Shown here: piece after piece, positions 1-32,000 of the stretch | Layout of the letters: the number at the start of each line of letters is the position of its first letter | How positions within the stretch are numbered: the stretch's first letter is position 1 | Source of the DNA: Candidatus Saccharimonadota bacterium | Lineage (GTDB): Bacteria; Patescibacteriota; Microgenomatia; UBA1406; GWC2-37-13 | Length of the DNA stretch: 32,000 nucleotides | Direction of reading: 5' to 3' | NCBI GenBank assembly: GCA_016700135.1 | Contig: CP065004.1 | Span: 930,001-962,000 of the forward strand | The notes under the pieces: generated by a model | What the model was told of the DNA's origin: nothing | Database searches by the model: none | What the model saw: only the letters and a program-made list of their open reading frames with translations | Made by a program: the position numbers and the translations under genes

Positions 1-871
1 TTACTGACTGAATGGCTTTTTCATATTTTTTCTCATTCAGGTATTCCACAAGATGAGGCAGTAGAAGCACTTGTATGCCGATGGTCATGACACTGGTTGC
101 AAGCGAGAAGATTTTCGAAACGAGATTCAGATACACCATGTATCCTTCAGGCAGATATGAAGCATAGGAGCGGATAATGATTGTATCGCTTCGTATCATG
201 AATTGACCGACTATAAGAGGAGCTAGAGAAATGAGGATCGGGGTAATATTATGGAACTCCAATTTCGGGAAAGTTTTAAATTTCGGTACGACAAAGAGGA
301 TCTGGAAGACGATATTAAGCACAAATCCCATTACTAATGCCCAGATACCTGCCACATTGAAAAGGGTGACTATCAGAAGCAAGTTGGTGATGCTTCCGAC
401 AAGCTGTGCCAGCGGGAAACGGAAAAAGTGTTTTTGTACGTAATAATACGCACCGAAAGTGGTTGCGATAAATGCAAATGGGATACTCCAGAACAAAACC
501 CGCATCTGTCCGGCGACGTTTGAAGTAAACTCCTCAGTACTTCCCGGATACAGCAGTTTGCTGAGCGGACCGGAAAACAAGGTGATGACTCCTGCTGTTA
601 TAACTGCGAAAATCCCGAGACTCAGCACCAGAGACGATACATATCTTTCATATGATTTTTGGTTTTTCTTCTCACCCAGAAGCGGAAGAAGCACGTTGTT
701 CAGAGATCCGTAAATAACAGTCACAATAATCGAGGGAATTGCGACTGCGGCAAGAAAAATATCAACTTCCTGAGAAGCTCCGAAAATCCTTGTGATGACG
801 ATCTGACTCACCAGCTGAATGAACAGTGAAATGACGAAAATCAGTGTGACAACAAAGCTTTTTTTCAGCAT
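1..871 (-). CDS. murJ: Lipid II flippase MurJ/MviN family (MOP superfamily), N-terminal ~290 aa; the gene runs off the left window edge
   Basis: Absent from the ORF track because it has no in-window stop. My reverse-strand translation from the ATG at 871..869 reads MLKKSFVVTLIFVISLFIQLVSQIVITRIFGASQEVDIFLAAVAIPSIIVTVIYGSLNNVLLPLLGEKK... and stays open to position 1. It has a MurJ-like RIFGAS..D.F..A..IP N-terminus and many hydrophobic spans. GGAGG lies ~6 nt upstream, and the ATG is 1 nt after the stop of the upstream gene. Confidence 0.65.
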   Translation of the reverse strand, partial: MLKKSFVVTLIFVISLFIQLVSQIVITRIFGASQEVDIFLAAVAIPSIIVTVIYGSLNNVLLPLLGEKKNQKSYERYVSSLVLSLGIFAVITAGVITLFSGPLSKLLYPGSTEEFTSNVAGQMRVLFWSIPFAFIATTFGAYYYVQKHFFRFPLAQLVGSITNLLLIVTLFNVAGIWALVMGFVLNIVFQILFVVPKFKTFPKLEFHNITPILISLAPLIVGQFMIRSDTIIIRSYASYLPEGYMVYLNLVSKIFSLATSVMTIGIQVLLLPHLVEYLNEKKYEKAIQSV

Positions 872-872
872 A

Positions 873-2372
873 TTACTCCTCCATCCCCCAACTGTAAATC
901 TCAATCGGCCATTTGTCAGTCGGAGAAACCTCAAGACTTTCGACCCGATACTCAAGTTTCATATTTTTCTTGGCGTATTGCTTGATGTCTTCGGGCAGGA
1001 TACTCTCCCAGTCCTCGACGATGAGAAGTCCTTTTTCATGTTTTGATTGTTCCTTGAGAAAGTCTTTGAGAGTTCCGTACTCCATGACGTTATTCACAAC
1101 GTGAGGACGCGGCGGATTTGCGTGTTTGGCAAAGTAAGCATCGGCATTCGGTTTTTCAGTCAGGTACCATCTCTGTGCGTCGATGATATCATTGAAAATT
1201 ATCATGTCCTGATAATTCGGATATTTTTTTTCGATGAATGCAAAAGCGTCTTTGTAGTTGGCATTTTGGACATCGGCGTAGAGGTCCGCATTCGGACTGT
1301 AGTAGACAGCAGGTTTCCTGGAGATTTTGTATCCGCCAGTGAGAAGTATGAGAGCGATAATTCCGCAGATGAGACCGCTTTGTTTATTAAACATCTTTTC
1401 CCCGGCTCTTGCCCAAAATACTCCGAAAAACACATAGAGTACCGGGAAAAGCGGAAGAATATATCGTATGTTGTGAGAGGGTTTAAAAAAAGTCCATAAA
1501 AATAATAGAGCCATCCCCCACAACCCAATTCCGAATACTGCTCCAATGTATTTTTTATATGAGAGGAGTAACCCAAACAAAGCCGGTAGGACAAGAAACA
1601 GATACTGTCTGGCAAAAAGCTCCCGTAAGTATGTGACATTGTTGACTTTTGAAGAGTTGAGATTAAGTAGATGCTGATAGGCTTGAGAGACATAAACAAA
1701 AAGAAGAATTCCCAGTATCCCCAGAGCAGTCCATATAAGATGCTTCTTTGCAAACGAAAACAGGGATTTTCGGTAATGAATGATGATAAATCCGCCGTAA
1801 ATTACAAAAAACAAAGATGCAACGATATGAAAAAGCCAGGCGACAAATGACAAAACTACTACTCCGACGTGTAGTAATATTTGCTTTTTTCTCTGAAGAT
1901 TCTTTTGGGATAATAGCTGAAGACAGTATACGATTGCAAGGATGATGGCAGTCAGCGCTGCATATGAACGTGCCTGTGTAGCATATGCCAGATTGAGTTC
2001 TGCAAACGAGTACAAGAATGCGGAAAGAAGACCGCCTGCTTTGTTTGAAAAGTTCTTTCCGACAAGATATGCCAAAAATATGCCGACGGTTCCGAAGATG
2101 ACCGAAGGAATTCGGGCTGCCCATTCAGAAACTCCAAATATGAAAAATGATACTGACATCACGATCACTTGAAGTGGTTGATATGATGCTCCTACTATAG
2201 AAAACAGATCAGTAATTGCTGTTTTACCTTGAGCAATATCGCGGGAAATACTTGCGATATATGATTCATCAGCCCAAAAGGAATGATCTGCTGAGATCCC
2301 ACGAAGTCTGAATAAAAAACCGAGAACGATGATTCCTGTAAGCATGAGATAAGGAAGATATTTTGATTTCAT
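873..2372 (-). CDS. GT-C fold glycosyltransferase, family 39/83 (PMT / ArnT-like, polyprenol-phosphate-sugar dependent)
   Basis: 499-aa ORF. N-terminal TM helix is followed by LRGISADHSFWADESY (Asp/Glu loop-1 motif typical of PMT/ArnT enzymes). About 11 predicted TM spans, then a ~130-aa soluble C-terminal domain. Translationally coupled to murJ. Confidence 0.6.
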   Translation of the reverse strand: MKSKYLPYLMLTGIIVLGFLFRLRGISADHSFWADESYIASISRDIAQGKTAITDLFSIVGASYQPLQVIVMSVSFFIFGVSEWAARIPSVIFGTVGIFLAYLVGKNFSNKAGGLLSAFLYSFAELNLAYATQARSYAALTAIILAIVYCLQLLSQKNLQRKKQILLHVGVVVLSFVAWLFHIVASLFFVIYGGFIIIHYRKSLFSFAKKHLIWTALGILGILLFVYVSQAYQHLLNLNSSKVNNVTYLRELFARQYLFLVLPALFGLLLSYKKYIGAVFGIGLWGMALLFLWTFFKPSHNIRYILPLFPVLYVFFGVFWARAGEKMFNKQSGLICGIIALILLTGGYKISRKPAVYYSPNADLYADVQNANYKDAFAFIEKKYPNYQDMIIFNDIIDAQRWYLTEKPNADAYFAKHANPPRPHVVNNVMEYGTLKDFLKEQSKHEKGLLIVEDWESILPEDIKQYAKKNMKLEYRVESLEVSPTDKWPIEIYSWGMEE

Positions 2373-2409
2373 ATGGTATTACTTTATTTATAGCAGAAAT
2401 TGGCCCTAT

Positions 2410-3456
2410 TTAGGTAACCCAACGCATAAAATGTTTATAATTCCGTTTCAATATATGATCAACAGTTGAGATAAGCGGAATATGGTTTTTTTTCGATTTA
2501 AGATTGCCGATCCCTTGCAAACTTCCGATCAATATAAATACGAATGACCAAGATGCAAGGTTTATTGCAGCCTGATCCATCATAGATACAAGTAATAGTG
2601 GGCAGACTAAAAGAAATACTAACGCAAGCATGAATGTGGACTCAGTTAGCATCCGGTGATGGAGAGACAATAATATCCATGCTAAAGCTCCAAAAAAGAA
2701 TCCAACGGAGTGAATTGATGGAAAAAGTATTGAGGAAGTGAATAAGAGAATAGATAGAATTACCACTGTAGGTTGCAGCAATACTTTTACAATTCTTTCT
2801 GAGGTCAAATTTGAAATAAAGTCACGGTATCGTTTATACAGGAAGATCCCTAAATAATAGAAAAAAACAGAAGAAATATAAAATATACTGTTTCTCGAAT
2901 GGAACATGGTAAAGCTATATTGAGATATTTTTTCTTTCAGAAAACTTTGGATTTGTTCTGGTTTTTTCAGAACAGTTGTCCGATCAAATTGGTACAGTAC
3001 TTCATAGGGATAAGTTTCATTCTTCAATAAAACAAAGTTGTTAGTGTTTTCTTCTGGAGTAATTGTAAATACATATTTTTCTCTCATCTTCTGTTCAATA
3101 GGAGGGAAACCAAACGGAAAATCATTTTTATAATATATATCATGTATCGAGTAGTTGTTCTGATACAGTATTTTGTGAGAGGTTTCCTCAGTCAGCGTGA
3201 AAGTAATTGATCCTTTTGCGGATTCTGGTTGTTGAAAATGAAAAATTACTGTTCCGATTTTACCAATATCGGGTGGTATCCGTCCCGATATCCTTTCGCT
3301 ATTGTTCGTAACAAGTCCTGTTTCATCAATCTTCCGTACAATCGAAAAGAATCTTCCGTCATGTAGGTAGATTGATATCGCATATAGACAAAAACTTAAT
3401 ACAAAAATCCCGAGAGGGATAAAGAATAATCGTATGATGTTTTTTCGATACTTCAT
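2410..3456 (-). CDS. Polytopic membrane protein of unknown function (N-terminal TM, ~170-aa extracytoplasmic domain, 4-5 C-terminal TM helices)
   Basis: 348-aa ORF with an ATG start, co-directional with and 37 nt upstream of the GT39 gene. I recognise no family motif. Confidence 0.55.
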   Translation of the reverse strand: MKYRKNIIRLFFIPLGIFVLSFCLYAISIYLHDGRFFSIVRKIDETGLVTNNSERISGRIPPDIGKIGTVIFHFQQPESAKGSITFTLTEETSHKILYQNNYSIHDIYYKNDFPFGFPPIEQKMREKYVFTITPEENTNNFVLLKNETYPYEVLYQFDRTTVLKKPEQIQSFLKEKISQYSFTMFHSRNSIFYISSVFFYYLGIFLYKRYRDFISNLTSERIVKVLLQPTVVILSILLFTSSILFPSIHSVGFFFGALAWILLSLHHRMLTESTFMLALVFLLVCPLLLVSMMDQAAINLASWSFVFILIGSLQGIGNLKSKKNHIPLISTVDHILKRNYKHFMRWVT

Positions 3457-3470
3457 TGAATAACAGTTGT

Positions 3471-3499
3471 TTAGTAATGAGGGTTTTTCATTATATAAT
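3471..3499 (+). promoter_or_regulatory. Candidate sigma70-type promoter (TTAGTA-17 nt-TATAAT) that would give a leaderless rfbF mRNA
   Basis: TTAGTA at 3471..3476, a 17-nt spacer, and a perfect TATAAT at 3494..3499. The rfbF ATG starts at 3506, exactly 7 nt after the -10 hexamer, which is the expected +1 position. There is no Shine-Dalgarno between them. Confidence 0.35.
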
Positions 3500-3505
3500 A
3501 CCTAT

Positions 3506-4282
3506 ATGAAAACTATTATACTCTGCGGCGGAACGGGAACTCGACTGAAAGAAGAAACTGAGTTTAAACCGAAACCGATGGTTTTCATTGGGAACAAACC
3601 GATCCTCTGGCATATTATGAAAATATATGCAGCAGCAGGATTCAATGAGTTTATTCTTGCGCTCGGATACAAAGCTGACTACATCAAGGATTTTTTTCTC
3701 AATCAGAAGGCATTTACTGCTGACTTTACTCTTCATACGAAAGATCATCAAACTACGTACTACCTGGAAAATCGAAAGGAAATTGACAATTTTACTATTA
3801 CGTTTGTTGATACAGGAATCGACACTCAGCCGGGAGAGCGTGTCCTTCGATGCCAGGATTATATTCCGAAAGAAGATAAATATTTTATGTTGAATTACGG
3901 AGATGGAGTGTCAGATGTAGATGTAAAAAAGATTGTTGATTTTCATAAAAAACAAAAAACTCTAGGGACGATAACAGGTGTCCATCCCAGATCAAAGTTC
4001 GGTGTTGTCAAGGTAAATAATAACGGGATTGTACAGAAATTTGATGAAAAACCAATTACTTCAGAATGGATAAATGCGGGGTTTATGGTTTTCAACCGTG
4101 AAGCTCTGAAGTATTTCCGACCAGGAGAGCTTGAACACCCAGCACTTCGAAGACTTGCACGAGAAAAGAAGTTATCGCTGTATCCTCATGAGGGATTTTG
4201 GTACTGTATGGATACCTATAAGGAAGTTGAAGAGTTAAACGAAATGTGGGAAAGTGATTCTCCCCCGTGGAAAATCTGGTAA
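3506..4282 (+). CDS. rfbF: Glucose-1-phosphate cytidylyltransferase
   Basis: MKTIILCGGTGTRLKEETEFKPKPMVFIGNKPILWHIMKIYAAAGFNEFILALGYKADYIKDFF is the characteristic RfbF/DdhA N-terminus. Length from this ATG (258 aa) fits the family. The track ORF starts at an upstream TTG (3467), which I consider unlikely. Confidence 0.85.
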   Translation: MKTIILCGGTGTRLKEETEFKPKPMVFIGNKPILWHIMKIYAAAGFNEFILALGYKADYIKDFFLNQKAFTADFTLHTKDHQTTYYLENRKEIDNFTITFVDTGIDTQPGERVLRCQDYIPKEDKYFMLNYGDGVSDVDVKKIVDFHKKQKTLGTITGVHPRSKFGVVKVNNNGIVQKFDEKPITSEWINAGFMVFNREALKYFRPGELEHPALRRLAREKKLSLYPHEGFWYCMDTYKEVEELNEMWESDSPPWKIW

Positions 4283-4286
4283 AACT

Positions 4287-5246
4287 ATGAACACACTAAA
4301 AGGTAAAAAAATACTGGTCACAGGCGGCACGGGTTTTGTCGGATCACATCTGGTGAAAGCTCTTATCGAACAGGGAGCCCATGTTGTGACCACTTTTCTT
4401 CAACTTGATCCGCTCTCCTATTTCATGACGGAAGAACTTGATAAAAAAACAGTGATGGAGCGCATTGATCTTGTGGATTTTGATCGTGTATTTGATCTTG
4501 TCACGAAGCATGAAGTTGAATATATTTTTCATCTTGCAGCGCAGCCCTTGGTTGATGTCGCATATTACAATCCCCGCCGCACTCTTGAGTCCAATATCAA
4601 CGGAACTATAAATATTCTGGAAAGTGCCAGGCTTTATCCGAAAGTAAAAGGAATTCTTGTTGCTTCATCTGATAAGGCATACGGTAAACACGGAGAGATC
4701 AAATACAAAGAAACTGATGCTCTCAAAGGTGATCATCCGTATGAGGTGTCAAAGTCCGCTGCAGATCTCATCTGCACATCATATGCAAAGACATATGATC
4801 TTCCGGTTGTCATAACACGTTTCGGAAATATTTACGGTGAGGGCGATTTGAATTTTTCACGAATTATCCCCGGGATTATGCGTTCACTTATCACAAAAGA
4901 AACACTTGAGCTTCGAAGTGACGGTACGTTTGTCCGAGATTACCTGTATGTCAAAGATGTCGTGGATGGCTATATCCGTCTTGCTGAGAATATAGAAAAC
5001 GCAAAAGGAAAAGCCTATAATTTCGGTTCGGATGATACTCTTTCAGTATTGGAATTGATAGATACGATAGAAAAGAGCCTAAAAACGAAAATTTCTTATG
5101 ATATTCTGAATACTGCCAAGAATGAGATCCCCTATCAATCTCTTGATTATTCAAAGATAAGAAAGGAATTCAACTGGAAACCAGAATATAGCGTAAAGAA
5201 TACCGCACAATCTATCAAGAAGTGGTATGTCGGGGTATTCGGTTAA
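4287..5246 (+). CDS. rfbG: CDP-glucose 4,6-dehydratase-like extended SDR
   Basis: GKKILVTGGTGFVGSHL Rossmann motif, IFHLAAQPLVDVAYYNPRRTLESNINGT (AAQPLV block typical of RfbG/DdhB), SSDKAYG, and the YEVSK catalytic YxxxK. Starts 5 nt after the rfbF stop. Confidence 0.65.
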   Translation: MNTLKGKKILVTGGTGFVGSHLVKALIEQGAHVVTTFLQLDPLSYFMTEELDKKTVMERIDLVDFDRVFDLVTKHEVEYIFHLAAQPLVDVAYYNPRRTLESNINGTINILESARLYPKVKGILVASSDKAYGKHGEIKYKETDALKGDHPYEVSKSAADLICTSYAKTYDLPVVITRFGNIYGEGDLNFSRIIPGIMRSLITKETLELRSDGTFVRDYLYVKDVVDGYIRLAENIENAKGKAYNFGSDDTLSVLELIDTIEKSLKTKISYDILNTAKNEIPYQSLDYSKIRKEFNWKPEYSVKNTAQSIKKWYVGVFG

Positions 5247-6406
5247 GCGTGTTTTACTGATGGCTCTCTGCTTTTCTTGGATGATTTTTTCGATTTCTGC
5301 TTTTCTTCTTCCGGTGCGGACAGTTCAATTCCCCGTTCATAAATGCTCTGCTTAAGATCTTCATTATAGGCATATGGACTATCAATATCATCAATAAATA
5401 TGGGCTGGTTCTTTTTTATTGGATTTCTTAGCACTTCTCCGTCCATGAGTTCCCGACAGGAAATCTGACCCTTCAAAAGCGGTATTGCCATATATACATC
5501 TTTATCTGTCAGGACATGTCCTTCCGGCAGGTTTTTCTTTGCATAAACACCTCGAACCAGCTGGTCAAGATACGTTGTTTCTTTATCTGGAGGGGTTCTT
5601 TTTATATCTGCTGATCCTCCACACATTGCACGAGCCTGATGAAATGATTTAAACCAAGTATCAATCTGATGAGGTAATGAGCAGTAAGGCGAGACAGGGA
5701 TACCGTCTTTCTCAATATCAATATGACGTTCCCAGGTACGGGCACCTTTCGCGTATGAAAGAAGCATGGATGAATACCAGTCCGTGTATTCGTGTGTTGA
5801 AAATCCTATCACATGCTCTGGATATCTTTTTTTCAAAAAATCAACTTGGTTCAGTTCTAATTCATTATTTTCCGATGGATAAATTGAAACACAGTGATTT
5901 ATAGCAAGAGGAATATTTCTATTTTCAAAAAACGTGACCAGATCGTCCATATCTTTCAATGATGATCCTCCGGTTGAAACAATAACAGGTTTCTTTGTTG
6001 CAGCAATTTTCTCAATCAACACCCAATCGTTGATATCAGAACTTGCAATTTTGATAATCGGCAGATCAAGTTTGACACAAAGGTCTACTGATTTCTCATC
6101 GAAAGGTGTAGCAGTTGGGATACAACCATTTTTTCGTATTGCATTGACGAGCACTGCATACTCTTCGTCTTTAAGGACTGTTGCTAAGGTCTTTTTTATG
6201 TACCGTACATCCGTACGGTTACGGTAATCTTTATGAATAAAAGTCTCAACATCCCTGAACTGCAACTTGATTGCAGCACGAACATTATTAAATCGGACAA
6301 TTTTTGCAAAATCGCTGATGATTTTTAGTCCACGGTTTACATCGCCCCAGTGATTGTTTGCTAATTCTAGGACAAAAAGGTCTTCAAAAATTTGGTTATT
6401 TATCAT
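5243..6406 (-). CDS. NeuB/SpsE/PseI-family PEP-dependent sugar aldolase (nonulosonic-acid-synthase-like) with SAF domain and a Lys-rich C-terminal tail
   Basis: LFVLELANNHWGDVNRGLKIISDFAKI...AIKLQFRD matches the NeuB (I/E)xxNHxGD...K(F/L)Q N-terminus. A TIM-barrel-length core is followed by a SAF-like segment (GHVLTDKDVYMAIP..GQISCREL..GEVLRNPIKKNQPI). The tail is EEEKQKSKKSSKKSREPSVKHA. I prefer the ATG at 6406; the track uses a GTG at 6442. Confidence 0.6.
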   Translation of the reverse strand: MINNQIFEDLFVLELANNHWGDVNRGLKIISDFAKIVRFNNVRAAIKLQFRDVETFIHKDYRNRTDVRYIKKTLATVLKDEEYAVLVNAIRKNGCIPTATPFDEKSVDLCVKLDLPIIKIASSDINDWVLIEKIAATKKPVIVSTGGSSLKDMDDLVTFFENRNIPLAINHCVSIYPSENNELELNQVDFLKKRYPEHVIGFSTHEYTDWYSSMLLSYAKGARTWERHIDIEKDGIPVSPYCSLPHQIDTWFKSFHQARAMCGGSADIKRTPPDKETTYLDQLVRGVYAKKNLPEGHVLTDKDVYMAIPLLKGQISCRELMDGEVLRNPIKKNQPIFIDDIDSPYAYNEDLKQSIYERGIELSAPEEEKQKSKKSSKKSREPSVKHA

Positions 6407-6527
6407 AAAGAGTTTAGATTTTAAATCGTGCTTATAGTACACCTAAAACAAGATGAAGTCAATACGACAGATAGGAAACAGTATCTGGTGTATAATTGTT
6501 ACACGTTATGAGTTCCAGCTTCATTAT

Positions 6528-7580
6528 ATGGCGGTAATACAGAAATGTCCGGTGTGTGAAAGTCCGGATACTTCCCTACTTTATACACAAAAATTTGCAG
6601 AACATTTTAAGCATGATATCACTGCCTGTAATAATTGTCATTTTATCTTTGTCAGTAATGCTCCAAGCCAAAAATACTATGACAAGTATTATAAGGTCAT
6701 GTCAAAGTATGAGCACGGGAGGGATGAAGACCTTCATAACAAATACTTCTCAATAGCCAAAAAATTTACACATAAAGACTCATCAATTCTTGATATAGGC
6801 TGTTCGACCGGCAATTTACTTCATATTTACAAGCAAGAAGGATACAGAAGTTTGTTGGGAGTCGATCCTTCACCTCGATGCAAATCTGTCGCAAAAAAGG
6901 AGTTCAACATTCCGGTGGAAACTGCCACAATCTCGTCATTCAAACCAGGAAAAAAGTTCCAGTATGTGATACTTGCAATGGTTTTGGAGCATTTGAAGGA
7001 TGTACGTGCAAACGTCGCAAAACTCGAAAAACTTGTAGACGAAAACGGCTATTTGTTTATTAGTGTACCGAATGCTGCAAGGTTTCATGAAGCGGTAGAA
7101 GAACCTTACTATGAGTTTTCTACTGAACATATCAACTTTTTCTCTCCAACACACCTGTTTTTACTAATGAAGAACTTTACTTGTGTTCATTTGGAAACAG
7201 ATGAGCGGGTAATATATTCAGTCTGGCAGAAAGGAAACAATCTGAAAAAAACAATGAGTTCATATATCTCCTTGTCAAAAAAACGGTTTCAGGATGTTAA
7301 AAAAACAATTGATAGTCTTCCACCTGAGATTCTAGTTTGGGGATCAGGAGCCTTGACACAGAAACTATTAAATTCTACCAATCTAGGTAAGAAGGTGTAT
7401 AAGTTTATTGACAGAAACAAACATCTTATCGGCTCAAAACTGAATAATGTAGATATTATTGCACCTTCCGATATTCATAAGTATGATTATCCGATCCTCA
7501 TATCCTCTTTCAGATTTCGAGATGAGATTCAAAAAGAAATTAAAGATCTCAAACTAAAAAATAAAGTTATAACGTTTTAG
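6528..7580 (+). CDS. Class I SAM-dependent methyltransferase with N-terminal Cys4 zinc ribbon and a C-terminal domain like that of NDP-hexose C-methyltransferases
   Basis: CPVCES...CNNCHF zinc ribbon. ILDIGCSTGNLL (motif I) ... LLGVDPS ... YVILAMVLEHL. C-terminal ILVWGSGALTQKLLNSTNLGKKVYKFIDRNKHLIGSKLNNVDIIAP resembles the C-methyltransferase C-terminal domain. I prefer the ATG at 6528 (MAVIQKCPVCE); the track start at 6453 adds 25 non-conserved residues. Confidence 0.6.
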   Translation: MAVIQKCPVCESPDTSLLYTQKFAEHFKHDITACNNCHFIFVSNAPSQKYYDKYYKVMSKYEHGRDEDLHNKYFSIAKKFTHKDSSILDIGCSTGNLLHIYKQEGYRSLLGVDPSPRCKSVAKKEFNIPVETATISSFKPGKKFQYVILAMVLEHLKDVRANVAKLEKLVDENGYLFISVPNAARFHEAVEEPYYEFSTEHINFFSPTHLFLLMKNFTCVHLETDERVIYSVWQKGNNLKKTMSSYISLSKKRFQDVKKTIDSLPPEILVWGSGALTQKLLNSTNLGKKVYKFIDRNKHLIGSKLNNVDIIAPSDIHKYDYPILISSFRFRDEIQKEIKDLKLKNKVITF

Positions 7581-7581
7581 A

Positions 7582-8643
7582 ATGAATAGAACACTCACAG
7601 TTTCATCGACTTCAGGTAGCTATCCCGTCACTTTTGTTGATGACTTGAGAGACGGACTTAAGAAAACCGGGCAGAAGAACGCACATTTACTGCTCGATAG
7701 TCACATAGGCAAAATGTATAAGAAGATTGATAGCACTGCATTCCTTTCAGTTTATGAATTTGACGCGAGGGAATCAAACAAAAATCTCACTGAAGTTCAA
7801 AACTATGCACAGTTTCTAATAAAAAACGGTATTAAAAAGAGCCATCAGGTTGTAGTGATTGGCGGTGGTCTTATCCAGGATATCGGTTCGTTTACTGCGC
7901 ATATTCTGCTTCGGGGTATAAACTGGGTTTTTATACCAACCACACTTTTGAGCGTTGCAGACAGCTGCATCGGTTCAAAATCCGGCATAAATGTCGGAGC
8001 ATATAAAAATCAAGTAGGTGCATTTCACCCACCAAAAGAGATTTATATTTATCATGGTTTTCTTAAAACGCTTCCGGCGCAGGAAATACAAAACGGTATT
8101 GGGGAGATATTAAAACATGCTCTAATCAAAGGCGGTAGTTCCTATCAAAGCATTACCGAGAACTTATCTCATATTCAGCAGGACAAAGTGAAAGGTGAGC
8201 AGGTCATCTATGAAAGTCTTTTGATAAAAAAAGAAATTGTTGAAGAAGATGAGTTTGAAAAGGATATTCGTCGTTTGCTGAATTACGGACATTCATTCGG
8301 ACACGCATTGGAAGGTTATACAAAAAATAAAATACCGCATGGGATCGGGGTGAGTATTGGTATGGATATTGCAAATTTTGTATCTATGAAAAGAAAGCTG
8401 ATAACTCAAGAGCAGTTTGATGAAATAAGCCGTGTCCTAAGAACGTATATTCCCTACGATCAAATTCAGATTGATGATATCGACCTGTACCTAAAGTTTC
8501 TTTCCCGTGATAAGAAAATCATTGGAGATAAACTCTATGCTATTCTGTGTGAAGGCATAGGAACAATTAAAATCACGCCTATCAAAATCGATAAGGAGCT
8601 TGGAGATCAGATTACGGAATATTGTCAGTCTTTCAAAAGATAA
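7582..8643 (+). CDS. 3-dehydroquinate synthase superfamily enzyme (sugar-phosphate cyclase; DHQS/EEVS/DDGS-like)
   Basis: VVVIGGGLIQDIGSFTAHILLRGINWVFIPTTLLSVADSCIGSKSGINVGAYKNQVGAFHPPKEIYI..LKTLPAQEIQNGIGEILKHALI and KKEIVEEDEFEKDIRRLLNYGHSFGHALE...HGIGVSIGM align without gaps to the motifs I recall from E. coli AroB: GGGVVGDLTGF, PTTLLSQVDSSVGGKT, GKNMIGAF, AEVIKYGII, LNLGHTFGHAIE. Starts 1 nt after the methyltransferase stop. Confidence 0.8.
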   Translation: MNRTLTVSSTSGSYPVTFVDDLRDGLKKTGQKNAHLLLDSHIGKMYKKIDSTAFLSVYEFDARESNKNLTEVQNYAQFLIKNGIKKSHQVVVIGGGLIQDIGSFTAHILLRGINWVFIPTTLLSVADSCIGSKSGINVGAYKNQVGAFHPPKEIYIYHGFLKTLPAQEIQNGIGEILKHALIKGGSSYQSITENLSHIQQDKVKGEQVIYESLLIKKEIVEEDEFEKDIRRLLNYGHSFGHALEGYTKNKIPHGIGVSIGMDIANFVSMKRKLITQEQFDEISRVLRTYIPYDQIQIDDIDLYLKFLSRDKKIIGDKLYAILCEGIGTIKITPIKIDKELGDQITEYCQSFKR

Positions 8644-8648
8644 CTATT

Positions 8649-10061
8649 ATGTCACAGTTTGTAGGTATAGATATTGGAGCAAGCTTCGTGAAAGGGGCAG
8701 TTTTTGATCTACAGACAGGATCAATTCACAGTATTGTTAAGTATCCTTCTCCTGAGAATAATCTCACTCATTCCGGCAGTGCACCATTACGCTTTGAAAT
8801 CGACGGCAAAGAGTATGTAGCTCTTGCGAAAAAAATAATAGATACATTCCTTTCCAGACATGACAATATCGAAGGAATTGTTTTTTCAACTCAAATGCAT
8901 GGAATGATTCTTGTTGATTCTGAGAATACTCCGCTTTCCCCTTTTATCGGTTGGCAGGATGAACGGCTGCTTGAAACAAATCTGAAAACCGGGGTAACAT
9001 GGATGGATGAAGTCCATAATCGACTGATAGACATTGATACTTTGCAAACTGGAATAACGTTACGGTCAGGGCTGATGGGGAGTACTCTTTTCTGGTTGCA
9101 GCAGAATAATAAACTTATTCCAACAAGCAAAGCACTTTTCCTTGCAGATTTTGTAGCAGTTTCACTGACATCAGGGAAAGCATGCGTAGACGTAACGAAT
9201 GCCTGTGGCTCAGGATTATTTAATACTAAAAAAGGAAGTTGGGATAAAATAATATGTCGGGCACTCCACATCCCTCTTTCAGTGCTTCCCGATGTTGTAC
9301 CGACGGGAACGTCGATTGGAGCTCTTAATCTAAACGGGAAACAGATTCCTGTATATGTTTCAGTCGGTGATTTACAAGCAGCGGTTTTAGGCAGCTTAGT
9401 TAAACCAAAAACTGAATTATCAATCAATATCGGGACAGGTTCACAGATTTCGATTATTCATGACAGATTTCAATCCGGAAATTATGATATCCGTTCATTT
9501 TTTGATAACTCATATCTGTATACGGTAACCCATCTGCCAGCAGGACGTGCACTGAATGTAATTATTGCACTAATTAAAAACTTTAGTAAGTCTGTTCTGA
9601 AGAAAAATATAAATGATACTGAAATTTGGGGGAATTTACTTTCGTCATTGCATAAAAAGAAGAATAGTGAAGGACTGAAAGCAAATATTTCCTTTTTTAA
9701 GAATAATGCAACAAGCATGCAAACTGGAGCTTTTTCTTCGATCACTGAGCATAATTTTACCGTTGAAAACATTTTCTATGCAGCAATAACAAGTATGTCT
9801 CACAATTACTACCAGGCATTTCAGAGACTACCGGGACATGAAACCATTGATCAGATAATTTGCTCTGGTGGAGTTATACGTCAAATTAAAGAGCTTCAGG
9901 ATTGCATCAGGAAAACATTCCAAAAACCTCTCCAAATGGCTCAGTATGAAGAGGAAACATTGGTAGGACTCTTTATAATTGCCAGGTACTGCCGGCACGA
10001 CTTTGATACAATAAAGGCGGCTTCAGATTCCGTTAAAAATCAACCTATTCGATTTGCATAA
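8649..10061 (+). CDS. FGGY-family carbohydrate kinase (motif pattern closest to the sedoheptulokinase-type branch)
   Basis: FVGIDIGASFVKGAVF (phosphate-1), FSTQMHGMILVD, IGWQDERL, VSVGDLQAAVLGS, SINIGTGSQIS, and ICSGGVIRQ near the C-terminus. The ATG at 8649 is 5 nt after the cyclase stop; the track start at 8622 is a TTG inside the cyclase gene. Confidence 0.65.
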   Translation: MSQFVGIDIGASFVKGAVFDLQTGSIHSIVKYPSPENNLTHSGSAPLRFEIDGKEYVALAKKIIDTFLSRHDNIEGIVFSTQMHGMILVDSENTPLSPFIGWQDERLLETNLKTGVTWMDEVHNRLIDIDTLQTGITLRSGLMGSTLFWLQQNNKLIPTSKALFLADFVAVSLTSGKACVDVTNACGSGLFNTKKGSWDKIICRALHIPLSVLPDVVPTGTSIGALNLNGKQIPVYVSVGDLQAAVLGSLVKPKTELSINIGTGSQISIIHDRFQSGNYDIRSFFDNSYLYTVTHLPAGRALNVIIALIKNFSKSVLKKNINDTEIWGNLLSSLHKKKNSEGLKANISFFKNNATSMQTGAFSSITEHNFTVENIFYAAITSMSHNYYQAFQRLPGHETIDQIICSGGVIRQIKELQDCIRKTFQKPLQMAQYEEETLVGLFIIARYCRHDFDTIKAASDSVKNQPIRFA

Positions 10062-10062
10062 T

Positions 10063-11910
10063 ATGACAAAACCACCCAAGAAAACAGTGAAATTGAGCGA
10101 TTATCTGTTTGATGAATTATACAAACGTGGTGTTACTCATATTTTCCTCCTGTCAGGAGGAGGTAATATCCACCTGATAGACTCTGTTGGTAAAAGTAAA
10201 ATCAAATATGTCTGCAATCATCATGAACAGGCAAGTGCCACATCCGCAGAAGGATATGCCAGGGCTAAAGGTGATATCGGTGTATGTCTTGTGACAACCG
10301 GTCCCGGCGGAACAAACGCTATCACCGGTGCTCTCGGGTCATGGCTTGATTCAATCCCGATGCTTGTCATCTCAGGGCAGGTGAAGCGGGAGCTAATCGG
10401 TGCCGGTACTGAGCTTGGACTCCGTCAGTACGGTCCCCAGGAAATAAACATTATTGATATGGTCAAACCGGTTACAAAATATGCGGTGACGGTGATGGAT
10501 CCGAATGACATTAAGTATCATCTTGATAAAGCTATATATTTAGCTAAAGATGGCAGGCAAGGACCTGTTTGGCTTGACATCCCACTTGATATACAGGGTG
10601 CCCAAATCGACACTTCAAGTTTAAAGACTTTTAATACTTCAGAAGTAAAGAAACCGTATCAGACGGATAAAGCAAAACTTAAAAAACTGGTGTCAGAAAC
10701 CCTTGATAAGCTGAGAAGTGCAAATCGCCCGGTTTTTTACGCGGGAAACGGGATACGACTTGCCGGTGCAGCCGAGCAGTTTCGGGAGCTAGTCAATCTT
10801 CTGAAAATTCCTGTTCTCATGAGCTATGTCGGATACGACCTTCTGCCTACAGATCATCCTTATTACTTCGGGAGAGCTCATGCGCTCGGTCAGCGTGCTG
10901 CCAACTTTATTGTCCAAAACTGTGATGTATTGCTCTCAGTCGGTGCAAGAATGGATATTCTGACCACAGGTTTCACTTATCAGGCATATGCCCGAGAGGC
11001 ATATAAAATCATGGTTGATGTTGATAAGAATGAGATCAATAAACCGTCACTTTCAATTGATATGCCGATTCAGTATGATGCAAAGGAATTTATTGAAGAA
11101 ATGATTCGTCAGATAAAAGCGAAACCTCTCAGACTTGATATCCAGAACTGGCTGGATTACGGTCGGAATCTCAATCAAAAATATCCGAATATTCAGCAGA
11201 AATTCTGGAAGGAAAAAAATTACGTCAATCCATACTGCTTTATTGAAACTATTGCAAAATATTTCAATAAAGATGAAACTATTGTTGTTTCCAACGGCGT
11301 TGGTCCCCTAAACTGTTCTTATCAGGCGCTTCCTATTAAAGGCACACAACGGGTCATCCTTAACCTAGGTTGTGCACAAATGGGATATGGGTTACCGGCC
11401 GCAATAGGGGCTGCTTTTGCATATGATAAAAAGAAACGTATTATTTGTTTTGAAGGCGACGGTAGTCTTCAGCTGAATATTCATGAGCTTGAAGTCATGA
11501 AACATCACAACCTACCGATCAAGCTATTTGTTTACAGTAACGACGGATATCTTTCCATTCGTAATACACAGAAAGGATTATTTAAGGGTAACTATACTGC
11601 TACAGACTCTGGCAGTGGAGTCAGTTGTCCCGATTTCGTAAAAGTAGGAAAAGCATATGGCATACCATCAATAAGAATTCACAACCACTCTGACATGGAT
11701 CGAAAGATCAAAGAAGTGCTTAATTCGGAAGGACCGATCCTTTGTGACCTGAATGCAGTTCGTGATCTTACCCTTACTCCGAAATTACAAACGAAGCAAA
11801 CTCCGGACGGGAAATTCATCTCTCCGACCCTTGAAGACATGGCACCTTTTTTGAGTGATGAAGAATTACGAGCAAATATGCTGATACCATTATGGGAAGA
11901 AAAAAACTGA
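10063..11910 (+). CDS. Thiamine-diphosphate-dependent enzyme of the acetolactate synthase family (YerE-like branched-sugar synthase candidate; IolD-like is an alternative)
   Basis: N-terminal Pyr domain (HIFLLSGGGNIHLIDS..NHHEQASATSAEGYARAKG..VCLVTTGPGGTNAITGALGSWLDSIPMLVISGQV), a central domain, and a C-terminal ThDP motif GDGSLQLNIHELEVMKHHNLPIKLFVYSNDGY. The ATG at 10063 is 1 nt after the kinase stop. Confidence 0.7.
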   Translation: MTKPPKKTVKLSDYLFDELYKRGVTHIFLLSGGGNIHLIDSVGKSKIKYVCNHHEQASATSAEGYARAKGDIGVCLVTTGPGGTNAITGALGSWLDSIPMLVISGQVKRELIGAGTELGLRQYGPQEINIIDMVKPVTKYAVTVMDPNDIKYHLDKAIYLAKDGRQGPVWLDIPLDIQGAQIDTSSLKTFNTSEVKKPYQTDKAKLKKLVSETLDKLRSANRPVFYAGNGIRLAGAAEQFRELVNLLKIPVLMSYVGYDLLPTDHPYYFGRAHALGQRAANFIVQNCDVLLSVGARMDILTTGFTYQAYAREAYKIMVDVDKNEINKPSLSIDMPIQYDAKEFIEEMIRQIKAKPLRLDIQNWLDYGRNLNQKYPNIQQKFWKEKNYVNPYCFIETIAKYFNKDETIVVSNGVGPLNCSYQALPIKGTQRVILNLGCAQMGYGLPAAIGAAFAYDKKKRIICFEGDGSLQLNIHELEVMKHHNLPIKLFVYSNDGYLSIRNTQKGLFKGNYTATDSGSGVSCPDFVKVGKAYGIPSIRIHNHSDMDRKIKEVLNSEGPILCDLNAVRDLTLTPKLQTKQTPDGKFISPTLEDMAPFLSDEELRANMLIPLWEEKN

Positions 11911-12779
11911 CGGTATTGCTAACCGGATCCGGCGGATATATCGGGAAGAATGTCCTTACACAACTGTCTGACTCCTATAACTTTCTAGCACCCAGAAGTA
12001 AAGAACTTGATCTGACGGAAGATACAGCCGTATCAAAGTTTTTTCAAGAACATTCAATTGATGTGGTTATACATGGGGCAGTCGTAGGAGGAAGCAGGAA
12101 GGAAGAAGCGCAGAAAGATGCCCTGAAAACAAATCTTCGAATATTTATGAACATCATGCGTAACGCTGGCAGGTACTCAAAACTAGTACATCTGGGATCA
12201 GGAGCAGAATATGACAAGAGATTGCCTATGGTAGACATTTCCGAAGATGAATTTGATCGGAGCATCCCGAATGACGATTATGGCTTTTATAAATACTTAT
12301 GTTCAAAATATGTTACAAATACTCCAAATAGTGTAAATTTGCGAATCTTCGGAATATTCGGTAAATATGAGGATTATAGACTGAGATTTATTTCGAATGC
12401 AATATGTCGTAATATTCTTGGCTTGCCTATTACAATAAACCAAAACGTAGTATTTGATTATGTATATGTCAATGATTTTGTAAAGATAATTGATTATTTT
12501 ATTCAGAATGACACAAAGGAAAAACAATATAATATTGCTACAGGAAAAAAAATTGACTTGGCAACCATTGCTGGGATCATAAACGAGATCTCAGGTAAAC
12601 CATCTGAGATAATCATTAAAAATCCCGGGATGAACAATGAATATACGGCAAATGCAGATAAACTAAAGAAGGAGTTGGGAAATTTCTCGTTCACTCCTTT
12701 CAAGAAATCTGTTTCTGAATTATATATCTGGTACAGAGAGCATATGAATGAGTTAACAATTACAAAGGAAATCTTATGA
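11892..12779 (+). CDS. NAD(P)-dependent sugar epimerase/reductase (extended SDR)
   Basis: VLLTGSGGYIGKNV glycine-rich loop and a YLCSK YxxxK motif. 295 aa. Overlaps the ThDP enzyme gene by 19 nt. Confidence 0.6.
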   Translation: MGRKKLTVLLTGSGGYIGKNVLTQLSDSYNFLAPRSKELDLTEDTAVSKFFQEHSIDVVIHGAVVGGSRKEEAQKDALKTNLRIFMNIMRNAGRYSKLVHLGSGAEYDKRLPMVDISEDEFDRSIPNDDYGFYKYLCSKYVTNTPNSVNLRIFGIFGKYEDYRLRFISNAICRNILGLPITINQNVVFDYVYVNDFVKIIDYFIQNDTKEKQYNIATGKKIDLATIAGIINEISGKPSEIIIKNPGMNNEYTANADKLKKELGNFSFTPFKKSVSELYIWYREHMNELTITKEIL

Positions 12780-13441
12780 ATAGGACGGTATTTATTACGG
12801 GGGGTGCACGGGGGATTGGTAAAACGTTAGTTGACCACCTTTCTTCGCTTGGATATGAAGTTGTCGCTCCGTCAAGAGAAGAGATGGACCTATCTGACTC
12901 TGAATCAATTGCAAATTATTTGCAGAATCACTCTGATTTGAAAGTGGATATCCTTATAAATAATGCCGGCATTAATAAACCTGAATGGATTGAGGAAATG
13001 ACCGATAAAAATATTGAGGACACGATCCGTATCAATCTGGAATCCCCTATTCGATTACTTCGGGGACTGATCGGTCATATGAAAGAAAAAAAATGGGGAC
13101 GGATCGTCAATATCAGTTCGGCTTTTGGAATTGTAGCCCGCGGGAAACAGGTTTTGTATTGTTCGACAAAACACGGGATAAACGGTATGACTAAAGCTTT
13201 GGCCTTAGAACTTGCTCCCTATAATATTTTAGTTAACTCAGTTTGTCCCGGATTTGCCGAAACAGAGATGGTACTTAGAAATCCTAAAGAAAAAATCGCA
13301 TCGATTGAAGCAGATATTCCTCTCGGGCGTCTGGTTAAACCTGAAGAAATCGCTCATCTCGTCGAGTTTTTAATATCTGAACAAAACACCTATATGACGG
13401 GAGCTGAAGTAGTCATTGACGGTGGATTTAGTGTAAAATAG
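12776..13441 (+). CDS. Classical short-chain dehydrogenase/reductase (FabG-like ketoreductase)
   Basis: VFITGGARGIGKTL, NNAGI, NISS, and YCSTK (YxxxK). ATGA start/stop overlap with the preceding gene. Confidence 0.7.
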   Translation: MNRTVFITGGARGIGKTLVDHLSSLGYEVVAPSREEMDLSDSESIANYLQNHSDLKVDILINNAGINKPEWIEEMTDKNIEDTIRINLESPIRLLRGLIGHMKEKKWGRIVNISSAFGIVARGKQVLYCSTKHGINGMTKALALELAPYNILVNSVCPGFAETEMVLRNPKEKIASIEADIPLGRLVKPEEIAHLVEFLISEQNTYMTGAEVVIDGGFSVK

Positions 13442-13458
13442 GGAGTTTTCCAGTCTAT

Positions 13459-14712
13459 ATGAATAAAGCAAATTTCAACTCAGGTGAAACCTACATTCCC
13501 GTCTCAGGAAAAGTGTATGATCATAAAGAGATTGATAATGCTATAGAAGCCTCAAAAGACGCATGGTGGACAGAAGGGCGTTTTGTCAAGGAATTCGAAA
13601 GAAAATTCAGAAATTTCATGGGACGTCGTTATGTTTCATTGGTGAATTCAGGATCCTCTGCCAATCTTATAGCTCTCTACTCTCTTACCTCATCAGTATT
13701 CGGCAAACGGGCTTTGAAAAAAGGTGATGAATTTATCACGGCAGCAGTAGGTTTCCCCACAACAGTCAATCCGGGTATTCAATTCGGCCTTACTCCGGTA
13801 TTTGTTGATGTTGATTTGAAGACTCTCAATATGGATGCGGATCAGATTGAAAAAGCAATTACACCACGGACAAAGCTTATTATGATGGCTCATACTCTGG
13901 GGATTCCGTTTGACCTTGAAAAAGTCCAATATCTCGCTAAAAAGCATGACCTTTGGCTTATTGAAGACAGCTGTGACGCTTTAGGGTCTCGTTATGACGG
14001 TAAGTTTGTCGGAACATTCGGAGATATCGCTACATACAGTTTCTATCCTGCCCATCAAATGACTATGGGTGAAGGAGGCGCGATTATCACAGACAATCCG
14101 CTCATCCACCGATCGATTCGGCAATTTCGGGATTGGGGTCGGGACTGCTGGTGTGATACTGGGCAGGACAATACCTGCGGAAAACGCTTTGGTTGGCAGC
14201 TTGGAGATCTTCCGTTCGGGTATGATCACAAATATATTTACTCTCAGATCGGTTTTAATGTAAAGCTCACCGATTTTCAGGCAGCAATCGGGGTCGCTCA
14301 GATCGATAAAGTTCCCGGATTTATTGAAGCAAGAAAAGAAAATTATAAAAAGCTACATGCCTTTTTCAGCAACTATCCTGAGTATTTTCAACTCATTGAA
14401 CTTTCAGGAAAAGAAGATCCGTGCTGGTTTGGATTTCCTGTTATTGTGAAAGAAGATGCTCCGTTTACGCGAAATGAACTTACACACTACCTGGAGGATA
14501 ATAAGATCGGGACACGAAATGTATTTGCAGGGAATCTGTTGAGACATCCGGCTTATCTAAACTTAAAAAAGAAACGGGTGGTCGGCAAAATCAAAAACGC
14601 TGATGTCGTCATGAAACAGGCATTCTGGCTCGGCGTCTGGCCGGGGATAAAAGAACAACAAGTAACATATATCTTAAGGACGTTACAAACTTTTATTAAG
14701 CGTCACCAATGA
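13459..14712 (+). CDS. rfbH: CDP-6-deoxy-L-threo-D-glycero-4-hexulose 3-dehydrase (E1, PMP- and [2Fe-2S]-dependent; DegT/DnrJ/EryC1 fold)
   Basis: RfbH-type N-terminus (YIPVSGKVYDHKEIDNAIEASKDAWWTEGRF). SFYPAHQMTMGEGG has His and no Lys at the Schiff-base position. The Cys pattern EDSC-(57 aa)-CWC-(7 aa)-C reproduces the C-X57-C-X1-C-X7-C cluster motif reported for Yersinia E1; I counted it by hand. Confidence 0.85.
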   Translation: MNKANFNSGETYIPVSGKVYDHKEIDNAIEASKDAWWTEGRFVKEFERKFRNFMGRRYVSLVNSGSSANLIALYSLTSSVFGKRALKKGDEFITAAVGFPTTVNPGIQFGLTPVFVDVDLKTLNMDADQIEKAITPRTKLIMMAHTLGIPFDLEKVQYLAKKHDLWLIEDSCDALGSRYDGKFVGTFGDIATYSFYPAHQMTMGEGGAIITDNPLIHRSIRQFRDWGRDCWCDTGQDNTCGKRFGWQLGDLPFGYDHKYIYSQIGFNVKLTDFQAAIGVAQIDKVPGFIEARKENYKKLHAFFSNYPEYFQLIELSGKEDPCWFGFPVIVKEDAPFTRNELTHYLEDNKIGTRNVFAGNLLRHPAYLNLKKKRVVGKIKNADVVMKQAFWLGVWPGIKEQQVTYILRTLQTFIKRHQ

Positions 14713-15668
14713 GGATTGATAAAAATCGTGTTATTGCAATCCTTGTTTTAATACTGCTTGGAACACTTCTCTACTATATACAAAATTTAAATAATAAGCA
14801 GATAAGCACAGTTTCTGTTGCTCGCAAAGAAATGATAGAAAAAGGTGAATTATTCAGTGATAAGTATATGGAAAGTTCACCTTTTGTATGGAAAGGAAAA
14901 CTCTATTACCTTATATCGGACAGAAACGATGCTGAGCAAAAACATAGTTTAGTAATTTATGATCATGAAAAAAGAGAAAAAATCTCACCGCATTTCGGCG
15001 ACCAATTGAGTCTTGCAAGTGCTTTTGTAGACGGAGATACTCTTTATATTTACGGTACGAAAGACTGGACAGTATTCGGGAAATCAGAAGTATTTGAAAT
15101 CAAAACCAAGAATTTGAAAGATTTTACTGGTCCGCGAAGTGTTTTTAAAGCAAATGAAAATATGCGGTTTTTTAATACGTCAGTTACTAAAGATGAAGAT
15201 AATGGTGTGTATGTTATGGCACTTGAGACTGATGAAAAAGACAGAACACCTTTTTCGATCCGATTTCTTCGCTCGTGGACTCTGGATGAGTGGCAGATGG
15301 ACGAGTATGCAGTTTATGGAAATGATACCTATGTTGCCTGCCCGACCATTAGACATCTTGACGGCACGTACTATTTGCTTTTAGGAGATGAACATTTTTA
15401 TGATCCCAATTGCCCGGAGTGCAAGCAATATATTACCCGTATTGCAAAATCAACGGACCTTATGACCTGGGAAACGAGTGCAATACCTTTCCTCCTGCCT
15501 GATCCGGACGGATCGGAAGGTCTAAGTGCTGCAGATGTAGACTTGGCTGAGTATGAAGATAAAACGATTATTCACTATTCTATTAGCGATCAGTCGACAT
15601 GGGGAGATCTCAAGTCAGCAACATTTAATGGTTCTATGATTGAACTATTTTCTCTTTTCTTTGAGTAA
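14709..15668 (+). CDS. Membrane-anchored extracytoplasmic protein, possible beta-propeller (function unknown)
   Basis: 319 aa with an N-terminal TM (VIAILVLILLGTLLYYI) and a repetitive beta-strand-like pattern. One Asp-box-like KSTDLMTWE. ATGA overlap with rfbH. The 3' end overlaps the convergent acetyltransferase gene by 24 nt. Confidence 0.4.
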   Translation: MRIDKNRVIAILVLILLGTLLYYIQNLNNKQISTVSVARKEMIEKGELFSDKYMESSPFVWKGKLYYLISDRNDAEQKHSLVIYDHEKREKISPHFGDQLSLASAFVDGDTLYIYGTKDWTVFGKSEVFEIKTKNLKDFTGPRSVFKANENMRFFNTSVTKDEDNGVYVMALETDEKDRTPFSIRFLRSWTLDEWQMDEYAVYGNDTYVACPTIRHLDGTYYLLLGDEHFYDPNCPECKQYITRIAKSTDLMTWETSAIPFLLPDPDGSEGLSAADVDLAEYEDKTIIHYSISDQSTWGDLKSATFNGSMIELFSLFFE

Positions 15669-16181
15669 TTTTTGTATAATTTTGTCAGAGAAGCGCTTCT
15701 TAATAAGCTTTGCCGGTACTCCCCCCATAATTGAATACGGTTCTACATCTTTAGCAACTAGTGCATTTGCTCCAATAATCGACCCTTTCCCGATTCGGAC
15801 GCCGGGAATGACTGTCACATTAGCACATATCCATACATCCTCTTCAATAGTTACTTTCTTGGTTGTGATTCCCTGCTCTGTGATAGGCTTTTCCCAATCA
15901 GAAAAGGCATGGTTGACGCTCAGAATATTAGTGTTTGGTCCGATAAGTACATAATCTCCAATTTCTACTCCACCTTGGCCATAAATATCGGTATTATGGT
16001 TGATGTAGACATTTTTGCCAATTGCTACTCCACCGGGTGCAAGGATGCGGCATCCATGCATTATTCGTATTCCTTTCCCGGCAGACTTGAGAAAAATGCT
16101 CCAAAACTTACCTCGAAGTGTTGCCTGAGAAAGAATAATGTTATTTGCCAGATTCCTTATGATTTCTTTGAGCATGTCCAT
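15645..16181 (-). CDS. Hexapeptide-repeat (left-handed beta-helix) sugar O-acetyltransferase, WbbJ/Maa-like
   Basis: Imperfect hexapeptide repeats throughout (IGKNVYINHNTDIYGQGGVEIGDYVLIGPNTNI ... VTIEEDVWICANVTVIPGVRIGKGSIIGANALVAKDVEPYSIMGGVPAKLIKKR). Confidence 0.8.
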   Translation of the reverse strand: MDMLKEIIRNLANNIILSQATLRGKFWSIFLKSAGKGIRIMHGCRILAPGGVAIGKNVYINHNTDIYGQGGVEIGDYVLIGPNTNILSVNHAFSDWEKPITEQGITTKKVTIEEDVWICANVTVIPGVRIGKGSIIGANALVAKDVEPYSIMGGVPAKLIKKRFSDKIIQKLLKEKRK

Positions 16182-18309
16182 ATAATACCAGAGAAACGAT
16201 GGCTAACTGTGTTGCAATTAGTATCCAAAAACCAATTAAAAAGTATGCCTGAGCCTGATACTGGAGAATCATAATTTCATCATTATTAGATGGAGGTATT
16301 TCCCATATATTTCTTGTTCCATCCGCAGATTTTACTTTTTTCGCTTCAGGATAAAAATTAAAAAGTGCCAATATTGGATGGTACTTTTGTGTATCCGAAA
16401 CTGTGTATGCATGCCATTGAGTTGTTTCATTACTAATCAGCACCAGTTTACTAATGTCCTGCTTACTTTCTGTAGTGATTTGTATTGTTGAAAGTCCTAA
16501 TGATCGATATTTCACCGGTTCTGAATTAACGGATATTAACTCTATTCCTGCACATCTCTGTTGTAATTTCAGAATTATAATTCCGTTATACGCTTTCATA
16601 TCAGATATTTCAGGATATTTTTGTAGTGATGAGAGGAAATCTCCTGCGGAACCTTCAGTAAGGGAGGCATCATCAATATCCTGTTTGATTACTATGTGTG
16701 AAATTCCCATCCGTTTTGTCAGATCGCAAACAGATTTATTATCTTGAATTCTACTAACAATTTCGTTTACTCTACTTTTTGTTGGTGATCCCACTCCGTA
16801 ATCGGAACTATTCGGTTCAAGAATTTGATAGGGCCATAGATATGGAATAAAATCTACTCCATAATATTTGTTGACAGTTGCGTTATACGTGGGATAGGTA
16901 CCATAAAATCCCGGTAATATTAAAATTCTTTGAGCATGGGTTTGTTCAAGATACTGCTTTGCATCATCATAATAATCGGGAACATTAAAGGTGATAAGAA
17001 GAGGTGTCCGAAAAAATGCAATGACAAAATATGCGGATACTGTTGTCAAAAATCCAATGACTACACGTGCGACAGTCTTCTTTTTCGTTTTAGTTAAAAT
17101 GATAGCAGCCCCGATTATTGCTAAGGTAATGAGAATAAGTAAAAAGAACCAGTAAAATTTACTTACGGGTCTTCGGAAAATCTGGAATCCCGGGATTGTA
17201 TAGTACATCCAGTTGAACAGGAATCCGAAAGGATCATTCGGTCCTTTGGTAATAAAGGCACCGAGTAGAAGGAGCAAAGAAAGCAGGTAAAGGTATCCCT
17301 TTTTAGCATTTTTTGTAATATACGGTACAAACGCGAGAAGAAGTAAACCTGTAAACAGAAGGAATATTATTCCGTTGGAATAGAATGTGTTTCCTAGCCC
17401 TTCAAAGAATAAACTCTCTGCCCTTCCGAAGAAAATGTTTGTAACAGACGCATGCTTGACAGCAGTATTCACTACTTCGTTGATTGTAGTTGATGCCTGA
17501 TTAATCGTTACGGCTTTTCCGAAATTTGCTGCATATGGGAGTATCCACCAGATATTCGCAAAGATAGCAGATAGAAAGATAAGAAAGGTTCTGACAGTAG
17601 TTATTATGAGTTTTTTTCTATTAAAGATGTTAAATAGAAGATAATACCCTCCAAGTATTAGAAATGTGACATATAAAATCCCGATATTTGCAAAAGCAGG
17701 CGATGATAAAAAGAAAATGTAGTAAATAGAAATTAAATAGTTCAATTTGTACTTTTTTGATGAAAGAAACTTATCTGTAAATAAAAGAATTAAAGGGAAG
17801 GTCATATAAGAATATATTTGGAAAATATGACCGGGGGCTATTATTCCTACAAGGTAGGGCGAAAATCCGTAAAGTACAGCTCCAAAAGTCGTGATTAGAG
17901 ATATGGAAATATTTTTCTGTTGTAATTTCTCCTGAATCACATATTTCACAAATAAATACATTGAAAGTTGAGAAACAAAAAGCATTGTCGCCAATATTGA
18001 TATGGAAATTACCGGCCCGCTCATTCCGAGAGTATGGAGAAGCAGGACTGGAAGGTTATATAAGAATAAATATGCCAGAAGATATGCATAATCTCCTCCG
18101 CCGCCGACCTGTGGTCCGTACACACTGGTTGTCTGAGCTATCCATTCCTGTGTGACATACGGTGATAAATAATCGGCTGAGCCGATAAACTGGACTTGAA
18201 ACAAATTACTGTGCCACGCAAAAGGGGCTAAGGACAATAGAAAGAAAATCAAATAAGGATAGCGTTTTCTGATAAATCGTATGATTGAAGTGCTAAGAAT
18301 ATCATTCAT
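16141..18309 (-). CDS. Large polytopic membrane protein, candidate GT-C glycosyltransferase/polymerase (AftD/DUF3367- or YfhO-like architecture)
   Basis: About 15 TM spans. Early periplasmic-loop acidic motif (FIGSADYLSPY). A ~270-aa extracytoplasmic domain is followed by a final TM (FLIGFWILIATQLAIVSLVLY). I prefer the ATG at 18309 (MNDILSTS, ATGAATGA overlap with the GT10 stop) over the TTG at 18330. Confidence 0.4.
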   Translation of the reverse strand: MNDILSTSIIRFIRKRYPYLIFFLLSLAPFAWHSNLFQVQFIGSADYLSPYVTQEWIAQTTSVYGPQVGGGGDYAYLLAYLFLYNLPVLLLHTLGMSGPVISISILATMLFVSQLSMYLFVKYVIQEKLQQKNISISLITTFGAVLYGFSPYLVGIIAPGHIFQIYSYMTFPLILLFTDKFLSSKKYKLNYLISIYYIFFLSSPAFANIGILYVTFLILGGYYLLFNIFNRKKLIITTVRTFLIFLSAIFANIWWILPYAANFGKAVTINQASTTINEVVNTAVKHASVTNIFFGRAESLFFEGLGNTFYSNGIIFLLFTGLLLLAFVPYITKNAKKGYLYLLSLLLLLGAFITKGPNDPFGFLFNWMYYTIPGFQIFRRPVSKFYWFFLLILITLAIIGAAIILTKTKKKTVARVVIGFLTTVSAYFVIAFFRTPLLITFNVPDYYDDAKQYLEQTHAQRILILPGFYGTYPTYNATVNKYYGVDFIPYLWPYQILEPNSSDYGVGSPTKSRVNEIVSRIQDNKSVCDLTKRMGISHIVIKQDIDDASLTEGSAGDFLSSLQKYPEISDMKAYNGIIILKLQQRCAGIELISVNSEPVKYRSLGLSTIQITTESKQDISKLVLISNETTQWHAYTVSDTQKYHPILALFNFYPEAKKVKSADGTRNIWEIPPSNNDEIMILQYQAQAYFLIGFWILIATQLAIVSLVLYGHAQRNHKESGK

Positions 18310-19348
18310 GTAAAAAGATGTCCTCTGCAAAATGTTTGTAATCCCACTGTTCTGTTCCCTTTTTCAGAAAACTGTTTCTTGCATCAATATAATTATTATA
18401 TTCTTCTTCCTTCATAGAGAGCAAATACTTAGTCAGATCCTCAAAGCCGGAAAAGTTTCTGAAGTCGATAAAGGCTTCAGTTGGGATATATTTTTGAATA
18501 TTTTGTGCTCCAAGATATATCGGTACGCAACCGGCCTTTAAGCTATCAAAGATCTTTTCAGTAATATATCCGTCGATATTCTCCATATTTTCGAAACACA
18601 GGCAGAATTTATATTTACTCAAAGTTGAAATCTTATCTTCCACGGATCCTTGGTATGATGGGTAACCTATATATGATAAGACGAAGTCTTGCATGAATTT
18701 CGGAACTTTCATGAAATTTCCCTTCAATACAGAATAAACAAATTTAATATTGAGCGGTTTATCCCAGCCGATTCCGTACAAATCGAAGTCATCGGGATAA
18801 TGCTTTTCATAGAATCGAATCGCTTTAATCCTTAAAGAATACAACTCATTCGGATTATAGTTTGTTTTATGCGCATTAATTAGTGTGAGCAGCTTCTTTG
18901 CAGAAAATGAAGGAAGATCTTCTAAAGTTCCATTAAGATTTTGTATCCAGCGATAGTGAAAGTACTTCTTATTGTCGATAAGCGAATCATTCCACGTGTA
19001 AATTGTTCCGTAGTGTTCGTGATTTTCAGGAAGCCAGCTTTCCGGTTTGATAATCGGACATTCGGTTATTACTAAATATAGTTTATCTTTTGGAATATCT
19101 TCGGATATACACTTTTGCAGATAATGGCTTGGTCCATTTGATTTAAAAGTAAATATATTATGATCAAGAAAGTAGATCCGTTCGGCTTGGTTTAACGGAT
19201 AACGGTCGACAGTAGCTATTGTTATTCCTTTCTTATGCAGGAAGGTTCGAATTTGCTGCCAAACAATAAAGTTCGGATCAAGTGATGTATCAAAAAGACC
19301 ATCATTATATAATCTTCCATCATGCGGATCGACCAAAAAAAGCCTCAT
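18302..19348 (-). CDS. Glycosyltransferase family 10 (alpha-1,3/4-fucosyltransferase-like)
   Basis: KFCLCFENMENIDGYITEKIFDSLKAGCVPIYLGAQNI matches the GT10 signature FxLxFENS...YVTEK......G.VP(V/I)..G. The ATG at 19348 lies 1 nt after the stop of the upstream ORF; the track start at 19369 is a TTG. Confidence 0.75.
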   Translation of the reverse strand: MRLFLVDPHDGRLYNDGLFDTSLDPNFIVWQQIRTFLHKKGITIATVDRYPLNQAERIYFLDHNIFTFKSNGPSHYLQKCISEDIPKDKLYLVITECPIIKPESWLPENHEHYGTIYTWNDSLIDNKKYFHYRWIQNLNGTLEDLPSFSAKKLLTLINAHKTNYNPNELYSLRIKAIRFYEKHYPDDFDLYGIGWDKPLNIKFVYSVLKGNFMKVPKFMQDFVLSYIGYPSYQGSVEDKISTLSKYKFCLCFENMENIDGYITEKIFDSLKAGCVPIYLGAQNIQKYIPTEAFIDFRNFSGFEDLTKYLLSMKEEEYNNYIDARNSFLKKGTEQWDYKHFAEDIFLHE

Positions 19349-19349
19349 A

Positions 19350-20530
19350 TTATTCACCAAAAACTTCAATAATGGTTTCGATCTCTTCTTTTGTCAGTTC
19401 AGGGTTGTTCCCGAAATAGAGGCCGTTCATATTGATGAGTTTGGCATTTGATTCTCCCAGAATATCCGAATACTTGGGCATGTATTTATGGAAAAATGCC
19501 TGTCTAGTCATATCTCCTCCTACAATCGGTCGGATCTCAATTTTTCCTTCACATTTCTCAATCAGTCGATCTCTTATTTTTTGTGTTTTACAGATCACAG
19601 GTACTGCAAAATTGGACAAAGTCTCAATTTGATTGTATCTGAGAGGATAATATTTCTTGGTATTTTTAAAGATTTTTGATGCGATTTTTTGAAAGTCTTC
19701 TGTCTTGTTGAGACAATAGTATCTAAGTATTGAATCTGGTCATTACCGATAAATCCGTTTATCTCAGTCGGTCTAAGATTGTAGCCGAGATCATAAAATG
19801 TGTATTTTGAATAAAAAGTTGATTCCACTCCGTATTGCTTTCTAAGCTGGTTTTGTTTTGTTTCAGGAAGATTTCTGTCCCAACCGTGAGCACGCACGAG
19901 CTTCAGCATCGTTGCTACTTCTTCATCGTCAGTACAGACTGCTCCGCCTTCAATTGTAGACATATGATGACCTACAAAGAAGGAAAACGTACTGGCAAGC
20001 CCGTAATTGCCAAGTAATTTGCCTTTATAAACCGTTCCCAGTGATTCACAGTTATCTTCAATAAGAATAATTTTTCTTTCATCGCAAATTTTTTTTATTT
20101 TGTCGATATCATCACAAAAACCGAGCAGATTGGTGATAAAAAGAATTTTTATCGGATGCCACTTCAGCACTTCCAATAGTTTGGAGCTTGAGACATTCAG
20201 CGTATCCAGTTCAACATCAAGAGGGACGGCATCCAGTCCAAGCTGGATTAGCGGCATGGGGTTGGTCGCCCAGGTAAGTGCCGAGAATCCGGCATTCTCA
20301 CCCTTCTTAATCCGTCCCAGATTCATGAGCGTTTGAATGATGGCGAGATTTGCGGAGCTTCCGCTATTGAAAAACACACAATGCTTCCTTCCCTGATATT
20401 TCGCAAAGTTCTTTTCGAATTTTTCGCACTCCGGCCCAATACTAAGCTGCTTCGCGTTCATTATAAAGTTGCATATTTTCTTATTCGTTTCTTCTTCATT
20501 ATAAAAAGTAGATTTGATAAGTTTGATCAT
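19350..20530 (-). pseudogene. ColD-like PMP-dependent GDP-4-keto-6-deoxy-D-mannose 3-dehydratase (DegT family), split by a 1-nt frameshift in an A6/T6 run
   Basis: The 311-aa ORF (19595..20530) carries the N-terminal and catalytic parts (LIKSTFYNEEE..., NSGSSANL, STFSFFVGHHMSTIEGG with His-His instead of Lys). The 89-aa ORF (19350..19619) carries the family C-terminus (SNFAVPVICK...IEIRPIVGGDM...). The second frame is open from 19739. One extra A in the run at 19685..19690 gives a continuous ...TRQKTFKKIASKIFKNTKKYYPLRYNQIETLSNFAVPVI... of ~393 aa. Confidence 0.7.
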
Positions 20531-21342
20531 GGATTAGGTGAAATAATAATTTTATTTTTATTCGGATTGAGCCATGCCCCCCACCAGCTGAATGTACTGT
20601 TTGCCGTGATATTATGCTTACAGTTGCTCATAAGGATCAGATCTTTATATGAATCCCGTCCGGTATTATGATCGATAAATACGACGTTAGGTAGCAACGG
20701 TGAGAGATTCTTTTGGCACCAAGCAATATCGTCCGAAAAGACGAAGTATGTTGCAGCCTTCACCTTACTGTTCATATCATCTATTGTGTTTTTATAGTAC
20801 TCTATTCCGACAAATCTCGGTCCGGTTTTATTCGTGATATAGTCCCCCCTTCGGACATGAAGACTGATTGAATTTGTTTTTCTCATTTGCTCAACAATCT
20901 TTTTATTTTTTTCATCAAGAGGCTTTTTAGGTGTAAACTCCTGAAATAAGATATCTCTTATATGTTCAAAATACATGGTATGTGACCAGTAACCCTGCAG
21001 ATACCTGTTATCAGGTATTTGACGGTATTGTTCACTATAGTTGTACGGAAATTGCTCAGTAATAATATGTCTGTTAAATTGTATGCCAAAACGTTCATCC
21101 AAAAGATACAAAATACGATTCAGTGCAGGATTCTGAATAATACGCATTGCATTAAGGTCATCTTCTGTTGCAATTGACCCTGTGATATTGAATAAATCAA
21201 GTTCAAATTCACGGGGAGTATTCAAAAGTGCGTTTGTAAAATGAAGTTTGAGGGTAGTTTTGTTTCTTTCTGCAGTTGCCCGTCCGAATGCATACTGAAA
21301 CATCTGATTTCCGAGTCCGCCGGTCAGATTTGCTATGATCAT
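20527..21342 (-). CDS. Glycosyltransferase family 11 (alpha-1,2-fucosyltransferase-like)
   Basis: MIIANLTGGLGNQMFQYAFGRA N-terminus, HVRRGDY motif, and FVFSDD...W and STFSWWGAWLN motifs, all characteristic of GT11. ATGA overlap with the downstream gene. Confidence 0.85.
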   Translation of the reverse strand: MIIANLTGGLGNQMFQYAFGRATAERNKTTLKLHFTNALLNTPREFELDLFNITGSIATEDDLNAMRIIQNPALNRILYLLDERFGIQFNRHIITEQFPYNYSEQYRQIPDNRYLQGYWSHTMYFEHIRDILFQEFTPKKPLDEKNKKIVEQMRKTNSISLHVRRGDYITNKTGPRFVGIEYYKNTIDDMNSKVKAATYFVFSDDIAWCQKNLSPLLPNVVFIDHNTGRDSYKDLILMSNCKHNITANSTFSWWGAWLNPNKNKIIISPNP

Positions 21343-21344
21343 CC

Positions 21345-22283
21345 TTACTTGTGTAAATAATTATTAAGGAACCATTCGTATTCGATCTTAATTCCTTCCT
21401 TCAGATCAGTTTTTGGCTTCCATCCGAGTGACAAAAGTTTAGAAACATCAAGTTGTTTCTTTGGTGTCCCGTCAGGCTTTGATGTATCCCAGACAAGCTT
21501 TCCTTCAAAACCTACGGTTTCTTTTACAATTTCTGCAAGTTCTCGGATTGTCAGATCAACGCCTGTCCCGATATTTATAATGTCAGGACGGTCATAGGTC
21601 TCCATAAGGAAAAGACAGGCATCGGCCATATCATCAACATACATAAACTCACGATATGCATTGCCCGTTCCCCACAATTGAATTTCTTTTTGACCTTCTT
21701 TTTTTGCTAGATAAAATTTATGAATAAGTGCAGGAAGAACATGCGCACTCACAAGATCAAAATTATCGTGAGGTCCGTATAAATTAGTAGGCATGACGGA
21801 AATAAAGTTGCACCCATACTGCTCATGATAACCCTGACACAGTTTTATTCCTGCTATTTTCGCAATAGCGTAGGCATCGTTTGTCTCTTCAAGAGGACCG
21901 GTCATGAAGTATTCTTCTTTAATTGGCTGAGGAGCAAGTTTGGGATAGATACACGAACTGCCTAGAAATATAAGTTTCTTTACTTTATATTTCCATGCAG
22001 CATGAATGACGTTATTTTGAATCTGGAGATTGTCATATATAAATTCTGCTTTTCTTGTTTTATTGGCCATAATGCCTCCGACCATAGCGGCTGCGAGAAA
22101 TACATAATCAGGTTTATTTTCTTTAAAAAAAGCTTCTACCTGATCTTTTTCCAAAAGATCCAATTCTTTTCTTGTTTTTGTAATGATATTTGTAAATCCT
22201 TTTTTCTTGAGAGCACGAACAATTGCTGACCCGACAAGTCCGCTTTGTCCTCCTGCGACATAGATTTTATCGTTTTTTTTCAT
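21345..22283 (-). CDS. fcl: GDP-L-fucose synthase (GDP-4-keto-6-deoxymannose 3,5-epimerase/4-reductase); a ColC-type GDP-colitose synthase cannot be excluded
   Basis: KIYVAGGQSGLVGSAI, VFLAAAMVGGIMAN, LGSSCIYPK, YAIAKIAG (YxxxK), and PTNLYGPHDNF are typical Fcl/WcaG blocks. 312 aa. Confidence 0.8.
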   Translation of the reverse strand: MKKNDKIYVAGGQSGLVGSAIVRALKKKGFTNIITKTRKELDLLEKDQVEAFFKENKPDYVFLAAAMVGGIMANKTRKAEFIYDNLQIQNNVIHAAWKYKVKKLIFLGSSCIYPKLAPQPIKEEYFMTGPLEETNDAYAIAKIAGIKLCQGYHEQYGCNFISVMPTNLYGPHDNFDLVSAHVLPALIHKFYLAKKEGQKEIQLWGTGNAYREFMYVDDMADACLFLMETYDRPDIINIGTGVDLTIRELAEIVKETVGFEGKLVWDTSKPDGTPKKQLDVSKLLSLGWKPKTDLKEGIKIEYEWFLNNYLHK

Positions 22284-23235
22284 ATGGAATAAAAGATTTT
22301 AATACTTCAAACAGTATATCGAAAGGCAGATAGAGTTTGTTTAAAATGTATGGGTCATTATACAGAATTGTTTTAATCGTCTCAATGATGAGTGGTATAT
22401 TTTTTGACCTTATGCCAGCAATTATATTGATAACGGTTCTTTTACTGGCAAAAAAATATGCTTTCTGTATGTTGTTAGTGTAATGAAGATATTTATGTGT
22501 GACACGGTAAAAGATATCGAGTACTGTTCCTTTTTTATGAAGTATTGATACAGTTTCAGATGTAGGAGAATATCTCCACGAAGATAAGTACTCATCGAGA
22601 TAATAAAAGTCTTGTTTTGTAGCAAAACTCATGCAAAGCTCGACATCGCCAATATAACCAAATTGTTCATCCGGTTTTCCCAATTCATCATACAACGATT
22701 TTCTAAACATATACCCAGTTGGCACGCAACAAGGATATACTTTCGTTAAGAAATCTTCCATAATCTTCTTCTTTGGAACGAGCATATTTTGATCTTTGTA
22801 TCGATACAGGTTATGCATTTGTCTTACGAAATAAAAACGGGGAGTTATTTCGTTTCCACGGGTATCAATAATATTAAGCGGCGCCATTACCACTCCCACA
22901 CTCGGAAATTTTTCAAAAATAGTTACCATCTTTTCAACGCAACTTGAATGCAATAGGTCATCATCCAACAAATATTTCACATATTTTCCTTTAGATAAGG
23001 ATACTACTTGATTTGAGTTTAAAAATGGTCCAATATTTATTTTATTTTTAATATAACGTATCTTTTTATTGTCTAAACTTTCGATATATTTCTTTGTATC
23101 ATTATTTTCACTGTTATCAGATATGACAATTTCAATATTGTCATAGGTCTGATCAAGTGCAGATTTGAGAGATTTTTTGAGGTATTCCAATCGATTGTGT
23201 GTCGGGATACAAATCGAAACGAGCGGCTTTTTCAT
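22267..23235 (-). CDS. Glycosyltransferase family 2
   Basis: VSICIPTHNRLEYLKKSLKSALDQTYDNIEIVISDNSENNDT GT-A N-terminus and an LLDDDL (DxD-type) motif. Confidence 0.75.
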   Translation of the reverse strand: MKKPLVSICIPTHNRLEYLKKSLKSALDQTYDNIEIVISDNSENNDTKKYIESLDNKKIRYIKNKINIGPFLNSNQVVSLSKGKYVKYLLDDDLLHSSCVEKMVTIFEKFPSVGVVMAPLNIIDTRGNEITPRFYFVRQMHNLYRYKDQNMLVPKKKIMEDFLTKVYPCCVPTGYMFRKSLYDELGKPDEQFGYIGDVELCMSFATKQDFYYLDEYLSSWRYSPTSETVSILHKKGTVLDIFYRVTHKYLHYTNNIQKAYFFASKRTVINIIAGIRSKNIPLIIETIKTILYNDPYILNKLYLPFDILFEVLKSFIPYEKKR

Positions 23236-23238
23236 ACC

Positions 23239-24042
23239 TTATTTTACTCTAATAATCTTTTCCGGAGGTTTGAAGAGAGTGCGGGGTCGTGAGTAATATT
23301 GCATGATATATCTTCGGTAAAAAATGGCAAGGGTATCTACAAATATCCCTTGTATAGATCGTACTGTCGCAGCGGAAGTAAGCTCCGCTAAGGTATAATC
23401 CAACTTTATCGGGGCTTCGTATATACGTTTGAATCCCGTCTGTTTTGCTACAACGAGAATTTCGAGATCTCCAGCGAATTTCTTTTCTACCAGTCTCGGC
23501 AGGATTTTTTTTAATACTTCTTTTCTGAATATTTTGATACCGGCTTGGGTATCTTTGACATTCACGCCGAACAAAAGCTTGACAAAGTAATAATAGCCGA
23601 AGCTGAGGATTTTGCGTTGAAGTGAGTAATTGACACGGGATGCCGGATGGCGCTTGGAACCGACAATGATATCGGCCTCATACCACTCCATATGCTCAAG
23701 AAGCATCGAGATACCGTTCGGGTCTATCTCCATCCCGGAGTCCAAAAACATCACATAATCGCCTCGTGATTCATGCATGCCGAGGCGTATAGCATAGCTC
23801 TTTCCCCTATTCTCTTTGTAAGCCAGTACTCTGACTTTTGGGATTTTTTTCTTTTTCAGTTTCTCGAATGTTTTATCGACCATTCCGTCCACGACCACAA
23901 TTATTTCATAGTCATATCTGATAGTATCGAGTACTTTCTTTACATAAAGCACATTTTCTACGATTGTTTTTTCCTGCCGATATGCGGGAATGATGAGGGA
24001 CAAGAAGTGCGCCGTATTCTCTGCCATGAGGATATTATACAA
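23239..24042 (-). CDS. Glycosyltransferase family 2, polyprenol-phosphate glycosyltransferase-like (DPM1/GtrB/ArnC-like)
   Basis: LSLIIPAYRQEKTI...YEIIVVVDGMVDKT...ENRGKSYAIRLGMHESRGDYVMFLDSGMEIDP. Short (267 aa) single-domain GT-A similar to lipid-phosphate sugar synthases. The usual DxD reads DSG here. Confidence 0.5.
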   Translation of the reverse strand: MYNILMAENTAHFLSLIIPAYRQEKTIVENVLYVKKVLDTIRYDYEIIVVVDGMVDKTFEKLKKKKIPKVRVLAYKENRGKSYAIRLGMHESRGDYVMFLDSGMEIDPNGISMLLEHMEWYEADIIVGSKRHPASRVNYSLQRKILSFGYYYFVKLLFGVNVKDTQAGIKIFRKEVLKKILPRLVEKKFAGDLEILVVAKQTGFKRIYEAPIKLDYTLAELTSAATVRSIQGIFVDTLAIFYRRYIMQYYSRPRTLFKPPEKIIRVK

Positions 24043-24055
24043 GAATTAGCTGGGC

Positions 24056-24574
24056 CTAATTCTCGGGATGATACCTAAACGTCTTTGCTACCATATCGAG
24101 GTCATCAAACAGTTCGGGATGAACGGTAAACAGAGAAAATACCCAACCATCCTTGATCACGTAGTAAGTAGGGTAATCACCGTCTGTAGTGTGAGTAAAC
24201 AAAATAATACCCGGAGAATCATCTATTGTTATCTCTTCTTGACTTATTGCATCGAGGTGATTTATTTCAATAAGATGATCAAGATACTCTCTCAGACTTT
24301 GATAATCAGAACCTGATCGTCCGATCACGATTTCCTTCCCGTCATAATCAAGGACCACATTTGTCCACAGATCTTTCATGAGAACCGGTGTTTTGGCATC
24401 GAAAGATATCTCAAGGTTTTCCGAGGTAAAGTGCTCAACTTCTGAAGATTTTGTGACCGTGGACTCAGGTTCCTTTTTCGGTGAGGATACAAACCAGGCT
24501 ACTGCGGAAAGAAGCAATATCAGAATTACAATTCCGAGAAATGTTACATTCTTTTGTGGCTTTTGTTTTTTCAT
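24056..24574 (-). CDS. Small N-terminally anchored extracytoplasmic protein, unknown function
   Basis: 172 aa. A basic N-terminus plus one TM (VTFLGIVILILLLSAVAWFV) is followed by a soluble domain. No motif recognised. Confidence 0.5.
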   Translation of the reverse strand: MKKQKPQKNVTFLGIVILILLLSAVAWFVSSPKKEPESTVTKSSEVEHFTSENLEISFDAKTPVLMKDLWTNVVLDYDGKEIVIGRSGSDYQSLREYLDHLIEINHLDAISQEEITIDDSPGIILFTHTTDGDYPTYYVIKDGWVFSLFTVHPELFDDLDMVAKTFRYHPEN

Positions 24575-24619
24575 GTTATGTAGTTATATGGTTAAGATTA
24601 CAGAAATGCGTGACAGTTA

Positions 24620-26692
24620 TCAATACCTGAAAAGATACTGATATATGTATTGGATAAGGTACTGATAGTATTGTTTGATTATTTTGTTTGGATTTTTATT
24701 TTTTTTCTTTTCTTTTTTCTGCTTTTTTTCTTTGTTCTTATTCGGTTGATCGGTCACAATGGGATATGGACTTTTGGTTGGCGCTGATGTGATTGTCGGT
24801 AGCGGCGTCATTGTAGGTGTTGCTCTCGGTGTGGGTGTCGGCGTTGGCGGAGGATTTTGTATTGTTATTGATGATTTCTTTATATGTTCTTCATTACCGT
24901 CGAGGTCAACCGAGAAGTACTCGAACTCATACATGCCTTCGTCCTCCAACATAAACGGCTCTGTATATACCTGCATTTCCTCTCCGTTGATTCGGTAGTA
25001 GGTATTCTCTACTCCCAGTGATTCTGCCGGCCCGTCAATTACGGAAAAACTGATAACGGCGCCGGGTAAATAGGACTCATTGAGTATTGTCCCGTCTATC
25101 TGAATGGTTGTTATCGGAGAAACGGAATCTATCCTTTCGCCCATCACTACAAAGTCAGTCAGATGATTTACTTCCGTTCTTACAGTATTTGTTGTGCCAT
25201 CAAAATATGAACTTTCTTTCTGCCAGGTGGTGCCGTCGTCACTGGAATAGACTGAAACTGTATCTTTCTTGTATCTTGAAAGATCTTCGGAAACGACGGG
25301 AATGGTAATTGTGAGATATTTATCAAATGTTTTTATAATATTTCCGAATCCGTCCTCAAGTTCGATCCGTAATCTGTTTGAAAGATTATGAAGAGTACCA
25401 TTCACGATATCATCAACCGTAACGGCAGGAGCCGGAGGAAGCTCCCGAAAGCGGACGATCATATCATGGCTCACAATCTGCATCGGAAACTCGACGGTAC
25501 TATCCCCCACAATATATTTTTTGCCGTCAGCAGTGAGAGTATACGTCCCGCCTGCCAGCTTCTCAGTCCACAGATAATGACTTTTGTTCCCGGTCCGTGA
25601 AAGCCCGTTGTACTCGAATGAATACCCCTCCCAAGGATCTACTTCACTCCCCTGCCATCCGAAGGGATCGAGCAGACCGTCAGGGATGTTGTCATCAAAA
25701 TTGCCGTCATTATTTTTGTCCTGAACGACCATAAAATGGATATGCGGACCGGTTGTTTTCCCCGTCATACCGACGCGTCCGATCATTTGTCCTGCAATTA
25801 CCGTTATTGGAGAACCCGATGTAATGAGATCTTCTGAAGAAAGATGACAGTATCTTGTCTGAAATCCGTTCCCGTGATCAATCATAATCATATTTCCGCA
25901 GTTCCCCCACTGTTTGTATGTCGCAGTCCCGTTTGCTGCGGCAAGAACGGGAGTATTCAAAACTATGTCTGCCTTTCGCGACCAATCGTATCCGTCATGG
26001 CTTGAGTATTCTCTTTGTGATTTTGTTCCGTCAAATTCTGTAATTGTCGCCTCAAATTCTGTAGGCTCTGCCAAACCGCTGCTTAATAACGGATATTGGT
26101 GGTCAAAAAAGGAAGAAATTGAAAAAGCAGATTGTTGAAAAGCCGTTCCCGTACTTTCATAATCCCACGGCAATCGTAGAAAAGGAGCAACCTGTTCTGA
26201 TTCGTCATCAAAATGAGCAATATACAAAGGACTGATATTAAAATATATTTTTGATACGTTATTTTCTTTTATCCAGTTAGCACACAGTTTTCTGTTGTAC
26301 CGAATAAAAACCTGAGAATCAGCATATCCCAAGTGGGGATATTTCGGTCCCATGAGATGAGTAATATCAAGCGGCGGCATCGGCTTTTCTTCACAACCGC
26401 CTTCGTAAATAAACCGCTTCGAGGTGTCACTGCCGTACACTTCCAGTTGTACTCCGACATCTGCCGAACCCGTACCGTCAGGATTCATAGAAAGAAGTAC
26501 TTTTCCCGACTTCCACGGGACAGGGATTGTCGTATGATACAGAATAGTCGGGAGATACGGATCGCCGACAAACTCCCGGGCGTCAGTCACTTTATACGAT
26601 TTTACTTCAGCTGCATGTGCCTGCGGAGAGAAAAAAAGAATAAATATAATGGTTAATAAATGTATGTGTAATTGTATAACATTATTTTTCAT
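24620..26692 (-). CDS. Secreted multidomain M23 (LytM-type) metallopeptidase with a C-terminal Ig-like surface module, Pro/Thr linker and Lys-rich/Tyr-rich tail
   Basis: Signal peptide (IIFILFFSPQAHA/AE). M23 zinc motifs HDGYD (HxxxD) and GPHIHF (HxH), with MIDHGNGFQTRYCHLS between them. The module ...YYRINGEEMQVYTEPFMLEDEGMYEFEYFSVDLDGNEE is followed by PPPTPTPTPRATPTMTPLPT. Confidence 0.85.
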   Translation of the reverse strand: MKNNVIQLHIHLLTIIFILFFSPQAHAAEVKSYKVTDAREFVGDPYLPTILYHTTIPVPWKSGKVLLSMNPDGTGSADVGVQLEVYGSDTSKRFIYEGGCEEKPMPPLDITHLMGPKYPHLGYADSQVFIRYNRKLCANWIKENNVSKIYFNISPLYIAHFDDESEQVAPFLRLPWDYESTGTAFQQSAFSISSFFDHQYPLLSSGLAEPTEFEATITEFDGTKSQREYSSHDGYDWSRKADIVLNTPVLAAANGTATYKQWGNCGNMIMIDHGNGFQTRYCHLSSEDLITSGSPITVIAGQMIGRVGMTGKTTGPHIHFMVVQDKNNDGNFDDNIPDGLLDPFGWQGSEVDPWEGYSFEYNGLSRTGNKSHYLWTEKLAGGTYTLTADGKKYIVGDSTVEFPMQIVSHDMIVRFRELPPAPAVTVDDIVNGTLHNLSNRLRIELEDGFGNIIKTFDKYLTITIPVVSEDLSRYKKDTVSVYSSDDGTTWQKESSYFDGTTNTVRTEVNHLTDFVVMGERIDSVSPITTIQIDGTILNESYLPGAVISFSVIDGPAESLGVENTYYRINGEEMQVYTEPFMLEDEGMYEFEYFSVDLDGNEEHIKKSSITIQNPPPTPTPTPRATPTMTPLPTITSAPTKSPYPIVTDQPNKNKEKKQKKEKKKNKNPNKIIKQYYQYLIQYIYQYLFRY
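24767..24856 (-). repeat. Low-complexity Pro/Thr linker coding segment inside the M23 gene
   Basis: GT/GC-rich periodic DNA on the + strand (ggtgtgggtgtcggcgttggcgg). It translates on the - strand to NPPPTPTPTPRATPTMTPLPTITSAPTKSP. Confidence 0.8.
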
Positions 26693-26860
26693 ATCATTAG
26701 ATTAGATAAATATTTTTGTGAATGCAAGGGATGTCTGCAGATGTTTACTTATTTGTTATGTAATTATACAATCTTAAAGTGGAGAAAGTATACGGCACGT
26801 TTTAAAGGATTACTCGTGATTGATTCAATTCAACGGCCTATTCAATGAAGTACGTATCAC

Positions 26861-27739
26861 TCAATTGTTGATTTTTGAGTAATAATAGTATACGAAAGCG
26901 ATATACACTCCCAGTGTCATGACGGCAAGTATTAGCATGAACAAAGGTCCGGATGATTCCGGTCGGTCATCATTTACACTGGTCCATGTCCCTAAAACCG
27001 CTGGAGGTTCTTCATAATCCGCAGTGTTTACAGACTCATTTACGATAGGAGCTGTAGGAGTAGGTGAAAATATTACGCGGGTTGAGGATATTGTCTCAGG
27101 TGCTGTCTGCCTGCTTGCTGTGAATGTTAGTACTTTTGCAGCAGTCGGGGTTGGTGTTTTGGTCGGGCTTCGGTAGTACGGGAATGATGCCGGGTAAGCC
27201 TGACCGGAAGACGCTGCTGATTGAGTCGGAATTACAGACGGTGATACTCCCTGTACTACCGTAGGTGTAGTAATAGGTGTCGGTGTGGATGTTGCAAATG
27301 CTCCCTGCGTCGGTGCCGGTATTTGAGTGGGAGTGGGAGTCGGCGCATTAAAATTGATTTCGAATTGCACTGTCTTGACTGGTTCCGGATTGCGGGCACG
27401 ATCTTCTGAGAAATAGGAAATGATATGAATTCCTTCCCTTTCTATCACAAAAGGCTCAGTGTAAGCAGACCATTCTCCGGAATTAATTCTGTACGCTGTA
27501 TATGCGACGCCGTGATTTTGACCGGACGGATTGTCTGTTGCTGAGATACTAACTTCGACTGGTGATTTGTAATACAGTCCGTCCCAGTTCCCAATTAATG
27601 TCGCGCTGCTTGTCGGCGGCTCAGTGTCCTCTGCTGCATACAGTTTCACCTGAGCTGCTGAAGTTATTGTGAAGAAGGCGATCAGTAACACACATACCCA
27701 ATGTTGTAATGAGGGGCGCTTTTCCATAATTCTATCCAT
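26861..27739 (-). CDS. Secreted, C-terminally membrane-anchored surface protein: Ig-like module (paralogous to the M23 C-terminal module) plus a ~100-aa Pro/Thr/Ser-rich stalk
   Basis: Signal peptide (VCVLLIAFFTITSAAQV). Module ...AYTAYRINSGEWSAYTEPFVIEREGIHIISYFSEDRARNPE. Stalk APTPTPTQIPAPTQ...STPTPITTPT...SPTKTPTPTA...SPTPTAP. C-terminal GPLFMLILAVMTLGVYIAFVYYYYSKINN. Confidence 0.75.
   Translation of the reverse strand: MDRIMEKRPSLQHWVCVLLIAFFTITSAAQVKLYAAEDTEPPTSSATLIGNWDGLYYKSPVEVSISATDNPSGQNHGVAYTAYRINSGEWSAYTEPFVIEREGIHIISYFSEDRARNPEPVKTVQFEINFNAPTPTPTQIPAPTQGAFATSTPTPITTPTVVQGVSPSVIPTQSAASSGQAYPASFPYYRSPTKTPTPTAAKVLTFTASRQTAPETISSTRVIFSPTPTAPIVNESVNTADYEEPPAVLGTWTSVNDDRPESSGPLFMLILAVMTLGVYIAFVYYYYSKINN
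27047..27349 (-). repeat. Low-complexity Pro/Thr/Ser-rich stalk coding segment
   Basis: Residues ~131-231 of the 292-aa protein are dominated by P, T, S, A and Q, with repeated (T/S)PTPT units. Confidence 0.75.
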
Positions 27740-27782
27740 AGTATGCTTTCAGATTAACCTTTTTATTCACTTCCTGCAAGAG

Positions 27783-29060
27783 TTATTGTTTTTTAAAGAG
27801 ATGAAATAGGTATTCCATACGGTTTTTGAAGAATACCAAAAGAAATACAGTTATTGTGGCAAAAGTAAACACCGTATCAACATACATTACCTCAACAAGC
27901 TGATCAGCATAGAAAATCAAAGCGCCGAGATATACCGGAAACAGAATTGCCGGAACGAGCGATACAATACTTTTTTTTGCCAGAAAATAATTCATCATAA
28001 ACATCATCATCACGTACCCGATACCGAACAGACTCGCCCATTCAATATACGGGTACAGACTTAAGAACTTTTCTCCGAATAGTGACTCAATCATCAGCCG
28101 TCCGAACATGCCGTAAAAAAGATTGGCGGCAATTCCGCCGACAATAAAAAGAAGAAACATCCCGATGAACACTGCATGATGATACTTTTCATTCTTTTTG
28201 CTGGAGAAGAAAATATAACTGAGTGTCAGCAAAGGACCGATCGCATATAAAACCATTTTTGCAAACAATGCCCATGCTCCGAAGATCCCGGCTTCCTCTG
28301 CCGGGAACATCTTTTTCACGTAAATAATATCGATATTGTTCAAAAGCGTAAGAATTCCAGTCGCCCCTGTGGTATACCACAATTGTTTGTCTTTGAAAAT
28401 ATCCCGAATCCTTTTCAGCTTATCAGGTACATCGGCAACCTTTCCCCGGATATGCCTTTCGAATATCACGACTCCGAGTATAAATGATATCACTGTTGAA
28501 AGCACAATAAGTAAAACGACACTCTTCAAACCTCCGATACCGGCAATAGCAAACAGCGCTCCTCCCAGCTTGATAATTGCCCCCAGAATACTGAGAACGG
28601 AAAACCAGGCAAATAGGTGCAGTCCCTGAATCGCTCCGTTGTAAAAAGCCCCTAGAAATGCAAGCAATAAAAGAAGCGGCAGTGCATATCCCGCAATGGG
28701 TGTCAGATTCGTCAGACCCGGGACAAAAGGCGTCACGGCAAGCATAAGTACGAGCAAAAACCACCATCTTCTGAGTTTTAGTTTCAGCCATTTCTGCAAT
28801 GCAATCGTATAGCTTTCAGGATCTTCGGCTGCACCGATTTTCTGAATTAGAAGCATACTGATGACACCAATCGGAATATTCAGAATCACGATATATGAAA
28901 ACATGGCAGCAATCTCGCCGTAACCCACCGGCCCCAGCGCCCGCCCTGCCAGAAAATTAAAGAAGTAATTAATGAGTCCGACCAGCAGATTCGATACCGT
29001 AAAAAGAAAACCGCCTTGGACAAATGTATTTGATCGAAGTTTATTGGGAGTCTGTTTCAT
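27783..29060 (-). CDS. Wzx-like oligosaccharide/polysaccharide flippase (MOP superfamily, Polysacc_synt type)
   Basis: 425 aa with ~12 TM helices. The N-terminus NTFVQGGFLFTVSNLLVGLINYFFNFLAGRALGPVGYGEIAA is typical of Wzx/polysaccharide-biosynthesis-protein families. Confidence 0.65.
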   Translation of the reverse strand: MKQTPNKLRSNTFVQGGFLFTVSNLLVGLINYFFNFLAGRALGPVGYGEIAAMFSYIVILNIPIGVISMLLIQKIGAAEDPESYTIALQKWLKLKLRRWWFLLVLMLAVTPFVPGLTNLTPIAGYALPLLLLLAFLGAFYNGAIQGLHLFAWFSVLSILGAIIKLGGALFAIAGIGGLKSVVLLIVLSTVISFILGVVIFERHIRGKVADVPDKLKRIRDIFKDKQLWYTTGATGILTLLNNIDIIYVKKMFPAEEAGIFGAWALFAKMVLYAIGPLLTLSYIFFSSKKNEKYHHAVFIGMFLLFIVGGIAANLFYGMFGRLMIESLFGEKFLSLYPYIEWASLFGIGYVMMMFMMNYFLAKKSIVSLVPAILFPVYLGALIFYADQLVEVMYVDTVFTFATITVFLLVFFKNRMEYLFHLFKKQ

Positions 29061-29062
29061 GT

Positions 29063-29109
29063 TTGTCCTTTTTTAAATAATCAGTATAGTAGAATGAGTA
29101 CATTATAAT
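29063..29109 (+). promoter_or_regulatory. Candidate promoter region for the C-methyltransferase operon (divergent from the flippase gene)
   Basis: TTGTCC (29063..29068), 16 nt, then TATAGT (29085..29090). A second perfect TATAAT sits at 29104..29109, only 9-12 nt before the GTG/ATG start. There is no Shine-Dalgarno. Sequence-pattern call only. Confidence 0.25.
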
Positions 29110-29121
29110 TCATCACTTGTG

Positions 29122-30375
29122 ATGACCGATCAGAAAAAGACGCATGTTTCGATAGACAAATGCAGAATTTGCGGTAACGGAGATCTTCAAACCGTTCTTG
29201 ATTTGGGAATCATGTCCGTCACCGGAATTTTTCCGAGAACTTCAGAAGATGATGTCCCTGTCGGTCCTCTAACCCTTGTCCGATGTACCGGGAAAAATTC
29301 CTGCGGATTAGTACAACTCAAAGATACATTCGAGCCCGGGATTCTGTACGGTGAAAACTACGGGTACAGCTCGGCTCTCAACAAATCGATGGTGCGTCAT
29401 CTTGAGGATATTGTGAATTACGGCAAAACATTTGTATCGCTTTCAAAAAAAGATCTCATCATTGATATCGGCAGTAATGACGGGACGCTTCTCTCTTTTT
29501 TTCCGAAAAGTACGTATACACTCCTCGGGGTTGATCCGACGGCAAATAAATTTATTGATTCATATCGCGATGATATTCATGTCCTTTCCGATTTTTTTTC
29601 AAAAGAAAAGGTAGAATCGGTTTTCCCGGGACACAAAGCAAAGATCATCACGAGTATTGCGATGTTTTATGATCTTGATGAGCCTGTGAAGTTCGCTCTG
29701 GATGTTGTTTCTCTCCTTGATGACCGGGGAATCTGGGTCCTTGAGCAGAGCTACTGCAATACGATGATCAAAAACTCATCCTATGACACGATCTGTCATG
29801 AACATCTGGAGTACTATAATCTGAAGCAAATCAAATGGATCATGGATAAAATCGGTATGAAAATTGTCTCCATCCGTTTTAATACCGTAAACGGCGGCAG
29901 CTTTCAGATCATTGCGGCAAAGAAATCGCATCCGGCTCCGGAAATTTCGGAGGAAATCGAGAGAATTCTACAGGAGGAAAGAACGGTTGAAAAAGATACG
30001 CAAACATTTGAAAGGTTCCGGAAAAATATTGAAAATCATAAGAAGGCATTAATTGAGTTGTTAACGACAACCTTGAAAGGGAAATCAGTATATGGGTACG
30101 GAGCATCAACAAAAGGAAATGTCATTCTTCAGTATGTCGGATTGACAGGAAAGGACATTCCCTTCATCATGGAAATCAATCCTGATAAATTCGGACGGGT
30201 CACACCGGGCACCCATATTCCGATCATATCCGATGAAGAAGTAAGAAGAAAACCGCCTGAGTATTTCCTGGTCCTCCCCTGGCATTTCCGGGACACCATT
30301 TTACGGAAAGAAACGTTTTACCGGAAACACGGAACACAATTTATTTTTCCGCTTCCGGAAATTGACATCGTATGA
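29122..30375 (+). CDS. NDP-hexose C-methyltransferase family protein (TylCIII/EvaC-like: Zn-binding N-domain, SAM Rossmann domain, C-methyltransferase C-domain)
   Basis: CRICGNGDLQTVLDLG...LTLVRCTGKNSCGLVQL zinc-binding domain, LYGENYGYSSALNKSMVRHL, IIDIGSNDGTLL, and the C-terminal VYGYGASTKGNVILQYVGLTGKDIPFIMEINPDKFGRVTPGTHIPIIS...FLVLPWHF. Start is either the ATG at 29122 or the GTG at 29119. Confidence 0.8.
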   Translation: MTDQKKTHVSIDKCRICGNGDLQTVLDLGIMSVTGIFPRTSEDDVPVGPLTLVRCTGKNSCGLVQLKDTFEPGILYGENYGYSSALNKSMVRHLEDIVNYGKTFVSLSKKDLIIDIGSNDGTLLSFFPKSTYTLLGVDPTANKFIDSYRDDIHVLSDFFSKEKVESVFPGHKAKIITSIAMFYDLDEPVKFALDVVSLLDDRGIWVLEQSYCNTMIKNSSYDTICHEHLEYYNLKQIKWIMDKIGMKIVSIRFNTVNGGSFQIIAAKKSHPAPEISEEIERILQEERTVEKDTQTFERFRKNIENHKKALIELLTTTLKGKSVYGYGASTKGNVILQYVGLTGKDIPFIMEINPDKFGRVTPGTHIPIISDEEVRRKPPEYFLVLPWHFRDTILRKETFYRKHGTQFIFPLPEIDIV

Positions 30376-31040
30376 ATATTCCCACACTGCGCGCTGCTTT
30401 ACGTGAACTTATCGTTCCCCGGTTGTATCCTCTTTTTGTCAGAAACGGCTCCGATACGTTTGAGTTTCAGGGAAAAACATATCCGTATCTCAGACATCCG
30501 CACAATCGGACCTGGGTCAACGAGAGGATCATTGAAGTACCGTTGGGGCTTGATATGCTTGAGCAGTATAAGGGAAAACGGATTCTTGAAGTCGGTAATG
30601 TGCTGTCAAATTACACGAAAAGAAATCATGAAGTTCTCGATAAATATGAAGTTGCACCCGGTGTCATGAACGAAGACATTGTTACATTTAATCCCGGTAA
30701 AAAATATGATCTGATTCTGTGTATCTCAACTCTGGAGCATGTCGGCTGGGATGAGACACCGCGCGAACCCGATAAAGTTATTGATGCCGTCAGAAATATG
30801 AAAAAACTGCTGGCACCGAAGGGATTATTACTCATTACAACTCCTTTCGGATACAACCCGTACCTTGATGTGCTGCTTCTTGAAGAAAAGCTTCCGGTTG
30901 ATAAAACCTATTTTCTCGAAAGGAACAATTTTTGGAATGATTGGCATGAAATAAAAATGTCTGAACTATCAAAAACACATTATTCCTGGTCCATCATGCA
31001 TGCAAACACGGTTGGGGTAAGTTATTGCACATCTTCATGA
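30372..31040 (+). CDS. Class I methyltransferase-fold protein with a degenerate SAM motif I (function unknown)
   Basis: KRILEVGNVLSNY (weak motif I), YDLILCISTLEHVG, and LLAPKGLLLITTPFG fit the MTase fold order. ATGA overlap with the preceding gene. Confidence 0.4.
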   Translation: MNIPTLRAALRELIVPRLYPLFVRNGSDTFEFQGKTYPYLRHPHNRTWVNERIIEVPLGLDMLEQYKGKRILEVGNVLSNYTKRNHEVLDKYEVAPGVMNEDIVTFNPGKKYDLILCISTLEHVGWDETPREPDKVIDAVRNMKKLLAPKGLLLITTPFGYNPYLDVLLLEEKLPVDKTYFLERNNFWNDWHEIKMSELSKTHYSWSIMHANTVGVSYCTSS

Positions 31041-31963
31041 AACAGATTTCGATCTGTATTCCTACCTATAAACGTCGGGCATTTTTAGAACAGGCACTGT
31101 CCCCCATGCTTGATGAGGTTACAAAATACAAACTCGAATCATCTTTTGAAATCGTCATTTTCAATGACAACGGTCATGATGAAACGGATACCTTTATCCG
31201 TACGTTGCTTCACAAGTACCCTTTTATCACCTATGTTATGCAGAAAAAGCGAAGAGGACTTCGGAAAGCGATCGAATACCTTCCCGAAGTAGCATGCGGG
31301 AAATATATCTGGTTTTTTTCGGATGATGATGTCCCTGTCAAAGGAAGTCTGAAGTACGTGCTGGAGTTAATTCAACAAAAGAAACCGGGCATCATTTTCG
31401 GGAATGTCGATGATTTTAACGGAGAGAAAATCACCAGCCCGAATATGCTGCGGATGGATAAGGATATGGAACTTTCAACCAGAAAAGATTTTTTCCGGTT
31501 CCTCAGTACCAAATTCGGGAGGATTACGTACTTTACGTCATATATCTCAAACTTTATTATCAGGCGGGAACTCTATGAAAAATATTCTGATATTAACGCA
31601 AAATACGATTCCGAATTTAATATGACTCCCCTAGTTATCCCTTTTTTGTATTCGAAAATGGAATGTCCGATTATCATCACTAAAAAACCTATCGTGCTTC
31701 GCCGGACCGGTAATGAAAGCTGGGCTGATCCCGATCCTATCGCTCAAACCCTCAGGTCATATAAAATAAGCGGTTTTCATTTCGGGAATATCCAGAGGCT
31801 TAACTTTTGGGATATTCCGTTTGTACTGCATTTGTATTTCATCGCGCATACGGTGGAAAGGACACTGATTTCGATGGTCATACAAATCCCTTTCGGTCTG
31901 CAGCTAATCAGATTGTATTGGTCTCTTGAGAAGAAGATCTATTCCGTGGTTTTCTCAAAATGA
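31025..31963 (+). CDS. Glycosyltransferase family 2
   Basis: ISICIPTYKRRAFLEQALSPMLDEV...EIVIFNDNGHDETDTF GT-A N-terminus and an FFSDDDV DxD motif. Overlaps the preceding gene by 16 nt. Confidence 0.7.
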   Translation: MHIFMKQISICIPTYKRRAFLEQALSPMLDEVTKYKLESSFEIVIFNDNGHDETDTFIRTLLHKYPFITYVMQKKRRGLRKAIEYLPEVACGKYIWFFSDDDVPVKGSLKYVLELIQQKKPGIIFGNVDDFNGEKITSPNMLRMDKDMELSTRKDFFRFLSTKFGRITYFTSYISNFIIRRELYEKYSDINAKYDSEFNMTPLVIPFLYSKMECPIIITKKPIVLRRTGNESWADPDPIAQTLRSYKISGFHFGNIQRLNFWDIPFVLHLYFIAHTVERTLISMVIQIPFGLQLIRLYWSLEKKIYSVVFSK

Positions 31964-32000
31964 ATGGATGCTGAAAGACACTATTATTTTAATTCTTCTG

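Follow-up and report, generated by a model that had tools for sequence, protein, structure and literature searches.

Acyl-branched sugars are assembled by pathways such as those for erwiniose (ErwI/J/E/F), caryophyllose (MMAR_2331-2333), gastriose (MygI/E/F) and a sugar of R. palustris CGA009, and a unifying aldolase plus ThDP scheme for their formation is set out by Steitz et al., 2022 (PMC9306805). Each of these clusters contains a single aldol-forming enzyme, which in the known pathways is a pyruvate aldolase (BphI/DmpG or HpcH). The remaining genes direct the formation of CDP-4-keto-3,6-dideoxyglucose and encode a ThDP enzyme of the YerE type, a reductase that uses NAD(P)H and a methyltransferase. 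Here we describe a locus within a 32,000-nucleotide stretch of DNA (the window) that shares all of these components and likewise has one aldol-forming enzyme, but in which the aldol step falls to a PEP-dependent NeuB-family synthase. The locus also has an additional AroB-like/SDR/FGGY module, and the published scheme (PMC9306805) mentions neither this module nor a NeuB-family synthase.

Several other described systems resemble individual parts of the locus. The yersiniose A pathway (RfbF/G/H, YerE, YerF) uses the same acceptor pathway, but YerE takes pyruvate and needs no aldolase, whereas the window encodes a NeuB-like protein. The best structural relative of the window ThDP enzyme is JanthE (PDB 8RPH), which accepts longer donors and carries a CDG motif where the window enzyme has GDG. 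The NeuB/PseI/LegI/SpsE synthases (N. meningitidis 1XUU) and C. violaceum 3G8R have the same TIM barrel plus SAF architecture and the same PEP/Mn residues, but compared with these synthases the window protein has its ManNAc-binding residues replaced and is not accompanied by NeuA or NeuC. Finally, the first two shikimate steps, catalysed by DAHP synthase and DHQS, also combine PEP with an aldose phosphate, as proposed for the window synthase, where an NAD-assisted phosphate elimination may follow as well; however, the window synthase belongs to another family and lies in a glycan context, its DHQS-like partner is optional and the aro operon is separate. The C4 stereochemistry of NeuB-type enzymes is opposite to that of DAHP synthase.

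Results

The NeuB-like protein retains its catalytic residues and lacks the N-acetyl-binding arginine

The neuB-like open reading frame (5243-6406, minus strand) is intact, starts with ATG at 6406 and encodes 387 amino acids, with alignments to homologues beginning at residue 1. Pfam places a NeuB domain at residues 45-263 (131 bits) and a SAF domain at residues 285-341, and the motifs ELANNHWGD and KLQF are both present. The AlphaFold model (pLDDT 89) has 3G8R, 1XUU and 8H2C as top Foldseek matches, and its sequence identity is ~25% with 1XUU and ~35% with 3G8R, an uncharacterised protein. A domain-swapped homodimer was predicted with a score of 0.83 (best control 0.00), passing a mark reached by 20/30 solved pairs and 1/23 single chains, and the runs showed at least 61% contact agreement with pLDDT values of 82 or more; the pass may be due to resemblance to NeuB dimers that have been solved. 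It is the only NeuB-family gene in the whole genome, and it is accessory, with a clade member present in 0/13 congeners and 3/60 relatives.

The preliminary description had singled out a Lys/Ser-rich C-terminal tail as unusual. The tail is there (27 residues, EEEKQKSKKSSKKSREPSVKHA, 5246-5326, minus strand), but it is disordered (pLDDT <50 at residues 367-387), ordinary for the lineage and unconserved, being missing in most clade members outside the Patescibacteria in our tail survey, and we dropped it as a functional feature.

We compared active-site positions using the residue roles assigned to NeuB-type synthases (PMC11339185, PMC8208679). The PEP/metal residues of N. meningitidis NeuB (E25, K53, Q55, T110, K129, S132, S154, S213, H215, E234 and H236) correspond to E14, K47, Q49, T100, K119, S122, S144, S203, H205, E226 and H228 in the window protein, and they are invariant in all 126 clade members. 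Because the catalytic residues are invariant, we do not regard the gene as decayed. By contrast, the equivalents of the ManNAc-binding residues N74, D247, F288 and R314 are replaced in the clade. In the window protein N74, D247 and R314, which bind the N-acetylhexosamine, have become R64, S239 and I308; the R314 position is I/V throughout the clade, and the N-acetyl-binding arginine is missing from every member that covers it. The substrate loop has invariant arginines, and R51, R68, K/R72, R285 and R318 vary little or not at all within the clade.

The NeuB-like protein lies outside nonulosonate pathways

The source genome is of the Patescibacteria type and complete (98.5%) in a single contig of 1.45 Mb. 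NeuA, NeuC and PseG, previously noted to be missing from the window, were found neither there nor in this genome, in which the best PF02348 match covers 32 residues and is under the cut-off. The preliminary description had likewise found no PseB/PseC set; the dehydratase in the window is RfbG-like and the DegT-family protein is RfbH, rather than PseB and PseC. NeuA was found near 0/65 cellular and 1/67 viral clade members compared with 17/20 canonical-NeuB controls, using an HMM seeded partly from the control loci, although Pfam independently recovered many of the same genes; a ThDP gene occurred in 1/20 controls. The protein scores far under the equivalog cut-offs for PseI (TIGR03586, 119 bits against 340) and NeuB_NnaB (TIGR03569, 114 against 400), and in a quick tree a long, well-supported branch sets its clade apart from canonical synthases. 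Phylogenetic placement and substrate-pocket residues agree that the NeuB-like protein is outside nonulosonate pathways.

The locus probably encodes an acyl-branched sugar pathway with NeuB in the aldolase slot

The neuB-like gene adjoins rfbF and rfbG tail to tail, with the rfbG stop codon overlapping its own. The RfbF-like glucose-1-phosphate cytidylyltransferase (3467-4282, plus strand; TIGR02623 266 bits, short of the 300-bit cut-off) and the RfbG-like CDP-glucose 4,6-dehydratase (4254-5246, plus strand; TIGR02622 best match) both have conserved frames and match their same-genus copies at 94% and 88%, respectively. On the other side, a divergent control region of 121 nt (6407-6527), close to the ~120 nt first reported, carries promoter-like sites on both strands, namely a sigma70-like site at 6462-6434 (minus strand) and TATAAT at 6491-6496 (plus strand).

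The divergent operon, all on the plus strand, opens with a SAM-dependent methyltransferase (6528-7580, ATG at 6528), which probably serves the O-methylation of a branched sugar and is also common in loci without a DHQS-like gene. There follow an AroB/DHQS-like sugar-phosphate phospholyase (7582-8643; TIGR04425-like, 373 bits against 400), which is an optional module, and a divergent FGGY-family kinase (8622-10061). Beyond the methyltransferase, cyclase and kinase genes named in the preliminary description, the operon continues with a YerE/JanthE-like ThDP carboligase (10054-11910; GDGS motif), an extended-SDR (epimerase-family) reductase (11892-12779), a classical SDR (12776-13441) and RfbH (E1), the CDP-4-keto-6-deoxyglucose 3-dehydrase (13459-14712; conserved frame, NF011936 645 bits, cut-off 423, 94% to the same-genus copy). 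Among PDB entries the ThDP enzyme matches JanthE 8RPH (E 5.5e-131) ahead of 5AHK (E 2e-73) and, more weakly, plant and bacterial AHAS (below the E 1e-68 level); the housekeeping AHAS is encoded separately at C1:1390674.

The window therefore holds the rfbF/G/H genes, the YerE-like ThDP enzyme and the reductases of an acyl-branched cluster. The pyruvate aldolase associated with branches longer than C2 is replaced by the NeuB-like gene in its slot, and for this reason we consider the cluster a variant. An HpcH-type aldolase had no match in the genome, no DmpG-type gene and no HAD or other phosphatase were found in the window, and the genome encodes transketolase and transaldolase.

The constant partner is a ThDP carboligase rather than a cyclase

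Among loci with full flanks (39 cellular, 52 viral), a ThDP enzyme lies within 10 kb of the NeuB clade member in 38/39 cellular and 52/52 viral cases, usually directly adjoining it, and rfbF and rfbH are present in 29/39 and 31/39 cellular loci. A DHQS-like gene occurs in 8/39 cellular and 29/52 viral loci, so that the coupling of this clade to a cyclase is not obligate. Where it does occur it is always accompanied by the classical SDR (8/8 and 29/29), and the FGGY kinase is found only in its company (0/31 cellular and 0/23 viral loci without it). A phosphatase (HAD or other) is detectable in 15/39 cellular loci, and FGGY and HAD occur together in L017, L243 and L244. The constant partner of the clade is thus the ThDP carboligase together with the CDP-4-keto-3,6-dideoxyglucose genes, not the cyclase to which it had been linked. 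Similarly, the gene opposite neuB across the divergent gap varies between ThDP, HAD, DHQS-like and methyltransferase genes, and the shared promoter region is therefore not specific to a cyclase operon as had been suggested.

Cassette swaps point in the same direction. In a same-genus genome (G403), rfbF-rfbG and rfbH are retained at 85-88% nucleotide identity and the segment equivalent to window positions ~5201-13457 is swapped for a cupin-fused NeuB, a methyltransferase, a ThDP enzyme and a reductase, with no DHQS and no FGGY. In two loci (L238, L240) the gene order is ThDP-aldolase-SDR-DHQS-GT2, with an HpcH/citrate-lyase aldolase taking the place of NeuB, and in L043 NeuB occupies the aldolase position of this same order. 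This aldolase belongs to the family of MMAR_2331 (PMC9306805). L221 has HpcH, PEP carboxylase and transaldolase beside a ThDP enzyme that falls within the clade of the window enzyme and shares 61% identity with it, L242 has a transketolase among its neighbours, and L002 combines NeuB and ThDP with an ErwI/ErwJ-type pair and a second ThDP enzyme. A small reverse co-occurrence test (L147, L220-222, L238-240), for which the DHQS-like metagenome scan gave 3 loci, also found the DHQS-like gene with HpcH in place of NeuB. No match turned up in collections of plasmids or cultured phages at E 1e-40 and 1e-20.

On the ThDP tree the presence of DHQS, SDR and FGGY can be explained with 8, 10 and 5 changes, respectively, but the NeuB tree requires 16, 19 and 13; control labels showed no bias toward the ThDP tree. 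This tracking is confounded by linkage, since the DHQS-like gene is closer to ThDP than to NeuB in 25/35 loci.

Discussion

From the genes present and their co-occurrence, the swapped cassettes, the residue pattern and the fold, we believe that the NeuB-like enzyme probably makes the donor for the ThDP enzyme. RfbF, RfbG and RfbH would provide CDP-4-keto-3,6-dideoxyglucose, while the NeuB-like protein would join PEP to a short aldose, probably one bearing a terminal phosphate, and so form a 3-deoxy-2-ulosonate phosphate. Condensation of PEP with an aldose to a 3-deoxy-2-ulosonate had been proposed before and most likely holds, outside nonulosonate pathways and without the constant tie to a cyclase. 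The ThDP enzyme would decarboxylate the keto acid and attach the remainder at C4 of the CDP-keto sugar. The branch ketone would then be reduced by the extended SDR in a YerF/ErwF-type step, and decoration by the methyltransferase would yield a C12 sugar resembling caryophyllose, destined for a surface glycan. Our best guess for the aldose, which can be deduced from neighbours in two loci only (transaldolase in L221, transketolase in L242), is D-erythrose-4-P, in which case the product would be 3-deoxy-D-ribo-heptulosonate 7-P, the C4 epimer of DAHP. NeuB-type facial selectivity on this aldose would yield the ribo configuration, as in the caryophyllose branch. The unit from which that branch is made has the digitoxose (ribo) configuration (PMC7821131). 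We hold this specific route from erythrose 4-phosphate to a caryophyllose-type sugar only tentatively, as one that may well prove wrong in its details. In most loci the phosphate of the ulosonate would simply be taken off, whereas in the window the optional DHQS-like/SDR pair would most likely eliminate the terminal phosphate and reduce the resulting methyl ketone, giving a 3,7-dideoxy-heptulosonate.

The catalytic set of the DHQS-like protein (R111, D127, K133, N143, E175, K178, K216, E224, R230, N234, H237, H241, H253 and K311) is invariant and shared with the genome's own AroB, so that the residues for metal, NAD, phosphate and carboxylate have all been retained, and its best PDB matches are true DHQSs, ahead of EEVS, DOIS and DDGS. 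Because these are the residues with which DHQS binds a DAHP-like acid, the protein may act on the NeuB product, as was first suggested. The enolpyranose intermediate of DHQS cyclises spontaneously, and this together with the retained residues means that elimination without cyclisation is not the default. The NeuB product might then be phosphorylated by the FGGY kinase, truly cyclised and reduced by the SDR to a cyclitol unit, a reading to which the name 'cyclizing' of TIGR04425, the restriction of FGGY to loci with DHQS and the existence of carbocyclic LPS sugars with unknown pathways, such as bradyrhizose (PMC4743980), lend some weight. We nevertheless consider it unlikely: with the DHQS-like gene missing from 31/39 cellular loci and the ThDP enzyme present in 38/39, it cannot be what the clade does in general, and no cyclitol nucleotidyltransferase is present. 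In the variant in which the free acid is cyclised, the product would no longer be a 2-keto acid donor for the ThDP enzyme, and in that in which the ring closes only after ligation by the ThDP enzyme, so that the carbocyclic branch is C-linked, the retained carboxylate-binding residues speak against action after decarboxylation. A shikimate-like ring-closing arm with inverted C4, made up of the NeuB-like, FGGY, DHQS-like and SDR proteins, whose product the ThDP enzyme joins to the CDP-keto sugar to give an undescribed carbocycle-bearing branched surface sugar across many phyla and freshwater-type phages, appears slightly less likely still. Bradyrhizose and caryose were rejected as products, as DHQS-type ring closure on a 3-deoxy-ulosonate branch would not account for their CH2 and tertiary-alcohol positions.

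A free ulosonic acid of the Kdn, Kdo or Dha type, activated and transferred apart from the ThDP branch, would fit the cupin-fused sister group, members of which lie beside NeuA in L118, L120, L121 and L122, and the loss of R314 together with E134D, as in 9-phosphate synthases (PMC8208679); yet neither the complete genome nor the surroundings of 65/65 cellular members contain a CMP-ulosonate synthetase, and the near-universal ThDP adjacency would go unexplained, which makes this reading improbable. Even less credible is an ordinary Neu5Ac/Leg/Pse synthase with partners elsewhere, or a decaying relic of one; databases do label the clade 'N-acetylneuraminate synthase' or 'SpsE', but the missing partners, low equivalog scores, long supported branch, absent N-acetyl-binding arginine and invariant catalytic residues all count against it. 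The same very low probability applies to the NeuB-like and DHQS-like proteins standing in for DAHP synthase and AroB in aromatic amino acid synthesis. DAHPS and KDO8PS are structurally related to NeuB, and a Pfam search of the genome gave no DAHP synthase I above the cut-off. This absence proved false, since a separate aroC-aroD-aroE-aroK-aroA-aroB-pheA-tyrA operon is headed by a divergent DAHPS-I-like ORF; with an aro operon of its own the genome has no need of such a replacement, and the neuB-like gene is accessory and lies in a glycan locus. Moreover, NeuB stereochemistry would give the C4 epimer that is wrong for the shikimate route.

Most likely, then, the pathway type is known and a NeuB-like aldol enzyme within it is undescribed. 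In the accessible literature nothing relevant linked NeuB to YerE, acetolactate synthase, dehydroquinate synthase or TIGR04425, and no sugar structure was tied to a NeuB-containing locus. At least ~8,000 sequence clusters match the NeuB-like protein at E <=1e-60, including the cupin-fused sister group, and they are routinely annotated as N-acetylneuraminate synthase or SpsE. If the NeuB-like enzyme does make the ThDP donor, these mislabelled clusters inflate counts of nonulosonate producers and would in fact be markers of a PEP-driven way of making long-branched sugars. The published aldolase plus ThDP scheme would gain a new donor-making family, and a source would be suggested for the terminal methyl of caryophyllose-type branches. 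In addition, the group of the structural-genomics protein 3G8R would acquire a function, and biocatalysis an epi-DAHP synthase.

Genomic context of the neuB-like gene

The neuB-like gene (window 5243-6406, reverse strand) is intact and encodes a 387-aa protein with Pfam NeuB and SAF domains. Its structural model (pLDDT 89) finds its best fold matches among NeuB-family proteins, its score lies far under the PseI and NeuB cut-offs, and its nearest named homologues are patescibacterial. The preliminary description had noted that the usual nonulosonic acid partners are absent from the window, and this absence extends to the complete genome (a single 1.45-Mb contig, 98.5% complete), in which our search found no NeuA, NeuC, PseG or second NeuB. 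The divergent region separating the gene from the methyltransferase gene, put at ~120 nt, measures 121 nt. The gene order is rfbF, rfbG, the reverse-oriented neuB-like gene, methyltransferase, AroB-like (DHQS-like) gene, FGGY kinase, ThDP enzyme, extended SDR, SDR and rfbH, and it is the four genes past the kinase, left out of the earlier account, that carry the explanation.

The stop codons of rfbG and neuB overlap on TTAA (5243-5246), a convergent layout that recurs in the close homologues L003, L004, L241, L243, L244 and L252. A weak GH43-like ORF (14709-15668) is coupled to rfbH; a same-genus genome has it at 92% identity in the part compared, which places it in the conserved frame. A second DegT-family gene (19350-20530), apparently split into ORFs of 311 and 89 aa, neighbours GT10, GT11 and fcl.

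A separate clade accompanied by a ThDP enzyme

We collected 65 cellular loci from many phyla (about 55-83% identity) and 67 viral contigs (52-64%). A quick tree places the sampled members in a single clade (SH-aLRT 99), adjoined by cupin-fused 3G8R-like proteins and well away from canonical NeuB and PseI. None of the 65 cellular members and one of the 67 viral members has NeuA nearby, compared with 17 of 20 canonical NeuB controls from the same phylum; of these 20 controls, only one neighbours a ThDP enzyme. Partner genes were counted in loci flanked by 5 kb or more on each side (39 cellular, 52 viral); the loci are not statistically independent, so the counts carry no p-value. Nearly all contain a ThDP enzyme (38/39 cellular, 52/52 viral), usually right next to the neuB-like gene, and rfbF and rfbH accompany 29 and 31 of the 39 cellular loci. 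The DHQS-like gene, whose coupling to the NeuB-like enzyme had been proposed, is found in just 8/39 and 29/52, always alongside a classical SDR, and FGGY is confined to loci that hold it.

The NeuB-ThDP cassette lies on 67 IMG/VR viral contigs (L150-L216), 34 of them with SDR and DHQS-like genes, and in sampled contigs is flanked by phage-type genes (UvsX, DnaB-like helicase, clamp loader, RNR, PhoH); cultured phages gave no match. Viral FGGY-like ORFs (L196:5936-6883 and 21 similar) are cut to about 315 aa and missed by Pfam, retain the N-terminal Asp motif and stand beside the DHQS-like gene.

Within the cupin-fused group, L117, L119, L250 and L251 lie beside ThDP/rfbH and L118, L120, L121 and L122 beside NeuA, so this group may serve two pathways. 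In L052 (13931-18087) and L060, a second ThDP enzyme is immediately preceded by a second, more canonical NeuB (TIGR03569, 324 bits, below cut-off), and NeuA is absent from the vicinity; NeuB may have been recruited independently here to make the donor. In the NeuB tree, the 'Gammaproteobacteria'-titled contigs L002, L004 and L005 fall together with a Levybacteria sequence and the window, and they have a Patescibacteria-type gene arrangement; their record titles may be wrong.

The Lys/Ser-rich C-terminal tail, previously thought unusual, is disordered in the model at residues 367-387. Of the 119 closest homologues, 106 carry tails of at least 15 residues and 65 contain at least five lysines; the tails share no sequence. 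Members from other phyla mostly stop at a conserved RGL, and the tail is dispensable.

Active site and dimer model

Residue roles were transferred from the N. meningitidis enzyme (PMC11339185, PMC8208679) to 126 members. The PEP and metal ligands are invariant in all 126; R51, R68, K/R72, R285 and R318 show no or almost no variation, and the ManNAc contacts N74, D247, F288 and R314 are replaced (R64, S239, Q282 and I308 in the window). R64, conserved only among cellular members, lies with R68 and K72 on the beta2-alpha2 loop, which in the human enzyme favours phosphorylated substrate. From these residues we infer that the synthase is active and takes an aldose that lacks an acetamido group and is probably phosphorylated. 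The modelled dimer resembles that of NeuB, and in it SAF residues 305-309 sit on the partner's loop 55-61 (score 0.83 versus 0.00 for the best control; contact agreement at least 61%, pLDDT at least 82). The score mark is reached by 20/30 solved pairs and 1/23 single chains, and the prediction may reflect memory of solved NeuB dimers.

Natural replacements of the cassette

Two stretches of the window, 3485-5200 and 13458-15135, are 85-88% identical at the nucleotide level in the same-genus genome G403 (locus L250). Between these flanks G403 carries a cupin-fused NeuB, sulfation genes, a methyltransferase, a different ThDP enzyme and a reductase, and lacks DHQS and kinase. The comparison marks out about 5201-13457 as an exchangeable side-chain cassette; a NeuB-family enzyme, methyltransferase, ThDP enzyme and reductase are its constant parts. 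The swapped version suggests a sulfated branched sugar; L250:6715-10080 encodes an inositol-monophosphatase/CysQ-family protein, ATP-sulfurylase/APS kinase and sulfotransferase.

In ThDP-aldolase-SDR-DHQS-GT2 cassettes, an HpcH/citrate-lyase aldolase takes the NeuB position, and L043 has the identical order with NeuB in the aldolase place. MMAR_2331, of the HpcH family, is the proposed caryophyllose aldolase (PMC9306805). At L221 (6748-11070, genome G106) the HpcH aldolase is accompanied by an archaeal-type PEP carboxylase and a transaldolase; together these seem to bypass the PEP aldolase in two steps and to provide erythrose-4-phosphate as well. The L221 ThDP enzyme shares 61% identity with that of the window and falls within the NeuB-partnered ThDP enzymes. 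L002 pairs NeuB and ThDP alongside an ErwI/ErwJ-type pair with its own ThDP enzyme, a layout of one aldol enzyme per carboligase. One viral contig (L178:8262-14731) holds an HpcH aldolase and a NeuB-like gene in a single cassette.

Role of the DHQS-like module

The preliminary description envisaged a route that mirrors the first two shikimate steps and ends in DHQS-like cyclisation. The likeness to the shikimate pathway is purely chemical. A separate aro operon (C1:1392199-1401199) is present in the genome, with a divergent DAHPS-I-like ORF and a true AroB that shares 31% identity with the window's AroB-like protein, and the NeuB clade is patchily distributed among relatives (0/13 congeners, 3/60 overall). 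That operon holds the full shikimate/chorismate set with pheA, tyrA and adjoining ilv/leu genes, unusual in a Patescibacteria-type genome; its DAHP-synthase-like ORF (C1:1400162-1401199) is so divergent that it scores 20 bits on PF00793.

The window's DHQS-like protein keeps the full DHQS residue set, carboxylate binders included, and resembles DHQS more closely than it does EEVS, DOIS or DDGS; its substrate is therefore probably free heptulosonate 7-phosphate, in agreement with that part of the earlier route. Ring closure, the other part, would take away the keto acid, and we consider it about half as likely as phosphate elimination followed by SDR reduction, which would yield a 3,7-dideoxy-heptulosonate matching the donor type proposed for caryophyllose. 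The module tracks the carboligase: on the ThDP tree versus the NeuB tree, presence changes 8 versus 16 times for DHQS-like, 10 versus 19 for SDR and 5 versus 13 for FGGY. Each half of the ThDP alignment gives the same result, the average for shuffled labels is 22-28 changes, and the control labels HAD, MT and GT11 show no bias toward the ThDP tree. The pattern fits a module that alters the donor seen by the ThDP enzyme, with gene linkage as a confound.

A proposed NeuB-family donor synthase for branched sugars

In published pathways, the hydroxylated 2-keto acid comes from an aldolase; a YerE-like enzyme then removes its carboxyl group and joins the remainder to C4 of CDP-4-keto-3,6-dideoxyglucose, after which a reductase completes the branch (PMC9306805, PMC12247030). 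JanthE, a YerE-like enzyme, is the nearest relative of the window's ThDP enzyme, and the NeuB product would be a 3-deoxy-2-keto acid, which is of the right donor class. Erwiniose, caryophyllose and gastriose have a CH2 beside the branch carbinol, as a 3-deoxy NeuB donor would yield. At C4, NeuB-type enzymes give the configuration opposite to that set by DAHP and KDO8P synthases, and the product from E4P would accordingly be a D-ribo heptulosonate. The branch of caryophyllose has the ribo (digitoxose) configuration (PMC7821131). Transketolase and transaldolase are encoded in the genome and also inside two related cassettes; E4P as the aldose is a guess. In the accessible literature, two key surveys being outside reach, we found no description of a NeuB-family donor synthase in branched-sugar pathways. 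The pathway type is already known, and the proposed NeuB-family donor synthase would be its new element.

What the first reader, a model, noticed from the sequence alone, without database searches (positions are those of the whole stretch)
6528..10061. A carbocycle-forming enzyme (DHQS superfamily) with its own methyltransferase and FGGY kinase inside a surface-glycan operon
Seen in sequence:
- The 353-aa ORF at 7582..8643 carries every hallmark block of the 3-dehydroquinate synthase / sugar-phosphate cyclase superfamily: GGGxxxDxxxF, PTTLLSxxDSxxGxKxGIN, KNQVGAF, GEILKHALI, LNYGHSFGHALE and HGIGVSIG.
- It is packed 1 nt after a Zn-ribbon SAM methyltransferase and 5 nt before an FGGY kinase.
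- That kinase is followed 1 nt later by the ThDP enzyme and the dideoxyhexose genes, so all of these look co-transcribed.
- No other shikimate-pathway gene is in the window.

Established knowledge: this superfamily makes carbocycles (DHQ, 2-epi-5-epi-valiolone, desmethyl-4-deoxygadusol, 2-deoxy-scyllo-inosose), not nucleotide sugars.

Two readings seem possible:
- (a) Sedoheptulose-7-P cyclase. The kinase motif order (QMHG, WQDER, GDLQAAVLGS, INIGTGSQ) resembles the sedoheptulokinase branch of FGGY as I remember it. An adjacent methyltransferase also recalls DDGS+O-MT / EEVS+MT-Ox pairs.
- (b) Ulosonic-acid phosphate cyclase. The Lys...Arg pair before LNxGH (KKEIVEEDEFEKDIRRLLNYGH versus E. 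coli AroB [23 protein letters not shown], from memory) is retained. In canonical DHQS this pair is reported to hold the DAHP carboxylate. That favours a carboxylated (ulosonic acid phosphate) substrate.

Either reading implies a cyclitol or carbasugar unit made for a surface glycan. I am not aware of a characterised pathway with this gene set.
Basis: partly seen in the sequence, partly recalled or inferred. Interest (0 to 1): 0.85.

Follow-up and report, generated by a model that had tools for sequence, protein, structure and literature searches.

The report
DHQS-like enzyme in branched-sugar operon
A relative of the ring-forming enzyme dehydroquinate synthase sits in a surface-sugar operon of a candidate-phylum bacterium; the operon matches the partly known pathway for long-branched sugars such as caryophyllose, so the enzyme more likely removes a phosphate to give the branch its methyl end than builds a carbocycle.

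Summary
ORFs, motifs and tight packing are as described (MT 6528-7580, DHQS-like 7582-8643, FGGY 8649-10061, ThDP 10063-11910).

- The protein is not housekeeping AroB and not an S7P cyclase. It belongs to or next to NCBIfam TIGR04425, an uncharacterised AroB-related clade found in at least 596 species.
- The conserved unit is not MT-cyclase-kinase. A FabG-like SDR (window 12776-13441) partners the cyclase in 75 of 80 loci. The FGGY kinase occurs in 13 of 80 and the MT in 2 of 80.
- In 28 loci the pair travels with a YerE-like ThDP enzyme. 24 of these also carry one aldolase-type enzyme (NeuB-like, HpcH-like or HMGL-like), and many carry CDP-3,6-dideoxyhexose genes.
- This is the published acyl-branched-sugar scheme. 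The M. marinum caryophyllose genes (MMAR_2329 DHQS-family, 2331 aldolase, 2332 ThDP, 2334-2336) have the same make-up.
- Caryophyllose has a linear, methyl-ended branch and no carbocycle.

Best reading (inferred, confidence about 0.5): the kinase and NeuB-like enzyme make a DAHP-like ulosonate phosphate. The DHQS-like enzyme eliminates the phosphate and the SDR reduces the resulting ketone. The ThDP enzyme then grafts this keto acid onto the CDP-sugar. A true carbocycle remains possible (about 0.2).

The parts
3467..4282 (+). Glucose-1-phosphate cytidylyltransferase (first step to the CDP-sugar acceptor)
   Evidence: NTP_transferase. TIGR02623 scores 266 bits against a cut-off of 300. Homologues lie in 25 of 80 related loci.
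4254..5246 (+). CDP-glucose 4,6-dehydratase
   Evidence: TIGR02622 7.2e-62; GDP_Man_Dehyd and Epimerase domains.
5243..6442 (-). Divergent NeuB-family PEP-aldehyde condensing enzyme. Proposed maker of the 3-deoxy-2-ulosonate (phosphate).
   Evidence: NeuB plus SAF domains. Scores are far below the PseI and NeuB cut-offs. Best PDB match is 3g8r 'SpsE-like' at 6.8e-63, against 1e-23 for NeuB. It is 54-75% identical in about a dozen loci of other phyla next to the cyclase. Divergent NeuB<->cyclase pairs also occur in L084-L086.
6528..7580 (+). Zn-ribbon class I SAM methyltransferase. A strain-specific accessory (tailoring) gene inserted between the NeuB-like gene and the cyclase.
   Evidence: Methyltransf_23 2.8e-24. 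CxxC...CxxC at the N-terminus. Homologue in only 2 of 80 loci. Absent from the syntenic L084. 23% identical over 200 aa to the TylC3-type C-methyltransferase at 29119-30375.
7582..8643 (+). DHQS-family enzyme (the finding). Proposed NAD+/metal-dependent phosphate-eliminating enzyme acting on a DAHP-like ulosonate phosphate.
   Evidence: Pfam DHQ_synthase plus DHQS_C. TIGR04425 373 against cut-off 400; aroB 264 against 305. All DHQS active-site residues conserved. 100% identical to a Candidatus Roizmanbacteria protein.
8649..10061 (+). Divergent FGGY sugar kinase. Proposed supplier of the phosphorylated sugar.
   Evidence: FGGY_N 1.2e-31. Best NCBIfam match is XylB at 112 bits against cut-off 380. 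PDB matches to GlpK and XylB only, around 1e-11. Lies directly after the cyclase in 13 of 80 loci. Replaced by a P-loop kinase fusion in L085.
10063..11910 (+). YerE-like ThDP carboligase. Grafts a decarboxylated 2-keto acid onto C4 of CDP-4-keto-3,6-dideoxyglucose.
   Evidence: Three TPP domains. Below every acetolactate synthase cut-off. Best PDB match 8rph at 5.6e-131, then 5ahk at 1.8e-73, ahead of true ALS. GDG...N ThDP motif at residue 465. Function of homologues: PMC9306805.
11892..12779 (+). Extended SDR. Candidate YerF-like reductase of the branch carbonyl.
   Evidence: Epimerase and RmlD_sub_bind domains. Same position after the ThDP gene in L002, L003 and L084.
12776..13441 (+). Classical FabG-like SDR ketoreductase. 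The near-universal partner of the DHQS-like enzyme.
   Evidence: adh_short 3.8e-44. TGGxxGIG and YxxxK motifs. Homologue in 75 of 80 loci, in nearly all of them about 700 bp upstream of the cyclase on the same strand.
13459..14712 (+). RfbH (E1), CDP-6-deoxy-4-keto-glucose 3-dehydrase
   Evidence: NF011936 RfbH scores 645 bits against a cut-off of 423.
14709..15668 (+). Conserved unknown ORF, translationally coupled to RfbH (ATGA overlap). Role unknown.
   Evidence: No family hit. A 320-aa unannotated gene sits in the same place in L084.

Best explanation
The DHQS-like gene is one component of a caryophyllose-type 'acyl-branched sugar' pathway. It is not a shikimate enzyme and not a cyclitol-unit pathway.

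Proposed sequence:
1. Cytidylyltransferase, CDP-glucose 4,6-dehydratase and RfbH make CDP-4-keto-3,6-dideoxyglucose (by homology).
2. The FGGY kinase phosphorylates a small sugar. The NeuB-like enzyme condenses it with PEP to a DAHP-like 3-deoxy-2-ulosonate omega-phosphate (inferred).
3. The DHQS-like enzyme carries out the DHQS-type steps: transient NAD+ oxidation, beta-elimination of phosphate, then re-reduction. The resulting enol is protonated to a methyl ketone rather than cyclising, and the FabG-like SDR reduces that ketone. The net change is -CH(OH)CH2OPO3 to -CH(OH)CH3 on a free 2-keto acid (inferred, no precedent).
4. The YerE-like ThDP enzyme decarboxylates this keto acid and adds it to C4 of the CDP-sugar (shown for homologues ErwE, MMAR_2332 and MyGE).
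5. The extended SDR reduces the branch carbonyl, and the Zn-ribbon MT methylates the product in this strain (inferred).

The order of step 3 relative to the condensation in step 2 is uncertain.
For: - Universal SDR partner: a homologue lies in 75 of 80 loci from many phyla, nearly always about 700 bp upstream of the cyclase.
- ThDP-type loci: in 28 loci the pair sits with a ThDP enzyme. 24 of these carry exactly one aldolase-type gene from three unrelated families: NeuB-like 11, 'aldolase/citrate lyase' c23 7, HMGL-like 6. This is non-orthologous displacement in a slot that makes a 4-hydroxy-2-oxo acid.
- Published scheme: aldolase, YerE-like ThDP enzyme and reductase acting on CDP-4-keto-3,6-dideoxyglucose, with a SAM MT in R. 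palustris (PMC9306805).
[quoted passage not shown] The housekeeping AroB lies elsewhere, MMAR_2177.
- Product of that locus: a 4-C-(1,3,4,5-tetrahydroxyhexyl) branch ending in CH3, with no carbocycle. The published scheme leaves the origin of this terminal deoxy group unexplained.
- Sampling anchored on the aldolase (8 places): 5 have ThDP-aldolase-SDR-DHQS-like, 2 have a HAD-IIA phosphatase instead, 1 has neither, and none has both. This suggests a phosphate must be removed, either by hydrolysis or by elimination.
- Active site: all phosphate-, carboxylate- and metal-binding residues of DHQS are conserved in 71 of 71, which fits a DAHP-like substrate.
- Kinase slot: filled by FGGY here and by an unrelated P-loop kinase in L085.
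- ThDP enzyme: best PDB matches score well ahead of every true acetolactate synthase.
Against: [quoted passage not shown] From memory, the DAHP-derived enol pyranose cyclises spontaneously (Bartlett, Knowles). No non-cyclising member is known.
- No active-site residue differs from DHQS. Only second-shell clade-specific residues differ: Q99, W115, C129, Y235.
- The M. marinum link rests on annotation names in a supplementary table, not on sequence comparison. The annotation of MMAR_2330 was not found.
- The window protein lies in the FGGY-linked subclade and scores below the TIGR04425 cut-off. The aldolase(c23)-linked proteins score above it (417 bits), so function could have diverged.
- Several FGGY-type loci carry a HAD_2 hydrolase as well, which the scheme does not explain.
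- No member of the clade has been assayed.
Confidence: 0.5

Rival explanations
1. True carbocycle former. The enzyme cyclises the DAHP-like ulosonate phosphate to a dehydroquinate-like ring, the SDR reduces it to a quinate-like cyclitol acid, and this unit is built into the glycan. In this case the ThDP enzyme uses pyruvate (yersiniose-type).
For: - All DHQS catalytic and substrate-binding residues are conserved.
- All characterised superfamily members are cyclases.
- The closest solved structures are true DHQS.
- NCBIfam curators named the clade 'phospholyase (cyclizing)'.
- Carbocyclic sugars do exist in O-antigens (caryose and bradyrhizose, listed), and I know of no established biosynthesis for them.
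Against: - The same module in M. marinum accompanies a fully solved glycolipid without any carbocycle.
- A quinate-like product is not a 2-keto acid, so the tightly linked ThDP enzyme and the aldolase slot would belong to two separate pathways that nonetheless stay adjacent across phyla.
- No ligase or activating enzyme for a cyclitol acid is seen in the window.
- A HAD phosphatase substitutes for the SDR-cyclase pair in 2 of 8 aldolase-anchored places. This fits phosphate removal better than ring formation.
Confidence: 0.2
2. Same pathway but the opposite order. The DHQS-like enzyme and SDR act before the condensation. They convert the phosphorylated small sugar (for example erythrose-4-P) into a terminal-deoxy aldehyde, the '4-deoxytetrose' aldehyde 28 of Steitz et al. 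The NeuB-like enzyme or aldolase then extends it.
For: The published scheme assumes the aldolase takes pyruvate plus a deoxy aldehyde. Gene content is equally compatible.
Against: - The invariant carboxylate-binding Lys/Arg pair would have no ligand.
- A tetrose-4-P cannot form the pyranose that DHQS-type sites bind (established chemistry, from memory).
- The HAD alternative sits next to the aldolase.
Confidence: 0.15
3. Sedoheptulose-7-phosphate cyclase (EEVS, EVS or DDGS type) working with its methyltransferase, as in gadusol or mycosporine pathways.
For: An adjacent MT and a kinase superficially recall the DDGS+O-MT and AcbC+kinase arrangements (from memory).
Against: - PDB matches: DHQS 6.5e-45, ValA 1e-29, DDGS 5e-23.
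- The carboxylate-binding Arg is retained.
- The MT is not conserved: 2 of 80 loci, and absent from L084.
- The kinase shows no specific similarity to any characterised FGGY subfamily.
Confidence: 0.04
4. Housekeeping 3-dehydroquinate synthase (AroB) that happens to lie in a glycan locus.
For: Annotated '3-dehydroquinate synthase' in NCBI. All catalytic residues are present.
Against: - Below the aroB equivalog cut-off: 264 against 305.
- Clade separate from EcAroB and from the true aroB of L029, which scores 386 bits.
- No aro neighbours.
- Conserved glycan context in 80 of 80 loci.
- M. marinum keeps a separate AroB.
Confidence: 0.02

Closest known systems
Caryophyllose genes of the Mycobacterium marinum LOS locus (MMAR_2329-2336) and the 'unifying scheme for acyl-branched sugars' (Steitz et al. 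2022, PMC9306805)
   Same: - Genes for G1P cytidylyltransferase, CDP-Glc 4,6-dehydratase and RfbH.
- A YerE-like ThDP enzyme, a C-C-forming enzyme for the keto-acid donor, and reductase(s).
- A DHQS-family gene.
- A SAM MT also appears in the R. palustris version.
   Different: - Here a NeuB-like PEP-dependent enzyme plus an FGGY kinase replace the HpcH-type aldolase.
- The gene order is rearranged: the SDR lies after the ThDP gene rather than before the cyclase.
- The host is a CPR bacterium and the glycan is unknown.
- In the papers I could read, the DHQS-family gene is not given a role.
3-dehydroquinate synthase AroB (TIGR01357; PDB 3clh, 1ujn, 1dqs)
   Same: Same fold families (DHQ_synthase plus DHQS_C). 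The NAD-binding GGG motif, the metal ligands E175/H237/H253, and the phosphate- and carboxylate-binding residues are all conserved.
   Different: - Below the equivalog cut-off.
- A separate clade with its own invariant residues: Q99, W115, C129, Y235.
- Glycan context rather than shikimate context.
- Always paired with an SDR.
NCBIfam TIGR04425 'AroB-related putative sugar phosphate phospholyase (cyclizing)' (hypothetical equivalog, uncharacterised)
   Same: Best-scoring family (373 bits, full-length match). Relatives from both neighbourhood types pass the cut-off: L081 417, L038 430, L011 421.
   Different: The window protein and its FGGY-linked subclade fall below the 400-bit cut-off (L025 scores 330). 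They are a divergent branch.
Yersiniose pathway (YerE/YerF, Yersinia pseudotuberculosis)
   Same: CDP-4-keto-3,6-dideoxyglucose acceptor, ThDP-dependent C4 branching and a ketoreductase.
   Different: As described in those papers, the YerE route uses pyruvate and needs no aldolase, kinase or DHQS-like gene. Here four extra genes point to a longer, tailored donor.
Sugar phosphate cyclases EEVS, EVS, DDGS, DOIS and DEIS (EboD)
   Same: Same superfamily and presumably the same oxidation, elimination and reduction chemistry.
   Different: More distant than DHQS (1e-29 to 5e-23). Those enzymes take neutral sugar phosphates. None is reported in glycan loci in the 2026 review.

Membership tests
Sugar phosphate cyclase / DHQS superfamily | DHQ_synthase N-terminal and DHQS C-terminal domains | tested here: met
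   PF01761 3.6e-32 and PF24621 2.1e-33. 16 PDB homologues, all from this superfamily.
Sugar phosphate cyclase / DHQS superfamily | Gly-rich NAD+ motif and the E/H/H metal ligands | tested here: met
   G94-G96 and D100; E175, H237 and H253 align with EcAroB E184, H247 and H264. Invariant in 71 of 71.
Sugar phosphate cyclase / DHQS superfamily | Catalyses an intramolecular aldol (ring closure) | not testable with these tools
   Needs enzymology. Comparative context argues against a carbocyclic end product.
Housekeeping AroB (TIGR01357 equivalog) | Score at or above the curated cut-off of 305 bits | tested here: not met
   264.2 bits. A true aroB in L029 scores 385.6.
Housekeeping AroB (TIGR01357 equivalog) | Rest of the shikimate pathway present, and no other aroB in the genome | not testable with these tools
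   Only the 32-kb window is available, and it holds no aro genes. An exact-protein look-up found no contig.
TIGR04425 AroB-related phospholyase | Score at or above the curated cut-off of 400 bits | tested here: not met
   373.2 bits, best family, full length. It is a near-member on a divergent FGGY-linked branch.
TIGR04425 AroB-related phospholyase | Adjacent FabG-like SDR partner (feature derived here from 80 loci) | tested here: met
   SDR present in the same operon at 12776-13441, though displaced by about 4 kb. Adjacent in nearly all of the 75 (of 80) loci that have it.
Sedoheptulose-7-P cyclases (EEVS/EVS/DDGS) | Closer in sequence to ValA or DDGS than to DHQS | tested here: not met
   3clh (DHQS) 6.5e-45, against 4p53 (ValA) 1.2e-29 and 5tpr (DDGS) 5.5e-23.
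Sedoheptulose-7-P cyclases (EEVS/EVS/DDGS) | Published 14-residue active-site fingerprint (Kean et al. 2014) | tested here: inconclusive
   The paper is not held. Only the DHQS pattern could be checked, and it is fully retained, including the Arg that from memory is Asp in EEVS.
Acyl-branched-sugar gene cluster (Steitz et al. 2022) | Genes for CDP-4-keto-3,6-dideoxyglucose (cytidylyltransferase, 4,6-dehydratase, RfbH/E1) | tested here: met
   TIGR02623 266 bits (just below cut-off), TIGR02622 7e-62, RfbH 645 bits. No E3 reductase was seen.
Acyl-branched-sugar gene cluster (Steitz et al. 2022) | YerE-like ThDP carboligase rather than an acetolactate synthase | tested here: met
   Below all ALS cut-offs. 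Best PDB match 8rph at 5.6e-131, well ahead of ALS entries. From memory, 8rph is JanthE and 5ahk is PpYerE; this could not be verified here.
Acyl-branched-sugar gene cluster (Steitz et al. 2022) | Aldolase that supplies a functionalised 2-keto acid donor | tested here: inconclusive
   No HpcH- or BphI-type aldolase is present. A NeuB-like enzyme occupies the equivalent slot, as in about a dozen other loci. Its activity is untested.
Acyl-branched-sugar gene cluster (Steitz et al. 2022) | Product is a C4 acyl-branched 3,6-dideoxyhexose | not testable with these tools
   Uncultured CPR organism, no glycan structure available.
FGGY sedoheptulokinase branch | Specific similarity to SHPK over other FGGY subfamilies | tested here: inconclusive
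   Best matches are XylB (112 bits against cut-off 380) and glycerol kinases (1e-11). No SHPK model or structure appeared among the hits.

The most novel reading that the evidence does not exclude
The DHQS-family enzyme and its SDR form a previously unrecognised, nucleotide-independent terminal-deoxygenation system. [quoted passage not shown] It would convert -CH(OH)CH2OPO3 to -CH(OH)CH3 on free 2-keto-3-deoxy acids. It would explain the unexplained methyl terminus of caryophyllose-type branches. The same pair would feed a second, uncharacterised CMP-activated ulosonic-acid pathway in many phyla (44 of the 80 loci sampled here). Still more exotic and not excluded (about 0.15-0.2): the enzyme does cyclise, and these operons make a carbocycle-bearing glycan unit.
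Probability: 0.45. Interest if true: 0.75.

Novelty: new variant of a known kind. Interest (0 to 1): 0.55.

Why it matters
- Long-branched sugars such as caryophyllose, erwiniose and gastriose are surface antigens and virulence modulators. Their side-chain biosynthesis is only partly worked out.
- In the papers read here, the DHQS-family gene in the M. marinum locus has no assigned role, and the origin of the terminal deoxy group of the donor keto acid is unexplained.
- This window and its relatives suggest a specific answer that can be tested directly in vitro and by one M. marinum knockout.
- If the enzyme does not cyclise, it is a new reaction outcome for a textbook enzyme family and a new route to deoxy sugars.
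- If it does cyclise, it would be the first biosynthetic handle on carbocyclic glycan units.
- Either way, at least 596 species carry genes that are routinely mis-annotated as aroB.
- It also shows that a small-genome CPR bacterium invests in an elaborate, horizontally shared glycan pathway.

Tried and rejected
- Exact-protein contig look-up for the window cyclase found nothing, so the rest of the genome could not be checked for aro genes.
- The fingerprint papers (Kean 2014, Wu 2007), Sarkar 2011 and Krug 2024 are not held. The published 14-residue S7P-cyclase fingerprint could therefore not be scored.
- Literature searches for TIGR04425, 'AroB-related', 'sugar phosphate phospholyase', and DHQS with nonulosonic or yersiniose gave nothing relevant.
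- A profile search with the c23 aldolase, meant to reach the mycobacterial orthologue, returned only metagenomic relatives in the top 120. The M. marinum link came from a supplementary table instead.
Only 8 aldolase-anchored places could be sampled.
- Caryose or bradyrhizose as products was considered. Caryose keeps an OH at C7, which does not fit DHQS-type elimination (my own reasoning). No link could be tested.
- Promoter and terminator scans were uninformative, with counts at shuffle level.
- Structure prediction was not run. The tool returns no coordinates, so it could not place the clade-specific residues.

Full report
**What is there**

The window is a large surface-glycan locus. The cyclase ORF is 100% identical to a protein annotated '3-dehydroquinate synthase' from a Candidatus Roizmanbacteria (CPR) genome, on a contig of 1.45 Mb.

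- A Zn-ribbon class I methyltransferase lies at 6528-7580.
- A 353-aa DHQS-family ORF lies at 7582-8643 and carries all six quoted motifs.
- An FGGY kinase lies at 8649-10061 and carries the four quoted motifs.
- A ThDP enzyme starts at the ATG at 10063.
- Further genes join by overlaps or short gaps as far as 15668.
- Domain E-values range from 1e-24 to 1e-95.
- No shikimate gene lies anywhere in the 32 kb.

**Which DHQS relative is it**

- NCBIfam ranks it first under TIGR04425, 'AroB-related putative sugar phosphate phospholyase (cyclizing)'. This is an uncharacterised hypothetical equivalog. The score is 373 bits against a cut-off of 400.
- It ranks second under aroB, at 264 bits against a cut-off of 305.
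- Among solved structures, true DHQS are closest (3clh at 6.5e-45). ValA (1e-29), DOIS (6e-28) and DDGS (5e-23) are more distant.
- I aligned it with E. coli AroB and 71 relatives. Every residue that binds phosphate, carboxylate, metal or NAD in DHQS is conserved. In window numbering these are R111, D127, K133, N143, E175, K216, R230, N234, H237, H241, H253 and K311/K312. K178 is the only exception: it is Lys in 50 relatives and His in 21.
- The clade also has its own invariant residues: Q99, W115, C129 and Y235.
- In a rough NJ tree the clade sits far from EcAroB and from a bona fide aroB that lies 4 kb away in locus L029.
- It is therefore neither housekeeping AroB nor an S7P or G6P cyclase type. 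Its site looks built for a DAHP-like phosphorylated 2-keto-3-deoxy acid.

**Neighbourhood conservation**

A scan of one genome per species found at least 596 genomes with relatives. They include bacteria of many phyla and some archaea. 80 loci were fetched. I mapped the window proteins onto these loci and clustered all neighbours.
- The MT-cyclase-kinase 'triad' is not the conserved unit. The MT recurs in 2 of 80 loci and the FGGY kinase in 13 of 80.
- The near-universal partner is the FabG-like SDR encoded in the window at 12776-13441. A homologue occurs in 75 of 80 loci. In nearly all of these it sits about 700 bp upstream of the cyclase on the same strand.
- In the closest syntenic relative (L084, 75% identity) the Zn-ribbon MT is absent. 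The NeuB-like gene is directly divergent from the cyclase there. The MT is therefore a strain-specific insertion.

**Two contexts**

Type A (44 loci) combines the pair with these genes:
- a GmhA-like SIS isomerase
- a GFO/IDH/MocA oxidoreductase
- a D-2-hydroxyacid dehydrogenase
- YhcH
- PseF- or KdsB-like CMP-transferases
- an HpcH aldolase
- Maf-like (MptE) proteins

This looks like an unknown pathway for a CMP-activated ulosonic acid.

Type B (28 loci, plus the window) has a ThDP enzyme directly upstream of the SDR-cyclase pair.
- Many of these loci also carry G1P cytidylyltransferase, CDP-glucose 4,6-dehydratase and RfbH.
- 24 of the 28 carry exactly one aldolase-type gene, drawn from three unrelated families. 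These are NeuB-like (11 loci, 54-75% identical to the window's gene), a 270-aa 'aldolase/citrate lyase family' protein (7 loci) and an HMGL-like protein (6 loci).
- FGGY accompanies the NeuB-like or HMGL-like versions and never the 270-aa aldolase.
- In L085 the kinase slot is filled by a DHDPS-family aldolase fused to a P-loop kinase.
- Non-orthologous displacement in both slots says the pathway needs two things: a kinase-made phosphate ester and an enzyme that builds a 4-hydroxy-2-oxo acid.

**Link to known biochemistry**

- The ThDP enzyme fails every acetolactate synthase cut-off.
- Its best solved relatives are 8rph (5.6e-131) and 5ahk (1.8e-73), ahead of genuine ALS entries. From memory these are the YerE-like enzymes JanthE and PpYerE.
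- Steitz et al. 2022 (PMC9306805) established a unifying scheme for acyl-branched sugars. An aldolase makes a functionalised 2-keto acid. A YerE-like ThDP enzyme (ErwE, MMAR_2332, MyGE) decarboxylates it and adds it to CDP-4-keto-3,6-dideoxyglucose. A reductase follows. The R. palustris cluster also holds a SAM methyltransferase.
- A supplementary table of a 2025 M. marinum study lists the caryophyllose part of the LOS locus. MMAR_2329 is a '3-dehydroquinate synthase family protein'. MMAR_2331 is an 'aldolase/citrate lyase family protein'. MMAR_2332 is the ThDP protein. MMAR_2333 is a GT2. MMAR_2334 is the G1P cytidylyltransferase. MMAR_2335 is RfbH. MMAR_2336 is the CDP-glucose 4,6-dehydratase. 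The housekeeping AroB lies elsewhere (MMAR_2177).
- That is the Type B gene set and order. Five aldolase-anchored places (L081, L082, L087, L088, L091) read ThDP-aldolase-SDR-DHQS-like.
- The L081 cyclase passes the TIGR04425 cut-off at 417 bits.

**What the DHQS-like enzyme does (inference)**

- Caryophyllose is 3,6-dideoxy-4-C-(D-altro-1,3,4,5-tetrahydroxyhexyl)-D-xylo-hexose. Its branch is linear, ends in CH3 and contains no carbocycle. The implied donor is a 3,7-dideoxy-heptulosonic acid.
- The published scheme postulates a deoxy-aldehyde precursor but does not explain its origin.
- A DHQS-type enzyme oxidises transiently, eliminates phosphate and re-reduces. If the resulting enol is protonated instead of attacking C2, a methyl ketone results. 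An SDR can reduce this to the observed -CH(OH)CH3 terminus.
- This gives a role to the universal SDR partner, to the conserved phosphate- and carboxylate-binding residues, to the aldolase slot and to the kinase.
- Independent support comes from the aldolase-anchored sample. In 2 of 8 places (L089, L090) a HAD-IIA phosphatase sits where the SDR-DHQS pair normally sits. One place has neither, and none has both. This pattern is expected if a phosphate has to be removed either by hydrolysis (terminal CH2OH) or by elimination (terminal CH3).
- In the window, every gene from 3467 to 14712 then has a place in one pathway. The unknown ORF at 14709-15668 has none.

**Weaknesses**

- No member of the clade has been assayed.
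- All characterised superfamily members cyclise. From memory, the DAHP-derived enol pyranose cyclises spontaneously.
- No first-shell residue distinguishes this clade from DHQS.
- The M. marinum link rests on annotation names. The annotation of MMAR_2330 was not found.
- The window enzyme belongs to the FGGY-linked subclade, below the TIGR04425 cut-off.
- Several FGGY loci also carry a HAD_2 hydrolase, which the scheme does not explain.
- I therefore give the specific mechanism about 0.5, a true carbocycle about 0.2, and the same chemistry acting before the condensation about 0.15. The broader claim, that the enzyme belongs to the side-chain branch of an acyl-branched-sugar pathway, I rate at about 0.8.

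**Novelty and verdict**

- The cluster type is known, and the enzyme family is catalogued but uncharacterised.
- The NeuB-like plus FGGY version of the donor branch, its presence in a CPR genome, and the proposed role of the DHQS-like/SDR pair are new variants.
- The searchable literature gives no function for this clade.
- The finding is real and worth follow-up. Its headline, a carbasugar unit in a glycan, is the less likely reading.
- Interest is 0.55.

Noticed in passing
L005-L071 (Type A loci, e.g. L038 9971-11047, L011 9986-11074): The same DHQS-like plus SDR pair occurs in 44 of 80 loci. There it sits with a GmhA-like SIS isomerase, a GFO/IDH/MocA oxidoreductase, a D-2-hydroxyacid dehydrogenase, YhcH, PseF/KdsB-like CMP-transferases, an HpcH aldolase and Maf-like (MptE) proteins. 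This looks like an uncharacterised CMP-activated ulosonic-acid pathway. One subclade has His instead of Lys at window position 178.
   Followed up: partly
L029 14160-15260 (-): A bona fide aroB (TIGR01357, 386 bits) lies 4 kb from the TIGR04425-type gene in a Gammaproteobacteria MAG. The two paralogues coexist.
   Followed up: partly
L090 2728-5184 and 5189-6999: The RfbH-like DegT gene carries intein-type Pfam hits (Hint_2, Intein_splicing, LAGLIDADG_3). The adjacent ThDP gene is split into two ORFs.
   Followed up: no
L082 1-9000 and 14800-15600: Several toxin-antitoxin pairs (PIN, HepT/nucleotidyltransferase, PemK/PhdYeFM) are interspersed among the branched-sugar genes.
   Followed up: no
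window 29119-30375 (+), 30372-31040 (+): A second methyltransferase has the full TylC3-type sugar C-methyltransferase architecture (Methyltransf_13 Zn domain plus Methyltransf_14). A further small MT follows it. The locus probably makes a C-methylated sugar as well.
   Followed up: partly
window 18302-19369 (-), 20527-21342 (-), 21345-22283 (-): GT10-like and GT11-like (fucosyltransferase-family) glycosyltransferases lie next to an NAD-dependent epimerase/dehydratase-family gene, in a CPR genome.
   Followed up: no
window 14709-15668 (+): A 319-aa ORF is translationally coupled to RfbH (ATGA overlap) and has no family hit. A 320-aa unannotated gene sits in the same position in L084. No AscD/E3-type reductase partner for RfbH is seen in the window.
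   Followed up: partly
L085 5630-9974: In a related Roizmanbacteria locus the FGGY slot is taken by two DHDPS-family (class I aldolase) genes. One of them is fused to a P-loop AAA_33 kinase domain.
   Followed up: no
L002 12508-13167, L003 4276-4920, L036 12347-12994: A HAD_2 hydrolase accompanies the FGGY kinase in several ThDP-type loci that also have the DHQS-like enzyme. A kinase, a phosphatase and a phosphate-eliminating enzyme together are not explained by my scheme.
   Followed up: no
window 873-2372 (-), 16141-18330 (-), 24620-26692 (-): A PMT_2-type glycosyltransferase, a large membrane protein with only a sub-threshold GT-C (AftD-like) hit, and a 690-aa M23 peptidase flank the sugar genes. 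L084 has three PMT_2 paralogues in the same position.
   Followed up: no
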